DNA of 64,000 bases. Origin: Bacteroidota bacterium. GTDB lineage: Bacteria; Bacteroidota; Bacteroidia; Bacteroidales; VadinHA17. Below the pieces are notes generated by a model. It did no database searches, was not told the DNA's origin, and saw only the letters and a list, made by a program, of their open reading frames with translations. This document shows, in pieces, positions 1 through 64,000 of the stretch (positions are counted from its first letter, which is position 1; every line of letters begins with the position of its first letter). The position numbers and the translations under genes are program-made. Location: the NCBI GenBank assembly GCA_037127735.1, contig JBAXXU010000007.1, forward strand, positions 1,023-65,022, in the 5' to 3' direction.

Positions 1-1187
1 CGGTTATTGTATTGACAGGTTTGGTGTTATTCAGTTTTTTTTCAAAGCTTGTATTCAAACAGGGAAAATCTATTTTATACGGGTTCATAATTTTTACAGT
101 TTTGTTTCCTCTGGTTTTTGTGGTTTATGAAAAATCAAACCTTTACAGTTCCTGGCGACAGTTTCTTTTTGTCTATCCCGGAATTGTTTTATTGGCAGCA
201 ATAGGATTTCATTATTTTTTCGAATTTGTAAAATTCAGGTTTATTAAATGGGTGGCAGTTGTAGTTTTGGCAATCTTATCTGTTCACCCGCTGAAGTTTA
301 TGATCAGTAATCATCCCTACTATTATTTGTATTATAACGAGTTTGTTGGCGGATTGAAAGGAGCTTATGCCAATTATGAAACGGATTATTATTATGTAAG
401 TCAGACACGGGCATCTGAATGGCTGATTGACTATTTTAAAGAGAAGAATATTCAATCTCCTGTAAAAGTTAAGGCAACATATTCAGTACAATGGCAGTTT
501 CGCGACCATCCTGAAATTAAGACATCATATTTCAGGTATGAGGAGAGAAGTCAGTCTGATTGGGATTATGCAATTGTTGCAAACAGGTATATCTCTCCTT
601 ATCAGTTAAAGAATAAAATATGGCCTCCCAAAAATGCCATACATATAATATATGCTGACCATGTCCCGGTTTGTGCAGTTCTTGAGAGAAAATCGAAAGA
701 TGATTTTTACGGTTATAATGCTTTAAATGAGGGCAGGAGCAAGGATGCAATAAAATTCTTTGAGAAGGTTTTGACGGTTGATGATAAGGATGAAATGATT
801 TTTTATAATTTTGCCGCAGCTTTATATAACGATCAACAGTACCAAAAGGCAGATTCGGTTTTAAAAAAGGGATTGGAGATAAATCCTGATTTCGAAATGA
901 TTTTGATGTACCTGGGAAATATTGCCAGGTACCAAAACAAAACAGATGAGGCAATTAAGTATTATGAAAGAGTTATTGAAACAAACAGGAAGTACTTTGA
1001 AGCTTATGTCGGTTTGTCGGGATTACTTATTGACAGCGATATAATGAGGGCCCACACTTTACTCCAAACTTGCCTGACAATGAGTCCGCGGTATAAGCCT
1101 GCAATAGTTGCACTGGCTGATACTTACAGGAAATCGGACCCCGGCGTTGCTAAGAAGTACGATGAACTGGGGAATAGTATTAAATAA
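1..1187 (+). CDS. polytopic membrane protein with C-terminal TPR repeats; 5' end lies outside the window (possibly the C-terminal part of a GT39/ArnT-like glycosyltransferase)
   Basis: The frame of tracked ORF 12..1187 stays open back to base 1. The first ~100 aa are hydrophobic helices. The last ~170 aa show TPR-like 34-aa periodicity (AIKFFEKVL, YQKADSVLKKGLEINP, EAIKYYERVIE). Confidence 0.5.
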   Translation, partial: VIVLTGLVLFSFFSKLVFKQGKSILYGFIIFTVLFPLVFVVYEKSNLYSSWRQFLFVYPGIVLLAAIGFHYFFEFVKFRFIKWVAVVVLAILSVHPLKFMISNHPYYYLYYNEFVGGLKGAYANYETDYYYVSQTRASEWLIDYFKEKNIQSPVKVKATYSVQWQFRDHPEIKTSYFRYEERSQSDWDYAIVANRYISPYQLKNKIWPPKNAIHIIYADHVPVCAVLERKSKDDFYGYNALNEGRSKDAIKFFEKVLTVDDKDEMIFYNFAAALYNDQQYQKADSVLKKGLEINPDFEMILMYLGNIARYQNKTDEAIKYYERVIETNRKYFEAYVGLSGLLIDSDIMRAHTLLQTCLTMSPRYKPAIVALADTYRKSDPGVAKKYDELGNSIK

Positions 1188-1194
1188 AAATAAT

Positions 1195-1461
1195 ATGTTA
1201 AAAATGAAAAAATCAGTTTTAGTGTTTTCGATGACAACCCTTCTTCTTCTTGGTGGAATGAATATTTCTATCGCACAAGAACAACCCAAGCCAAAGAAAG
1301 ATACAGTTAACATGGATACCGATGCAAAACCACAATTCTATTATGCTGTTGAGGATGAGAAAACAAAAGCCAAAGGATCCACTTCAACAATAGCTATAAT
1401 TGCAGGAGCTGTTGTAATAGTAGTGGCTGCAGGTTTCTTTCTTATCAAGAAGAAAAAGTAG
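1195..1461 (+). CDS. small secreted or membrane-anchored protein, unknown function
   Basis: Internal ATG at 1195 of ORF 1108..1461, just after the upstream stop. Signal-like MLKMKKSVLVFSMTTLLLLGG. C-terminal helix AIIAGAVVIVVAAGFFLI followed by KKKK. Confidence 0.45.
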   Translation: MLKMKKSVLVFSMTTLLLLGGMNISIAQEQPKPKKDTVNMDTDAKPQFYYAVEDEKTKAKGSTSTIAIIAGAVVIVVAAGFFLIKKKK

Positions 1462-1500
1462 TAAATGCAAGTTACATCAGCCTGTTAATTGGCTGTTATT

Positions 1501-2466
1501 ATGGACAAGATTAAAATATCGACTGCCCAGTTTGAGAACAGGAGCGGTGACAAGGACTACAATTTATCAAAAATTGAAAGTCTTGCCGGAAAGGCTGCCA
1601 TTGAAGGTTCTCATGCGATAGCTTTTCATGAATGTTCTGTTACAGGTTATACATTTGCCCGGCATCTTTCAAAAGAAAAGATGCTTGATCTTGCCGAGTT
1701 TATACCTGAGGGATCAAGTGTCAGAAGGTTGACTCATATAGCAGCGCAAAAACGTATCGCCATTCTGGCCGGACTTTTCGAGAAAGACCGAAATGATAAG
1801 ATATATAAGACTTATGTCTGTGTTGATAAAACCGGCTTAGTTGCAAAGTTCCGGAAACTTCACCCTTTTGTAAATGCATTTATTACGCCCGGTGACAGCT
1901 ATTGCGTATTCGATCTGTATGGTTGGAAATGTGGGATACTAATTTGTTATGATAACAATATTATTGAGAATGTACGCGCCACAGCCCTTCTGGGAGCCAA
2001 CATTATTTTCATGCCTCATGTAACAATGTGTACACCTTCAACACGGCCGGGTGCCGGATTTGTTGACCCGAAGTTATGGGAAAACAGAGAATCAGACCCG
2101 ACATCATTAAGGTTGGAATTTGATGGAATGAAGGGACGCGGCTGGTTATTGAAATGGCTTCCTTCCAGAGCCTATGACAATGGAATTTATGTAGTGTTTT
2201 CCAATCCTATAGGTATGGATGACAACCAGCTGAAGAATGGCTGTTCTATGATTATTGATCCGTTTGGCGACATTATTGCAGAATGTCGTACTCTTGGTAA
2301 TGACTATGTTTCAGCTACATTTACCCCGGAAAAACTTACACAATCAGGGGGATACAGGTATACAAAAGCCAGAAGGCCCGATCTTTATAAGAATATAATA
2401 GGAAGGCCACATATACCGGAACAAAAAGTTATATGGCTCGATTCTGATAAAGCCGGTAACTCATAG
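1501..2466 (+). CDS. carbon-nitrogen hydrolase (nitrilase superfamily)
   Basis: Glu-Lys-Cys triad contexts FHECSVTGY, FRKLHPF and GILICYD. First ATG of ORF 1489..2466 is at 1501. Confidence 0.8.
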   Translation: MDKIKISTAQFENRSGDKDYNLSKIESLAGKAAIEGSHAIAFHECSVTGYTFARHLSKEKMLDLAEFIPEGSSVRRLTHIAAQKRIAILAGLFEKDRNDKIYKTYVCVDKTGLVAKFRKLHPFVNAFITPGDSYCVFDLYGWKCGILICYDNNIIENVRATALLGANIIFMPHVTMCTPSTRPGAGFVDPKLWENRESDPTSLRLEFDGMKGRGWLLKWLPSRAYDNGIYVVFSNPIGMDDNQLKNGCSMIIDPFGDIIAECRTLGNDYVSATFTPEKLTQSGGYRYTKARRPDLYKNIIGRPHIPEQKVIWLDSDKAGNS

Positions 2467-2682
2467 TATATTTTTGTCTTGTAACTTTTGACTTTTATCT
2501 TAAGTATCTCAACCTTAACCTCAACCTCGACCTAAATTTGTCCTTTAACCTGTCGTCAGTCGCCTGCATCCATTGGTCAGGAAATCAGCATAACATATAT
2601 TAAAGCAAAAAGGAACATATTTCACAAATGCGTTTATACAGGTCGGATAATACTTTTATCTTTACTATTAAATATATCAGAA

Positions 2683-3888
2683 ATGTTAACAATAGATGAA
2701 ATTAAGGTTCTGATAAAAGATTTGGAATCTGACAGAGTAGAAAGAACCATTTCTTTCAGAGAAGATAAATTGGGTCCAATCGTATGTGTATTTTCAAATG
2801 ATTTCCCAAACCATAAAATGCCATGTTATATTTTGCTTGGAGTTAATGATGATGGAACAGTAAACGGTATGACAATAGGAGATACCGATTTACAAAAAAT
2901 TGGTGGCGTAAAATCAAATGGAAATGTGTTGCCTCAACCATCTTTAGTTGTAAGTCCCGTATTTAAAATTGACGGTGGAGATATTGTAGTTGTTGAAGTT
3001 CAGCCATCTCCATATCCGCCTGTTCGCTACGATGGCAGGTGTTGGATTCGAGTTGGACCAAGAAAAAGTAAAGCAACTCTTGAAGAGGAAAGAATGTTAT
3101 CCGAAAGGAGAAGTTCATTATCAAAAACTTTCGACAACCAGCCCTGTTTTGGTTCATCTCTTAGCGATTTGAATACCGATTTATTCAAAACATTCTATCT
3201 TCCAAAAGCAATTGATGCAGAAACACTGAATCAGAATAATCGTGACATAAAACAACAATTGGCTTCTTTACGTTTTTATGATTTGGTCCATGATTGTCCG
3301 ACCAATGCAGGTATCATATTATTTGCTGAAAGGCCAACATCTTATATACCCGGCGCATATATTCAGTATGTTAAAATTCCTTCCAAAGAGATAATACCGG
3401 GAATTGAATTTGAGAAAGAATTTAAGAAATGTCTTTGCCTCGATTTATTAAACATCGATGAATTCATTCAATCTGTGATTATCAAAAAAAGTTTAATTCA
3501 GAGATACAACAGCATGCAAGAGCAGATTATTTACAATTATCCTTTATGGTCTGTTCGGGAATTGATTTTCAATGCCATCATTCATCGTAACTATGAATCG
3601 AACGCACCTATTCTGATATATGAATTTACCGACAGGATAGAGATAAAAAACCCTGGTTATTTATTTGGGCAGGTTAATAAATACAATTTTCCAAACGTAA
3701 GTGATTATAGAAATATGGAAATTGCTGAGTCTCTCAAAACTCTGGGGTACATTAATAAATTTAATTTTGGAATAAAAACTGCAATCAAGTATTTGAGAGA
3801 TAATAATAACCCGGATCCGGTATTTGATTTATCATTAGTAACTGCTATGAAAGTTACTATATTGATCCGCAATAATTGGAAATATTGA
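2683..3888 (+). CDS. AlbA_2/Schlafen-like DNA-binding domain protein with C-terminal ATPase-like domain (often annotated as an ATP-binding protein or putative transcriptional regulator)
   Basis: N-terminal LESDRVERT...YILLGVNDDGTVNG pattern typical of AlbA_2 domains. C-terminal region contains NAIIHRNY. 401 aa. Confidence 0.55.
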   Translation: MLTIDEIKVLIKDLESDRVERTISFREDKLGPIVCVFSNDFPNHKMPCYILLGVNDDGTVNGMTIGDTDLQKIGGVKSNGNVLPQPSLVVSPVFKIDGGDIVVVEVQPSPYPPVRYDGRCWIRVGPRKSKATLEEERMLSERRSSLSKTFDNQPCFGSSLSDLNTDLFKTFYLPKAIDAETLNQNNRDIKQQLASLRFYDLVHDCPTNAGIILFAERPTSYIPGAYIQYVKIPSKEIIPGIEFEKEFKKCLCLDLLNIDEFIQSVIIKKSLIQRYNSMQEQIIYNYPLWSVRELIFNAIIHRNYESNAPILIYEFTDRIEIKNPGYLFGQVNKYNFPNVSDYRNMEIAESLKTLGYINKFNFGIKTAIKYLRDNNNPDPVFDLSLVTAMKVTILIRNNWKY

Positions 3889-4001
3889 TGATACTCCATT
3901 TTGACAGTAAGCAGGAATTTCATCTGGAGGCAGTAAAAGTCATCACTGATATTTTCGAAGGGCAGCCACTCAGCAGTGGCGACTTTGAATTTTCAATATG
4001 A
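3888..4001 (+). pseudogene. 37-codon remnant resembling the N-terminus of a type III restriction-like (COG3587) DEAD/DEAH helicase
   Basis: ATG overlaps the upstream stop (TGATG). Translation is MILHFDSKQEFHLEAVKVITDIFEGQPLSSGDFEFSI*, matching the remembered N-terminal pattern M.L.FD..Q..Q..A...V.D.F.GQP. The ORF then stops with nothing downstream. Confidence 0.35.
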
Positions 4002-4096
4002 TCGAAAATATTAAGAATGTTCAGAATAATAACGCCTGTTATGCAAGTATCCTTTTGCAGAGTTGAGCGCTGTTAACGAAAAACCCATAAAATGTT

Positions 4097-5467
4097 TTAA
4101 ATAGTATATGGCCTTCTTATTCCCCTGACAAATAATTTATTAGCTTCCTGATCGCCAACTACTTCGCCTTTTGCCGGATCCCAGGTTATTTTTCTGTTTG
4201 TACGTATTGTTATGTCACCCATGTGGCTGATAGAATCAGAAATAATCGCTTCATCAAGAGGGCAAAGTTCCTTCGATTTACCCTTAATCACATCCAGAAA
4301 GACCTGCCCCATTTTATTATTCTCGCTGTTAATCCAACCATCTTTGTTTTTCGGGAAATTATTAAGCTTCTTATTAATTTCAGGAATATTCGATTGCGCT
4401 GATGACCGGCTTAAAGAAATCCATCCTTTCGCACCAAAGAATGTTGTACCATTTTCTTCCTTCAACTGCCGATGATCAAGTACTCCTTTGGTTGCAATGT
4501 CTGTACTTACAAAATGTACCTCAAGCCCGTTTTTATATTTACAGGTAACATCCCAGGAAAGAATGTTATTGTACAAACCTCCCGGGGTCCAGAATTGACC
4601 TGTTCCTTCGCATGTATATGCTCCGGATACTTTATCTTTTAGTATCCACACGAGTATATCCAATGGATGGGCGCCCCAACCGGCAAGGAAACCGATACTG
4701 TAATCATTATTGAACCATGAACTATTATTGGTCACACGATCGGGACAATAGGGTCTCATCGGTGCGGGACCAGTCCATTTTTCAAAATCGAAATCGGGAG
4801 GAACAGGAACCTCATTACAAACCGGACTTTCGACAGGATTTTTACCCGGGGCCCATACTTCAACCCGCTCGATATCACCGATCAGTCCTTCCCTTATCAT
4901 GTTATAACCAAGCTGCATATGTTCTACTGTACGCTGCTGAGTGCCGTAATGAAAACGCACATTGTTGGCGGCCAGTTCTTTACCAAGTATTAGATATTCC
5001 GGATAGCTTAATCCGAGAGGTTTTGCCAGCATTATGTGTTTACCGGCACGCGCAGCCTTTATGGCCGCCGGAACATGCCAGTGATCGGGGGTTGTGATGT
5101 GAACCGCATCAATGTCTTTCCTCTGAAGTATCTCTTCAAAATCGAGGTAGGGGATACATTCCGGTACCGGATCGTTGTTGTCTTTATAGAACTTATTTAT
5201 TGTCATTGCAGCTTCTTCACGGCGGTATTTATGGACATCACACACCGCAATATTTACTGCTCCCCTCAGAGGTAATAAGTAATTCATTAGTTCCCATCCT
5301 CCTCTGTCGCCAACTCCAATGTGAGCGACTGAGATCCTGTCGCTTGCCCCTTTTCCGTTCGAGCACGATGGTAATATTGTTGGCAGCAAGGCCGCGCCGA
5401 TGATCCCTTTTACTGATTTTTGAACAAAACCCCTTCGGGAAATATTCTGTTTATTTTTCATATCCAT
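4097..5467 (-). CDS. Gfo/Idh/MocA-family oxidoreductase with twin-arginine export signal
   Basis: SRRGFVQKSVKGIIGAALLP TAT-like leader. Rossmann start ISVAHIGVGDRGG. HIMLAKPL (EKP-like) motif. Confidence 0.85.
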   Translation of the reverse strand: MDMKNKQNISRRGFVQKSVKGIIGAALLPTILPSCSNGKGASDRISVAHIGVGDRGGWELMNYLLPLRGAVNIAVCDVHKYRREEAAMTINKFYKDNNDPVPECIPYLDFEEILQRKDIDAVHITTPDHWHVPAAIKAARAGKHIMLAKPLGLSYPEYLILGKELAANNVRFHYGTQQRTVEHMQLGYNMIREGLIGDIERVEVWAPGKNPVESPVCNEVPVPPDFDFEKWTGPAPMRPYCPDRVTNNSSWFNNDYSIGFLAGWGAHPLDILVWILKDKVSGAYTCEGTGQFWTPGGLYNNILSWDVTCKYKNGLEVHFVSTDIATKGVLDHRQLKEENGTTFFGAKGWISLSRSSAQSNIPEINKKLNNFPKNKDGWINSENNKMGQVFLDVIKGKSKELCPLDEAIISDSISHMGDITIRTNRKITWDPAKGEVVGDQEANKLFVRGIRRPYTI

Positions 5468-5506
5468 GACAGTATTTTAGTAAAATGTTTTCCGGGTATG
5501 TTGATA

Positions 5507-7208
5507 TTAGTCATTCATATACTTATCATATTTTGCCTGTAAATCTTCTTTTCCGGTTTTGCCCGGCAATATCCAAACTCGATATTTCAAATGAAGAGCT
5601 TCACCTTTTTTTAATATAATCTTACCATCAAATAAAATAGCAGGACTATAATAAAAAAACGGGATTTCCGGATTATTGATCACATACCAACTTGTTGTCG
5701 GGGTAGTAAATTTCAGATTTTGTAAAATGCATACCCCTGCTTTTTCTCCGGTTAAGGTACTGAAACCCATATAAATCCAATTGTTTTTTTTATAATTTTC
5801 ACTTTCAGCAGGAGCAATGATTTCTGGTGAAGTAAAATCCTGATTGAACCGGATGGATAAACCTGCATAACCGCCCCACGACTGACCCTCTGGTTCGCCT
5901 TCAATGGGAGTACGGTCAAGAACTACTTCATCAATCAAAGGATTGAAAATGTTTTCATGATCAATAAAATAACTCCCATCGCTGAAGGGCGGAGAAATAT
6001 GGATATCTCTTTTTTCGGTCATAACGGCGTCACCACCTGCCGGGTGATATTGCAACTCCATCCGGATATCGGCAGAAAAATCAGGGCTCTTAACGATATC
6101 AATTTTTTGTAATTCAGTTATCCCGGCCGATTTGTAACCGTTTTTTTCAGATTTGTAATCATTCAGATATTCCCAGTAATTTACCCCATTGATAAATTTC
6201 CATGAAAACCACAGTCCAAGGTGCCATGGATGATCTGGAGGGCTGACACACGTAAGCGTTGAATTCTTTATAGTAACAGGATGGAAATAAGCATTGCCAA
6301 AACGGTTAGTGAAATTATATTGCCATAATATATCAGAATTGTTCATCAAACTTAAAGTTGTGTCGGATTGTTCCCACCGGAAATTATTGACTTCGGATGT
6401 TATTTTTTCTTTTAAACAGGTGGGTGTTTCGATTGTAACTTCCCTATTGGCTGTCCATTGTGTAGCTCTCAGGATGATTGTTTGCAAGCCGGTATTTAAA
6501 AGTGCTCTCTCATTGTGCCCAAGTGTAGTATAGAAGCAGCGGCCTTTCCCAAGTTGGTTTACAAAAACGGAGGTCTCGTTAATTAAATGGCCATCATTTT
6601 CATCCTTCCCGGTAAAGGAGGCAAGGGCCCTGGCGCCAGAGCAGATGTTGGTTCTTTCCCACAATTCATCAAAAATGTAAAAATCTCTGAGTCCTTTGGT
6701 TATGGGATGTTTTTGGTTAAATTCATATACCTTCCCTATTGTCTGCTTTCCATGATATGTTTTCCCCCCCCCATCTGCCAATACCTATTTGATGATAATC
6801 TTTCCAGGTATAGAATGAACAGGCACCGGCATGAATGGATATCACTCCACCACCCCGTTTAACATATTTCAGAAAATCATTTTCCCATTCTTTTGTCAGA
6901 CGAAAGGTACTGTCGGGCCAGTTATTCCAGTTGCTCACTACAACATCAAATTTTATCAATTCGTTGTATGGGAGTGTATCGGGCATTTCCGTTACTTTTA
7001 TTGTAAAAAGTCTGGAATCCTCATAAATCTTTACAAGTAAGGGAGTTGTTTTTTGCCACTCATGATTGTTCTTTCCGCTGAGGATTAGGACTTTAATTAA
7101 ACTGTCTTTTTTGCGATTCACACAACCGCAGATGACTGTGGTTGAGATTAAAACACAAATAATCTTCAGGATGAGGTTATTAGTCCTACTTTGACAGATT
7201 AAAATCAA
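5507..7208 (-). pseudogene. ThuA-domain / PmoA-family (DUF6807) fusion protein split by a +1 frameshift in a G9 run
   Basis: ORF 6723..7208 (lipoprotein-like leader, ThuA N-half) and ORF 5507..6781 (ThuA C-half ...GKGRCFYTTLGHN..., then the PmoA-like part) overlap at C9 6764..6772 (G9 on the coding strand). Removing one G gives ...IGIGRWGGKTYHGKQTIGKVYEF... Confidence 0.7.
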
Positions 7209-7356
7209 ACCAGGTTTTTCAGCTTTTTTACCCCGGCCCCCTTTGCTTCGCTGAAGCTTCGCGAAAGCGAAGAAGGGGTGAAAGCTGAAAAACCGGCCTG
7301 TTCCCCTTGGGGATGAAGGGTAAAAACAGGCCGGTTTTTCATATCTGTCAAAGTAG
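7186..7356. repeat. MITE/REP-like palindromic intergenic element, long copy
   Basis: 14-bp terminal inverted repeats CTACTTTGACAGAT (7186-7199) and ATCTGTCAAAGTAG (7343-7356). Nested internal hairpins (GGTTTTTCAGCTTT/AAAGCTGAAAAACC; CCCCTTTGCTTCGC/GCGAAAGCGAAGAAGGGG). The right ~75 bp is nearly identical to 11181..11250. Confidence 0.6.
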
Positions 7357-7435
7357 AATTAGTCCGCGCCATCAAATATATTTTTTTACTGATCCACAGT
7401 CTCAGTCACTCAGTTCCTAACACCTTCAGCTATTT

Positions 7436-8569
7436 CTATACTTTTACCCAGGTATTTCCTCCTTTATTAGAAGCAACTACTGAATGAATAAACTTCATTC
7501 CTCTCACACCATCATGAACGGTAGGAAATTCCCCTGAAGTAAATTTCTCTCCTCTTATTGATTTTGCTGTACCTTTATATATATTAGCAAGAGCTTCATA
7601 GATACCTTCAGGATGACCTGCCGGCATTGTATGACCGGCTTCGGCAAACTGATCATTGTATCCATGTGCCGGTTTAAATATTTTTGTCGGTTCGGTGTCA
7701 CTAAGCATGGTAAGGTAGTTAGGGTTTTCCTGGCCCCATTTGAGGCTTGCTTTTGATCCGTATACTGCAATTGTGAGGTTGTTTTCTTCTCCACCGCATA
7801 CCTGGCTCGCTCTTATCACTCCTTTGAGATTTTTGCTGAAACGCAATAAAACGGTTCCATCAAGATCAAGCTCAATATTCTCTTTTACAGGATTAAGATC
7901 AGAAAGTACCTCTTTTACCTCAAGCCCTGTAGTATATTCGATCAGATTAAAAGCATGAACTCCGATATCACCCATACAACTGCTGGCTCCCGCGTGTTTT
8001 GAATCAAGTCGCCAGACACCTGTTATCCTGCTGCCGGTACCATGAATGATTGAATTTATCCAGCCCTGATAATATTGTGCATCAATACGTTGGATGGTTC
8101 CAAGTTCTCCTTTTGCAATAATATCCCTCATCTGCCGGATCATAGGATATCCTGTATAGGTATGAGTCAACGCGAAGGTCAGATTTGTCTCATTAACCAG
8201 TTTTTCAAGTTCCTCTGCCTCTTCAACAGTTATCGTCATTGGCTTTTCACAAACCACGTGAAAGCCGGCAATAAGAAGACTTTTTGCAAAAAAATAATGG
8301 AGTGCATTGGGTGTTACTATGGCAACTACCTCCATCCGTTTTTCTGCTGGCATTGCTGATTCTGTTTTTATAAGAGCATCGACACTTTCATAGCATCTTT
8401 CAAGGGAGATCCCTTCATTTTTTGAGAACTGTTTGCTCTTTTCATAGTCTATATCAAAAACGCCTCCTACAAGCTCATAATCATTACATATTCTTGAAGC
8501 ACGGCGATGAGCATCTCCAATGAAAGCTCCTATACCACCGCCAATCATACCCATTCTTATCTTCTTCAT
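7436..8569 (-). CDS. Gfo/Idh/MocA-family oxidoreductase (cytoplasmic)
   Basis: MGMIGGGIGAFIG Rossmann start and VVCEKPM motif. 377 aa. Confidence 0.85.
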   Translation of the reverse strand: MKKIRMGMIGGGIGAFIGDAHRRASRICNDYELVGGVFDIDYEKSKQFSKNEGISLERCYESVDALIKTESAMPAEKRMEVVAIVTPNALHYFFAKSLLIAGFHVVCEKPMTITVEEAEELEKLVNETNLTFALTHTYTGYPMIRQMRDIIAKGELGTIQRIDAQYYQGWINSIIHGTGSRITGVWRLDSKHAGASSCMGDIGVHAFNLIEYTTGLEVKEVLSDLNPVKENIELDLDGTVLLRFSKNLKGVIRASQVCGGEENNLTIAVYGSKASLKWGQENPNYLTMLSDTEPTKIFKPAHGYNDQFAEAGHTMPAGHPEGIYEALANIYKGTAKSIRGEKFTSGEFPTVHDGVRGMKFIHSVVASNKGGNTWVKV

Positions 8570-8683
8570 AATTAATTTTTTTATTTTTTTTTGTCTTTAG
8601 CTTTGGCTTTTTACCTGTTTTAACCCACCACTTGGGGTTTGTCTAAAAAGGACTTATTAGACAACCTCAACTGGTGGTATTTC

Positions 8684-8718
8684 CTTTTGTCTTTTTCCTT
8701 TTGTCTTTTATCTTTTAT
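8684..8718 (-). repeat. heptanucleotide tract (GACAAAA/GATAAAA family) abutting the stop codon of the MFS gene
   Basis: Plus strand reads CTTTTGT CTTTTTC CTTTTGT CTTTTAT CTTTTAT in one register. On the gene's sense strand it follows the TGA directly. Confidence 0.8.
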
Positions 8719-9971
8719 CAGACATGTTTTCTTTTCCAGATATGCAGGAAAGTAAAAAACACAATCAGAACTGCAGGAACAAAAGCAACCATCCTTAATG
8801 TATGTTCACCTCCTGTGAGCTGAGCCGTTGCCCATGCAACTGCTTCCTTAGTTCCGGCAACTGCTGACTTTAATATCTCAATAGTCTGCCCTTCAGGTAC
8901 TGCTGCAATGGTTTTTGCATCAAAAATTGCACCCAGAACCGGTTGTGCTATAGCTCCACCGAGGAAGCCGATGCCACCCATTATTGCAAGTCCAAGAGCA
9001 CCGCTCTGTGGTACATTTTCCGATACAAATCCTAACATTGAAGGCCAGAAAAATGCTACCCCTAATGCAAAGATACCAGCTGATGCAAAAACCATTGCCC
9101 CGCTTGTGTAACCCATCAGGATGCATCCGATGAAAGCAAGCACAGAAGAGGTAAGTAATACAACAGTTGATTTCAGATTATGTATCAGTGTTCCACCAAA
9201 CTGACGTGCAAGGGCCATAATACCTGATATCCATACCAGTAAAAGGATCGGATTATCTGAAACATTTGCAAGTAATGCTGCAATCCACTGATTTGTACCA
9301 AGTTCAGTCCCTGCTGTAAGTATCATGCAGAAAGCCATGAAGAGGAAAAGAGGGCTTACACAAGCTTTAAGCATATCTTTATATGAAAACCCTGAAACAA
9401 CCCGTTCTGTCTGTGGAAACTGCTTATTAAGAAACATATAACCATAAGCAAATGTTGGTAGAAGCATAATGCCCATCGCGTAACGCCAGTCGGTAAGTCC
9501 AAGCTTAGTGAATAAATATACAGCCAACCCCCCGATTACAATACCTGTTGGAAACCAGGCATGAAACCTGTTTAATCGGCGGGTTTTTTGGTCCGTGTAC
9601 ATGCTTGTTATCAAAGGATTACATGCAGCCTCCACACTACCGTTAGCTATTCCGATTAACAAAGTGGAGATGAATAATGACCAGAAACCGGTTGCTATTA
9701 TAGTCAGGATTATCCCGGCTAAGTGGCAGAAGAATGCTATTGAAATTATTCTTCCTATACCTATTAAATCTACCAATGGTCCGCCTAAAAACATAGCCAG
9801 GGTAAATCCCCAGAAAGCAGTACCGGTAATCCATCCGATTTCAGTGTTGGTCAGATTAAACTCTTTCCCCCACAATGTTATGAATTGGCCTCTTGTTGCA
9901 AAGGCCAGTGCTGTAACAACTAATGCAACACAACTTGCATTAAATAATTGAGTTTTCTTAACAGTATCCAT
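8718..9971 (-). CDS. MFS transporter (sugar-type)
   Basis: 417 aa, about 12 hydrophobic helices, embedded in the sugar-oxidation cluster. Confidence 0.8.
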   Translation of the reverse strand: MDTVKKTQLFNASCVALVVTALAFATRGQFITLWGKEFNLTNTEIGWITGTAFWGFTLAMFLGGPLVDLIGIGRIISIAFFCHLAGIILTIIATGFWSLFISTLLIGIANGSVEAACNPLITSMYTDQKTRRLNRFHAWFPTGIVIGGLAVYLFTKLGLTDWRYAMGIMLLPTFAYGYMFLNKQFPQTERVVSGFSYKDMLKACVSPLFLFMAFCMILTAGTELGTNQWIAALLANVSDNPILLLVWISGIMALARQFGGTLIHNLKSTVVLLTSSVLAFIGCILMGYTSGAMVFASAGIFALGVAFFWPSMLGFVSENVPQSGALGLAIMGGIGFLGGAIAQPVLGAIFDAKTIAAVPEGQTIEILKSAVAGTKEAVAWATAQLTGGEHTLRMVAFVPAVLIVFFTFLHIWKRKHV

Positions 9972-10006
9972 CTTAAGGTTGTCAGGTTAAGTTAGTATTA
10001 AAGGGT

Positions 10007-11002
10007 CTATTTTTTTTCAAACGCGGCATCAAACGCGATGTTGGAAGATGGAAAATCAACCTTGCGTACAAATGCACAGGCCTCTTTTGCACCGAATTCC
10101 CTGTCCATGCCACTATCTTCCCATTCAACCGACAGAGGCCCTTTGTAATTAATACGATTAAGGGCTCTGATGATCTCCTCAAAATTGATGTCCCCATGGC
10201 CAAGACTCCTGAAATCCCAGTAACGGCCTAATGTTCCAAATTCAGTATGTCCACCGAAAACACCGGCTTCAACGGGCACTTTTGACCAGCCTACATCTTT
10301 CATGTGAACATGGTAAATCTTTTCTGCAAAAGTGTGTATGAACCCCACATAATCAACCCCTTGATAACCAAGGTGCGACGGATCGAAGTTGAACCCAAAA
10401 TTAGGATGGTTATTTAATGCCTTCAGCGCTCTGCGGGCCGAGGCTATGTCGAATGCAATCTCAGTAGGATGAACCTCTAATCCAAAGTTAATCCCAAGTT
10501 CATGGTATTTGTCAAGAATAGGTGTCCAGCGTTTTGCAAAATCTGCATAGCCTTCATCTATCATAGCCGGAGTTACCGATGGAAAAGAGTAAATAAGATG
10601 CCATATAGAGCTTCCTGTGAATCCGTTTACCTGGTCAACACCAAGCCTTTTGGCTGCTTCCGCGGTGCTTATCATCTCACGCGCTGCACGTTGATGGACA
10701 CCTTCAGGATCTCCGTCTCCCCATACATAAGGCGGCAAAATACCTTTGTGCCTCTGATCAATGCGATCACAAACTGCCTGACCAACAAGATGATTGGAGA
10801 TTGCAAATACTTTAAGCCCGTATCTCGCAAGTATCTCTTTCTTTCCGCGGCAATATGCCTCATCAGCTTTATTCACCTCAAAATGGTCACCCCAGCATGC
10901 GAGTTCCAAACCGTCAAAGCCAAATGATTTGGCCTTCTGACATAAAGTTTCAAATGGCAAATCTGCCCATTGGCCTGTAAAAAGTGTAACTGGTCTACTC
11001 AT
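10007..11002 (-). CDS. sugar phosphate isomerase/epimerase (xylose-isomerase-like TIM barrel)
   Basis: 331 aa. FGFDGLELA..., [11 protein letters not shown] and FDPSHL patterns are typical of this fold. Confidence 0.8.
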
Positions 11003-11160
11003 AATTTTATGTTTTAAAATTTAAATTCTGTAACAAGTATAAAAAAGATTCTCCTAAAAAGCAATTAAAATTTCATACTATCCGAGAGTTAATGAAATCC
11101 GTAAAAAGCATGAAAGTAAAAACTAACTATGATGGTTTTATTTTTCAGGCTTTTTTGTTC

Positions 11161-11241
11161 TACTTCGACAGATTAAAAACCTACCTGTTCCCCTTGGGGT
11201 TGAAGGGTAAAAACAGGACGGTTTTTCATATCTGTCAAAGT
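11161..11241. repeat. MITE/REP-like palindromic intergenic element, short copy
   Basis: TACTTCGACAGAT ... ATCTGTCAAAGTA termini. The core CCTGTTCCCCTTGGGGTTGAAGGGTAAAAACAGGACGGTTTTTCATATCTGTCAAAGTAG matches 7300..7356 with about 3 substitutions. Confidence 0.6.
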
Positions 11242-11339
11242 AGTATTAGTTTCATGCTAAGATAAGAAAATCATTTTCATAGATCTTAAGGTTATATTAT
11301 AATTTGTTTACTTTGCCTGATATTCTATAAATTATTGAA

Positions 11340-12095
11340 ATGGCAGAAATTTCAGGTTTTTTACTTGATCGCAGAACAATAAGAAAATACTCTTCAGAAC
11401 CTGTTGATGATAAGCTTCTTACTGGTCTGCTCATGAAGGGTTGCAGGGCATCCACAACAGGCAATATGCAGTTGTACAGCATCATTATTACAAGGGATAA
11501 AGAAAAGAAAAAAGAACTTGAACCATTGCATTTTAGCCAGAAGATGATCACCGAAGCTCCAGTTGTTCTGACATTCTGTGCAGATTTCAACCGGTTTATT
11601 AAATGGTGCAAAATCAGGAATGCAGAACCGGGTTATGATAATTTCCTCTCATTAATAACGGCTGCCATTGATGCATTATTAGTCGCGCAAACTGTATGCA
11701 TTGCAGCAGAATCGGAAGGTTTGGGAATATGTTATCTTGGTACCACTACCTATATGGCTCATAAAATTATTGATGTACTGAATCTTCCGAAAGGTGTTGT
11801 TCCTGTAACAACAGTTACTCTAGGTTGGCCGGCTGAGCAACCTGACCAGGTTGACAGGCTTCCTCTGGAAGCAATTATTCATAAAGAGAGTTATTGTGAT
11901 TATACCGATGAGAGTATTGAAATGTACTATAAGGGAAAAGAGGAGAGGAGCGACTCCCGGCAGTTTGTAAATGAGAATAAAAAAGATACTCTGGCACAGG
12001 TGTTTACAGATGTCAGGTACAAGAAAGCTGATAATATTCACTTTTCAAAAATCCTCTTACAGGTTCTGAAGGATCAGGGGTTCATGGATCAATAG
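11340..12095 (+). CDS. nitroreductase-family NAD(P)H oxidoreductase
   Basis: RRTIRKYS N-terminal motif. 251 aa. Confidence 0.75.
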   Translation: MAEISGFLLDRRTIRKYSSEPVDDKLLTGLLMKGCRASTTGNMQLYSIIITRDKEKKKELEPLHFSQKMITEAPVVLTFCADFNRFIKWCKIRNAEPGYDNFLSLITAAIDALLVAQTVCIAAESEGLGICYLGTTTYMAHKIIDVLNLPKGVVPVTTVTLGWPAEQPDQVDRLPLEAIIHKESYCDYTDESIEMYYKGKEERSDSRQFVNENKKDTLAQVFTDVRYKKADNIHFSKILLQVLKDQGFMDQ

Positions 12096-12119
12096 TAAAA
12101 ATCCCCTGACCACCGGCAA

Positions 12120-12884
12120 CTATTCCGGTCTTCTGAAATTATAATTTACACTTGCCTGCTGTGTCGGAGTAATTTCCAGATCATTAATACAGACATGGGC
12201 CGGAAGAGAGGCGCAATAATAAATTGCATCTGCAATATCATCGGCGGTAAGAGCATCAATGCCTTTATATACATTTTTTGCTTTTTCCACATCTCCTTTA
12301 AAACGAACCAGTGCAAACTCTGTTTCTGCCATTCCGGGGGCAATATGAGTTACTTTTATATTATTCTTTAACAGATCAATACGCATTGATTTCGAAATAG
12401 AATCAACTGCCGATTTTGATGCACAATAGACATTCCCATTTTCGTAATTTTCTTTCCCCGCTATTGAACCAATGTTAAAGATATGCCCTGTATTCCTGGC
12501 AACCATGAGTGGTGCAACCGCCCTGGTAACATAAAGCAATCCTTTAACATTTGTGTCTATCATCCTGTCCCAGTCATCTGTAATTCCATCATCAATACGG
12601 GAGAGGCCTACCGCGAGGCCTGCATTATTTACCAGAATATCAATTGATTTCCATTCCACCGGCAGGTTTCCGATGACTGATGCAACTTCCTCCTTCTTCC
12701 TGACGTCGAAATTCAGAGAAAGGATTTTTATGTTTCTATAAGCTGAGAGTTCTTTCCCGAGTTCATCCAGCCTCTCTTTTCTCCTGCCGGTTATAATAAT
12801 GTTATATCCGTTTTTAGCAAATCGTACAGCAATGGCTTTTCCAAAACCTGCCGTAGCGCCGGTTACCATGATTGTTTTATTCAT
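12120..12884 (-). CDS. short-chain dehydrogenase/reductase (YdfG-like)
   Basis: TGATAGFGKA (TGxxxGxG) and YCASKSAV (YxxxK). Confidence 0.85.
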   Translation of the reverse strand: MNKTIMVTGATAGFGKAIAVRFAKNGYNIIITGRRKERLDELGKELSAYRNIKILSLNFDVRKKEEVASVIGNLPVEWKSIDILVNNAGLAVGLSRIDDGITDDWDRMIDTNVKGLLYVTRAVAPLMVARNTGHIFNIGSIAGKENYENGNVYCASKSAVDSISKSMRIDLLKNNIKVTHIAPGMAETEFALVRFKGDVEKAKNVYKGIDALTADDIADAIYYCASLPAHVCINDLEITPTQQASVNYNFRRPE

Positions 12885-12987
12885 TTTGCAGATTGATTTT
12901 TATTTCAGGTAAAAATAAGAATTTATTTTTGATGCATGAACTCACCATCTATCTCACACACTTATTATCTTTGCGTTTTAGTTTAAA

Positions 12988-13722
12988 ATGGCAGATCAAC
13001 CACAGGATTGGAAAGAAGACAAAAAAGCAGCAGTTGAATCAATGTTCGATTCCATAGCCTGGAGGTATGATTTTCTTAACCATTTTTTGTCATTCGGCAT
13101 TGATCGTCTCTGGAGAAAAAAAGTAATAAGAATAATCTCGAAGTTCTTTAAAAACCCTCATATTCTTGATGTTGCAACGGGAACTGGCGACCTCGCAATT
13201 GCTGCAATGAAACTTAAACCATCGAAAATTTCCGGTATTGACATATCGCGGAAAATGCTCGCTGTCGGTAAAGAAAAAATTGAGAAAAGAGGCTTTTCCG
13301 GTGCCATAGAATTGATTGTTGGCGATTCAGAGAAAATACCCTTTGGAGACAGCCTCTTTGATGTGGCCATGGTTGCATTTGGTGTCAGAAATTTTTCAGA
13401 TCCGCTGAAAGGTTTATCTGAAATGAAGAGAGTGATTCGTAATGAAGGGATGATCATTGTGCTTGAATTCTCTAAACCATCAGGTTTTCCATTCAAACAG
13501 TTTTATTATTTCTATTTCAGAAATATCCTTCCGTTTTTCGGGAAACTTTTTTCAAAAGACAAAGAAGCTTACAACTATCTTCCCGACTCTGTCATGAAAT
13601 TTCCGGATAATGAGGAGTTCCTGAAATTACTTTCACTGGCAGGCTTTTCTAATAACCAACAGATAAAACTGACAGGCGGAGTGGCAAGTATTTATACCGG
13701 TTTCAATTTATCAACGCAATAA
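12988..13722 (+). CDS. ubiE: demethylmenaquinone methyltransferase UbiE/MenG
   Basis: FDSIAWRYDFLNHFLSFGIDRLWRK and SAM motif LDVATGTGDLA. Confidence 0.85.
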   Translation: MADQPQDWKEDKKAAVESMFDSIAWRYDFLNHFLSFGIDRLWRKKVIRIISKFFKNPHILDVATGTGDLAIAAMKLKPSKISGIDISRKMLAVGKEKIEKRGFSGAIELIVGDSEKIPFGDSLFDVAMVAFGVRNFSDPLKGLSEMKRVIRNEGMIIVLEFSKPSGFPFKQFYYFYFRNILPFFGKLFSKDKEAYNYLPDSVMKFPDNEEFLKLLSLAGFSNNQQIKLTGGVASIYTGFNLSTQ

Positions 13723-13783
13723 TCGGAATTCAAACCAGTTTATTATCTTGTATCGCTAAATCAAAAAAAAACTCAGGAGAAAA

Positions 13784-14500
13784 TTGAAGAAAAAAATCAT
13801 CAATATCTTATTAGTACTTCTCTTTTTGCTGATCTCTGTCATTTCATTTGGGCAGAAACAGAAACCTAAAAATGAATCATGGTACGATGATAAGTTTTTC
13901 CACTTTGGATTCAGCCTGGGGTTAAATGTGATGGATTTTACTATTACTCCTTCACAGGCTTTTCTGGTTTCTGATTCTCTCTATCCTGAAGTGAGCATCC
14001 TCAATCCCGGGATCAATATTCAAATAGTTACAAACCTGAAATCAGGGAAATATTTTGATGTCAGGTTTCTTCCCGGTGTCTCTTTTGGTCAGAGAGTTAT
14101 CAGGTATTACAAAAACCAGGTTATCTATAACGATAGGCAAAGGCTCGAATCTTCATTTCTCGAGTTCCCGCTACTTCTTAAATATAAGGGAGACAGACTG
14201 AATAATGTCAGACCCTATGTAATCGGGGGGCTAAATTTCAGGTATGACCTTGCCGGGAAGAAAGAATTTGATGACCAAAAGCCTGTCTATATCAGACTAA
14301 AGCGCCCCGATCTTTATTATGAACTTGGAGCCGGGATGGATTTTTACCTTACATATTTTAAGCTTTCTATCGAGTTGAAGATGTCGAACGGGATTGGGAA
14401 TGTACTTGTTAAAGAAGCAGCTCCCGGGCATCCTGAATTTTACAATACCATTGAAAAGTTGAAATCGCAGATATGGGTACTGGCATTTCATTTTGAATAA
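13784..14500 (+). CDS. outer-membrane beta-barrel protein, PorT/SprT-like
   Basis: TTG start. Signal peptide, 238 aa, alternating beta-strand pattern ending ...WVLAFHFE. Lies directly downstream of ubiE, as I recall for porT/sprT. Confidence 0.5.
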   Translation: MKKKIINILLVLLFLLISVISFGQKQKPKNESWYDDKFFHFGFSLGLNVMDFTITPSQAFLVSDSLYPEVSILNPGINIQIVTNLKSGKYFDVRFLPGVSFGQRVIRYYKNQVIYNDRQRLESSFLEFPLLLKYKGDRLNNVRPYVIGGLNFRYDLAGKKEFDDQKPVYIRLKRPDLYYELGAGMDFYLTYFKLSIELKMSNGIGNVLVKEAAPGHPEFYNTIEKLKSQIWVLAFHFE

Positions 14501-14502
14501 GA

Positions 14503-16065
14503 ATGATAAAACAGGTTCAGATAAATCTTAATCCTGAAGCTGCAGCAGATGAAGCTGCAATTAAAAAAATTGCTGCATCTCTCACAGGTACTGACCAGAG
14601 AGAGATTTCATCTATCAGGGTCATTAAGCGATCGGTTGATGCAAGGAAGAATAAGATCCGCGTTAATCTTACTGTTGAAGTTTTTTCCGGTGATGATTCT
14701 GCGTCACCTCCCATCAGCCCTTTTATTCCTGTTGATGTGTCCCTGAGGAGAGAAGTCATCATTGTCGGTGCAGGACCGGCCGGCCTCTTTGCCGCTCTCA
14801 GGCTGATTGAACTGGGATTACGTCCGGTGATAATTGAGAGAGGCAGAGATGTATCATCCCGTAAAACAGATATCGCGAGGATTAGCCGGGAGCAGATTGT
14901 TGATCCTGACAGTAACTATTGCTTTGGTGAAGGTGGCGCCGGCACTTATTCTGACGGAAAGCTATATACCCGATCGAAAAAGAGAGGAGATAATACACGT
15001 GTGGTTGAATTGCTTTGCCTCCATGGCGCCAACGAAAATATCATGTATGAGGCTCATCCTCACCTTGGTACTGATAAGCTTCCGGGTATAATCTCTAATA
15101 TCAGGAAAACGATAGTTGATGCAGGAGGTCAGTTCATCCTCGAAAAGAGAGTAACAGATTTTATAATTGATGGAGATTCAATAAGGGGAGTTGTTACATC
15201 CGGTAATGAAAAATTTCAGTCTGAGTACGTTATTCTTGCAACCGGCCATTCTGCAAGAGATATTTATGATATATGCCGCAATCGCGGTGTTGATCTCGAG
15301 ATGAAACCATTCGCCATGGGAGTGAGGGTTGAACACCCGCAGGAGCTGATCGACAAGATTCAATATCACGGCAATTCAAGTGGGGAGTTTTTACCGGCTG
15401 CTTCATATAATCTTGCTAAACAGGTTGATGGAAGAGGTGTCTATTCATTTTGTATGTGCCCCGGCGGATTTATTGTCCCTTCGGCTACATCACAGCAAGA
15501 GGTAGTTGTTAACGGGATGTCTCCGTCAGGAAGAAATTCACCTTATGCCAATTCGGGAATAGTTGTTGAGATCAGACCTGAAGACCTTTTAAAGTACAGT
15601 AGTTTTGGAGTAATGGCCGGAATTGAATTTCAAAAAGAAATTGAACGGGAAGCCTGGAAAAACGGTGGGCATACGCAAAGGGCGCCGGCCCAGCGACTGG
15701 CTGATTTTGTTTCAGGCGAGGCTTCCGCTTCGCTGCCAAAAGTCTCATATTTTCCGGGAGTAACATCTTCTCCTCTTCATAGCTGGCTGCCAAAGGCGAT
15801 TGGCAGGCGCCTCAGGGATGGTATCAGACTGTTCGGACATGTGATGAACGGTTACCTGACAAATGAAGCTGTTGTTCTTGGTGTTGAATCGCGGACATCT
15901 TCACCTGTAAGGATCCCAAGAGATACGGAGAAGCTTCATCATATAAGAATTTCCGGTTTGTACCCTTGTGGAGAAGGTTCGGGATATGCCGGGGGTATAG
16001 TATCCTCCGCGGTCGATGGAACGAGGGCGGCCGAGGCTATAGGTTTGACAATAAATAATTCATGA
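14503..16065 (+). CDS. NAD(P)/FAD-dependent oxidoreductase (COG2509-like)
   Basis: IIVGAGPAGLFAA dinucleotide-binding motif. 520 aa. Confidence 0.8.
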   Translation: MIKQVQINLNPEAAADEAAIKKIAASLTGTDQREISSIRVIKRSVDARKNKIRVNLTVEVFSGDDSASPPISPFIPVDVSLRREVIIVGAGPAGLFAALRLIELGLRPVIIERGRDVSSRKTDIARISREQIVDPDSNYCFGEGGAGTYSDGKLYTRSKKRGDNTRVVELLCLHGANENIMYEAHPHLGTDKLPGIISNIRKTIVDAGGQFILEKRVTDFIIDGDSIRGVVTSGNEKFQSEYVILATGHSARDIYDICRNRGVDLEMKPFAMGVRVEHPQELIDKIQYHGNSSGEFLPAASYNLAKQVDGRGVYSFCMCPGGFIVPSATSQQEVVVNGMSPSGRNSPYANSGIVVEIRPEDLLKYSSFGVMAGIEFQKEIEREAWKNGGHTQRAPAQRLADFVSGEASASLPKVSYFPGVTSSPLHSWLPKAIGRRLRDGIRLFGHVMNGYLTNEAVVLGVESRTSSPVRIPRDTEKLHHIRISGLYPCGEGSGYAGGIVSSAVDGTRAAEAIGLTINNS

Positions 16066-16080
16066 TAGTAAGCCCATTTT

Positions 16081-16101
16081 CGCACACGTGTGCGGTTTTT
16101 T
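16081..16101 (+). terminator. intrinsic terminator after the FAD oxidoreductase gene
   Basis: Palindrome CGCACACGTGTGCG followed by GTTTTTT. Confidence 0.6.
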
Positions 16102-16364
16102 CAATGAATTTATAATAATCTCGCGGAAAGCCACTCGCGTAATTTCTGCTATCAAAAAATAATAAATTTATTAGTGTCAGATATTCAGATGATTAAGAAG
16201 CAGAAATCATTTATTTCTATTTTTTAACCATTTCTGGCACTCCTTTTGCCTGTTATTCCTGTATGGGAAGGGAATTGCCGCTTATATAAAGAAAGGTATT
16301 TTAATTAAATAAGGGCGAATCAGAGGTTAAAAGTGTTTTTCATTGGTTAGGTTAGGGGAGTTTA

Positions 16365-16403
16365 TAGTGGAGTTGAAATTTCAACTTCACTATTTACTTT
16401 TTT
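16365..16403 (+). terminator. orphan plus-strand terminator-like hairpin inside a 500-bp non-coding gap
   Basis: TAGTGGAGTTGAAA/TTTCAACTTCACTA stem (one G-U pair) followed by TTTACTTTTTT. No annotated plus-strand gene ends here. Confidence 0.4.
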
Positions 16404-16565
16404 AATTTCAGGAACGATTTTACGAAACATATTGTTTTTTTTTAAATAATCATTGATGTCAGGGTAAAATGGCCCATCAATTCCGGTTGGAAATCCCATT
16501 ACGGGTGGTCTGCAAGGGTTGGCCTGACAAAATGATTAACCAATTTTTTGAAAAACAACTGTCTT

Positions 16566-17795
16566 TTATTGATCTTCTTCTTTAACCAGAATTGTTGATT
16601 CCTTAAGCCGCAGCGATATTAATATACTTAGAACCATTAACCCGATAAGAATAATCAATGGATTGGTCATTGATCCTGTTAATGAAGATTTCAGGCTGTC
16701 CATACCAAAGATAAATGCTATTCCCGATATCTGACCCATCAATATGAGCATTCCATTTGAAGTACCTTCAGAAGCCGGGTAGGTAATTTCGGCTCCGTAT
16801 TGAAAACCTATTGGTCCCGAGCTTAGGAGGAAGAAGCCCAACACCATTCCGGAAACAAGCAGTAACCAGAAGTTTGCAGCAAATGTGATTCCGGCCAGAC
16901 CAATAGTGGCGCCGACCAGCGCGATAACTATAAACGGAGTTCTTTTTTTGTAGTGATCGGATAGGAGAGGAATAATAAGAGCTCCGATGATCCCTCCGAC
17001 AATCATTAAACCGCCAGTAATCCCAGCCTGTGTGGCCGAGAACCCGCGAGGTCTCAAAATGTCCTCTATCCAGGTAGTTACAGCATTAAAAACCCCAAGG
17101 CCAATAAAAAAAACAACCATCAGTAATATGAAATCTTTCGTCCTTAAAGTCTGCTTAAAACCATCAAAAACCAGAGAGCGTTCCTCCTGATCAGGACGGC
17201 AGGGAGGTGTAAGGGGCCTCTCTTTTATCAAAACAATGAAGATAATAGCCGTTAAAATGGAAATAATACCATAAATATTAAGCATTCCGCTAATGCCTGA
17301 TCCAATGGTCAGATACGGTGTCAGAGTCATTCCTGCCAGGATTCCGATATACATTGACAGTGTACCCAGGCCGGCTGCAGTAGCTCGTTCCTCGATAGGG
17401 AACCAGCGGGCAGCCAGTTTAGTAATTGCATTAAGAATGAAAGGTTGTCCGATCGCAATACCAATTTGTGATAGGAGCAACAGATTGTAATCTGGGCCGG
17501 CTAATCCGCGAAGTAAACCAAAAATACCTGTAAATACAGCTCCAATACCGACCCCTATCCGGATTCCATATTTATCGATAGCCCACGATGCAGGAATTGA
17601 CACGACAACATAAACTATCATAAAACACATGGAAAGAATTCCGATCTGAAGGTCAGAAACACCATAATATTTTGTAGCATCTCCCGTTATCGGGGCAAAT
17701 GTAATCCACAAGAGTTGATTCACAGCAGCCATAAGCATATAAACACTAAGCATTATCCAACGGATACCGTACACTTTGAAATTTGATTTTGGCAT
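16566..17795 (-). CDS. MFS transporter
   Basis: 409 aa polytopic protein. Confidence 0.8.
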   Translation of the reverse strand: MPKSNFKVYGIRWIMLSVYMLMAAVNQLLWITFAPITGDATKYYGVSDLQIGILSMCFMIVYVVVSIPASWAIDKYGIRIGVGIGAVFTGIFGLLRGLAGPDYNLLLLSQIGIAIGQPFILNAITKLAARWFPIEERATAAGLGTLSMYIGILAGMTLTPYLTIGSGISGMLNIYGIISILTAIIFIVLIKERPLTPPCRPDQEERSLVFDGFKQTLRTKDFILLMVVFFIGLGVFNAVTTWIEDILRPRGFSATQAGITGGLMIVGGIIGALIIPLLSDHYKKRTPFIVIALVGATIGLAGITFAANFWLLLVSGMVLGFFLLSSGPIGFQYGAEITYPASEGTSNGMLILMGQISGIAFIFGMDSLKSSLTGSMTNPLIILIGLMVLSILISLRLKESTILVKEEDQ

Positions 17796-17826
17796 ATTGT
17801 AATTTTTGAAAGCAAATATAATTTTA

Positions 17827-18609
17827 TTATTCAGGTAACCTGCCTGATTTCCTCATAAACTCAGAAAAAACCACCGAGGCCGCCATACCTACATTCAGTG
17901 AATCTATTCCTTCCTTTGCATTGGTGAATTTAGGGATCATTATTTTATCAGTTATGAACGGAATCAATTCCTCAGAAATACCCTTCGATTCATTTCCGAG
18001 CAAAATAATTCCTTTGTTATCAAGTTTATGGTTGTATATTGATTCTCCTTCCAGCATTGTTCCAAATACAGGGATCTTGTTATCAACTGCCATTGCAAGA
18101 AGTTTATTAAGGTCGGAATAGTAAACATTTACATGTAAAACAGCGCCCATCCCTGCCTGTATTACTTTTGGATTATAAACATCTGCACAGTCTGAGGAGC
18201 ATACAATGTTTTTAATGCCAAACCAGGCGGCAGCTCTTATTATTGTACCAAGATTTCCCGGATCCTGGACACAATCGAGAGCCACTGTTAAACCCTTGAT
18301 AACCTCGCCGGTATCCGGAATCTTGTTTTGTACAGGAACCAAAGCAAGTGCATTACGCGGGTTTTTTAAAGCGCTTATATGTTTAAGTTCTTCATTACTG
18401 ACCTCTTCAATCTCATTGGCAAACCACTTCATTTCAATCGTGAGTGAGCTGAGAAATTCCGCATTGGCAATCAGCATCCTTAAAGGGATCTTTGCCATCA
18501 GAAACTCTTTTACAAGTTTATCTCCTTCGATAACGAATAGTCCCTCGTCTTCTCTGACCTTTTTCTTCCGGAGGGCAATTATTAATTTTACTTTACTTTT
18601 ACTGATCAT
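17827..18609 (-). CDS. TrmH/SpoU-family RNA methyltransferase
   Basis: DPGNLGTIIRAAAWFG and LLGNESKGIS motifs. Confidence 0.8.
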   Translation of the reverse strand: MISKSKVKLIIALRKKKVREDEGLFVIEGDKLVKEFLMAKIPLRMLIANAEFLSSLTIEMKWFANEIEEVSNEELKHISALKNPRNALALVPVQNKIPDTGEVIKGLTVALDCVQDPGNLGTIIRAAAWFGIKNIVCSSDCADVYNPKVIQAGMGAVLHVNVYYSDLNKLLAMAVDNKIPVFGTMLEGESIYNHKLDNKGIILLGNESKGISEELIPFITDKIMIPKFTNAKEGIDSLNVGMAASVVFSEFMRKSGRLPE

Positions 18610-18708
18610 GGAAGACAGAATTAACTATTTTTTTTTACTTAGACCCGAAGCCCTAAAGTTACGCGAATTATTATTGATATATTTGCGTAACACACTTGCA
18701 TACGAATT

Positions 18709-21063
18709 TTGAAAAAAGTAACATTAAATAGAATTATTTTTTCTTTGAGATATTTTCTCCACCTGCTGTTTTTTGTTTTAATATTTTCGTCTTGTAATCC
18801 GACAAAATATGTTCCCGAAGGAGAAACCCTTCTTAATGATAACCATGTATTTGTAAACAAAGAGGGGATAACGAAAAGCGACTTGCTGCCATACATTAAG
18901 CAAAAACCTAATAAAAAAATTTTTGGCACAAGGTTCTACCTTGGGTTGTATGACCTTTCGAACATAGATAAAAAGAAGTGGCCGCACAAGTGGTTAAGAG
19001 ATATTGGCGAAGAGCCCGTTATCTATGATCCCTATGCTACTGCCAAGAGCAGGGAGCAAATAAAATCGTATGTTGCATCAAAAGGGTATTTTGACAGTTC
19101 GGTTGAAGATACAGTAGAAACAGCCAACAGAAGATCAGAGGTTTATTATAATATTAATTTGCTGCCGGCTTATACTGTCCGGAGTGTGCTTTATGAGGTT
19201 GCCGATAGTAATATTCAAAAACTCTGTTATTTTGATTCCATGAACTGTCTCATAGAAAGGGGAAAACCTTACGATGTTGATGTATTGCAGGCTGAACGTT
19301 CAAGGTTTGAACGCTTTGTCAGGGATCATGGTTTTTTTGATTTTTCAGGCGATAACATTTATTTCAGGGTGGATAGTACAATCGGAAACAGACAAGTGGA
19401 TATTTATTATGGTGTTAAGAATTTAACAAAGATTGATGCTTATAAAAGGATCAGCCTTATTCAACATTCAATTTACCGTGTAAAGAATATTTATATCTAT
19501 GCAGATTTTATTCCAAAGGATGCCCTGGAAGGAGGCGAGGCGTACATAAAAAGTCTCGATACCACCAACTACAAAGGTTACTTTTTTATTTCACCAAAAG
19601 GAACCCCTGATATAAAATACGATCTTATAATCCAGTCTCTATATCTAAAGCCGGGATCTGTATATAATGCGTCAAATACCGAGCAAACCCAGGCACATCT
19701 TTTGGCTCTGAAAGTGTATCGTCTCGTCAATATTTCTTATAATGATTTAAATAAACGGGGAAACATAAGATATTCAGAAATGTTGCTTGATTGTAACATT
19801 CAGCTTACTCTTTTAAGTCAACAGTCATTTAAGGTTGAACTGGAAGGAACTAATTCTGCCGGCAATCTGGGCGGAGCATTGAACCTGATATACCAGCATA
19901 AAAATCTGTTTCATGGTGGTGAGTTATTCAGTATGAAGCTGAAAGGAGCTTATGAGGCATATACACAACCTGATAGTAGTCTGTCAAGTACCCAGGAATA
20001 TGGATTTGAGACGAGTCTCAGACTTCCTAAATTTCTGTTTCCATTTCTTAAAACAGAAGGGTTCATCAAAAAATATAATCCATCAACTACAATACTTGGC
20101 AGTTATAATTATCAGGCATTGCCATTTTATACCAGGACCATGGCAAACGCGACATTTGGTTATAACTGGAAAGCAGGAAACTACCAGGAACATATAGTTA
20201 ATCCGCTTCAGTTCAACCTTATTAAACTGCCATATATAGATCCGGGTTTTGCTGCCAAAATCGATTCATCATCTTATCTGGCATATAGTTATAAGAATGT
20301 AATGATCCTTGGTGGAAATTATTCATTCATTTTTAGTAACCAGAAAATTAAGAAATCAAGAGATTACTGGTTTCTTAGAATAAATGCCGAAGCGGCAGGC
20401 AATATGCTTGCCCTTGCGGGAAATCTTGTCGGTGCAAAAAAGACCGACAGTACCTATAATATTCTGGGCCAACCTTATGCCCAGTACGTGAGAACAGATT
20501 TCGATCTAAGATATAATTATATTTTAAATGATGTAAGTTCAATTGTTTACAGGGCTTTTTTCGGTATGGGAATTCCTTATGGCAATTCAAAAGCAATGCC
20601 CTTTGAAAAGCAGTATTTTGGCGGTGGTGCGAATAGTATCAGAGCCTGGCAGGTACGGTCACTTGGCCCCGGTTCATATTTACGCGACACCAGCGCTACA
20701 TTTCTGAATCAGACAGCTGATATTAAATTAGAAGCAAACGCGGAGTACAGGTTTAAGCTTTTCTGGATTCTCGAAGGTGCACTTTTTCTTGATGCGGGAA
20801 ATATTTGGACCTTTCATGAAGACAATGCACGACCCGGATCTCAATTTAAATTTAATAAATTCTATAAAGATATCGCGGTAGGTACCGGAACTGGATTCAG
20901 ATTCGACTTTAAATTCGTTATCGGGAGGGTTGACCTCGGCATGAAACTTCGCGACCCATGTGATCCATCATTAGTTGGCGGCTCAAAATGGATATTTGCC
21001 CGACGGCCTTACAACTTCAGAGATGATTTTTCAATTGTTCTGGGAATCGGATACCCGTTCTGA
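18709..21063 (+). CDS. BamA/TamA-family outer-membrane protein
   Basis: TTG start and lipoprotein-like leader (FSSCNP). C-terminal surface-antigen barrel (FGGGANSIRAW ... GIGYPF). Confidence 0.75.
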   Translation: MKKVTLNRIIFSLRYFLHLLFFVLIFSSCNPTKYVPEGETLLNDNHVFVNKEGITKSDLLPYIKQKPNKKIFGTRFYLGLYDLSNIDKKKWPHKWLRDIGEEPVIYDPYATAKSREQIKSYVASKGYFDSSVEDTVETANRRSEVYYNINLLPAYTVRSVLYEVADSNIQKLCYFDSMNCLIERGKPYDVDVLQAERSRFERFVRDHGFFDFSGDNIYFRVDSTIGNRQVDIYYGVKNLTKIDAYKRISLIQHSIYRVKNIYIYADFIPKDALEGGEAYIKSLDTTNYKGYFFISPKGTPDIKYDLIIQSLYLKPGSVYNASNTEQTQAHLLALKVYRLVNISYNDLNKRGNIRYSEMLLDCNIQLTLLSQQSFKVELEGTNSAGNLGGALNLIYQHKNLFHGGELFSMKLKGAYEAYTQPDSSLSSTQEYGFETSLRLPKFLFPFLKTEGFIKKYNPSTTILGSYNYQALPFYTRTMANATFGYNWKAGNYQEHIVNPLQFNLIKLPYIDPGFAAKIDSSSYLAYSYKNVMILGGNYSFIFSNQKIKKSRDYWFLRINAEAAGNMLALAGNLVGAKKTDSTYNILGQPYAQYVRTDFDLRYNYILNDVSSIVYRAFFGMGIPYGNSKAMPFEKQYFGGGANSIRAWQVRSLGPGSYLRDTSATFLNQTADIKLEANAEYRFKLFWILEGALFLDAGNIWTFHEDNARPGSQFKFNKFYKDIAVGTGTGFRFDFKFVIGRVDLGMKLRDPCDPSLVGGSKWIFARRPYNFRDDFSIVLGIGYPF

Positions 21064-21209
21064 TTTCTGATTTTAGAGATCCTTGCTGTCAGTATTTCAA
21101 AACATTTATAAGGTATCAGTTATCCCTGAGTCAAAAATCAGCAATTTGTTGCTGATAATTAAAAAGAATTACCTAAAATTGCAGGTTGTCTCACTGCATA
21201 TTTGTAAAA

Positions 21210-22064
21210 ATGAAGTTAAACATTGAACCAATAAGAAACTGGTTTGGCTTTACGCGAAGGGAAAGAAGATCGTCATTTATTTTGCTTCTCATAATCTTTA
21301 TAATATTAGCCCTGAGATTTAGTGTTCCGGAAAAAAATATTGCTGTTGAAGATGTAACCGCCGGTATTTCAATTTTTGAAGAGTCATCCGGATTAAATAC
21401 CGGAGAAATACAATCTTCTGTACAACTATTTTCATTTGACCCCAATACCGCTTCGTACCCTACCCTTATTAAGCTTGGACTTGATTCAAAGGAAGCAAAT
21501 ACATTAATTAAATACAGAACCAAAGGTGGAAAATTCAGGAATCCGTCAGATATCAGAAAGGTTTATGGAATTGATGAGGCTAAGGCTGTGAAACTTATTC
21601 CATTCGTTGAAGTGGCAATTGATACTCCTCGAAAGGCTAAAATAGTATCCTACCGGCAACAACGACCAACGCTCGATATTAATAGTTGCGACTCGGCATC
21701 ACTTGTCAGGCTACCGGGAATCGGCCCTGTACTTTCTGCGCGCATCATTAAGTACCGGCGACTGCTTGGTGGTTTTGCATCTGTTAATCAATTAACAGAG
21801 GTTTATGGTCTGTCTCCGGAAACATTTGATCTTATTAAAGGAAGAGTGTATGCAGATTCATTAGCCCTGCTCAGAGTAGATATTAATTCAGCCGGTTATA
21901 AGGAGATATCGCGTCTTCCATATTTTGAAAAGTATGAGGTAACAGCAATCCTTAAGTACAAAGAGCTGAAGGGAAGCATATTATCAATAACGGATCTGAT
22001 TGATAATAAAATATTAACAGAGGAGAAGGCTGTTAAAGTACAACCCTATCTGAAGTTCGAATAG
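21210..22064 (+). CDS. ComEA-like helix-hairpin-helix DNA-binding protein
   Basis: First ATG of ORF 21186..22064. TM anchor, then repeated HhH units (LVRLPGIGPVLSARII). Confidence 0.7.
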   Translation: MKLNIEPIRNWFGFTRRERRSSFILLLIIFIILALRFSVPEKNIAVEDVTAGISIFEESSGLNTGEIQSSVQLFSFDPNTASYPTLIKLGLDSKEANTLIKYRTKGGKFRNPSDIRKVYGIDEAKAVKLIPFVEVAIDTPRKAKIVSYRQQRPTLDINSCDSASLVRLPGIGPVLSARIIKYRRLLGGFASVNQLTEVYGLSPETFDLIKGRVYADSLALLRVDINSAGYKEISRLPYFEKYEVTAILKYKELKGSILSITDLIDNKILTEEKAVKVQPYLKFE

Positions 22065-22209
22065 TATTGTAATTGTTCATTCATATTAATTTGGAACAGT
22101 GCAGAAAAAATTGTACTTTTATTAATTGTAAAATCTATTGTGAAGGATATTTTTATCTTACTTATAATTTAAAAACAGAGCATCATGATTAATTTAAATC
22201 CATAAATGT

Positions 22210-22240
22210 TTTGAAAAGACTTTTTCTATTTCTAACTTTG
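22210..22240 (+). promoter_or_regulatory. Bacteroidota-type promoter for rpsU (-33 TTTG / -7 TAnnTTTG)
   Basis: TTTG at 22210-22213 and TAACTTTG at 22233-22240, with a 19-nt spacer, 30 nt upstream of the ATG. Confidence 0.45.
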
Positions 22241-22269
22241 CGCCTCGTTTTAAAACTGAATTATTAATT

Positions 22270-22461
22270 ATGATCATTGTACCATTAAAAGAAGGCGAAA
22301 ACATTGAAAGAGCTTTAAAAAAGTTCAAAAGAAAGTTTGAAAAGACGGGAGTGATTCGCGAATTACGTTCACGTCAGGCTTTTGTTAAGCCTTCAGTACG
22401 CCGGAGAGAAGAAATTAAGAAGGCTATGTATGTTCAGAAGATGCAGGAAAGCGAAGAATAG
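22270..22461 (+). CDS. rpsU: 30S ribosomal protein bS21
   Basis: ERALKKFKRKFEKTGVIRELRSRQAFVKPSVRRR. Confidence 0.9.
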   Translation: MIIVPLKEGENIERALKKFKRKFEKTGVIRELRSRQAFVKPSVRRREEIKKAMYVQKMQESEE

Positions 22462-22512
22462 TTTTTTTTCCTGTTTCTATATTTTTTAACATAACTGATA
22501 GGGGGTTCCTTC

Positions 22513-23400
22513 ATGAGCCATAAGGAATCATTCTTACAATATCTGCAAATCGAGAAGCGGTATTCAACACATACTGTCCGGTGTTATACAAATGATCTGG
22601 ATCAGTTTTATTCCTTTTTATCATCACAAGATCTTCCGGCTGAGGTGGAGCTTGTTACATCGCACGACATCAGAGCATGGATTGTAAGTATGCTCGATAA
22701 TAAATATTCAACAGTAAGCGTTCACCGTAAGATATCATGTCTGAGGGTATTTTACCGGTATTTAAGGAAAGAGGGAATTGTTAAAAGTGATCCTCTTGAA
22801 AAAATTGTTTTGCCAAAAAGAAAAAAGAACCTACCGGTTTTTGTCGAAGAAGAGGCTCTCGATAAATTGCTTGACAATTATAGTTTCGGAGATAATTTTT
22901 CAGGGATCCGCGACCGGACAATTATTGAGATGCTTTATCTTACAGGAATGAGGAGATCGGAGCTCATTGGTCTTCGGAATATCGATGTGGACCTGTCGGA
23001 AGGCTCTGTAAAAGTAACCGGTAAGAGGAATAAGCAACGGATTATTCCCCTGATAAAACCATTCATTCAAAGATTGAAAGAGTATAATAAAGTAAGGAAT
23101 GAAATTATTACCACAGGGAGCGAAGAATGGTTTTTTATTACAGACAAAGGAAACAAGTTATATGATAAATATGTTTATAATACAGTGAATAACTATCTCT
23201 CTATTGTTACAACGATTGAAAAGAAAAGCCCTCATATTTTGAGGCATACTTTTGCAACTCATATGCTCAATCATGGCGCTGATCTGAATTCTATAAAAGA
23301 GCTGCTGGGACATGCAAATTTGTCGGCAACACAGATATATACCCACAATACATTTGAAAAACTGAAGAAAGTTTACAAACAGGCCCATCCAAGGGCTTAA
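22513..23400 (+). CDS. xerC: tyrosine recombinase XerC/XerD-type
   Basis: GMRRSEL, HILRHTFATH and ATQIYTH (R..HxxR..Y catalytic pattern). Sits in the conserved rpsU-xer-hpf position. Confidence 0.75.
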   Translation: MSHKESFLQYLQIEKRYSTHTVRCYTNDLDQFYSFLSSQDLPAEVELVTSHDIRAWIVSMLDNKYSTVSVHRKISCLRVFYRYLRKEGIVKSDPLEKIVLPKRKKNLPVFVEEEALDKLLDNYSFGDNFSGIRDRTIIEMLYLTGMRRSELIGLRNIDVDLSEGSVKVTGKRNKQRIIPLIKPFIQRLKEYNKVRNEIITTGSEEWFFITDKGNKLYDKYVYNTVNNYLSIVTTIEKKSPHILRHTFATHMLNHGADLNSIKELLGHANLSATQIYTHNTFEKLKKVYKQAHPRA

Positions 23401-23429
23401 TATTAATCAAATAAAAAGGAGGTACTACT

Positions 23430-23729
23430 ATGAACATTCAGATTCATTCAGTTCGGTTCGATGCCGACAAAAAGCTAATCGACTTTGTTCATCAGAAACT
23501 GGAAAAACTGACCCAGTTTGCTGAAGATATTGTTCATGCCGAGGTTTATTTGCGGCTTGACAAGGATCAGGAACGTGAGAACAAAATTAGCGAAATTAAG
23601 CTGGAGTTACCGGGTGGGCCTTTATTTGCAAAGAAACAGAGTAAAACATTCGAAGAAGCAACAGATGAAGCAATAGATGCACTTAAAAAGCAGATTACCA
23701 AGCACAAACAGAAGAAGAGAGGAGTCTGA
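23430..23729 (+). CDS. hpf: ribosome hibernation promoting factor (HPF/RaiA)
   Basis: 99 aa. KLEKL..F...I..AEVYL pattern of the S30AE family. Confidence 0.8.
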   Translation: MNIQIHSVRFDADKKLIDFVHQKLEKLTQFAEDIVHAEVYLRLDKDQERENKISEIKLELPGGPLFAKKQSKTFEEATDEAIDALKKQITKHKQKKRGV

Positions 23730-23760
23730 TAAATCTATTTTCAAAAATATATTAAATTAT

Positions 23761-23792
23761 TTTGATAAATAAAATTTATATTCATACATTTG
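23761..23792 (+). promoter_or_regulatory. Bacteroidota-type promoter for the tRNA-tuf cluster
   Basis: TTTG at 23761-23764 and TACATTTG at 23785-23792. Confidence 0.4.
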
Positions 23793-23844
23793 CAAACTGT
23801 TTTTTGAGGGTGTATTGTGCTCTCGCGGGACGTTCTTTAAATTG

Positions 23845-23918
23845 CCGATGTAGCTCAGTTGGTCAGAGCAGCTGATTTGTAATCTGCAGGTCGGGGGTTC
23901 GAATCCCTTCATCGGCTC
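23845..23918 (+). tRNA. tRNA-Thr (anticodon TGT)
   Basis: Cloverleaf: GCCGATG/CATCGGC acceptor, GCTC..GAGC D-arm, anticodon loop TTTGTAA, TTCGAAT T-loop. One U-U mismatch in the anticodon stem. Confidence 0.85.
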
Positions 23919-23966
23919 TTGAAAGATTTGTTAATGTGTGTCTTAAGAGTAATACTCTGTTTGAAG

Positions 23967-24049
23967 GGGGAGATACCAAAGCGGCCAACTGGGGCAGACT
24001 GTAAATCTGCTGGCGAATGCCTTCGTAGGTTCGAATCCTGCTCTCCCCA
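23967..24049 (+). tRNA. tRNA-Tyr (anticodon GTA), long variable arm
   Basis: GGGGAGA/TCTCCCC acceptor, loop CTGTAAA. 83 nt. Confidence 0.88.
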
Positions 24050-24079
24050 CTTTTTTTACCTTCAGAAACAAAATCATAA

Positions 24080-24152
24080 GCGGGAGTAGCTCAGTTGATA
24101 GAGCATTAGCCTTCCAAGCTGAGGGTCGCGGGTTTGAGTCCCGTCTTTCGCT
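24080..24152 (+). tRNA. tRNA-Gly (anticodon TCC)
   Basis: GCGGGAG acceptor, loop CTTCCAA, TTTGAGT T-loop. Confidence 0.88.
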
Positions 24153-24200
24153 CAAAAAGGAGTATTATTGTCGGATAAAACTGATTTCGCTCCTTATATT

Positions 24201-24272
<72 letters not shown>

Positions 24273-24328
24273 CAACTTTGTAAGCTTTTATAAAACATAT
24301 AAATTAATTATTAAATAATCTTTGAGTT

Positions 24329-25516
24329 ATGGCAAAAGAAAAATTTGACAGGTCAAAACCCCACGTTAACGTAGGTACTATTGGACACGTTGACCACGGT
24401 AAAACTACCTTGACCGCTGCAATTACTATGGTACTTGCAAAAAAAGGACTTTCTGAAATGCGTTCATTCGATTCAATCGATAATGCACCAGAAGAAAAAG
24501 AACGTGGTATTACCATTAATACTGCCCACGTAGAATACCAAACAGCTAACCGTCACTACGCACACGTTGACTGTCCGGGTCACGCTGACTACGTTAAGAA
24601 CATGGTAACTGGTGCTGCTCAAATGGACGGTGCTATCATTGTAGTTGCTGCAACTGATGGTCCAATGCCACAAACACGCGAACACATCCTTCTAGCCCGT
24701 CAGGTAAACGTACCTCGTTTGGTTATATTTATGAACAAATGTGATATGGTTGATGATCCGGAAATGTTGGAATTAGTAGAAATGGAAATGCGCGAATTGC
24801 TTTCATTCTATGATTTCGATGGTGACAATACTCCTGTTATTCAGGGTTCTGCACTTGGTGGATTAAACGGAGTTCCAGAATGGGAAGATAAAATCATGGA
24901 ATTGATGGATGCAGTTGATAGCTGGATTTTATTGCCAGAACGCGCTGTTGACAAACCTTTCTTGATGCCGGTTGAAGATGTATTCTCTATCACAGGTCGT
25001 GGTACAGTTGCTACAGGTCGTATCGAAACAGGTAAAATCAAAACAGGTGAAGAAGTTCAAATCATTGGATTAGGTTCAAGTGCTCTTAAATCAGTTGTAA
25101 CTGGTGTTGAGATGTTCCGTAAGATTCTTGATGATGGACAAGCTGGTGATAACGTAGGTTTATTGCTTCGTGGTATCGACAAAGAAAGTATCAAACGTGG
25201 TATGGTTATTACCCACCCGGGAAAAGTAACTCCTCACACTACTTTCAAAGCTGCTGCGTATATCTTGAAAAAAGAAGAAGGTGGACGTCACACTCCATTC
25301 CACAACCGCTACCGTCCACAGTTCTATATCCGTACATTGGATGTAACAGGTGAAATCACTTTACCTGAAGGAACTGAAATGGTTATGCCGGGTGACAACT
25401 TAGAATTAACTGTAACTCTTATCTATCCTGTAGCTTGTAACGTAGGTTTACGTTTCGCTATCCGTGAAGGTGGTCGTACAGTAGGTTCAGGTCAGATTAC
25501 AGAATTGTTAGACTAA
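24329..25516 (+). CDS. tuf: elongation factor Tu
   Basis: [17 protein letters not shown] and NKCD. Confidence 0.98.
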
Positions 25517-25527
25517 TACCCCTTAAT

Positions 25528-25588
25528 CCCCTGAAGGGGAGATAAAGGAAATTTAATAACCCCCGGCTCCCCTTTAGGGGCTGGGGGT
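25528..25588 (+). terminator. two GC-rich hairpins between tuf and tRNA-Trp (no T-run)
   Basis: CCCCTGAAGGGG (25528-25539) and ACCCCCGGCTCCCCTTTAGGGGCTGGGGGT (25559-25588). Confidence 0.35.
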
Positions 25589-25593
25589 AACAC

Positions 25594-25666
25594 ACGGGCG
25601 TAGCTCAGTTGGTAGAGCACTGGTCTCCAAAACCAGGTGTCGGGAGTTCGAGTCTCTCCTCCCGTG
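25594..25666 (+). tRNA. tRNA-Trp (anticodon CCA)
   Basis: Loop CTCCAAA, TTCGAGT T-loop, G73 discriminator. The acceptor stem has one C6-U67 mismatch. Confidence 0.85.
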
Positions 25667-25682
25667 CAAAATTATTAGTACT

Positions 25683-25874
25683 ATGAATATAAAAGGATAT
25701 TTTAAGGAATCATACACAGAACTCATTCACAAGGTAACCTGGCCAACGTGGAGCGAACTTCAGAACAGCGCTGTTTTAGTTATGGTGGCTACTCTGATAG
25801 TCGCTCTTCTTGTTGCTGCTATGGATTTCTTATTTAGCAGGGCAATGGAATTCATTTACAGTTTGTTATACTAA
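25683..25874 (+). CDS. secE: preprotein translocase subunit SecE
   Basis: 63 aa with a single C-terminal TM helix. Conserved position before nusG. Confidence 0.85.
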
Positions 25875-25890
25875 CCAGAAGAAGATTCCG

Positions 25891-26439
25891 ATGAGTGAGA
25901 ATATTAAGAAGTGGTACGTGCTTCGGGCTATCGGTGGAAAAGAAAAAAAGGTCAAGGAATATATTGATAACGAAGTTGCACGTCTTAAACTCAATGATTA
26001 TGTCTCACAAGTTCTTATACCAACCGAAAAGGTTTATCAGATAAGGGCAGGCAAGAAAATCAGCAAGGAGAGAACATTCTTTCCGGGATATATTCTTATT
26101 GAAGCCATCCTTGTTGGTGAGATACCACATATGTTGAGAAGCGTACCAAACGTGATTGGATTTCTGGGTTCTAAGGATGGTGAACCTGTTCCACTCAGAA
26201 AACCTGAGATAAACCGTATTCTCGGAAAAGTTGACGAGCTGAATGCCAGCGATGAGGAATTGAATGTTCCATTCTTTGTCGGCGAATCAGTTAAAGTTAT
26301 AGATGGACCTTTCAATAGTTTCACGGGAATAATTGAAGAGGTGAATGATGAAAAGAAAAAGCTTAAAGTGATGGTTAAAATATTTGGAAGAAAAACTCCC
26401 CTTGAGCTCAGTTTTATGCAGGTAGAAAAAGAGAATTAA
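25891..26439 (+). CDS. nusG: transcription termination/antitermination factor NusG
   Basis: Internal ATG of ORF 25810..26439 gives [20 protein letters not shown] (NGN domain). KOW motif [11 protein letters not shown]. Confidence 0.92.
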
Positions 26440-26522
26440 CAGAAGATATTGATAGTTGTAATATTCATAATGCTTCCTGAATAACTATCAAGCTCTCGCA
26501 ATAAATACGCAAATTTAAAATT

Positions 26523-26963
26523 ATGGCAAAAGAAGTTGCTGGAATTATCAAGTTACAGATTCGTGGCGGAGGAGCCAATCCATCACCACCGGTAGGGCCG
26601 GCACTAGGCTCGAAAGGTGTGAACATCATGGATTTCTGTAAGCAATTTAATGCGAGGACTCAGGACAAAGCTGGAAAAGTAATACCGGTTGTAATAACAG
26701 TATATGGCGATAAATCATTTGATTTTGTTACCAAAACACCACCGGTGGCTGTTCAGCTTCTTGAAGTTGCCAAAACGAAGAAAGGTTCCCAGGAACCTAA
26801 CAGAGACAAAGTGGCATCACTTTCCTGGGACCAGGTCAAAACAATTGCTGAAGAGAAAATGGAGGACCTGAACTGCTTTACAGTAGAGTCCGCTATGAGA
26901 ATGGTAGCCGGTACAGCCAGAAGTATGGGAATCACCGTTAAAGGAGAATTCCCGGTAAAATAA
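26523..26963 (+). CDS. rplK: 50S ribosomal protein uL11
   Basis: [20 protein letters not shown]. Confidence 0.96.
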
Positions 26964-26979
26964 TTAATTAGGAGAAAAA

Positions 26980-27675
26980 ATGACTAAACTTACCAAAAAC
27001 CAAAAGTTTGCTCTTGAAAAAATCGAAAAGGACAAACTTTATACGTTGAAAGAAGCTTCTGCTTTGGTTAAGGAAATAACTAAAACAAAGTTCGATGCTT
27101 CGGTCGATTTAGATGTAAGGTTAGGTATAGATCCGAGGAAATCCAATCAGATGGTTCGCGGTGTTGTTTCCCTCCCTCACGGAACAGGAAAAGAGACACG
27201 TGTACTCGTGCTCTGCTCCCCCGATAAGGAGGCTGAAGCAAAAGAAGCCGGAGCCGATTTCGTTGGTCTTGACGATTATGTCGAAAAGATCAAAGGCGGT
27301 TGGACAGATATGGATGTTATAATAACCATGCCATCTGTAATGGGAAAGGTCGGTCAGTTAGGTCGAATACTCGGTCCACGCGGACTGATGCCGAACCCGA
27401 AAAGTGGAACTGTTACTATGGAAATTGGTAAGGCTGTTAAAGAAGTGAAGCAGGGTAAGATTGATTTCAAAGTTGATAAAACAGGAATCATTCATGCCTC
27501 AATAGGAAAAGTCTCATTCGAGCCTCAAAAGATCATCGAGAATGCAAGAGAGTTTATCTCTATTGTAAACAAACTTAAACCGGCTGCTGCCAAAGGTACC
27601 TACATCCGTAGCGTATTCATATCAAGCACAATGAGCCCTGGTGTTAAGGTTGATCCAAAAGGTCTTGATGATTAA
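26980..27675 (+). CDS. rplA: 50S ribosomal protein uL1
   Basis: [24 protein letters not shown]. Confidence 0.96.
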
Positions 27676-27702
27676 TTAGTTAAGTTAAAACTTGAAAGAA
27701 AA

Positions 27703-28224
27703 ATGAGACGGGAAGAAAAAAATGCTATCATAGACAGCCTTGCTGAGAGATTAAAAGAGTACAGCCACTTTTATCTGACTGATACTGCTCAGCTTAATGC
27801 CGCTGATACAAGCAACCTGCGAAGAAAGTGTTTTGAAAACGATATTAAATTAGTGGTTGTTAAAAACACTCTCCTCAAAAGAGCGCTCGAGCAGTCTAAT
27901 GGAAACTTTGAAGAACTATATCCGGTTCTGAAAGGTACTACGTCCATCATGTTTACTCAAACGGGTAATGTTCCTGCTAAACTTATTAAGGAATTCCGTA
28001 GAAAACATGATAAACCTGTAATTAAAGGCGCATACGTTCAGGAATCAGTTTACGTTGGTGATAACTTGCTTGAAGCACTTATATCTGTAAAAACCAAATA
28101 TGAACTGATAGGTGATATTATTATGCTCTTGCAGTCACCTGCCAAAAATGTTATCGGAGCCCTGCAGTCAGGTGGAACTATAATTCATGGTGTCCTCGAA
28201 ACACTATCAAAAAGAGAAGAATAA
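27703..28224 (+). CDS. rplJ: 50S ribosomal protein uL10
   Basis: Position between rplA and rplL. 173 aa; LRRKCFENDIKLVVVKNTL. Confidence 0.92.
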   Translation: MRREEKNAIIDSLAERLKEYSHFYLTDTAQLNAADTSNLRRKCFENDIKLVVVKNTLLKRALEQSNGNFEELYPVLKGTTSIMFTQTGNVPAKLIKEFRRKHDKPVIKGAYVQESVYVGDNLLEALISVKTKYELIGDIIMLLQSPAKNVIGALQSGGTIIHGVLETLSKREE

Positions 28225-28256
28225 TTAAACTATAATCAAATTAAAAATCGATAAAA

Positions 28257-28634
28257 ATGGCAGATCTGAAGAAATTTGCAGAAGAACTGGTTAACTTATC
28301 TGTAAAAGAGGTAAACGAACTCGCTAAAATACTTAAAGATGAGTATGGCATTGAACCTGCTGCTGCAGCAGTTGCAATGGCCGGACCCGCTGCAGGCAGC
28401 GATGCCCCGGCTGTTGAAGAGAAATCAAAATTCGACGTAATTCTCAAAGCCGCCGGCGGTCAGAAATTACAGATTGTTAAACTTGTTAAGGATATCACCG
28501 GACTCGGACTGAAAGAAGCAAAAGCAGTCGTAGATGCTGCTCCTTCTCCGGTTAAAGAAGGTGTTTCCAAAGATGAAGCAGAAGCTATTAAAAACCAATT
28601 AGTAGAAGCAGGAGCTGAAGTTGAACTTAAATAA
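28257..28634 (+). CDS. rplL: 50S ribosomal protein bL12
   Basis: Ala-rich hinge. [19 protein letters not shown]...EAGAEVELK. Confidence 0.96.
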
Positions 28635-28663
28635 GTTATACCTAATTGCTGGGTTATAGGTTT

Positions 28664-28695
28664 GGTCCCGATTTTTCGGGACCAGGCCTTTTTGT
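28664..28695 (+). terminator. rplL-rpoB intergenic attenuator/terminator hairpin
   Basis: GGTCCCGATTTTTCGGGACC followed by AGGCCTTTTTG. An attenuator occupies the same position in E. coli. Confidence 0.5.
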
Positions 28696-28730
28696 TCTTT
28701 AAATAATAAGTTCACTTAATCTTTTAATAA

Positions 28731-31700
28731 ATGTCCTCAAAAAATACCGAAAGAATAAGTTTCGCTTCCAGAAAAAATCAGCTTGAATACCCTGATTTTC
28801 TGGAGATTCAGTTGAAATCCTTCGGGGAGTTCTTTCAGCTTGGAACTACTCCCGAAAACAGAAAAAAAGAGGGACTATTCAAGGTCTTTACCGAGAATTT
28901 CCCTATAACTGATACAAGGAACAATTTCGTTCTTGAATTTCTGGATTATTATATCGACCCTCCGCGTTATACCATAGAAGAGTGTATCGAACGCGGTCTG
29001 ACTTTCAGCATTCCTCTCAAAGCTAAACTAAAACTTTACTGTACCGACCCCGAACATGAGGATTTTGATACAGTTATCCAGGATGTATATCTTGGAACCG
29101 TACCGTATATGACAGACCGCGCTACATTTGTTATTAATGGCGCTGAAAGAGTCGTGGTTTCTCAGTTGCACAGATCACCGGGAGTCTTCTTTGGTCAAAG
29201 CATACACGCGAACGGAACTAAACTCTATTCTGCCAGGATCATTCCATTCAAAGGCTCCTGGATCGAATTTGCTACTGACATTAATAACGTTATGTATGCA
29301 TATATCGACAGAAAGAAAAAACTGCCGGTAACAACACTACTCCGAGCTATCGGATTCGAGAGCGACAAAGAGATACTCGAAATATTTAACCTTGCCGAAG
29401 AACATAAAGTATCGAAAACAAGTATCAAAAAACTCACCGGACGTAAACTGGCTGCCAGGGTACTGAAGACATGGGTCGAAGACTTTGTTGACGAAGATAC
29501 AGGTGAGGTGGTTTCAATAGAAAGAAATGAAGTAATCCTCGACAGGGAAACGGTTATAGAATCGGAGCATGTCGATATGATAGTTGATTCAGGTGCAAAA
29601 GCAATTCTTTTGCATAAAGACGATTCAACTCTCTCGGATTTTGCGATAATATATAACACACTTCAGAAAGATCCCTGTAACTCTGAAAAAGAGGCAGTTA
29701 TCTATATTTACCGTCAACTGCGCAACGCCGAACCACCCGATGAAGCAACAGCTCGCGATGTAATAGACAAACTCTTCTTCTCCGATAAGAGATATGACCT
29801 TGGCGAGGTCGGTCGCTACAGGATTAATAAGAAACTGGGTCTTAATACCGAAATGAATGTTAAAATTCTTACCCGCGAAGATATCATCAAGATCATCGGA
29901 TACCTGATCGAACTTATTAACTCAAAGACCGATATAGACGATATTGACCACCTGAGTAACAGAAGGGTTCGTACCGTCGGAGAGCAATTATATTCGCAGT
30001 TTGGAGTTGGTCTTGCCCGTATGGCCCGTACAATTCGCGAAAGAATGAACGTGAGAGATAATGAGGTGTTTACACCGGTTGACCTGATTAATTCAAAAAC
30101 CCTTTCATCAGTAATAAACTCTTTCTTCGGAACAAACGCCCTTTCGCAGTTCATGGATCAGACCAACCCGCTTGCTGAAATGACACATAAACGTCGTTTA
30201 TCAGCCCTGGGACCAGGAGGACTTTCACGCGAGAGAGCAGGATTTGAGGTAAGAGACGTTCACTATACCCATTACGGGCGCCTTTGCCCGATAGAAACAC
30301 CTGAAGGACCAAACATCGGTCTTATATCATCTCTCTGCGTCTATGCTAAAATAAATTCTCTGGGATTTATTGAAACACCTTATCGTTCCGTTATACACAG
30401 CAGCGAAATTAATGTAAATGACAAAGTTCCCCACTCATCTGTTGACTTCTCCAATGAAGGAGTCGTGTGGCTCAGCGCGGAGGAGGAAGAGGAAAAAATG
30501 ATAGCACAGGCAAATGCGCCTCTAAATAAAGATGGCTCTTTTACTGATGCAAGAGTGAAATGCAGATATGAAGCTGACTATCCTTTTGAAGAAAACCACA
30601 AGGTTGACCTTATGGATGTTGCTCCAAACCAGATTGCATCAATAGCTGCTTCTCTTATCCCATTCCTTGAACATGACGATGCCAACAGGGCCCTCATGGG
30701 ATCAAACATGATGCGTCAGGCTGTCCCTCTCATTAGTCCGGATGCTCCGATAGTTGGAACAGGTCTTGAAGCACAGGTGATTAGCGACAGCAGGATACTT
30801 TATGCCGCGGAAGGCGATGGGGTAGTCGAATTCGTCGATTCAAATGAAATTGTTATCAGGTACACGCGCACTGATGAGGAGAAGTTCGTGAGCTTCGATG
30901 ACGACATAAAGCGTTATACTCTTCCAAAATATAAAAAGACAAACCAGAATACATGTATCAACCTTATACCCGTGGTCAGAAAAGGTGAAAAAGTAACCAA
31001 AGGCCAGGTGCTTACAGAAGGTTATGGTACCAAACATGGTGAACTGGCGCTCGGCAGAAACCTCAAAGTGGCTTTTATGCCATGGAAAGGTTATAATTTC
31101 GAAGATGCAATAGTTATCTCTGAGAAAGTCGTTCAGGAAGATTATTTCACATCGGTGCATATAGATGAATACCAGCTTGAGGTGCGCGATACAAAACGCG
31201 GCCTTGAGGAACTTACAGCTGATATACCTAACGTGAGCGAGGAAGCTACTAAAAACCTCGATGAGAATGGTCTTATCAGGATAGGCGCACATATCCGCCC
31301 GGGAGATATACTTATCGGCAAAATCACACCAAAAGGTGAATCAGATCCTTCACCTGAAGAAAAACTGCTCCGCGCTATCTTCGGTGATAAAGCGGGCGAC
31401 GTAAAAGATGCCTCTCTTAAAGCAGGTCCTTCTCTCGAAGGAGTCGTTATAGATAAAAAACTGTTCACGAGAGCTATCAAAGACAGAAAAGCCAAAGCGG
31501 TGGAAAAACCATTGCTCGACAAAATTGAAACTGAATTCAACAGAAGCGCAGATGATCTTAAATTAAGGCTTGTTGATAAACTTTTTATTCTTGTAAATGG
31601 AAAAACTTCGCAGGGTGTTAAGGATTATCTGAATGTTGATGTCATTCCAAAAGGAAGTAAGTTCACACTGAAACAGCTCCAGGAGGTTGATTTTCTGAAT

Positions 31701-32576
31701 GTTAATCCCAATAAGTGGACTACCGACAAGAAAAAAAATGATAGTATCAAGCTGCTTCTTCATAACTATATCATTAAACATAAGGAGATTGACGGCGTTT
31801 ACAAACGTAGAAAATACAATATTACAATCGGTGATGAACTGCCGGCAGGTATTGTTCGTCTTGCAAAAGTTTATATTGCCAAGAAAAGAAAAGTGAAGGT
31901 GGGCGATAAAATGGCCGGACGCCATGGTAACAAAGGTATTGTTGCAAGGATAGTACGCGCTGAAGATATGCCTTTCCTTGAAGATGGCACCCCGGTTGAT
32001 ATTGTACTTAACCCACTCGGTGTACCATCGAGGATGAACCTCGGACAGATTTATGAAACTGTTCTTGGGTGGGCAGGCCAGAAACTCGGACTCCGGTTCT
32101 CAACACCGATTTTCGATGGCGCTACTATTAGTCAGATCAATGAATATACCCAGGAGGCAAAACTTCCGAAGTATGGAAAGACTTACCTCTACGATGGTGG
32201 CACAGGCGAAAGATTCGACCAACCTGCAACAGTAGGCGTTATTTATATGCTTAAACTTGGCCATATGGTTGACGATAAGATGCATGCCCGTTCAATAGGA
32301 CCTTACTCGCTTATTACACAACAACCGTTAGGCGGTAAAGCTCAGTTTGGAGGTCAGCGCTTTGGTGAAATGGAAGTTTGGGCCCTCGAAGCATTTGGCG
32401 CTGCTCATATCCTCCAGGAGATACTTACAATTAAATCTGACGACGTCGTTGGCCGCGCCAAAGCTTATGAAGCAATCGTGAAAGGCGAACCTATGCCTTT
32501 GCCGGGTATTCCCGAATCATTAAATGTTCTTTTGCACGAACTGAGAGGTCTTGGACTGAGCATAATACTTGATTAA
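28731..32576 (+). CDS. rpoB: DNA-directed RNA polymerase subunit beta
   Basis: 1281 aa; [12 protein letters not shown]. Confidence 0.98.
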
Positions 32577-32629
32577 GTATTTAGCAAGGGTTTGAATTTT
32601 TAGTTTTAGAATAAAAAAATATTCAGAAT

Positions 32630-35600
32630 ATGTCATTCAGAAGAGACAACAAAACAAAGATCAGTTACTCAAAAATCTCCATAGGTCTTGCTTCACCTGA
32701 AGAAATACTTGATCGCTCAAGTGGTGAAGTGCTAAAGCCTGAAACAATAAATTACCGTACATATAAACCTGAACGCGATGGATTATTCTGCGAAAGGATT
32801 TTTGGCCCGGTAAAAGATTACGAGTGCCATTGCGGAAAATACAAAAGAATCCGTTATAAAGGAATCGTTTGCGACCGCTGCGGTGTGGAGGTTACAGAAA
32901 AGAAAGTTCGTCGCGAAAGAATGGGACACATTTCTCTTGTTGTTCCTGTTGCTCACATCTGGTATTTCCGTTCCCTGCCTAATAAAATAGGGTATCTTCT
33001 CGGCCTTCCAACAAAAAAACTCGATTCTATAATCTATTATGAGAGATATGTCGTTATCAACCCTGGCCTGAAAGCAGTGGATGGTGTCAAATATCTCGAT
33101 TTTCTGACAGAAGAGGAATATCTCGAGGTCACAGAATCACTTCCAAAAGAAAACCAATACCTCGAGGATAACCACCCTGATAAGTTTATTGCTGATATGG
33201 GTGCTGAGGCTCTTTATAAACTTCTCAGCCGTATCAATCTTGACGATATGTCTTATTCTCTTCGTGACAAAGCTAATACTGAAACATCTCAACAACGTAA
33301 AAATGAGGCTCTTAAGCGCCTTCAGGTTGTTGAAGCTTTCAGAGATTCCAGCCATGTTAACAAACCTGAATGGATGATCATTAAGGTTGTACCTGTCATT
33401 CCTCCTGAATTGAGGCCTCTTGTTCCTCTCGATGGCGGACGATTTGCAACCAGCGACCTGAATGATCTTTACAGGAGGGTGATAATAAGAAACAATCGTC
33501 TTAAAAGACTTATTGAGATCAAAGCCCCGGAAGTGATACTGCGTAACGAAAAACGCATGCTTCAGGAAGCTGTTGATTCTCTTTTCGATAACTCGCGTAA
33601 AGCAAATGCTGTAAAGACAGATGCTAACCGCCCACTTAAATCGTTGAGCGATAGCTTGAAAGGCAAACAGGGAAGGTTTCGTCAGAACCTGCTTGGTAAA
33701 AGAGTTGACTACTCCGCGCGTTCCGTGATTGTTGTTGGCCCTGAACTCGCATTGCACGAATGTGGTTTACCTAAAGATATGGCTGCTGAACTTTTTAAGC
33801 CATTCATTATACGTAAACTGATAGAACGCGGAATAGTAAAAACAGTTAAGTCGGCAAAGAAAATCGTTGACAGGAAAGATCCTGTTGTATGGGATATACT
33901 TGAAAACGTACTTAAAGGACATCCGGTTCTCCTGAACCGTGCACCTACACTTCACAGGCTTGGTATTCAGGCTTTTCAACCTAAACTAATCGAAGGGAAA
34001 GCTATACAGCTCCATCCTCTTGTCTGTACCGCTTTTAATGCTGACTTCGATGGTGACCAAATGGCTGTTCACCTTCCTCTTGGCAACGGTGCAGTTCTTG
34101 AAGCTCAGATGCTGATGCTTGCTTCACATAATATTCTTAACCCGGCCAACGGCGCCCCGATAACTGTTCCTTCACAGGACATGGTTCTTGGTCTTTATTA
34201 CATTACCAAAGGAAGAAAACATACCGAGACCGAAAAGGTAAGAGGTGAGGGGCTTATATTCTACTCTCCTGAAGAGGTCAATATTGCATACAACGAAGGA
34301 CAGATTGATCTTCACGCGTACATTAAAGTTAAAGTCAACGACAGGAAAGATGGCGAGTTTGTTAACCACCTCGTTGAAACCACTGTCGGAAGGGTTATTT
34401 TCAATCAGTATGTGCCTTTTGAAGTCGGATATATCAACGAGATACTAACAAAAAAATCATTAAGGGATATAATCGGACGGGTTCTCAAACTGGCAGGGAC
34501 AGCAAAAACTGCTGATTTTCTTGATGCAATTAAAAACCTCGGATTCTATTCCGCTTTCAGAGGCGGTTTGTCATTTAACCTCGATGATGTTATCATCCCC
34601 GAGGAAAAGACAATATTCGTTAACGAGGGATATGAGCAGGTTGAAGAGGTAATGAATAACTACAGTATGGGATTCATTACCAATAACGAACGGTATAATC
34701 AGATAATTGATATCTGGACACACGTCAATGCAAGGCTTACACAAACACTGATGAAGCAGTTGTCGAATGATAAACAGGGGTTCAATTCTGTTTATATGAT
34801 GCTCGATTCAGGCGCAAGGGGGTCAAAGGAACAGATACGCCAGCTTTCAGGCATGAGGGGTCTTATGGCAAAACCGCAGAAATCAGGCTCATCAGGTTCC
34901 GAGATCATTGAAAACCCGATCCTGTCAAACTTTAAAGAGGGATTGTCGGTTCTTGAATATTTTATTTCTACACACGGAGCGCGTAAAGGTCTTGCCGATA
35001 CAGCTCTGAAAACAGCCGATGCCGGGTATCTCACACGTCGTCTTGTTGATGTTTCACAGGATGTTATCATTAATGAAGAAGACTGCGGTACTCTGAGAGG
35101 ATTGGTGGCAACGGCTATCAAGAAGAATGAGGAAGTTGTTGAATCACTGTACGAAAGAGTCCTCGGCCGGACAACTGTTCATAACATATACCACCCGCTT
35201 ACCGGCGAACTGATTGTTGAATCAGGACAGGAACTTACTGAAGACGTTGCCAGGAAAATTGAAGATTCTCCGATTGAGCAGGTTGAGATACGTTCAGTTC
35301 TCACCTGCGAATCAAAAAAAGGAGTATGTGCAAAATGCTATGGCCGTAACCTCGCTAACGGACGCATGGTTCAGAAAGGCGAAGCAGTTGGTGTTATAGC
35401 TGCTCAAAGTATTGGCGAACCAGGTACTCAGCTGACACTCCGTACGTTCCACGTTGGCGGTACAGCATCGAACATTACTACCGAATCGAGGCTTGTTGCA
35501 CGCTACGGTGGTATTGCTGAAATAGAGGAGATCAGAACAGTTCCTAAAAAAGATATCGAAAAAGGTGAAATTGATATAGTTATCGGACGTCTTGCAGAAT

Positions 35601-36922
35601 TAAGAATAATTGACAAGAAGACAAGCATCGCCCTTACAACACATACAATACCTTATGGCTCGAAACTTTATATTAAGCCCGGACAGGAAATTGAAAAAGG
35701 TAAACTTATTTGTGAATGGGATCCTTTTAATGCCGTTATTATTTCTGAAATGACCGGAAAGATCGGATATGACTTTCTGATCGAAGGTATTACATTCCGT
35801 GAAGAGTCTGATGAGCAGACCGGATTTAAAGAGAAAGTAATTATTGAGAGCAGAGACAAAACAAAGAACCCGGCAATAAAAATATTAAACCCAAAAGGAG
35901 AGGAGCTCAGGGTGTATAACCTTCCTGTTGGTTCTCACCTTGTTGTTGATACAAATAAGATGGTAGAAGCCGGCGAAGTGCTTGCTAAAATTCCGCGGGC
36001 TGTTGGAAAATCGGGCGATATAACCGGTGGTCTGCCACGCGTTACCGAACTATTTGAAGCACGTAATCCATCTAACCCGGCAATAGTATCGGAAATAGAC
36101 GGTGAAGTAACATTCGGAAAAATTAAAAGAGGTAACAGGGAAATATCAATCAAATCAAAAACTGAGGAGACTAAAAAATACCTCGTACCTCTCTCAAAGC
36201 AGATACTTGTTCAGGAAAATGATTATGTAAAGGCAGGTATTCCACTTTCAGACGGCGCGATAACTCCTTCCGATATCCTTGCAATTAAAGGACCCACGAA
36301 GGTTCAGGAATATATCGTGAATGAGATTCAGGAGGTTTATCGCCTTCAGGGTGTTAAGATAAATGATAAACACTTTGAAATCATCGTCCGCCAGATGATG
36401 CGCAAGGTGGAGATTGTTGATCCGGGCGATACAAAATTTCTTGAAAGACAGGTTGTTGATAAACTGGATTTCATGGATGAAAATGATTGGATATACGGAA
36501 AAAAAGTGATTGAACTGGCCGGTGATTCTCAAACCCTTCGGGCAGGTATGATCATATCAGCGCGTAAACTCAGAGATGATAATTCTGTACTTAAACGCCG
36601 TGACCTGAAGATTGTTGAAGCAAGAGATGCTGTTCCTGCAACTTCAAGCCAGGTATTGCAGGGTATTACAAGAGCAGCGCTTCAGACTAACAGCTTCTTC
36701 TCAGCTGCCTCCTTCCAGGAAACAACAAAAGTACTGAACGAAGCCGCGATATTAGGCAAGGTTGACAGGCTCGAAGGACTGAAGGAAAATGTTATCGTCG
36801 GGCATCTTATCCCGGCAGGAACAGGACAACGCCAATATAATGGCATAATAGTCGGTTCCCTCGAGGAGTATGAGAGCCTTGTTGGCGTTGAACACGAAAC
36901 TGAGCCCAGACAAAAAAAATAA
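32630..36922 (+). CDS. rpoC: DNA-directed RNA polymerase subunit beta'
   Basis: 1430 aa. Zinc motif CHCGKY..C..CGVEV; catalytic NADFDGDQM. Confidence 0.98.
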
Positions 36923-36940
36923 ATCTTATTATTTACGGCA

Positions 36941-37258
36941 ATGACAGAACCCAAGAACCCCGCACAGATCAGTATTGAGCTGAATGAAGAAGTTGCTCAG
37001 GGAACTTATTCGAACCTTGCAGTTATAACCCATTCAGCATCTGAATTCGTAATTGACTTTATCAGAATAATGCCGGGGATACCTAAGGCACAGGTAAAGT
37101 CGAGGATAATACTTACTCCTGAACACGCGAAAAGACTTGTTGCAGCGCTTCAGGATAATATCGCCAAATATGAGTCTGTTCATGGGGATATTAAAGAAGT
37201 GAAAGGATCGGGTCCCGCGATGCCATTAACTTTCGGCGGTCCGACGGCCCAGGCATGA
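36941..37258 (+). CDS. DUF3467-like small protein, probably co-transcribed with rpoC
   Basis: Starts 19 nt after the rpoC stop. GTYSNLAVITHSASEFVIDFI pattern. Confidence 0.6.
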   Translation: MTEPKNPAQISIELNEEVAQGTYSNLAVITHSASEFVIDFIRIMPGIPKAQVKSRIILTPEHAKRLVAALQDNIAKYESVHGDIKEVKGSGPAMPLTFGGPTAQA

Positions 37259-37313
37259 AATAAAAATTTACTTTGTCCGTTGAATACTATTAACTGCAAA
37301 AGATAAATCTGAA

Positions 37314-37715
37314 ATGAGAGGACATATTATAAGAAAATTCCTGGTCGTACTGATAATTATTGCACCTGTTTTCTCCTATTCAGGTTGCAAGAAACAGGCA
37401 AAATGCGGTTGCGATGGAGATACCCTTTATACGCTTACTAATGCGCAGGCAACAGTTTATTATAATGAGACAAAGACAAGTATCACCTTCACAACATTAA
37501 CTGATCCATATTCTACATACAATTTCTGCAACCCGGGTGAAATGGCCCCAAAATTTGATGACTATAAATCAGGCGATGTACTCCTCGTGTCGGGTCATGT
37601 TTTCTGGGAATGTAATTATCTATACCAGTCAAGTAATTATTCATATCAGACATATTATAAGGTATATATGATTCAGGTTACTGATGTAACCGTGGATCTA
37701 TATGGAAAAAAATAA
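37314..37715 (+). CDS. lipoprotein, unknown function
   Basis: Lipobox-like VFSYSGC after a signal peptide. Confidence 0.5.
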   Translation: MRGHIIRKFLVVLIIIAPVFSYSGCKKQAKCGCDGDTLYTLTNAQATVYYNETKTSITFTTLTDPYSTYNFCNPGEMAPKFDDYKSGDVLLVSGHVFWECNYLYQSSNYSYQTYYKVYMIQVTDVTVDLYGKK

Positions 37716-37747
37716 TTCTTGTTTTGTATATTTCAGAAAATTCAGAA

Positions 37748-38527
37748 ATGTATCAATACAATATATCTTTTGCAGGAGCAGGCAGAGTGGCCAAAGCTTT
37801 ATGCAGCGAGATGTATTCTGCCGGCCACAATATCGGTTTGATAGTTTCCGAATCTGAAAAAAGCGGCGCCTTACTGGCTGATCTATGCAAAGCCCGGTGG
37901 TCTCAAAACCTTGTGTTTTCCGATTCTACTAATATTGTAATAGTTGCAGTTCCTGACCACAGGTTGAAAAGCGTACTTGATAAAATAAAATGCAGACCCG
38001 GAACATTAGTTGCTCATACGGCAGGTAGTATTGGTCTTGATGTTTTTCCTGAACAAATTTTGCAAAAGGGTATTTTTTATCCGTTGCAAACATTTTCTGT
38101 GGAACGAAAAATCAATTTCAAAGATCTTCCTTTTTTTCTCGAATCATCAGACAAACAATCAGCTGATATTCTGAAAAACCTTACGGAATCTATTGGCGCT
38201 AAGGCTCATTTTACTGATACTGAACACAGGAGGATCCTTCATCTTGCTGCCGTATTTGTCTGTAATTTTACAAATCACATGCTTACGGCAGGAAAGGAAT
38301 TAGCCATCAAAGCAGGCTTCCCCTTTGAAGTCATCAGGCCATTAATTATTGAAACTTATTTAAAAGCGATGGATAACGGGCCGGAAAACTCTCAGACCGG
38401 ACCTGCAATACGAAATGATCAGAATACGATTGAAACACATTTGAAATTACTATCTTTCTCACCCGAATTATACAAGATATACAATGAGATGACTCAGTCA
38501 ATAATTAAATACTATAAAAAATGCTGA
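37748..38527 (+). CDS. Rossmann-fold NAD(P)-binding protein with DUF2520-like C-terminus
   Basis: First ATG of ORF 37724..38527 gives MYQYNISFAGAGRVA (GxGxxA). Confidence 0.55.
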   Translation: MYQYNISFAGAGRVAKALCSEMYSAGHNIGLIVSESEKSGALLADLCKARWSQNLVFSDSTNIVIVAVPDHRLKSVLDKIKCRPGTLVAHTAGSIGLDVFPEQILQKGIFYPLQTFSVERKINFKDLPFFLESSDKQSADILKNLTESIGAKAHFTDTEHRRILHLAAVFVCNFTNHMLTAGKELAIKAGFPFEVIRPLIIETYLKAMDNGPENSQTGPAIRNDQNTIETHLKLLSFSPELYKIYNEMTQSIIKYYKKC

Positions 38528-38530
38528 TAA

Positions 38531-39052
38531 ATGGCTAACTTTAAGGAAGATCTTGTAAATGTAAAGGCCTTTGTTTTTGATATTGACGGGGTATTGTCGC
38601 TGCAGACAATCAGCCTGAATGTTTTTGGCGTACCAAATAGAACTGTCAACCTTCGCGATGGTTACGCTATTCAGCTTGCCGTTAAAAAGGGATATAATAT
38701 TGGTGTTATTTCAGGAAGCAACGCGAAAGAATATCAAAAGAGGCTTAAGTCTCTTGGGGTAAGAGATATTTATCTGAACAGCCGGATAAAAATGGACCAT
38801 TTTAATGCTTTTATTAAAAAACACAACCTCGATAAATCCGACGTGCTGTTCATGGGTGATGATATTCCTGATTTTGAAGTGATGAAAAAGGCCGGCGTTG
38901 CAGTCTGCCCTTCCGATGCAGACAGTGAAATTAAACAGGTCGCTGCTTATATTTCCGATAAGAAGGGCGGTGATGGTTGTGTAAGAGATGTTATTGAACA
39001 GGTATTGAGGCTTCATAACAACTGGATGGATACTGATGCATTTACATGGTAA
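38531..39052 (+). CDS. kdsC: HAD-IIIA phosphatase, KDO-8-phosphate phosphatase type
   Basis: FVFDIDGVL and MGDDIPD motifs. 173 aa. Confidence 0.75.
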   Translation: MANFKEDLVNVKAFVFDIDGVLSLQTISLNVFGVPNRTVNLRDGYAIQLAVKKGYNIGVISGSNAKEYQKRLKSLGVRDIYLNSRIKMDHFNAFIKKHNLDKSDVLFMGDDIPDFEVMKKAGVAVCPSDADSEIKQVAAYISDKKGGDGCVRDVIEQVLRLHNNWMDTDAFTW

Positions 39053-39055
39053 AAT

Positions 39056-40039
39056 ATGAAAGCATTTCTTAATCTGATCAGGTGGCAAAATCTTCTCATG
39101 GTGATCTTTACTATGGGGCTGATGAGATATGCGGTAATTGGGCCGTTAATCGGCAAAATAGGTGTAACATTACTTAATGGAACGGGAAAAGAAATTCCGA
39201 TGGTTCTTCAGCTTCCCTGGTATGACTTTCTGTTACTCGTTGCTGCCACTGTCTTCTTAACCGCTGCCGGATATGTAATAAATGATTATTTTGATATTAA
39301 AACTGACCTTATAAACAAAGGGAAGGTTATTGTAGGAACAAAAATTCCGAGACGCCAGGCAATGATGTGGCACAGCATTTTTAATATCGCAGGCGTGTCA
39401 ATCGGTTTCTATATTTCATGGAAAGCAGGTTATATATGGTTGGGAGCTATGTTTCTTATCGTCTCCGGCTTGCTCTATTTTTATTCAGCAAGCTATAAAA
39501 GACAGTTCCTGATTGGTAATATAATCGTAGCCATACTGACAGCTATGGTTCCCCTCCTGGTTGTTTTTTACGAATGGCCGGCTTTATATAAATATTATAC
39601 GTTAAATACTCCAGCCCTTCCTGACATAAACTTTATTTTCTACTGGGTAACCGGATTTGCCCTTTTTGCCTTTCTTACAACTCTTACCCGTGAAATAATC
39701 AAGGACATCGAAGATTTTGAAGGTGATGTTGCCTATGGAAGAAATTCAGTTCCTGTTGTAATCGGGGTACTACCTGCCAAGGTATTTTCTGTTACTCTTT
39801 TAATTATTACTATTGCTTTGCTTTACATTATATGGTATTTTTTTATTAATGATATCATAACACTTGTTTACCTTTCTGCTGCTATTGCTTTGCCTCTTCT
39901 GTATGTCATTTATAAGGTGGCAATCAGCAAAAACAGGAAGCAACTTCATTGTGCAAGCAGAATAATGAAAATTGTAATGGTTACCGGTATCCTTTACTCT
40001 GTTGTGGTAAAAGTAATACTTACCTGGAACCTGTTCTGA
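39056..40039 (+). CDS. UbiA-family prenyltransferase
   Basis: NDYFDIKTD (NDxxDxxxD). Polytopic, 327 aa. Confidence 0.8.
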   Translation: MKAFLNLIRWQNLLMVIFTMGLMRYAVIGPLIGKIGVTLLNGTGKEIPMVLQLPWYDFLLLVAATVFLTAAGYVINDYFDIKTDLINKGKVIVGTKIPRRQAMMWHSIFNIAGVSIGFYISWKAGYIWLGAMFLIVSGLLYFYSASYKRQFLIGNIIVAILTAMVPLLVVFYEWPALYKYYTLNTPALPDINFIFYWVTGFALFAFLTTLTREIIKDIEDFEGDVAYGRNSVPVVIGVLPAKVFSVTLLIITIALLYIIWYFFINDIITLVYLSAAIALPLLYVIYKVAISKNRKQLHCASRIMKIVMVTGILYSVVVKVILTWNLF

Positions 40040-40632
40040 TGATGACTGTTGACAACCTGAATAAGTATAAGATTGTCCTTGCTTCGCGTTCACCCCGAAG
40101 ACAGCAATTACTCAGGGAACTGGGTCTGAAATTTGATGTTGTAATTAAAGATTATAAAGAAACATATCCGGAAGGCCTTGTCGGTGAGGATATTGTTAAA
40201 TATGTCGCTCACGAAAAAGCAATCTCTTTCAGAAACGAAATATCAGATAATGAGATTGTTATTACAGCAGATACTATTGTCTGGCATAACAGTAAAGTTC
40301 TTGGTAAACCTATTGATTGTGAAGATGCAGTACGCATACTTAAAGAAATTTCCGGTAACACTCATGAGGTTATCACAGGTGTCTGCCTCTATTCCACTTC
40401 AAAAGAAAAGATATTTTCCGTCTCAACAAAGGTTACTTTCGAAACCCTTTCCGGGGAAGAGATAAACTATTATGTTGATAAATACAAACCGTACGATAAA
40501 GCCGGCGCTTACGGCATACAGGAGTGGATTGGTATAATTGCCTGCAGCCATATTGAAGGATCATATTTCAATGTTGTTGGTTTGCCGGTGCAGAGACTCT
40601 ATAAGGAACTTCAGAACTTCATACTGGAATAA
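40039..40632 (+). CDS. maf: Maf-family nucleoside triphosphate pyrophosphatase
   Basis: ATG overlaps the upstream TGA (TGATG). LASRSPRRQQLL and AGAYGIQ motifs. Confidence 0.85.
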   Translation: MMTVDNLNKYKIVLASRSPRRQQLLRELGLKFDVVIKDYKETYPEGLVGEDIVKYVAHEKAISFRNEISDNEIVITADTIVWHNSKVLGKPIDCEDAVRILKEISGNTHEVITGVCLYSTSKEKIFSVSTKVTFETLSGEEINYYVDKYKPYDKAGAYGIQEWIGIIACSHIEGSYFNVVGLPVQRLYKELQNFILE

Positions 40633-40633
40633 A

Positions 40634-40675
40634 GACAAAAGATAAAAGACAAAAGATAAAAGGGAAAGGTTGGGG
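40634..40675 (+). repeat. heptanucleotide tract directly after the maf stop codon
   Basis: GACAAAA GATAAAA GACAAAA GATAAAA GGGAAAG GTTGGGG in one register. Confidence 0.8.
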
Positions 40676-40720
40676 AGCGATTTAATGAAGACAAAATTTA
40701 AAAGAAATAATTAAATAGAT

Positions 40721-42889
40721 ATGAAAAGCAAGCTACTGACAATCACGTTATTATTGACGATTTTACTGGCTCCTGCAACGAGGGCCGATGAAGGTATGTG
40801 GATACCTCTCCTGATCGAAAAATACAATATTAAACTGATGCAGGAGAAGGGTTTTAAGCTTTCAGCCGAAGATATTTACAGCGTTAACAAAGCTTGCATG
40901 AAAGATGCAATTGTACAATTTGGCGGTGGCTGTACCGGAGAAGTTATATCCCCTGATGGACTTATGATAACAAACCATCATTGTGGTTATGGCCTGATAC
41001 AGAAACATTCAACTCTTGAAAATGATTATCTTACGAATGGATTCTGGGCTATGTCACGCGAAGATGAATTGGCTAATCCGGGCCTTACAGTCACTTTCTT
41101 AAAAAGAATGGAGGATGTAACTGACAGAGTACTTAAAAGTGTGACTGCTGAGATGACAGCAGTTGAACGCGAAAAAGTGATTAATGACAATATAGCTGCA
41201 ATAATTGCAGGCGCAATAGACGGAACCGGTTTTACTGCAACTGTGCGTCCTTTTTATATGGGAAACCAGTATTTCATTTTTGTGAACCAAACATTCAGGG
41301 ATATCCGTCTTGTCGGAGCTCCGCCTTCATCTATAGGAAAATTCGGTGGTGAAACTGATAACTGGATATGGCCGCGCCACACCGGTGATTTTTCCCTCTT
41401 CAGAATTTATGCCGGTAAAGACAACAAACCGGCTGAATATTCAAAAGATAACCTTCCATATAAACCTTTTTACCATTTCCCGATCTCATTGAAAGGTATA
41501 AAAGAGGGTGATTTTACAATGGTCTTCGGATATCCCGGATCTACTTCTGAATATGTTCCCTCATATCATGTCGATATGGTTAAAAACTATCTGAATCCCA
41601 AGATGATAGTTATCCGTACAAAGAAGATTGAAATTATGGAAGCAGCAATTAATTCTGATCCTCTTATCAGGATTCAGTATTCTGCAAAGAAAGCCGGTAT
41701 AGCCAATTCATGGAAGAAATGGATAGGAGAGAGCCAGGGACTGGAAAAGTTGGGAACAATAGCAAAAAAACAGGAATTTGAGAACAGTCTTACAGAGTGG
41801 ATAAATTCAGATAAAGACCGGTTTTCAAAATACGGGAACATTCTCCCGCAGTATAAGGTATTATATGCAGGATTGAATGAATATAATATTGTGAACAGTT
41901 ATACTAATGAAGTATTCTTCGGCAGCGGTGCAGAAGCAGTTGGTTTTTCAAGAAATGTAAGGGTTCTGGCAGAACTGGTTAAGAACAAAGAATCAGAAGA
42001 AAATATTAAGAAAATAAAAAGTAACCTTCTTAATTCAGGTAAAAATTTCTTTGAGAACTATAATATTGCCACCGACAAAAAACTATTTGTTGCAGTAATG
42101 ACATTATACGGTGATAATATCGATTTGAAATGGCAGGCCCCTGAGTATATCAAATTGAAGAATTCATGCAAAGGAAACTTTTCATCCGTAGTCGATAAAC
42201 TGTTTAGTAAAACAATTTTTGCCGATGAAGCCAGGTTTAATGCTTTCATAACAGAATTTAACACATCCGCCATACGCAGGCTTAATAAGGATCCGTTTTA
42301 CTTACTTGCACTAAGCGCCGGGGAATTTCTTGCAGGTAATGTAAAACCTGAGCTGACAAGGCTTAATACAGAGATTCAGAAACTTAACAGGGATTATATG
42401 GAGGCACAGATGGAGTTTGATAAAGAGAGGGTCTTCTATCCCGATGCCAATTCAACACTACGTCTTACTTATGGAACAGTTAAGGGATATTTTTCAAAAG
42501 ATGCGGTTTACTTCACTCCTTATACAACTCTGAAAGGTATTATTGAAAAAGATAATCCGGCAATCTACGATTATGATGTTCCTGAAAAGCTCCGGCAGTT
42601 GTATAAGACCAAAGATTATGGCCGTTACCCGCAGGATGGAGAAGTTCCTGTATGTTTTATAGCTGATAACCATACAACAGGCGGAAATTCAGGAAGTCCT
42701 GTTATTAATGCCGATGGTCAGCTTATCGGTGTCAATTTCGACAGGGCATGGGAAGGTGTTGCCAGCGACATTGCATTTAATCCTGATCAGAGCCGTAATA
42801 TCAGTCTCGATATAAGATACGCGCTTTTTATTATCGACAAGTTTGCCGGTGCCGGTTATCTGCTTAAAGAGATGACAATTATCGAATAA
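40721..42889 (+). CDS. S46-family dipeptidyl-peptidase (DPP7/DPP11-like)
   Basis: Signal peptide then ADEGMW. Active-site GGNSGSPV. Confidence 0.9.
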   Translation: MKSKLLTITLLLTILLAPATRADEGMWIPLLIEKYNIKLMQEKGFKLSAEDIYSVNKACMKDAIVQFGGGCTGEVISPDGLMITNHHCGYGLIQKHSTLENDYLTNGFWAMSREDELANPGLTVTFLKRMEDVTDRVLKSVTAEMTAVEREKVINDNIAAIIAGAIDGTGFTATVRPFYMGNQYFIFVNQTFRDIRLVGAPPSSIGKFGGETDNWIWPRHTGDFSLFRIYAGKDNKPAEYSKDNLPYKPFYHFPISLKGIKEGDFTMVFGYPGSTSEYVPSYHVDMVKNYLNPKMIVIRTKKIEIMEAAINSDPLIRIQYSAKKAGIANSWKKWIGESQGLEKLGTIAKKQEFENSLTEWINSDKDRFSKYGNILPQYKVLYAGLNEYNIVNSYTNEVFFGSGAEAVGFSRNVRVLAELVKNKESEENIKKIKSNLLNSGKNFFENYNIATDKKLFVAVMTLYGDNIDLKWQAPEYIKLKNSCKGNFSSVVDKLFSKTIFADEARFNAFITEFNTSAIRRLNKDPFYLLALSAGEFLAGNVKPELTRLNTEIQKLNRDYMEAQMEFDKERVFYPDANSTLRLTYGTVKGYFSKDAVYFTPYTTLKGIIEKDNPAIYDYDVPEKLRQLYKTKDYGRYPQDGEVPVCFIADNHTTGGNSGSPVINADGQLIGVNFDRAWEGVASDIAFNPDQSRNISLDIRYALFIIDKFAGAGYLLKEMTIIE

Positions 42890-42901
42890 ACTCTTTTACC
42901 G

Positions 42902-42945
42902 CGCCCTTCGCCCTTCACCCTCCGCCCCGGGCGAAAGGTTTTTTT
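42902..42945. terminator. hairpin plus T-run between convergent genes, with a stem built from heptamer units
   Basis: CGCCCTT CGCCCTT CACCCTC CGCCCCG, then GGGCGAAAGG pairing back onto CCCTTCGCCC, then TTTTTTT. Confidence 0.55.
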
Positions 42946-42960
42946 ATTAGTAAAGAGAGG

Positions 42961-44145
42961 TCAGATATATTCAAAACTCACTTTCTTAAGCCATTTTTCT
43001 TCGAGCAACCGTGCAATCCGTTTTACCACGGTTCGTCTTATTTCAAGGTCAACGGGCAGGTTGGGATCCTGATGGGCGATGTTTATCCTTGTACCGATAA
43101 TGAAGTGAATCTCATCACTTTCCATAATAAGCCTCACTATCTTATCGGCTGGTCCTTTACCCAGCCTGACACTATTATTATATATTTTCAGTATTTCATT
43201 TACCTTCTGCAGAGTCAGTATCCCCTCAGTTACAAGATCAATTCCTTCAAGAAAACTTTCGGGAGGCAGCTCCGGATCTTCGAAGATAAGTTCATCAACG
43301 ATGGTCCTGTTCAACTCCCTCGCAACTATATCTGCCGTGGTGCCCCCGCAAAGAATTACTTTTCCTTTGTATCCCAAAACTTTTGCCCCCAGGTCTTTGT
43401 CTTTTTCCTTTTCGTAGGGAGGCCCGGTAGAGATAAGTAGTTTGCGCGGTTCGCGAAAATATATTGTTGCACAGCTTATATCGTCCCTCGCTTTATAACT
43501 GTCGTTTTTATGAGCCATTGTAACTATCTTTCCTGCAAGCATCATGGCAGAAATTGATGCTTCACTCGAAACGAGAGAAGCAGCATAGTTAGATAGATTC
43601 TCCCTTTCCCATCCGAATGGATATGCTTCACTGCCCATTCCACTCTGAGATACTCCATCAGAGCAAAAGATTATCCTGTCTTCTTTTTCAGGCATGAACG
43701 TGCAGGTTTTGAGAATTTTTCCGGAATGTTTGCCTTTTTCAAGCACAACTTTTTTCCAAACGGGATCAAATATCTGATTGCCTCTTAAAACAACTGTTGA
43801 GGGGTTGTCATATTCAAGTATGGTGGCCCGGCCACTGCTCTCTATGTCAATTATTGTGAAGGTGGAATAGCTGATTTTCCTTTCGCTGCATACAGGAAGG
43901 GTATTCATTATGATCTCTGCAATACGGTCAACCTCTTTATGTTCGCGGGTGAAATTTATGGCCATCGTTGCAGTGAGGGTAGCAAGAATATTTGCTTTCA
44001 CACCGTGACCCATACCATCAGATAAAACTGCAATAACCCTGTTTTCTTCTTTAATATAACGGTAAAGGAAGACATCACCGGAAATCCTCTCACCGTCATG
44101 ATTCCTCTGCTGGCTGTTTACCTCAATATAAAAGTTCCTGTTCAC
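42961..44145 (-). CDS. SpoIIE/PP2C-family protein phosphatase with a ~190-aa C-terminal extension
   Basis: GDVFLY...LSDGMGHG...FCSDGV metal-binding Asp motifs. Starts 6 nt after the hydS-PAS stop. Confidence 0.8.
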   Translation of the reverse strand: MNRNFYIEVNSQQRNHDGERISGDVFLYRYIKEENRVIAVLSDGMGHGVKANILATLTATMAINFTREHKEVDRIAEIIMNTLPVCSERKISYSTFTIIDIESSGRATILEYDNPSTVVLRGNQIFDPVWKKVVLEKGKHSGKILKTCTFMPEKEDRIIFCSDGVSQSGMGSEAYPFGWERENLSNYAASLVSSEASISAMMLAGKIVTMAHKNDSYKARDDISCATIYFREPRKLLISTGPPYEKEKDKDLGAKVLGYKGKVILCGGTTADIVARELNRTIVDELIFEDPELPPESFLEGIDLVTEGILTLQKVNEILKIYNNSVRLGKGPADKIVRLIMESDEIHFIIGTRINIAHQDPNLPVDLEIRRTVVKRIARLLEEKWLKKVSFEYI

Positions 44146-44151
44146 GTAAGA

Positions 44152-46038
44152 TTATTTCAGTTTGTTATTCTGACTTACCTTTTTTGTTTTGTACGACTCT
44201 ATTATCGAGTTGAGCATCTGTTCCGTTTCAGAAGCGCCTTCCCCAAGCAGAAACCCGATCTTTTGAACCATTTCAAGGTTTTTATCAATTACCTCGCTTA
44301 CCCTGTTTGTCACCTCTTCACCCTGTACCTCAGGCGAGTACAGGTCGCGGATTATTGCTCCGCACATCTTGTTCTTTTTTATTGGAAATATGGAGATATT
44401 CAGCATCTTATCTTCAAAATGGACATCTTTGCTCACAACAGGTTCGTCTTCTTTAATAACAAATGTAAACATGTTATACACATTGAATGGGATGAGCGTC
44501 TTTATATCGGCGCCTGCCAGCCCGGGGATAACATCTGATATTGCTTTGGCATCTTCCCCGATTATATTTATGAAGCTTTGATTTGAATGGAGTATTTTCA
44601 GAAAATTATCAACGATAACAACGCCTGTCGGGAGTTTTTCGAGCATGTTATTCATCATATCAGAAGCGCTTTGTGCTATCTCCTTTTCCCTGCGGGCAAG
44701 CTCTTCTGATTCCTTGAGGGCTTTTTTTGTTTCAGCCAGCTTCCTGTTTGTCTGCCTGAGTGTTTCAATGTACTCCTGTTTGTTACGCAGGTTGAAGGTA
44801 TGGCACATTTCAGGAACTGCAAGCCCTTTTGCAACAGTTGATGCAAAATCGCGGCACGAAAGGTATCCACAAGCGCCACAGTTTAATTCTTCATCAGGAT
44901 TATTTTTACCCACGATTTTAAGTACCTCATTTATTGCCTCTTCAGGAGGTTCCGGGATTCTCTGATCGTCAGGGGAAAAGGTTCTGGAAAAATCGAGTTT
45001 CGACCATTTTTCCATACTTTTTTGCCAGAGTACTTTATCAATTTTTTCAACCCTTTTTTCTGCATACTTCCGTACCAGGGCCCTTCTTCTGAACCGTTCA
45101 TTGTGATGCTCCATGGCCGGACCCAACAGGCATCCGTGACAGAAAAACAAGTTGAAATGGTGTTTTATTGTATCAATGTATTTATCGAAATCATTTATTG
45201 CTTCAAGGATTTCCTCCTTTCCTGAAGCAGTTATAACACTGCTCGAAACCATGTCGCGCTTAATTCCTCCTGCCTGTATTATCCCGGCCGGAAGAGGGTA
45301 GAGGGCGCCCCAGTTGCCATAAGGAGGATCAAAATCCGACAACTTAACGAGCCGTTCCTGGATATTGAACTCATCAAAAAGCTGCCTCAACTCAATAAAT
45401 GTAAGAACTCCGTCAACCAGTTTGCCTGAACTATAAATCAGCGATTCGTCCTTTGCATCGAGGCATGGTCCTATCTGAATCGTTGCAACATCAGCCCCGT
45501 ACAACTCCTTCACTACCATTGCGGTAGCAATCATAGGAGAGACTAATGGGGCAAGGTTTGGTACCAGGTCCGGATAAAATTTCTCCACCATCTTAACAAT
45601 TGAAGGGCAATTGGCAGTTATGTAATACTTGCCTTCTGCTTTTGAGAAAAGCTTTGCATAGGCCGCGGCAATCAGATCAACTCCGAATGAATCTTCATGA
45701 ACATAATCAAATCCCAGCGACCTGATCATTCCCACGAACTTCCTGTAATCAGTTATGTCGTCAAACTCCGAAGCAATACTCGGTTCAATCAGGGCTGCAG
45801 TTTTCCTGCCTGATGACAGTAATTTCTTCACTTCTTCCCTCGAGTCGCGGAACCCGATAGCATGAGGGGTGCATGCAACATAGCATAAACCGCAACCTAT
45901 ACACCTGTCAGGAAGTATGAACGGATGCTCCTTCTGAGGCTTAACCTCTATGGCATTGACAGGGCAGACACGAACGCAGGAATATGAATTTCTGCATTTA
46001 TCGTCATTTATGAACAGAACAGGTTTTATGTCCGTCAT
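44152..46038 (-). CDS. hydS: sensory-type [FeFe]-hydrogenase (HydS-like) fused to a PAS domain
   Basis: N-terminal ferredoxin motifs. H-cluster motifs ANCPS, GPCLDAKDE and FFCHGCLLGP. Extra Cx2Cx4Cx16C (CGACGYLSC...EMC). Coiled linker and a PAS-like C-terminus. Confidence 0.8.
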   Translation of the reverse strand: MTDIKPVLFINDDKCRNSYSCVRVCPVNAIEVKPQKEHPFILPDRCIGCGLCYVACTPHAIGFRDSREEVKKLLSSGRKTAALIEPSIASEFDDITDYRKFVGMIRSLGFDYVHEDSFGVDLIAAAYAKLFSKAEGKYYITANCPSIVKMVEKFYPDLVPNLAPLVSPMIATAMVVKELYGADVATIQIGPCLDAKDESLIYSSGKLVDGVLTFIELRQLFDEFNIQERLVKLSDFDPPYGNWGALYPLPAGIIQAGGIKRDMVSSSVITASGKEEILEAINDFDKYIDTIKHHFNLFFCHGCLLGPAMEHHNERFRRRALVRKYAEKRVEKIDKVLWQKSMEKWSKLDFSRTFSPDDQRIPEPPEEAINEVLKIVGKNNPDEELNCGACGYLSCRDFASTVAKGLAVPEMCHTFNLRNKQEYIETLRQTNRKLAETKKALKESEELARREKEIAQSASDMMNNMLEKLPTGVVIVDNFLKILHSNQSFINIIGEDAKAISDVIPGLAGADIKTLIPFNVYNMFTFVIKEDEPVVSKDVHFEDKMLNISIFPIKKNKMCGAIIRDLYSPEVQGEEVTNRVSEVIDKNLEMVQKIGFLLGEGASETEQMLNSIIESYKTKKVSQNNKLK

Positions 46039-46057
46039 TTTACATTAAACTTACTTA

Positions 46058-46309
46058 TTATAATCTGGCAAATTCTTTTTCGAGGATACCTTCAATTTTT
46101 GAGATGGTAACACCTTCAGTTGTTATCCCGTTAATATTCAGATTCGGGCCATTACTGCAATTGCCCATGCAACGCGCTCCTTTGAAAATGACTTTGTCGT
46201 CGAGATGGTTTTTCCTCAGGTATTCCCGTATGAACATTACTACATCCTTGTTACCTCTTGAAAAACAGGAACTGCCGAGACAAATTTGCATTTCAATTCT
46301 TTGAGCCAT
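46058..46309 (-). CDS. thioredoxin-like [2Fe-2S] ferredoxin
   Basis: 83 aa. CLGSSCF ... CMGNCSNGP four-Cys pattern, as in NuoE-type domains. Confidence 0.7.
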   Translation of the reverse strand: MAQRIEMQICLGSSCFSRGNKDVVMFIREYLRKNHLDDKVIFKGARCMGNCSNGPNLNINGITTEGVTISKIEGILEKEFARL

Positions 46310-46527
46310 TTTTTACTGTTCATAAATAAACAACAACATCAAAAGTAATATTTTTTTTCGAGCCGGCATCAATCACTTTTCATCTAAAAGTAGCATAATT
46401 ATTTAGTATTATCCGACTGCTCCTCATTCTACCCGGTAATGGAATTACTTAGTAAATATTATCATATTTTGTAAATAGCAGATATACAGCATATAAGCTA
46501 TATGTTGAACGTAATATAAATTATTAA

Positions 46528-46572
46528 TTTTATTGTTAATAAAATAACAATGTTTATTTATTAACAATAAAA
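46528..46572. promoter_or_regulatory. perfect 15-bp inverted repeat containing two overlapping Rex-box-like operators
   Basis: TTTTATTGTTAATAA (46528-46542) and TTATTAACAATAAAA (46558-46572). TTGTTAA-TAAA-ATAACAA (46533-46550) matches 13/14 half-site positions of TTGTTAAnnnnTTAACAA. ATGTTTA-TTTA-TTAACAA (46550-46567) matches 12/14. Confidence 0.45.
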
Positions 46573-46577
46573 TCAAT

Positions 46578-46585
46578 TATCTTTG
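46578..46585 (+). promoter_or_regulatory. candidate -7 box (TAnnTTTG) of the hydCBA promoter
   Basis: TATCTTTG lies 28 nt upstream of the hydC ATG. The Rex-like boxes lie where a -33 element would be. Confidence 0.35.
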
Positions 46586-46613
46586 TGTTGAAATATTTTA
46601 TTTTTTTTCAGGG

Positions 46614-47084
46614 ATGGATAAGGATCTTGACATAATTCTCAAAAAGTACAAACAGGGGAAACGGGAGGATCTTATTCCTCTTCTTCAGGAAATACAGGAA
46701 GATCTTGGTCATCTTTCTGAAGATGCAATTATAAAGGTCGGAAGTTTTTTAGGGCTAAGCACAACTAAGATCTATGGCCTTGCTACATTTTACGACAGGT
46801 TCAGGTTCATCCCTCGCGGAAAAATTCAGATAAAGATTTGCCATGGCACTTCATGTTTTCTTAACGGATCGCAGGCTATCATTAATAAAATAAAAGAAGA
46901 GACAGGTGTAATGCCCGGCCAAACTACCAGAGATGGCAATTTCAGCTATGAGATTGTATCATGTATGGGTGGCTGCCATAATGGCCCGTTGATAAATGTT
47001 AACGAAGAATTTCAGATACATATTAAGGCTGAACAACTGCCTGAACTTATTAAAAAACTTAAGTACGTTATTGAAAGCGACTAA
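46614..47084 (+). CDS. hydC: NuoE-like [2Fe-2S] subunit of an NAD(P)-linked [FeFe]-hydrogenase
   Basis: ICHGTSCFLNG ... VSCMGGCHNGP. Confidence 0.85.
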   Translation: MDKDLDIILKKYKQGKREDLIPLLQEIQEDLGHLSEDAIIKVGSFLGLSTTKIYGLATFYDRFRFIPRGKIQIKICHGTSCFLNGSQAIINKIKEETGVMPGQTTRDGNFSYEIVSCMGGCHNGPLINVNEEFQIHIKAEQLPELIKKLKYVIESD

Positions 47085-47102
47085 TTCAATATTGCAACCC
47101 GG

Positions 47103-49037
47103 ATGGAAGATCTGAAGACATTTCTTATTAACAAAGTCCTGTTATCTGAATCCGATGCCTTACCTCCGGAAACCGAAAAGGTATTACAGCAAATCAGGCG
47201 TGAAAAACCCAATGAACCTGTGATCTTTGTCTCATCCGGCACAAGCAGTGTTATTGCCGGATCGGAAAAAACATATTCTGCAATTGATACATATATTATT
47301 GAAAATGAACCATCAGCGCGATTAGTGCGCGTCGGGTGTGCCGGACCGGCTAATTTTGAACCTCTGGTCTGCATTCAGATACCCGGCAAAAACAAACTGT
47401 TCTTCAGAAATATTACAGAGGAGAAGGTTGAACCGCTTCTCAACGGTGTTTTTCATAACGATATTAATGAAGAAGACCTTGCCGGTCAGTCCGGAACGAA
47501 AGGATTTGAATTATGGCCGGGAATTCCTTTTATGGATCAGTTGCCCTTCTTTGCCAACCAGAAAAGGGTGGTACTCGGCAATTGCGGTTGTTACGACCCG
47601 GAAAGTATTGAAGAATACATCGCCCGGGGAGGTTACAGGGCATATATTAAAACAATCACACATTATACTTTTGAAGAGGTATGTGATATCGTGGAAAGGA
47701 GCGGTCTGAGAGGTAGAAGCGGGGGAGGATATCTGACAGGACTAAAATGGAAACATGCTCTTAACACAACTTCAAATGCAAGATATCTTATATGCAACGC
47801 GAAGGAGAGCGACCCCGGAGCGTTCACCGACAGAACCATTCTTGAAAGCGACCCCCATCGTCTTGTTGAAGGTATTGCAATAGCTTCGTATGCCATAGGC
47901 GCTTCAAATGCCATAGTATTTATCAGATCGGGTTCCGATCATGCAAGAAACAGACTTCAGAAAGCAATCAACAAGGCCAGGGATTATGGCCTTTTCGGAC
48001 ATAATATTTTTTCAAGCGGATACAACCTCGATATTGTGATCCGCAAAGAACCCGGCGCCTTTGTATGCGGTGAAGAAACTGCTCTGATAAACTCTCTCGA
48101 AGGAAAAAGAGGAATGCCCAGGCTTAAACCTCCTTATCCCACCACTGCAGGATTATTCGGCAAGCCAACTGTGATTAACAATGTTGAGACTCTGATGAAT
48201 GTCCCGCTTATAATGCAGAACGGACCGGAATGGTTCAGAACGCTTGGAACAGAAAACAGCCCCGGCACTAAAATTTTCGCTGTGGCAGGAAAAGGGCGCA
48301 TGTCGGGCGTGGTGGAGGTTGAAATGGGAACAACCATAAGGACAATACTGGAAGATATTGCCGATGGCATACGTGAGGGAAAAGAGTTTAAAGCCATACA
48401 GCTGGGCGGAGCTTCAGGCTCTTTTATTACCAGCGAAAACCTCGATATTGCAATAGATTATGACGATCTCAAAGAAAAAGGGATAGGAATGGGCGCCGGA
48501 GGATTCGTGATAATTGATGAGAACACCTGTATGGTTGACCTCGTGAGATATTATATGGAATTTATCCGTAATGAGAGTTGTGGCAAATGTATTCCATGTC
48601 GCGAAGGTACAGGCAGGATGCTCGAGATACTTGAGAGCGTGATAAGAAAACCTTTGAATGAGGAGTCGGGAACAACCCTTGAACGGTTTAAAGGGGTAAT
48701 GCAACTCGAAACAATTGCATCGGTGATGAAAGACACCTCCCTTTGCGGCCTTGGCCAGGCAGCTCCAAACCCTTTTATAAGCGCACTAAAGAACTTCAGG
48801 GATGAGTTTGAAGAACATATATTCGACAGGAAATGCCGTGCCAATATCTGCAGGGGATTAAGGTCATTCTCAATTGACGTGGATAAATGTACCGGATGTA
48901 CTGCATGTGCAGGCAAATGTCCGGTGAACGCGATTTATGGAACCCGCCTTCAGCCATTTTTTATTGTTGAGGAGAAATGTATCGGCTGTGGTATCTGTTT
49001 TGATATTTGTAAATTCAGTGCAATAACTGTTAAATAA
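47103..49037 (+). CDS. hydB: NuoF-like flavoprotein subunit (FMN, NAD(P)H, Fe-S) of an [FeFe]-hydrogenase
   Basis: GRSGGGYLTGLKW (FMN site), ESCGKCIPCREG, and C-terminal 2x CxxCxxCxxxCP (CTGCTACAGKCP, CIGCGICFDIC). Confidence 0.9.
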   Translation: MEDLKTFLINKVLLSESDALPPETEKVLQQIRREKPNEPVIFVSSGTSSVIAGSEKTYSAIDTYIIENEPSARLVRVGCAGPANFEPLVCIQIPGKNKLFFRNITEEKVEPLLNGVFHNDINEEDLAGQSGTKGFELWPGIPFMDQLPFFANQKRVVLGNCGCYDPESIEEYIARGGYRAYIKTITHYTFEEVCDIVERSGLRGRSGGGYLTGLKWKHALNTTSNARYLICNAKESDPGAFTDRTILESDPHRLVEGIAIASYAIGASNAIVFIRSGSDHARNRLQKAINKARDYGLFGHNIFSSGYNLDIVIRKEPGAFVCGEETALINSLEGKRGMPRLKPPYPTTAGLFGKPTVINNVETLMNVPLIMQNGPEWFRTLGTENSPGTKIFAVAGKGRMSGVVEVEMGTTIRTILEDIADGIREGKEFKAIQLGGASGSFITSENLDIAIDYDDLKEKGIGMGAGGFVIIDENTCMVDLVRYYMEFIRNESCGKCIPCREGTGRMLEILESVIRKPLNEESGTTLERFKGVMQLETIASVMKDTSLCGLGQAAPNPFISALKNFRDEFEEHIFDRKCRANICRGLRSFSIDVDKCTGCTACAGKCPVNAIYGTRLQPFFIVEEKCIGCGICFDICKFSAITVK

Positions 49038-49042
49038 CCAAT

Positions 49043-50764
49043 ATGGTTTTTACAATACAGGTAAATAATAAGAAGATCAAAGCTGAAAAGGGCGAAACAA
49101 TCCTTTCGGCCCTTAACCGTAACGGGATTATTATTCCTACCCTCTGCAGGATGAAAGAGTTTACTCCCACCGGCGCCTGCAGGATGTGTGTTGTTGAAGT
49201 GGAAGGCCGCGACCGTCTGGTTACAGCCTGCTCGCAGCCTGTTGAAGAATGGATGAAAATAAAAACCCATTCCCCGAGAGTTATAATGGCAAGAAAAACA
49301 ATCGTGGAACTGCTTCTTTCAAACCATCCCGATGATTGTCTTTATTGCGACCGGAACCTCAACTGTGAACTGCAGCGCCTTTCGGAAGAACTTAATATAA
49401 GAGAACGCCGTATACGCGGGAAAAAAATAAAACCGCGCCTCGACCAGTCGAGCCCTGCAATTGTAAGGGAACTCTCGAAATGCATCCTTTGCGGACGATG
49501 TGTAAGAGTCTGCGAAGAGGTAATAACAGCAACCTCACTCGATTTTATTAATAAAGGAAGAGAGACTCACGTCGGGGCAGCTATGGACAGGGATTTCAAC
49601 TTCTCGAGCTGTGTACATTGCGGCCAGTGCGTACTGGTATGTCCAACAGGAGCCCTTCACGAAAAACATAATATAACTGAAGTCCAGGATTACCTCAATA
49701 AACCGGATATTGTAAAAATAATTCAGTACTCTCCACTGGTAACTGTCGGGATAGCTGAAGAACTGGGCATGAGGTATAACAGGGAAGTTGATAAGGTACT
49801 AAATGCCGTTCTTCGTAAAATTGGATTTGATAAGGTGTTTACAACAGGTACGGGAACTGATGTTTGTATATCTGAGATCACCGGTCAGCTATCTGTAAAA
49901 ATTGAAAGTAAAAACGATACTCCATTATATATTTCTGCTTGCCCGGCATGGGTTAAATACGCCGAACAGTTCATGCCTTCGGTTATTCCCCGGCTGTCAA
50001 CCGTTAAATCGCCTCAACAGATTACAGGCGTATTGATTAAAACACTCGTTGCCGGCCAGCTGCGCGTAAAACCGGAAGAGATTTTTTCAGTTTCTGTAAC
50101 TCCCTGTATAGCAATGAAATTTGAAGCCCGCCGCGATGGAATGATGCGGAAGGGGATCAGCGATGTTGATTCTGTTCTGACTGTCAGGGAACTGGCACGG
50201 CTCATAAGGTTATATGGCATTGATGTTACAAATATTGACCATGAGCCGGCCGATGAACCTTTAACAGGGAGAAGCTCCGTTGCAGTACTTGCTGAAGTAT
50301 CTGGGGGATTGGCTGAAGGGGTGATACGATCGTTCCATTTTCAAAAACTTAAGAAAGAGGCTGAAAAACAGCTTTTTAAAAAATTGCGTTCAGGAGGATC
50401 TTTCAGGGAAGCGTCATTTCAGATAGACGAAATTGAGGTAAATGTTGCAGTTGTGGATGGCCTTACCGGTCTCGAAAAGTTGAGAACATCAATTGCCGCC
50501 GGCAAGAAATTTGACCTTATTGAGGTGATGGCTTGCCCGGGGGGGTGTGTGCATGGAGCCGGACTCTCTTTCAGCGCTTCAAAGGATGAGATAAAAAGCA
50601 GATCGAAACTTATATATCATGCCGATGAAACTGAAGCAATAAATCTGCCCTGCAAATCACCTGCCCTGATTAATCTCAATGAAAAATTATTAAAGGAGAA
50701 TAGTGATATTGCAGATAAGAAGATATTCTATACTCATTTTGAAAAGAGAAATGTATTGTTGTGA
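49043..50764 (+). CDS. hydA: [FeFe]-hydrogenase large subunit, M3 architecture, non-canonical H-cluster motifs
   Basis: 2Fe-2S (CRMKEF..GACRMC), HPDDCLYCDRNLNC and two ferredoxin motifs. H-domain motifs are YISACPAW, VTPCIAMKFE and EVMACPGGCVHGAG. Confidence 0.85.
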   Translation: MVFTIQVNNKKIKAEKGETILSALNRNGIIIPTLCRMKEFTPTGACRMCVVEVEGRDRLVTACSQPVEEWMKIKTHSPRVIMARKTIVELLLSNHPDDCLYCDRNLNCELQRLSEELNIRERRIRGKKIKPRLDQSSPAIVRELSKCILCGRCVRVCEEVITATSLDFINKGRETHVGAAMDRDFNFSSCVHCGQCVLVCPTGALHEKHNITEVQDYLNKPDIVKIIQYSPLVTVGIAEELGMRYNREVDKVLNAVLRKIGFDKVFTTGTGTDVCISEITGQLSVKIESKNDTPLYISACPAWVKYAEQFMPSVIPRLSTVKSPQQITGVLIKTLVAGQLRVKPEEIFSVSVTPCIAMKFEARRDGMMRKGISDVDSVLTVRELARLIRLYGIDVTNIDHEPADEPLTGRSSVAVLAEVSGGLAEGVIRSFHFQKLKKEAEKQLFKKLRSGGSFREASFQIDEIEVNVAVVDGLTGLEKLRTSIAAGKKFDLIEVMACPGGCVHGAGLSFSASKDEIKSRSKLIYHADETEAINLPCKSPALINLNEKLLKENSDIADKKIFYTHFEKRNVLL

Positions 50765-50825
50765 TCGAAAATCAGGGGTAAGAGTTGCTGAAAATGTTTT
50801 GCAAATTTGTAAAAACTGATTTAAT

Positions 50826-52787
50826 ATGTTGGTTTACACAATAAAAGAACTTTGCCGCACATGCTACACCTGCGTCAGGGAATGTCCTGCCAAAGCAATC
50901 CGTATTGTTGGTGGTCAGGCTGAGGTGATTGATGAAAGGTGCATTGCCTGCGGTAACTGTACAAAAGTATGCAGCCAGGGCGCCAAGGTCTTTCTGAACA
51001 CAACCGACAGGGTGGCGAAACTTCTCGAAAACGATTCGAAAGTTGCTGCTATTATTGCTCCGAGCTTTCCGGCAGAATTCTCTGATATACCCGATCACCA
51101 CGTTCTTACCGGAATGATAAAGTCACTTGGATTTGAATATGTTGCAGAGGTTGCTTTTGGCGCTGACCTTGTTGCTGACAAATATAAAAAACTTGTTTCG
51201 GAAGATAAAGATTTTTATATCTCATCTGATTGTCCTTCAATAGTTAATTACATAAAATTCTTTCACCCGGCTCTTGTCGCAAATCTGGCTCCCATAGTTT
51301 CTCCCATGGTGGCAATGAGCAGGGTTATTCGTGAAAAATACGGCAAGGATACAAGTATTGTTTTCATAGGCCCGTGTGTCGCGAAGAAAGCTGAAAGCGC
51401 TGAAATAGACGAGGCAATAACATTCACGGAATTGAGGGATATGTTTGCTGAAAGAGGTATCGCCCCGGAGAACAGTATACCGGTTGATTTTGACCAGCCT
51501 GTTGGCGGAAGAGGCGCCATATTCCCTGTTGCACGCGGATTGCTTCAGACCGCTAAAATCAGCGATAACGCTATTACCGGAAATATAATCGCGGCTGAAG
51601 GCAGGATTGATTTTCAGGGAGCACTGAAGGAATTTGAAGCAGGACTGATAAAAAACCAGCACATGGAACTGCTATGTTGCGAAGGCTGCATCATGGGGCC
51701 GGGATTATCGAAAAGCGGGAAGCAGTATAACAGACGCTCGCTCGTAAGCTCTTATGCCAACAGTAAGATGCAGAATATCGATTCTGACAGCTGGCAAAGA
51801 TCATTCGATGAATATGCTGAACTCGACTTATCGTTTCGTCATAAACCTGAAGATCACAGGATTGAATTGCTCGACGAAAATGATGTATCTGATGAACTGA
51901 GTAAGATGGGCAAGAAGACGAAGAAGGACCAGCTCGACTGTGGCGCCTGCGGTTACGAAAGTTGCGTGGAGCATGCAATAGCAATAAAGAAGGGCCTTGC
52001 CGAAGTGGAGATGTGTCTGCCATATACTATTGAAAAACTGCATAAATCAGTAAATGATCTTGCATTGTCAAACGAGAAACTATCCTCGATGAAGCAGGCT
52101 CTCAAACAATCGGAAAAGCTTGCTCACATGGGCCAGCTTTCAGCCGGTATTGCCCATGAATTGAATAATCCCCTTGGAGTTGTAATAATGTACAGCAACA
52201 TTCTTCTGGAAGAATCATCCGAGGGCGATCCTGTCAGGGAAGATCTTAAACTTATAGTCGAACAGGCAGGCAGATGCAAGAAAATTGTTGCCGGCTTGCT
52301 CAATTTTGCAAGGAAAAACCAGGTTAACCATCAACCGGTAAGTATAAAGGAACTTGTTAATCATAGTCTTGAAAGTCTTATAATTCCTGAAGAGATAAAA
52401 ATCAGTATATCTGATCTGACAACCAATCCGGAGGCAATGCTAGATGCGGAACAGATGATGCAGGTTCTTACCAACCTCGTGAAGAACGCTATTGACGCTA
52501 TGCCGGATGGGGGAGCCATAGATATTAAGCTTGAAGATACTCTCGGTGATGTTATTATTACGATAAGTGACACAGGGACAGGTATTAAGGAAGAAGACAG
52601 GGCTAAGATTTTCGAACCATTCTTTACCACTAAAAGCATTGGAAAAGGAACCGGACTGGGGCTCGCTACCGCGTATGGCGTAGTTAAAATGCATAAGGGA
52701 CAGATTATTGCTGAGTCAAACAACGATTTGGCCAAAGGGCCGACAGGGACAAGTTTTAAGATTATGTTACCAAGAAGAAAGGAATAG
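50826..52787 (+). CDS. hydS: sensory-type [FeFe]-hydrogenase domain fused directly to a histidine kinase
   Basis: CRTCYTCVRECP and CIACGNCTKVC. H-cluster motifs SSDCPS, GPCVAKKAE and LLCCEGCIMGPG. CGACGYESC...EMC. Then H-box AHELNNPL, N-box NLVKNAIDA, DTGTGI and GTGLGL. Confidence 0.8.
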   Translation: MLVYTIKELCRTCYTCVRECPAKAIRIVGGQAEVIDERCIACGNCTKVCSQGAKVFLNTTDRVAKLLENDSKVAAIIAPSFPAEFSDIPDHHVLTGMIKSLGFEYVAEVAFGADLVADKYKKLVSEDKDFYISSDCPSIVNYIKFFHPALVANLAPIVSPMVAMSRVIREKYGKDTSIVFIGPCVAKKAESAEIDEAITFTELRDMFAERGIAPENSIPVDFDQPVGGRGAIFPVARGLLQTAKISDNAITGNIIAAEGRIDFQGALKEFEAGLIKNQHMELLCCEGCIMGPGLSKSGKQYNRRSLVSSYANSKMQNIDSDSWQRSFDEYAELDLSFRHKPEDHRIELLDENDVSDELSKMGKKTKKDQLDCGACGYESCVEHAIAIKKGLAEVEMCLPYTIEKLHKSVNDLALSNEKLSSMKQALKQSEKLAHMGQLSAGIAHELNNPLGVVIMYSNILLEESSEGDPVREDLKLIVEQAGRCKKIVAGLLNFARKNQVNHQPVSIKELVNHSLESLIIPEEIKISISDLTTNPEAMLDAEQMMQVLTNLVKNAIDAMPDGGAIDIKLEDTLGDVIITISDTGTGIKEEDRAKIFEPFFTTKSIGKGTGLGLATAYGVVKMHKGQIIAESNNDLAKGPTGTSFKIMLPRRKE

Positions 52788-52826
52788 AGTGGGAGAAGGG
52801 GAGAGAGAGGGAATGGGAGAGTTGAA

Positions 52827-52868
52827 GACAAAAGATAAAAGTAAAAAGACAAAAGTAAGCAGTGAGCA
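52827..52868 (+). repeat. heptanucleotide tract downstream of the hydS-kinase gene
   Basis: GACAAAA GATAAAA GTAAAAA GACAAAA GTAAGCA GTGAGCA in one register, preceded by a purine-rich GGGAGA-type stretch. Confidence 0.75.
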
Positions 52869-52950
52869 TAACCCAGCACCAATGTTAATAAATTAACACC
52901 AGATAATATATATCATATTTACTGTTTGATTTAACTTCTTTTATTTATAA

Positions 52951-53058
52951 ACTTTGTGAGCCTTTGTGTAACCCTTTGTGTAACCCTTTGTGCGACTTAG
53001 TGTTTAATATTTTTTTACCACGAAGGTACACAAAGTACATCACAAAGTAACACAAAGA
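52951..53058. repeat. CTTTGTG direct repeats mirrored by CACAAAG repeats (long imperfect palindrome)
   Basis: CTTTGTG at 52952, 52962, 52974 and 52986. CACAAAG at 53029, 53041 and 53051. AT/T-rich centre. Confidence 0.7.
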
Positions 53059-53124
53059 AAAAGAGCGCTTTAAGTATATTTGTGAATAATTCAGGTTAAA
53101 GAAATTTTAGAAATTTGTGGAAAG

Positions 53125-53520
53125 ATGAAGAAAAGTGATATTACCATACTTGTTGCTGATGATGATCCGGATTATCTTTTTCAGACAGTATTTAATCTCG
53201 GGAAGGCAGGTTACAAGACTGTGGCAGTAGAGAGCCAGGCAGAGGCAGAATCGGTAATTGCCCGTTTCAAACCTCACCTCGCAATATTCGACCTGATGAT
53301 GGAGAGCGACGACAGTGGATTTATATTATGTTACAAGATGAAAAGAAAATATCCTGATGTACCTGTAATTCTGGCAACTGCAGTATCGCACGAAACAGGA
53401 TTGTCTTTTAGTATTGATTCAGAACAGGAAAAGTCGTGGATCAGAGCCGACAGATATCTTGAAAAAGGTATCAGGCCCGAGCAGCTTGACCAGGAGGTTA
53501 TGAAACTGTTAAAACTTTAA
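53125..53520 (+). CDS. stand-alone response-regulator receiver domain
   Basis: ILVADDDPD ... AIFDLMM ... 131 aa, no output domain. Confidence 0.85.
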   Translation: MKKSDITILVADDDPDYLFQTVFNLGKAGYKTVAVESQAEAESVIARFKPHLAIFDLMMESDDSGFILCYKMKRKYPDVPVILATAVSHETGLSFSIDSEQEKSWIRADRYLEKGIRPEQLDQEVMKLLKL

Positions 53521-53521
53521 A

Positions 53522-54658
53522 ATGGCTGTTTTAAAAGTACTTGTTATTGATGATGAACCAGGGATACGTTCAGGTGTTTCACGGATACTGAATAACTTTC
53601 ATGTAACATATCCTTTTATGGATGAGGATTATACATTTGAAGTTACTGAAGCCGGAACAGGCGAAGACGGTATCGCGATCATTGAAAGCAGTATGCCGGA
53701 TATCCTTTTACTCGATAATAAGCTACCCGGAATACAGGGAGTTGATGTTCTGGAATATATCAGGAAGAGAAATTATGATATTGTTGTCGCGATGATCACA
53801 TCTTATGCCTCACTCGACGTGGCAATAAGGGCCACCCGCGATGGAGCCATCGATTTTATCCCGAAACCATTTACCCCCCAGGAACTTAAATCGAGCATTG
53901 AAAATATCACTAAACAGCAGTATCTTAAAAGGATAACTCATAAAATGAAGCAGGAGGGAAAGAAGATACGGTACCAGTTTCTTTCTGTCCTTTCACATGA
54001 ATTGAAAGCTCCGCTGAATGTACTGGAAGGGTATCTCAGGATGATGCAGGAAAAACAGGCGGGAGACAGGATTGAGGATTATACAACACCAATAGAAAGA
54101 TCGCTTCAACGCATACAAGGTATGAGGAGCCTTATTATGGATCTTCTTGATTTTACAAAAATACGGCTAGAAAGAAAAGAGGAAAAGATACAGGAGGTCA
54201 ACCTTGCAGAAGTAGCCTCCGAGGCAATAGTTACAGTCCAGCCCTATGCTATCCAAATGGATGTCAGTATAAACCTGGATGTTAGATCCGATGCAATTAT
54301 AATGGCTGATCCTGATGATATGGAAATCGTTTTTAATAATCTCATCTCGAATGCAGTCAAATATAATAAAATAGGGGGGAAAGCAGAAATTACTATCAAT
54401 AGTTCCGATAGCGAAGCAATTCTTATCTTTTCCGATACAGGGATAGGCATAACAAAAAATGACACGGAAAATTTGTTTGCCGAGTTTGTAAGGATAAAGA
54501 ACGAAAAAACAAGAAATATATCAGGAAGCGGACTTGGCCTGTCAATTGTTAAGAAAGTTGTTGAACTTTACCATGGAACTATAAATGTTGATAGCACACC
54601 CGATGTAGGAACAGTATTTACAATCAGATTACCAAAAAAAGCAATAACCACCCCCTGA
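53522..54658 (+). CDS. hybrid receiver-histidine kinase
   Basis: VLVIDDEPG...LLLDNKLPG receiver. H-box LSHELKAPL. NLISNAVKY, DTGIGI and GSGLGLSI. Confidence 0.85.
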   Translation: MAVLKVLVIDDEPGIRSGVSRILNNFHVTYPFMDEDYTFEVTEAGTGEDGIAIIESSMPDILLLDNKLPGIQGVDVLEYIRKRNYDIVVAMITSYASLDVAIRATRDGAIDFIPKPFTPQELKSSIENITKQQYLKRITHKMKQEGKKIRYQFLSVLSHELKAPLNVLEGYLRMMQEKQAGDRIEDYTTPIERSLQRIQGMRSLIMDLLDFTKIRLERKEEKIQEVNLAEVASEAIVTVQPYAIQMDVSINLDVRSDAIIMADPDDMEIVFNNLISNAVKYNKIGGKAEITINSSDSEAILIFSDTGIGITKNDTENLFAEFVRIKNEKTRNISGSGLGLSIVKKVVELYHGTINVDSTPDVGTVFTIRLPKKAITTP

Positions 54659-54664
54659 AAAATC

Positions 54665-55291
54665 ATGACTAAATTACCCGGAAAAACTGTAGAAAGGCTA
54701 AGCGAGTACAGAAGGACGCTTCTCGAATGTCTTAACGAAAAAAGAAACTTCATATTTTCTCACGATCTGGCTGCCCGTCTTCATATTACAGCAGTGCAGG
54801 TCAGACGCGACCTCATGCTGATCGGCTATTCCAGCGTTCTCAGAAAGGGATACGATGTGAGGGAGCTGATTGATATTATCGGGAAGATCATTGATTCTGA
54901 AGAGAGCATGAATGTTGCCATAATCGGGATTGGAAACCTGGGAAGAGCCCTGGCAGGATATTTCAAAGGGAAACGGTCAAAACTTAACCTTGTGGCATCA
55001 TTTGATAATGATCCGCAGAAAGTCAATAAGGTTATTTCGGGGGTGAAATGTTATCCTTACATTGATATCGAAAGGATGATCAAAGAGCTTGATATCCGGA
55101 TAGCGATACTTACTGTTTCACCGGATTTCGCGAGGGAGATTGCTGAGGAGACTGTCCGCTTCGGGATAAAGGGTATTCTCAATTTTACGACTATCCCTTT
55201 AAACGTCCCTTCAGGTGTCTATCTCGAAGAATATGATATGATCACCTCTATTGAAAAAGTTGCATATTTTGTTAAAGAGAATAAAATTTAG
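54665..55291 (+). CDS. rex: redox-sensing transcriptional repressor Rex
   Basis: TVERLSEYRRTL...VQVRRDLMLIGY winged-helix part, then GIGNLGRALAGY Rossmann part. Confidence 0.85.
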   Translation: MTKLPGKTVERLSEYRRTLLECLNEKRNFIFSHDLAARLHITAVQVRRDLMLIGYSSVLRKGYDVRELIDIIGKIIDSEESMNVAIIGIGNLGRALAGYFKGKRSKLNLVASFDNDPQKVNKVISGVKCYPYIDIERMIKELDIRIAILTVSPDFAREIAEETVRFGIKGILNFTTIPLNVPSGVYLEEYDMITSIEKVAYFVKENKI

Positions 55292-55306
55292 CGTCCTTGT
55301 TGCAAC

Positions 55307-56227
55307 ATGAAGATATTCAGAAGCTTTGAAGATGCAAAGGGTATAAGAAATCCTGTCGTGACAACCGGATCGTTCGATGGGGTTCATATCGGGCATAAAA
55401 CCATACTTAACCGTCTTAAGATGCTTGCAGAAAAGTGCGACGGTGAATCGGTTCTCATCACCTTCGATCCGCATCCCCGGAAAGTACTTTACCCTGAAAC
55501 AGCCGGAAAAGATCTGAAACTGATTAATTCACAGGAAGAAAAACTGGAACTCCTCGAAAAGGCCGGCCTTAATAACCTTATCATCATAGAATTCACGAGT
55601 GAGTTCTCAAAAGTGACAAGCGAACAGTTTGTCAGAGACTTTCTTCATGGAATGTTGCATGCAAAAGTTGTTGTTGTTGGGTTTAACCATCATTTCGGAT
55701 TCAATAAAGAAGGCGATTATAAACAACTCTGGAAGTGGCAGGGAATATATGATTTTGAAGCCGAAGAGATACCGGAACAAGAGGTTCAGCACGAAACAGT
55801 AAGTTCGACAAAAATACGCCAGGCAATAAGCGAGGGTTATATTCAACGTGCAAATGCCTACCTCGATCATTATTATATTGTTATGGGAAAGCCTGAAAAA
55901 TATTCCTCCGATGAGGCAGTTGGCCTGCCCACAATGTTAAAAATTCCTTTGACAGAAGAGTGTAAGCTTCTTCCTTCACAGGGGATTTATGCAGTCTCTG
56001 TTGAAAGCGGACTTCTTTATTCAAAAGGAATGGCAATAATTCACAATAAACCCGAAGATAAACCTGAAGTTCTTTTAAATATTTTTGACAACCTGAACAT
56101 TCCTGCCGACCAGAATATTACCCTTTTTTTTCATAAGAAAATACATGGCGCTGTTAATCTGTCAGATAGTAAATACGCGGGTAAAATTAACTATGCAAAA
56201 GAGGAGATAACAGAACTTATTTACTGA
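55307..56227 (+). CDS. ribF: bifunctional riboflavin kinase / FAD synthetase
   Basis: TGSFDGVHIGH. C-terminal kinase part has VSSTKIR. Confidence 0.85.
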   Translation: MKIFRSFEDAKGIRNPVVTTGSFDGVHIGHKTILNRLKMLAEKCDGESVLITFDPHPRKVLYPETAGKDLKLINSQEEKLELLEKAGLNNLIIIEFTSEFSKVTSEQFVRDFLHGMLHAKVVVVGFNHHFGFNKEGDYKQLWKWQGIYDFEAEEIPEQEVQHETVSSTKIRQAISEGYIQRANAYLDHYYIVMGKPEKYSSDEAVGLPTMLKIPLTEECKLLPSQGIYAVSVESGLLYSKGMAIIHNKPEDKPEVLLNIFDNLNIPADQNITLFFHKKIHGAVNLSDSKYAGKINYAKEEITELIY

Positions 56228-56302
56228 CAAGAAGCAAATATGAAGAAGGGGGAATAGGGAGAAATGGAGCAACTTTTTTAAACTAATTTAATTTTATAAT
56301 TC

Positions 56303-57727
56303 ATGAGGTTTACTCCTGAAAAACTGACCATCCCCGATCAACGGATGAAGCCATTCATTGATCCTGAAGAGATTTGGGGACTTATCAACAATACAAAGCC
56401 CGACAAACAGAGGGTGAGGGATGTCATTGCAAAATCGCTCGATAAACAAAGGCTCACGATGGAGGAGACTGCAGTTCTCGTGAATGTTGTCGGTACCGAC
56501 CTGGCTGATGAGATCAAACAGGGGGCCCGCGAACTGAAACAGAGAGTTTATGGTAACCGGATAGTGCTTTTTGCCCCGCTCTATGTAGGAAACAGGTGTA
56601 TAAATAACTGCAAATATTGCGGTTTCAGGACTTCAAATGCCGATGCTGTAAGGAAAACATTGAGCGACAATGAGATCATAAGCGAGGTGGAGGCACTGGA
56701 GGATAACGGACAAAAAAGGCTGATCCTTGTATATGGCGAACACCCCGATTACTCACCTGAATATATAGCCCATACAGTTAAGTTGGTGTATGGCGTCAAA
56801 AAGGGCCATGGCGAAATCAGAAGAGTAAATATCAATGCCGCACCACTCGACATTGAAGGTTTCAGAATTGTTGGCGAGTCAGGGATTGGCACCTACCAGG
56901 TCTTTCAGGAAACATACCACCCGGAGGCATATAAATGGTACCACCTGGGTGGGAAAAAGAAAGACTTTGAATGGCGACTGACATCGCTCGACAGAGCACA
57001 GGAAGCCGGAATTGATGATGTCGGAATCGGAGCCCTGTTCGGACTGTACGACTGGAGGTTTGAGGTACTGGGACTTGTTCGTCATACAAATCATCTTGAA
57101 GCATGTTATAATGTAGGCCCACATACTATATCTTTTCCGAGGATAAAAGATGCTGTAAGTCTGAACCTCGATAAGAAATTCGAGACAAGCGATGATGATT
57201 TTAAAAAACTTGTTGCTATCCTTCGTCTTGCTGTTCCATACACCGGATTGATCCTCACTGCACGTGAGACTCCCGATGTACGCCGGGAAGTATTGCAATT
57301 TGGTGTATCACAGATAGATGGTGGAACAAAACTTGAGCTTGGTTCTTATTCAGATTCAAAAAATGAAGAACAGAACCTTAACCGCGAGCAGTTTAAAATT
57401 AGCGATCCCCGTTCGCTGGCTGAAGTAATTGATGAGCTGCTCACGGACAATTATTTGCCATCATTTTGCACATCTTGCTACAGGATGGGACGCACCGGCG
57501 AACACTTCATGGAATTTTCAGTACCGGGTTTCATTAAAAGATTCTGCACACCCAATGCAATACTTACCCTTGCAGAATATATCTGCGACTATGGCCAGGG
57601 AGAGACTGTTAATAAGGGCTGGAAGGTAATTGTGAAGAACCTGGAAAAGCTCGAATCTGAAGTTGCCGTAAGTACCAGGGAAAAGATAGAAAGGATTAAG
57701 GCGGGGGAGAGAGACCTTTATTTTTGA
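56303..57727 (+). CDS. hydG: [FeFe]-hydrogenase H-cluster radical-SAM maturase HydG
   Basis: CINNCKYCGF (Cx3Cx2C) and the C-terminal auxiliary-cluster motif CTSCYRMGRTGEHFMEF...FCTPNA. Confidence 0.9.
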   Translation: MRFTPEKLTIPDQRMKPFIDPEEIWGLINNTKPDKQRVRDVIAKSLDKQRLTMEETAVLVNVVGTDLADEIKQGARELKQRVYGNRIVLFAPLYVGNRCINNCKYCGFRTSNADAVRKTLSDNEIISEVEALEDNGQKRLILVYGEHPDYSPEYIAHTVKLVYGVKKGHGEIRRVNINAAPLDIEGFRIVGESGIGTYQVFQETYHPEAYKWYHLGGKKKDFEWRLTSLDRAQEAGIDDVGIGALFGLYDWRFEVLGLVRHTNHLEACYNVGPHTISFPRIKDAVSLNLDKKFETSDDDFKKLVAILRLAVPYTGLILTARETPDVRREVLQFGVSQIDGGTKLELGSYSDSKNEEQNLNREQFKISDPRSLAEVIDELLTDNYLPSFCTSCYRMGRTGEHFMEFSVPGFIKRFCTPNAILTLAEYICDYGQGETVNKGWKVIVKNLEKLESEVAVSTREKIERIKAGERDLYF

Positions 57728-57825
57728 GGCGACAGGCGTAAGGCGTCAGGCGACAGTTTCAAATCCGAAATCCGAAATCCGAAATCCCCAGCCTGTAGCC
57801 CGTAGCCAGAGGCCTGTAGCCTTAT
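57728..57825 (+). repeat. 14-unit phase-locked heptanucleotide tract directly after the hydG stop
   Basis: GGCGACA GGCGTAA GGCGTCA GGCGACA GTTTCAA ATCCGAA x3 ATCCCCA GCCTGTA GCCCGTA GCCAGAG GCCTGTA, all in one 7-nt register. Confidence 0.9.
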
Positions 57826-57863
57826 TTTATGTTATAAAACAAATTATTCAATCTATAAGCATC

Positions 57864-58388
57864 ATGATAAAAGTACTTGGTATTAAAATTATCGACAGGA
57901 TAAAAGAAGCCGGTCTAACACAGGAGATATTGTCGCGGCATGCTACCGTAATAACTACCCGACTGGGTTTTCATGAAGTGACTGATTCAGTCTGCAGCCG
58001 TGAGGCATATATCATTCTTCATCTTAATGGCGATCCGGCTGATACAGATAGACTTTCATCAGCGCTGGAAGGGATTGGGGGTATTGAGATCCGCGGGATG
58101 TCCTTTCCTTCTGAAAAGGAAACCCTGAATTTAAAGACAGTTAATGGCAATGTGGAAATACTTGGTATTCTTGTTGAAAGAAACCACGATGTAATTGTTT
58201 TAGTTCAGAAAATCCTAACGGCTTATGGCTGTAATATCCGTACCCGTCTCGGTGTTAATGAGCTCTTCTTTGGCGAACCGGCAGGGCTGATCATTCTCGA
58301 ATTAAAGGGAGATGAAAAGCAGCGTCTTCTTCTTGAAAAGGAACTGAAGGGACTAAAACATGTGCATGTCAGGACGATGGTGTTTTAG
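57864..58388 (+). CDS. tandem-duplicated TM1266-type (iron-only hydrogenase system regulator, ACT/NikR-C-like) protein
   Basis: Two ~85-aa halves share a pattern: VLGIKIIDR...VITTRLGFHE...YIILHLNG versus ILGILVERN...NIRTRLGVNE...LIILELKG. Adjacent to hydG. Confidence 0.6.
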   Translation: MIKVLGIKIIDRIKEAGLTQEILSRHATVITTRLGFHEVTDSVCSREAYIILHLNGDPADTDRLSSALEGIGGIEIRGMSFPSEKETLNLKTVNGNVEILGILVERNHDVIVLVQKILTAYGCNIRTRLGVNELFFGEPAGLIILELKGDEKQRLLLEKELKGLKHVHVRTMVF

Positions 58389-58656
58389 ATCATAGAAAAA
58401 GGTTGGAAAGTCTCAACCGCACCCGAACCCCATAACGCCATAACGGTTTAAGACAAAAGTGATGATGTGATGATGAAAACCTCTGCTTCAATCGCGGCTT
58501 CATGTTGTTTGATACTTAACTTTTATTTTACAGTTCATTATATTTTGGTAATTTTGTACTATTAAGTCGGCGGTTTGGAACAATTGCCTCAAGCTGGGCA
58601 ACATTGATTGTTATATATATTCAAAAAATTGATTAACCTTTGGTGAAAATCAGGAT

Positions 58657-59055
58657 ATGACTGATAATGTTGATATAGATAAAATTTATAATCATTGGAT
58701 TAGTACATCTGATAAGGATCTTATTACAATGGTTCATCTTTATGATTCAAAAGATTATCATTGGTCATTATTTATTGGTCATGCTGTTGTTGAACGATTA
58801 TTAAAAGCTTCCGTTGTAAAACGAATTTCAGATCATGCTCCTTTTACGCATGACTTAACCAAATTAGCAAAACTTTCCGGATTGTTATTTTCTGAAGAGC
58901 AATTAGATTGGCTGGATACAATTTCAACTTTCAATATTAATGCAAGATACGATAGCTATAAAGAGGCATTTTACAGAAAATGTACTTTAGAGTTCACAAC
59001 GGAATGGATTGATAAAGTTAAAATTCTACAATCATGGATAAAGGAGAAGCTCTAA
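58657..59055 (+). CDS. HEPN-domain protein (toxin-like partner of the MNT gene)
   Basis: 132 aa helical protein with the HAPFTHDL region expected around the HEPN active site. Overlaps the next gene by 22 nt. Confidence 0.65.
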   Translation: MTDNVDIDKIYNHWISTSDKDLITMVHLYDSKDYHWSLFIGHAVVERLLKASVVKRISDHAPFTHDLTKLAKLSGLLFSEEQLDWLDTISTFNINARYDSYKEAFYRKCTLEFTTEWIDKVKILQSWIKEKL

Positions 59056-59351
59056 GAATAGCAGGGGATTATATTGATTCAATAAGCACAAAATATAATA
59101 TCAGACAGGCAATATTGTTTGGTTCTTTTGCAAAAGGTACCAATCATGATGATAGTGATATAGATATAGCGATAATAATTAATAATGTAGTTGATATTAT
59201 TGATACCCAAATAGATTTAATGAAACTTCGCAGGACAATTGATTTAAGAATAGAGCCCCATCCTTTTATGATTGGGGACTTTAATCAGAGCAACCCTGTT
59301 GTAAATGAAATATTAAAATACGGAATAGTAATAAATAGTAACGTGTCCTGA
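59034..59351 (+). CDS. minimal nucleotidyltransferase (MNT) domain protein
   Basis: GSFAKGTNHDDSDIDIAI (GSxxxGx5-6SDxDxx). Confidence 0.75.
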   Translation: MDKGEALRIAGDYIDSISTKYNIRQAILFGSFAKGTNHDDSDIDIAIIINNVVDIIDTQIDLMKLRRTIDLRIEPHPFMIGDFNQSNPVVNEILKYGIVINSNVS

Positions 59352-59370
59352 TCGAAAATCTTTGACAATA

Positions 59371-59412
59371 ACCCGCAGCCTCGCACCCAGAACCCAGAAC
59401 CCGGCACCACAT
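59371..59412 (+). repeat. heptanucleotide tract downstream of the MNT gene
   Basis: ACCCGCA GCCTCGC ACCCAGA ACCCAGA ACCCGGC ACCACAT in one register. Confidence 0.75.
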
Positions 59413-59433
59413 TATAGTTGTTGGTGATTTTTG

Positions 59434-59586
59434 CTATTTCCAATAATTTTCAACGGCATAAAGTGGCAAATTTGTTAACCAATCATCTCTTCTATAATCA
59501 GACATGGAGGTTCTTATAGATATCAATGGTTTACGGTCTTTTGAGTTTTTCCAATTAGTCAGTTTTTGAAATTGAAATCGTTCCAT
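59434..59586 (-). pseudogene. 50-codon remnant resembling the N-terminus of a COG1373/DUF4143 AAA ATPase
   Basis: MERFQFQKLTNWKNSKDRKPLISIRTS... The family pattern (L..W....RKPLIL.G.RQVGKT) is followed as far as RKPLI and then lost. Stop after 50 aa. Confidence 0.3.
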
Positions 59587-59937
59587 TGCGTTATTATTTT
59601 CCGCGAAGGTAAAAAAAATAGTTTGGTGTTTAACATTATTAATAACATTTATTCATACGACTATATGTTATGAAATACATTTATTCTAATTACTTAATGT
59701 AGATGAAATATTATTTATTATAGTAACCCTGATCATCTCACGGCCCCCTTCACCCGGCCTTTTACCCCCAGGCACCCGGCCCCCGGTAACGAATTTCAGT
59801 TTCTCAGGTTAAGACCGGCTTAACAGACTATAAAGACACTTCAGACAATAAAGAATTTTCACCACGTAAAAAAATCTTTATTAAATAAATCCGGAATAAT
59901 TGTTTTCTATTAGCAAACTATTATCTACTTTTGTCGG

Positions 59938-60255
59938 ATGTTTAATATTATTGCCCGAAAAACATTATTGGATTATTGTAAAACATATCCTTTGGCAGCG
60001 CCGGGATTGCAAGAGTGGTATCATGAGATGGTTCAAAGCGACTTTAAAAACTTTAACAAGCTGAAAATGGTATATGGCACTGCAAGCCTGGTTGCCGACG
60101 ACAGGGTGGTATTTAATATAATGGGAAACAAGTACAGATTGGTGGTGAGGATTGTATTTCAATTCAGGGCCATACAGATAAAGTGGTTTGGCACTCATGC
60201 AGAGTATGATGAAGTAGATGTGACAAGTACAAATTTTAAAAAGAAGAAATCATGA
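59938..60255 (+). CDS. higB: type II toxin HigB (RelE-fold mRNA interferase)
   Basis: VVFNIMGNKYRLVVRI...IKWFGTHAEYDEVDV, the characteristic HigB_toxin pattern. Confidence 0.85.
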   Translation: MFNIIARKTLLDYCKTYPLAAPGLQEWYHEMVQSDFKNFNKLKMVYGTASLVADDRVVFNIMGNKYRLVVRIVFQFRAIQIKWFGTHAEYDEVDVTSTNFKKKKS

Positions 60256-60608
60256 ATTTAAAAATCATAGTATCTAAAAAAGAATATCAGCAATACCTTA
60301 CCTGGGCTGATGAAATGTTTGATAAGAGAATATCACCGGAAACAGCTGAAGGAGAAAAGCTAAAGGTTGTGCTGTTATTAATTAAACAATATGAAGATCA
60401 GCACTATCCTGTTCCAAAACCAGATCCCATTGATGCCATAAAAAATAAAATGGTTGATTTAGGGCTTAAAAACAAATATTTTGTGGGTAAAGTAGGTTCT
60501 AAAGGATATGTATCGGCTATTTTGAATAAACGCAAACCACTTACGCTTCATCTTGCCAGGTTGTTTCATAATGAATTAGGAATCCCGGCTGATGTTTTAT
60601 TGTCATAG
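60252..60608 (+). CDS. higA: HigA-type HTH antitoxin
   Basis: 4-nt overlap with higB. ...YEDQHYPVPKPDPIDAIKNKM...ILNKRKPLTLHLARLFHNELGIPADVLL. Confidence 0.8.
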   Translation: MNLKIIVSKKEYQQYLTWADEMFDKRISPETAEGEKLKVVLLLIKQYEDQHYPVPKPDPIDAIKNKMVDLGLKNKYFVGKVGSKGYVSAILNKRKPLTLHLARLFHNELGIPADVLLS

Positions 60609-60624
60609 GATTTAAACTGTTTAA

Positions 60625-60750
60625 GACAAAAGACAAAAGACAAAAGACAAAAGACAAAAGACAAAAGACAAAAGACAAAAGTCACAAGAAAAAAGTAAAA
60701 ATGCAAAATGCAAAATGCGAAACGCGAAACGCGATACGCTGAACGCTGAA
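60625..60750 (+). repeat. 18-unit phase-locked heptanucleotide tract with stepwise unit drift
   Basis: GACAAAA x8, GTCACAA, GAAAAAA, GTAAAAA, TGCAAAA x2, TGCGAAA, CGCGAAA, CGCGATA, CGCTGAA x2. The register is unbroken. Confidence 0.92.
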
Positions 60751-60784
60751 CTCTTAGACCAAAAAGCTCCTTCAAATCGAAGAC

Positions 60785-61096
60785 CTACCTCTTTTTTGTC
60801 TTTTCAAACCATGATCCGGGATTGCGATATGTGCAGATTATAGCAAGAACTTTAATGGTTTCGGTTTGTTGTTCAACGCTATAGTGAATCATGTAAGGGA
60901 ATTTATTTATGATTGCTGTACGGATAGTTTTATATCGAACGGCATATCCTAAAGGATTCTTTTGTATGTTTTTGAGTGTTGTCCGAGTATATTTGTAAAA
61001 ACGAAATCCCAAATTCGGTTGTTGCTCATTGTACCAATCAATAGCCTGAATAATATCAATCCTTGCAGTGGGATTAATACTTATTTTATAAGCCAT
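60785..61096 (-). CDS. RelE/ParE-family toxin
   Basis: 103 aa. ...AIDWYNEQQPNLGFRF...FPYMIHYSVEQQTETIKVLAIICTYRNP. Confidence 0.75.
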   Translation of the reverse strand: MAYKISINPTARIDIIQAIDWYNEQQPNLGFRFYKYTRTTLKNIQKNPLGYAVRYKTIRTAIINKFPYMIHYSVEQQTETIKVLAIICTYRNPGSWFEKTKKR

Positions 61097-61307
61097 ATTT
61101 GGTATTTATTTCTTTTTGTACCTCATCCCAATTAAGGTAATCTTCGCTTTTATTTTCCAATCTTTGGTCAAGAATAGCTTTATGCCATTGAGGAATTTCG
61201 TTGGTATCGGAAACAGCTTCAATTTTTTTGACAAACGAAACACTTTTCATTAATTCAACGAAGATGTTTTCTTTATCGTCTTGTATTGTTATCGAAAATG
61301 TTTTCAT
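61086..61307 (-). CDS. antitoxin (addiction-module component) paired with the RelE/ParE toxin
   Basis: 73 aa, overlaps the toxin start by 11 nt. IPQWHKAILDQRLE...NWDEVQKEI pattern. Confidence 0.6.
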   Translation of the reverse strand: MKTFSITIQDDKENIFVELMKSVSFVKKIEAVSDTNEIPQWHKAILDQRLENKSEDYLNWDEVQKEINTKYGL

Positions 61308-61562
61308 CCGACCTTAAATTATATTTGTTTATAATGCAAATATACAATCAAAAGGGGAAAGAAGGTGTTGATATTAGAAATATTAACGCGCTACTTTTTT
61401 ATTCTCGCCATGCTGCACGGGAAGTTATTTTTACAGCACCAACAACTTACTGAGTGAAAAGTGAAAAGCCGGGATCGTAAGACGTATTACAGGTTGCAAA
61501 ATGGTGTGGTATTATCAACACGTCGCAGAGCGCAGTTTCTTCTACTCTGAGCCCTCCGCCCT

Positions 61563-61604
61563 GCGGACTGCCGATGCGAAGGTTAGGTTTAATTGGCTGC
61601 GCCG
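61563..61604 (+). repeat. direct repeat copy A flanking the DUF4160/DUF2442 pair
   Basis: GCGGAC[TGCCGAT]GCGAAGGTTAGGTTTAATTGGCTGCGCCG. A 29-nt core is identical to 62230..62258. Copy B lacks the 7-nt bracketed block. Confidence 0.85.
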
Positions 61605-61670
61605 AGTTCGTAAACGTAGAATTTTCGAGTGTTTTATATAAAAGTTTCTCACCTTTATTTATATTTGTAA

Positions 61671-62003
61671 ATGAGTCCAACAGTTTTGAAATATAAAGGA
61701 TATCGATTATTCTTTTTTTCATCCGTGCAAAATTATTTTTAATAGGTCGGATGGAGCTCGCATGTTGATTTTGTTCAGGCAGGTTAGTGTTTTTTGTTAA
61801 ACATGCTCGGTTCAAGAGAAGAAAAAAGAGTTCATATCCATGTTTCATCTCAAGATGGGGAGGCAAAATTCTGGGTTGAACCAGAAGTCGAATTAGCTCA
61901 GAATACCGGCTTCACTGAAAAACAATTGAATGCCATAAGAAACATTATACTAATACATTAAAATGAAATCACCGATGCATGGGTTAAGCACTTTAACAGT
62001 TGA
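61671..62003 (+). pseudogene. DUF4160-family gene disrupted by a 93-bp in-frame block with stops and by an in-frame TAA
   Basis: MSPTVLKYKGYRLFFFS (61671-61721), then a 93-nt block with TAA/TAG/TAG (61722-61814), then REEKRVHIHVSSQDGEAKFWVEPEVELAQNTGFTEKQLNAIRNIILIH, then TAA (61959), then NEITDAWVKHFNS*. All parts are in one frame. Confidence 0.6.
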
Positions 62004-62223
62004 GGTTACGAATATTTCTGCTCATGGTTTTTGGATCCTTTTGAACGAAAATGAGTATTTTCTGTCTTATTTAAATTTTCCATGGTTTACAAAAGCAACC
62101 ATCGATGATCTCTGTGAAGTTCATTTACTTAATGGGCAACACTTATTTTGGAAAAAGCTGGATGTCGATTTAGAACTCTCTTCAATTATCACCCCTGAAA
62201 GTTATCCCTTAATCTATAAGTAG
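61963..62223 (+). CDS. DUF2442-domain protein
   Basis: Usual partner of DUF4160 genes. ...VEVTNISAHGFWILLNENEYFLSYLNFPWF... Confidence 0.65.
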   Translation: MKSPMHGLSTLTVEVTNISAHGFWILLNENEYFLSYLNFPWFTKATIDDLCEVHLLNGQHLFWKKLDVDLELSSIITPESYPLIYK

Positions 62224-62258
62224 GCGGACGCGAAGGTTAGGTTTAATTGGCTGCGCCG
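62224..62258 (+). repeat. direct repeat copy B, starting immediately after the DUF2442 stop
   Basis: GCGGACGCGAAGGTTAGGTTTAATTGGCTGCGCCG. Confidence 0.85.
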
Positions 62259-62509
62259 GGCTCTCCGCCAACTGCCGGATCGGTTCACCGGTGCTTCCAC
62301 CGTTTTTTGAGTCCAGAGCCAGCTCTGGGGTTCATACCATTTGATTATTTGTTACACTGACATTTTATATTATAACGACCAAATAGCATTACTTTAAGTC
62401 ATTACGATATCAATTTGTCTTCCTTAAAGCTTGTGTACTCAGATAACACCAGGTTTTCCCGTGAAAACTATCGAGTAAACTCCGCGAAGACACCCATCGA
62501 AGCGTTAGC

Positions 62510-62544
62510 GACAAAAGTAAAAACGCAAAACGCAAAACGCTATA
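62510..62544 (+). repeat. heptanucleotide tract upstream of hicB, with the same unit progression as 60674..60736
   Basis: GACAAAA GTAAAAA CGCAAAA CGCAAAA CGCTATA. Confidence 0.75.
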
Positions 62545-62623
62545 ACAGTAAAAAAATCTTCCAAAAATCATATTCCCTTTAAATAATCTTATATTTGTAA
62601 GTAATCTTTTAAAACGCTTAGCT

Positions 62624-62851
62624 ATGAACAAGATGGAATTAACATTGATGGTTGAAGAGGGAGAGAATGGCTATTATGTTGGTCAGATAGTTGAGTATCC
62701 TGCTGCACTATCGCAGGGAAAAACTATAGAAGAATTGGAAAATAATTTAAAGGATGCTCTTAAATTGCTATTACAAGTACAAAAAGAACAACTGAAAAGG
62801 GAATATCTTAAACGAAAAGCCATAAAGCGAAAAGTGACATTTGCTGTATGA
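62624..62851 (+). CDS. hicB: HicB-family antitoxin
   Basis: ELTLMVEEGENGYYVGQIVEYPAALSQGKTIEELENNLKDAL (UPF0150/HicB N-domain pattern). Confidence 0.75.
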   Translation: MNKMELTLMVEEGENGYYVGQIVEYPAALSQGKTIEELENNLKDALKLLLQVQKEQLKREYLKRKAIKRKVTFAV

Positions 62852-63042
62852 AACGTTTAGATTTCAAAAGACATTTAAATCAGAATTCGTGTATATTACT
62901 GAGAGAAGGAGGAAGCCATTCCATTTGGATAAATACAACTAACGAAATGCATACATCCGTTCCACGGCATAAAGAAATTGATAACAGGTTGTGTAAGAAT
63001 ATCTGTAAACAATTAGGAATCATACCACCTGAAAATATTTAA
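62848..63042 (+). CDS. hicA: HicA-family toxin
   Basis: 4-nt overlap with hicB. REGGSHSIW...SVPRHKEI...ICKQLGI. Confidence 0.78.
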   Translation: MKRLDFKRHLNQNSCILLREGGSHSIWINTTNEMHTSVPRHKEIDNRLCKNICKQLGIIPPENI

Positions 63043-63164
63043 TTCTAAACTTATGCCATCATCATTTAGCCTGAATATGAATATTGAAGGGTTGATTGGC
63101 TATAACTTTTCCTATCACTCTTAGATGTTTTGCGGTTTTTCTTCTCCTTATCTTCTTGCATTCA

Positions 63165-63241
63165 CTTTTGTCTTTTCCCTTTTATCTTGATTTTGCCCTG
63201 CGCTCTGAGCTCTGCGCCCTCCGCCCTCCGCTCTGCGCCCA
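63165..63241 (+). repeat. 11-unit phase-locked heptanucleotide tract (T-rich units drifting into C-rich units)
   Basis: CTTTTGT CTTTTCC CTTTTAT CTTGATT TTGCCCT GCGCTCT GAGCTCT GCGCCCT CCGCCCT CCGCTCT GCGCCCA. Confidence 0.88.
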
Positions 63242-63384
63242 AAGCAGTAAGTGGGAATCGATCATAAGCGGCAAAAACTTCATAAATAAAATTCCGGTAA
63301 CACACGAATAAAATATTTATTGAACAATAGTTTGATAAAATTGATAAATATTCTACTTTTAAAGGTCTAAATAAATGTAAAAAT

Positions 63385-64000
63385 ATGGCACGACCACCTT
63401 CTACTAAAAGCGCGACCAAGCCTGTGGGCAAAGTAAGGAAAAAAGCACAAAAGAAACCACCCATAATATTGCCTCCTGTCATTGTAAAAACAAATTATTT
63501 TCAAAAGAAATATTTATATGGAGTTTCAGCCGTAGTACTGTTAATCGTATTCATCTTATTAATTCGCTTTTGTAATAAAGAAAAGCCGGCGCTACCGGTT
63601 CTGAAAACACAAGCTGTGACTGAAATTTTGTCTGAAACAGCTGCTTCAGGAGGCGATATAACAAGCAATGGCGGAGCGCCCGTAGTTTCAAGAGGCGTCT
63701 GCTGGAATACATCGGCCAGCCCGACTGTCGCGAACAATAAGACAGTTGATAGTGTTGGATCAGGCCCTTTTATCAGCCTGATTACCGGACTTACCCCAAA
63801 TACCATATATTTAGTAAGAGCCTATGCTACAAATAGCGCCGGTACAAGTTATGGCAATCAGGTACTATTTACTACCGGCAAGAGTGTAGTTCCTGATCTG
63901 ACACAGAAAACAACCGGTAAGGCTGAAGTTCCTGATCTGACACAGAAAACAACCGGTAAGGGTGAAGTTCCTGTTTTGACACAGAAAACAACCGGTAAGG
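63385..64000 (+). CDS. N-terminally anchored surface protein with an Fn3-like domain and 13-aa tandem repeats; 3' end outside the window (absent from the ORF track)
   Basis: ATG at 63385 with no stop through base 64000 (205 codons). Basic tail MARPPSTKSATKPVGKVRKKAQKK, TM helix YLYGVSAVVLLIVFILLIRF, and the domain ITSNGGAPVVSRGVCWNTSASPT...IYLVRAYATNSAGTSYGNQVLFTT. Repeats VPDLTQKTTGK[AG]E follow. Confidence 0.7.
   Translation, partial: MARPPSTKSATKPVGKVRKKAQKKPPIILPPVIVKTNYFQKKYLYGVSAVVLLIVFILLIRFCNKEKPALPVLKTQAVTEILSETAASGGDITSNGGAPVVSRGVCWNTSASPTVANNKTVDSVGSGPFISLITGLTPNTIYLVRAYATNSAGTSYGNQVLFTTGKSVVPDLTQKTTGKAEVPDLTQKTTGKGEVPVLTQKTTGK
63889..64000 (+). repeat. 39-bp coding tandem repeat, at least 2.8 copies, running off the window
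   Basis: GTTCCTGATCTGACACAGAAAACAACCGGTAAGGCTGAA starts at 63889, 63928 and 63967, with 2-4 substitutions per copy. Confidence 0.9.

Follow-up and report, generated by a model that had tools for sequence, protein, structure and literature searches.

An intergenic heptanucleotide array with gradually changing units between converging toxin–antitoxin gene pairs of an uncultured Bacteroidales bacterium

The tract described here is intergenic, and sits between the 3′ ends of two converging toxin–antitoxin gene pairs. It is part of the window, i.e. the whole 64-kb (64,000-nt) stretch of DNA that was analysed. The genes and the parts of the tract are as follows:

59938–60255, plus strand: higB toxin gene (Pfam HigB_toxin, E 8e-27)
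60252–60608, plus strand: 118-aa ORF that shares 4 nt with higB and is called an antitoxin ('higA') from its position alone
60615–60632, plus strand: left junction AACTGTTTAAGACAAAAG, one copy of an 18-nt direct repeat, which includes the first unit of the tract
60625–60680, plus strand: homogeneous core (GACAAAA)8, starting 17 nt past the stop codon of the upstream ORF
60681–60701, plus strand: transition units GTCACAA, GAAAAAA and GTAAAAA, as read from the sequence
60702–60750, plus strand: degenerate distal half, TGCAAAA (twice), TGCGAAA, CGCGAAA, CGCGATA and CGCTGAA (twice), in the same register
60785–61096, minus strand: converging ParE/RelE-type toxin gene (Pfam ParE_toxin, E 2.7e-5)
61086–61307, minus strand: putative antitoxin gene of the ParE-like toxin (Unstab_antitox, E 8e-4, under the Pfam cut-off)

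The preliminary description placed the tract downstream of higA. A HigB_toxin gene does lie upstream, and the name of the 118-aa ORF next to it (60252–60608) is positional, as the ORF matched none of the Pfam or NCBIfam models. On the other side, 34 nt separate the tract from the stop codon of the converging gene, and the final codons of this ParE/RelE-type toxin gene (GAAAAGACAAAAAAGAGGTAG) look like a repeat unit. The second copy of the 18-nt direct repeat is found at 58442–58459 (repeat family D9, 94%), so that the two copies bracket a 2.2-kb block with the HEPN/MNT and higBA genes. A second higBA pair has (GGTTCAG)18+ after it.

Direct reading of positions 60625–60750 gave 126 nt arranged as 18 head-to-tail units of 7 nt with no indel, in exactly the series and the unbroken register that had been reported initially. 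Overlapping period-7 arrays were detected by TRF across 60623–60751 (top score 125), with no 21-nt superperiod. The identity of the tract with itself at a lag of 7 nt is 0.87, a value reached by none of 2000 shuffles, while at the other lags (4–6 and 8–11) it is 0.27–0.45. Neighbouring units differ by 0–3 bases, a wider range than the 1–2 first given. The mean Hamming distance of adjacent units is 0.88 compared with 2.29 when their order is permuted, and the correlation between the separation of two units and their Hamming distance (0.56) was equalled in none of 5000 permutations. The order of the units along the tract is non-random, and there is isolation by distance among them. The first step of the series, from GACAAAA to GTCACAA, recurs in a metagenome locus (L092). 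Two columns of the seven-base unit are invariant, and this was considered as a sign of selection, but discarded because a rough estimate based on about 14 changes was not significantly above chance.

As for a possible product of the tract, the fold of the RNA was not significant for either strand (z −0.98 and −0.31), no terminator-like site was found in 60609–60784, and a search of Rfam returned only tRNAs at the gathering threshold and no match at E ≤ 1 in 57500–64000. A structured RNA or a terminator at 60605–60800 was rejected on these grounds. There were also no imperfect inverted repeats or bulged hairpin of the kind expected for an attC-like feature. The plus strand is open in all frames across the core because GACAAAA contains no stop codon. 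On the minus strand, the repeat itself generates a 69-aa ORF of FCLLSFV repeats, which runs into the 3′ end of the upstream gene; this ORF was rejected as a gene, and had rightly been called an artefact.

With period-7 tracts defined by at least 12 of 14 lag-7 matches, the window has about 35 times as many of them as dinucleotide-preserving shuffles do (11 observed, 0.3 expected), and period 7, 14 or 21 accounts for 11 of the 19 tandem arrays of the window. A lag-7 significance test against 2000 shuffles gave ten heptamer loci including the main tract. The other nine (at 2472, 8684, 40634, 42902, 52827, 57728, 59371, 62510 and 63165) had all been listed in the preliminary description as similar in-register tracts, together with a site at 58417, which has period 8, and one at 59744, which is marginal (129 of 2000 shuffles). 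The 6-nt units noted near 2472–2545 correspond to a period-6 array at 2507–2545. The nine loci are:

2472–2506, plus strand: TTTTGTC/TTTTGAC/TTTTATC array, 6 nt past the stop codon of gene 1501–2466, with the period-6 array next to it
8680–8719, minus strand: AAAAGNN-family array directly past the stop codon of a minus-strand gene (TRF, lag-7)
40631–40665, plus strand: AAAAGNN-family array of alternating AAAGACA and AAAGATA, beginning at the stop codon of gene 40039–40632
42901–42930, plus strand: CGCCCTT-type heptamers between converging genes, within a terminator-like hairpin
52825–52860, plus strand: AAAAGNN-family array, 38 nt past the stop codon of gene 50826–52787
57727–57824, plus strand: 14 in-phase heptamers from the hydG stop codon, with a hairpin fold
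59371–59410, plus strand: CCCAGAA-type heptamers, 20 nt past the stop codon of the MNT gene
62510–62544, plus strand: small drifting array GACAAAA, GTAAAAA, CGCAAAA (twice), CGCTATA, with a trajectory as in the main tract
63161–63244, plus strand: composite array in the opposite orientation, passing from TTTTGTC-type to CGCTCTG/CGCCCTC units (TRF, lag-7)

Half of the heptamer loci of the window lie in its last 6.3 kb, between toxin–antitoxin modules. Units of the AAAAGNN family, to which the main tract also belongs, occur at about nine unlinked sites of the genome (24 matches, 0.86 expected), and are rare in other species of the lineage. In the array at 57727–57824, a left arm (AGGCGAC)4 and a right arm (AGCCTGT)5, separated by (AATCCGA)4, pair as a long hairpin followed by a U-rich run (dG −35.9, z −3.15). 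This G+C-rich stem-loop with a U-run is absent from the main tract, so that the lack of inverted symmetry initially reported holds for the main tract, given its fold z values, but not for the one at 57728. More generally, GC-rich heptamer arrays elsewhere than the main tract form hairpins with one mismatch per 7 nt.

Period-7 tracts are in excess in relatives as well, with 65 tracts for 6.4 expected. In 80 related Bacteroidales loci, period 7, 14 or 21 was found in 71 of about 190 tandem arrays. Of 76 period-7 tracts, 60 lie between genes, in DNA that is about 88% coding. However, once the TRF arrays were masked, intergenic DNA showed no lag-7 excess compared with lags 6 and 8, either in the window or in 139 kb from relatives, and the period-7 signal therefore resides in discrete arrays and is not pervasive. 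The earlier suggestion that a 7-nt (21-bp) period is selected for in intergenic DNA finds no support here.

The arrays are also not conserved at orthologous loci. The genomes closest to the window are Bacteroidales metagenome-assembled genomes (MAGs; HydG 89% identity), and across relatives the spacer between hydG and TM1266 may be as short as 15 nt, with no repeats, or as long as about 190 nt, with different heptamers. The species that carry (AGGCGAC)n at the stop codon of hydG are dispersed over the HydG tree. The orthologous locus L126 bears (GACAAAA)7 where the window has none. In metagenomes, a scan for (GACAAAA)4 revealed (GACAAAA)n arrays on at least 120 contigs, with GC contents of 27–59%. 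Two of these loci (L120 and L146) are 99.7% identical across 3.4 kb, with a difference of exactly one GACAAAA unit between them; two others (L150 and L157) have flanks that are 95% identical and arrays that are unlike in length and unit variants.

At the locus itself, an identical tract is present on two long contigs from different assemblies (L081 and L085). Five short-read contigs of other assemblies enter it, three from the left (L082–84) and two from the right (L086–87), and all five end within the GACAAAA run, with flanks and units in agreement. Because separate assemblies read into it from both sides, the tract is not an artefact of assembly; the copy number of exactly eight comes from the two long assemblies. 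No copy-number polymorphism was observed among the full-length copies of this locus, which all belong to one strain and have eight units, and the right-flank pattern of the locus had no match in the JGI metagenomes. A strain variant (L088) lacks the (GACAAAA)8 core. Its homology to the window ends at 60677 and the flank beyond the core differs, while it is identical to the window across about 540 nt that include the distal half; over the 566 nt compared, the four mismatches and the one gap all fall inside 60681–60701. The variant is not a clean empty site.

Across the lineage, arrays come within 10 nt of the codon at 21 of 53 stop ends and at 5 of 58 start ends. The purine-rich strand is the sense strand in 21 of the 25 stop-adjacent period-7 tracts (baseline 55%, p 0.004), and the A-rich strand of the (GACAAAA)n arrays is co-oriented with the flanking genes in 71 cases and opposed in 31 (p 9e-5), with gene positions for these counts taken from crude ORF calls. 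The arrays are hence anchored at stop codons and biased towards the sense strand, which bears out the link to gene 3′ ends suggested earlier. The orientation bias is confounded between replication strand and transcription strand, since GC skew agrees with gene orientation in 33 of the 42 loci whose flanking genes are uniformly oriented; the nine discordant loci split 7:2, which is not significant in so underpowered a test. Along the (GACAAAA)n arrays the polarity of degeneration is weak (37:22, p 0.013), and is probably a by-product of anchoring at the gene end.

Taken together, these data make it probable, though by no means certain, that the tract is a non-coding heptanucleotide simple-sequence repeat (SSR) array, built and still remodelled by in-register slippage or by microhomology-mediated tandem duplication, a mechanism proposed for the origin of tandem repeats (bioRxiv 10.64898/2026.02.28.708716). 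The single-unit polymorphism between L120 and L146, the strain differences centred on the core, the isolation by distance among units and the lack of conservation at orthologous sites all argue for the slippage half of the earlier proposal; its other element, an external template, left no sign. We infer that slippage is the process at work at this locus, that the A-run maintains the register, that the two halves differ in age, and that the array has no dedicated function. The A-run of each unit (AAAA or AAA, often followed by G) would offer 3–5 nt of microhomology every 7 nt, which would allow misalignment by whole units only and so keep the register. The remaining positions of the unit would be free to mutate, and a mutated unit could be duplicated only beside itself; neighbours would therefore be alike and similarity would fall with distance, which is what appears as stepwise drift. 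The eight identical GACAAAA units near the upstream ORF would represent the recent core, presumably the youngest part of the tract and active in slippage, and the distal half at 60702–60750, from TGCAAAA to CGCTGAA, is probably an older array of decayed units. In the 3′ spacer of converging toxin–antitoxin modules, at a strain-variable junction, the array would disrupt nothing essential.

Slippage alone leaves unexplained the preference for 7 nt, as well as the recurrence of AAAAGNN units in one genome, the abutment on stop codons and the purine-rich sense strand. These regularities allow for selection, or for a strand-specific process, on top of slippage. The strongest of the other explanations, which we still regard as unlikely, is that the array has a function within the transcript, as an unstructured purine-rich 3′ UTR or intercistronic spacer for which slippage only supplies the raw material. 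It might offer a platform to a single-strand-binding OB-fold protein of the S1 or Csp type that covers about 7 nt, or it might insulate the transcript from termination or decay. The start of arrays at stop codons or a few nt away, the co-orientation of the A-rich strand with genes, the purine-rich sense strand, the presence of one unit family at many sites of one genome and on so many metagenome contigs, and the predicted lack of structure of A-rich arrays are all in keeping with this explanation, as are the binding of CspB to heptamer repeats at one protein per heptamer (in the account cited in PMC4679880) and the regulatory effects reported for Nostoc heptamers. They are countered by the orthologous sites of relatives that have no array, by the free variation of unit sequence and copy number, and by the drift of the tract to very different GC-rich units. 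Moreover, the window arrays at 2472 and 63161 have the opposite orientation, and the bias itself is confounded with the replication strand and relies on crude ORF calls. In its broadest form, which we find rather doubtful, stop-anchored arrays with purine-rich sense strands would be a selected transcript-level device of Bacteroidota and other uncultured bacteria, and (GACAAAA)n a widespread undescribed family of it. If that were true, the arrays would be a 3′-UTR or intercistronic platform for an abundant single-strand-binding protein reading in 7-nt steps, with the GC-rich paired arrays, i.e. the hairpins with one mismatch per 7 nt, as their structured counterpart, and the 'prime-number periodicity' seen in the intergenic DNA of bacteria would be due to the footprint of a protein and not to polymerase slippage alone.

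It is improbable that the array serves, at the level of DNA, as a site of recombination or a junction where toxin–antitoxin cassettes of a variable island are exchanged, comparable to the repeats at cassette boundaries. The homology of the window to the strain variant does stop exactly at the edge of (GACAAAA)8 with a different upstream flank, the 18-nt direct repeat brackets the HEPN/MNT and higBA block, half of the window's heptamer loci lie among toxin–antitoxin modules near its end, and the second higBA pair is followed by its own long array. However, like arrays are found between housekeeping genes (e.g. hydG–TM1266, and at 40631), the variant offers no clean empty site, the tract has neither inverted symmetry nor an attC-like structure, and no recombinase was linked to it. 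In addition, even without such a role one would expect breakpoints to fall at hypervariable repeats and short contigs to stop in repeats.

A structural or protein-binding element of the DNA, in which A4 tracts every 7 bp (three per two helical turns) would affect the form of the duplex or be bound by a nucleoid or regulatory protein, appears highly improbable. The A-runs are regular in the core, the earlier argument from 21 bp as two helical turns would point the same way, and heptad repeats that recruit a regulator are known, such as the TTTTGAT repeats of the Vibrio cholerae ctxAB promoter, but the tract lies between converging 3′ ends with no promoter, its A-run erodes along the series with no 21-nt superperiod, a pervasive period-7 signal is absent, and equivalent positions in relatives hold very different arrays (GC-rich, or of period 8). 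Finally, it is hardly credible that the tract was collapsed, expanded or joined up chimerically in assembly: short-read contigs do stop inside the run, and the MAG contig L081 terminates in another heptamer array, which makes the copy numbers of long arrays uncertain, but two long contigs are identical, those of other assemblies concur from both sides, the 56-nt core is shorter than a typical read, and this type of array is also found on more than 120 metagenome contigs.

No new principle comes from this locus. Its value is that of a clear example of how a phase-locked drifting array can arise, in a setting where the period-7 signal is restricted to discrete arrays and where such arrays mark strain-variable junctions and break short-read MAG assemblies. 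What is new is secondary, namely the spread of (GACAAAA)n, the anchoring at stop codons, the purine bias of the sense strand and the hairpins with periodic mismatches. These results provide testable handles on why the period is 7 nt and whether the arrays act at all.

Among known systems, the preliminary description had compared the tract with the heptameric STRR repeats. These are defined by their unit sequences and by their presence in heterocystous cyanobacteria; the units described by Mazel et al. in 1990 are reportedly CCCCAGT (STRR1), TTGGTCA (STRR2) and CAACAGT (STRR3). The analogy is one of kind, as in both cases there are a few heptamer families, and each has multiplied into tandem copies at many non-coding sites within a genome. 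It does not extend to membership of the family, because the host is a Bacteroidales, i.e. of a different phylum, and the units are different; the window has no tandem copies of any of the three STRR units.

Larger assemblages of heptamer repeats are known from Beggiatoaceae, Cyanobacteria and five Bacteroidetes (MacGregor, 2015; PMC4679880). The TAACTGA repeats of that study share with this genome the intergenic location of the tandem heptamers, the several heptamers per spacer, the contigs that end in repeats, and the close relatives in which the same spacer has none. However, the TAACTGA sets of the BOGUAY Beggiatoaceae are mostly just upstream of start codons, whereas the arrays here are mostly just past stop codons. 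The main tract, which has a different unit and is placed between two stop codons and not before a start codon, is not a member of the TAACTGA family, and TAACTGA itself occurs in the window as 14 single copies with no tandem pair. In two of the metagenome loci (L150 and L157), GACAAAA-type arrays adjoin TAACTGA-type arrays.

Phase-variable SSRs with 7-nt units include those of the Haemophilus influenzae hmw1A/hmw2A promoters, neuO and the TTTTGAT heptads of V. cholerae ctxAB. The unit length is common to these and to the tract, and their copy number changes by slippage, as is proposed for the tract; they are, however, found inside promoters or reading frames, where they turn a specific gene on or off or adjust its expression, whereas the tract is between two 3′ ends. 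A phase-variation contingency locus was rejected on this basis, as the tract involves neither promoter nor ORF and no gene is placed for switching.

The gradual change of units has a likeness elsewhere. In eukaryotic mini- and microsatellites, the interspersion of variant repeats is explained by local duplication and point mutation, and the drift of the tract would follow from the same two processes; both have blocks of variant units that stay in register, and in both, adjacent units resemble each other more than units far apart do. The organisms and the replication and repair machinery are different, and the tract is far shorter.

In bacteria, two surveys provide the nearest frame. Among long SSRs with units of 5–11 nt, heptanucleotides are the commonest class, for which polymerase slippage was proposed (Mrazek, Guo & Shah, 2007, as cited in PMC4679880), and tandem heptamers are reported to outnumber all other intergenic repeats in prokaryotes (Mori et al., 2018; bioRxiv 10.1101/309039). 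The likeness comprises units of 7 nt, arrays that run head to tail for longer than chance would give, a mostly intergenic location, many loci per genome and the proposed slippage. This uncultured Bacteroidales lineage and the GACAAAA/AAAAGNN family fall outside the coverage of the surveys, which are not known to report stop-codon anchoring, sense-strand purine bias or paired arrays that form hairpins. The tract is a well-preserved, otherwise ordinary case of the intergenic heptanucleotide SSRs of prokaryotes.

The series of units read in the preliminary description (GACAAAA x8, GTCACAA, GAAAAAA, GTAAAAA, TGCAAAA x2, TGCGAAA, CGCGAAA, CGCGATA, CGCTGAA x2) was confirmed at 60625-60750, with no indels. 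TRF reports overlapping period-7 arrays over 60623-60751 (top score 125), and identity at lag 7 is 0.87 over the 126 nt, compared with 0.27-0.45 at neighbouring lags, a value that none of 2000 shuffles reached. Adjacent units, which had been said to differ by 1-2 bases, actually differ by 0-3. The Hamming distance between units grows with their separation (0.88 between neighbours, 3.3 between units 12 apart), and the correlation between the two (0.56) was matched in none of 5000 permutations; the order of the units is far from random.

Heptamer arrays of the window considered individually
60625-60680: core of the tract, (GACAAAA)8
60681-60701: three transition units of the tract
60702-60750: distal half of the tract, TGCAAAA to CGCTGAA units
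57727-57824: hairpin array, 14 in-phase units from the hydG stop codon; arms (AGGCGAC)4 and (AGCCTGT)5, centre (AATCCGA)4

The host is an uncultured member of the Bacteroidales, with a HydG that shares no more than 89% identity with that of Bacteroidales MAGs of peat, soil and sediment. The identical tract is present on two long contigs of different assemblies (L081, GCA_964470955.1; L085, ERZ4223250 NODE_291), and five short-read contigs enter it (three arrive from higA, two from the opposite direction), all ending within the GACAAAA run. Because these independent contigs agree on both sides, the tract is real and not an assembly artefact, the possibility that the preliminary description had asked to be checked; the copy number of eight for the core is that of the two long assemblies. 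Past the right end of the window, the MAG contig L081 terminates inside a (GGTTCAG)18+ array (16615-16743), about 150 nt after the second higBA pair and 1 kb downstream of a composite array of (TTCAGGG)6, then CAGGGCG, then CTTCCGA. The assembly contiguity of this genome is limited by heptamer arrays.

The tract starts 17 nt past one stop codon and ends 34 nt short of another. The upstream pair consists of a Pfam HigB_toxin gene and a 118-aa ORF overlapping by 4 nt; since this ORF matched none of the Pfam and NCBIfam models searched, the label higA reflects its position only. On the far side, genes for a ParE-type toxin and its antitoxin converge on the tract, and from 58.4 kb on toxin-antitoxin modules follow in series (HEPN/MNT, higBA, parE-like, DUF2442, hicAB, yafQ, second higBA). 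The tract fails as a terminator, having neither a predicted RNA structure on either strand (z -0.98, -0.31) nor a terminator-like site, and no Rfam match was found there even at E<=1; the only Rfam matches of the window are five tRNA genes clustered at 23844-25666.

The window has other repeats too. A 40-nt element with a GCGAAGGTTAGGTTTAATTGGCTGCGCC core, without Rfam match, occurs at 61545-61609, 62224-62263 and 63196-63236 with 90% identity between copies; one copy lies directly past the DUF2442 stop codon, upstream of a terminator-like hairpin, and a GC-rich 27-mer is common to this set and the 63.2-kb heptamer array. The 12-nt unit CCTTTGTGTAAC, in 2.7 direct and then about 2.7 inverted copies (52961-52992, 53028-53057), precedes the response-regulator gene at 53125 and may be an array of regulator sites or form a hairpin. 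In-frame tandem repeats of 39 nt (13 aa) lie within a Fib_succ_major-domain gene at 63874-64000 and continue in L081 (13707-13847).

By one uniform criterion, the window contains 11 period-7 tracts, against 0.3 in dinucleotide-preserving shuffles, and only the multiples 14 and 21 approach this excess. Nine of the further sites listed in the preliminary description are significant at lag 7, whereas 58417 (58417-58478) has period 8, 59744 is marginal and 2507-2545 has period 6. The AAAAGNN family, which contains GACAAAA, matches AAAAGNNAAAAG 24 times in the window, over some nine sites (0.86 expected), and is nearly missing in other species of the lineage.

The comparison set of 80 loci (1.24 Mb) around hydG in other Bacteroidales species holds 65 period-7 tracts, against 6.4 in shuffles, and 71 of its approximately 190 TRF arrays have period 7, 14 or 21; periods 8, 10, 11 and 12 occur too. 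As many as 60 of the 76 merged period-7 tracts are intergenic, though non-coding DNA makes up only about 12%, and many are composite, drifting arrays like the tract (e.g. L013 656-808, L008 2704-2829, L060 229-334, L081 15480-15559). Period 8 is the second commonest tandem class, with 19 tracts against 0.8 in shuffles (L003, L008, L009, L017, L061, L065 and others), and given these arrays the preference for period 7 is strong but not exclusive. Once TRF arrays are masked, intergenic DNA of the relatives (139 kb) shows no excess at lag 7 (0.2835, lower than the 0.2882 of lag 6 and the 0.2881 of lag 8), and neither does that of the window. As masking removes the excess, the signal comes from discrete arrays rather than a pervasive periodicity, which speaks against selection acting generally on a period of 7 nt or 21 bp, one half of the explanation originally proposed.

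The other half, slippage, is supported by a strain variant, by unit order, by a single-unit polymorphism and by non-conserved sites. The variant contig L088 (ERZ27313424) aligns to window positions 60677-61242. It is identical over the distal half and about 490 nt further, while its four mismatches and one gap all fall within the three transition units; the (GACAAAA)8 core is absent and the upstream flank is different. This flank holds ATAACGGTTT, as at window 58438, which suggests a strain without the HEPN/MNT-higBA block; in the window, this 2.2-kb block is flanked by an 18-nt direct repeat, AAC[G/T]GTTTAAGACAAAAG, at 58442-58459 and 60615-60632.

Runs of (GACAAAA)4 or longer were found on at least 120 JGI metagenome contigs (GC 27-59%; L089-L168 among them), mostly in intergenic positions among the matches listed. 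They drift to GATAAAA, GTAAAAA and GGCAAAA, variants already seen, and L092 has the order GACAAAA x5, GTCACAA, GATAAAA. A pair of contigs from separate metagenomes, L120 and L146, shares 99.7% identity over 3.4 kb, with exactly one GACAAAA unit more in one than in the other; in L150 and L157, flanks of 95% identity enclose arrays of unequal length whose unit variants also differ block by block. The arrays are not conserved at orthologous sites. The hydG-TM1266 spacer ranges from 15 nt without repeat in some species to about 190 nt with unrelated heptamers in others (CGCTGGA, GGTGCTT, GACGGAA, GGCGACA), and carriers of (AGGCGAC)n at the hydG stop codon turn up in scattered parts of the HydG tree. 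A (GACAAAA)7 array, without counterpart at that place in the window, follows the ortholog of the window gene 4097-5467 on L126 (79% aa identity). The next gene of L126, past this array, opens with the unit-like ATGAAGACAAAAGACAGA (MKTKDR…, L126 10038-10055), and the ParE-like gene ends in the unit-like GAAAAGACAAAAAAGAGGTAG (…EKTKKR*, 60785-60805, minus strand); such Lys-rich protein termini could act as seeds or absorbers of arrays.

These data are compatible with local in-register tandem duplication and deletion combined with point mutation, of which the drift of the tract is the expected signature. The A-run kept in each unit provides microhomology every 7 nt, which would restrict misalignment to whole units. 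This process accords with a model of microhomology-mediated tandem duplication (bioRxiv 10.64898/2026.02.28.708716) and with the slippage proposed by Mrazek et al. (2007), as cited in PMC4679880.

The absence of inverted symmetry, stated in the preliminary description, holds for the tract and fails for the 57727-57824 array, whose arms pair (predicted dG -35.9, z -3.15; U-rich run behind). The orthologous spacers L013 2298-2440, L015 5203-5290 and L021 3001-3100 fold alike, as does the unrelated spacer L008 4600-4680 (z -2.7 to -8.1). These hairpins begin at stop codons, are followed by a U-rich run and consist of 6-bp helices with a single mismatch every 7 nt, as would be expected if slippage homogenised each arm internally while the arms diverged from each other. 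On these predicted folds, the paired arrays look like terminators or 3' stabilisers made of tandem heptamers.

Arrays sit close against stop codons. Of 53 flanking stop ends, 21 are no more than 10 nt away from an array, compared with 5 of 58 start ends, and in co-directional gaps the array is closer to the stop codon 21 times and to the start codon 8 times (p 0.024; gene calls were simple longest ORFs, with exact stop and inexact start codons). The sense strand of the gene ending at the array is more than 50% purine in 21 of 25 tracts (55% baseline, p 0.004). Among the (GACAAAA)n matches listed, the A-rich strand is co-oriented with flanking genes 71:31 (p 9e-5), and arrays start at a median of 17 nt past the upstream stop codon, which 12 of 40 overlap, and end at a median of 101 nt ahead of the next start codon. 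Slippage alone does not explain these regularities of position, strand and family. Purifying selection could merely restrict the place and orientation in which arrays survive; a replication-strand bias or a real transcript-level role could also be responsible. The three causes are not separable, because GC skew is confounded with the direction of the genes and the loci where the two disagree, nine in all, divide 7:2. That the array is read at transcript level in 7-nt steps seems improbable. The cumulative GC skew has its minimum at about 12000-14000, where a predominance of minus-strand genes gives way to one of plus-strand genes. The site is a possible origin of replication or edge of a rearrangement, and it bears on how array orientation is read.

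Among known systems, the tract lacks the defining features of attC sites, contingency loci, the TAACTGA family described in Beggiatoaceae, and STRR. The analogy with known heptamer repeats, originally drawn through STRR, holds at the level of the general heptanucleotide SSR class, whose defining features the tract shows. Long SSRs with heptanucleotide units form a recognised class, the commonest among 5-11-nt units (Mrazek, 2007, as cited in PMC4679880). In five Bacteroidetes, intergenic DNA contains TAACTGA repeats as well as 'larger assemblages of heptamer repeats'; these are missing from the same spacers of close relatives, and contigs terminate in them (MacGregor, 2015, PMC4679880). L150 and L157 carry a GACAAAA-type array adjoining a TAACTGA-type one. 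We found no GACAAAA tandem in this sense in the open-access literature. The kind of repeat was already known; what is new here is the lineage and the unit family.
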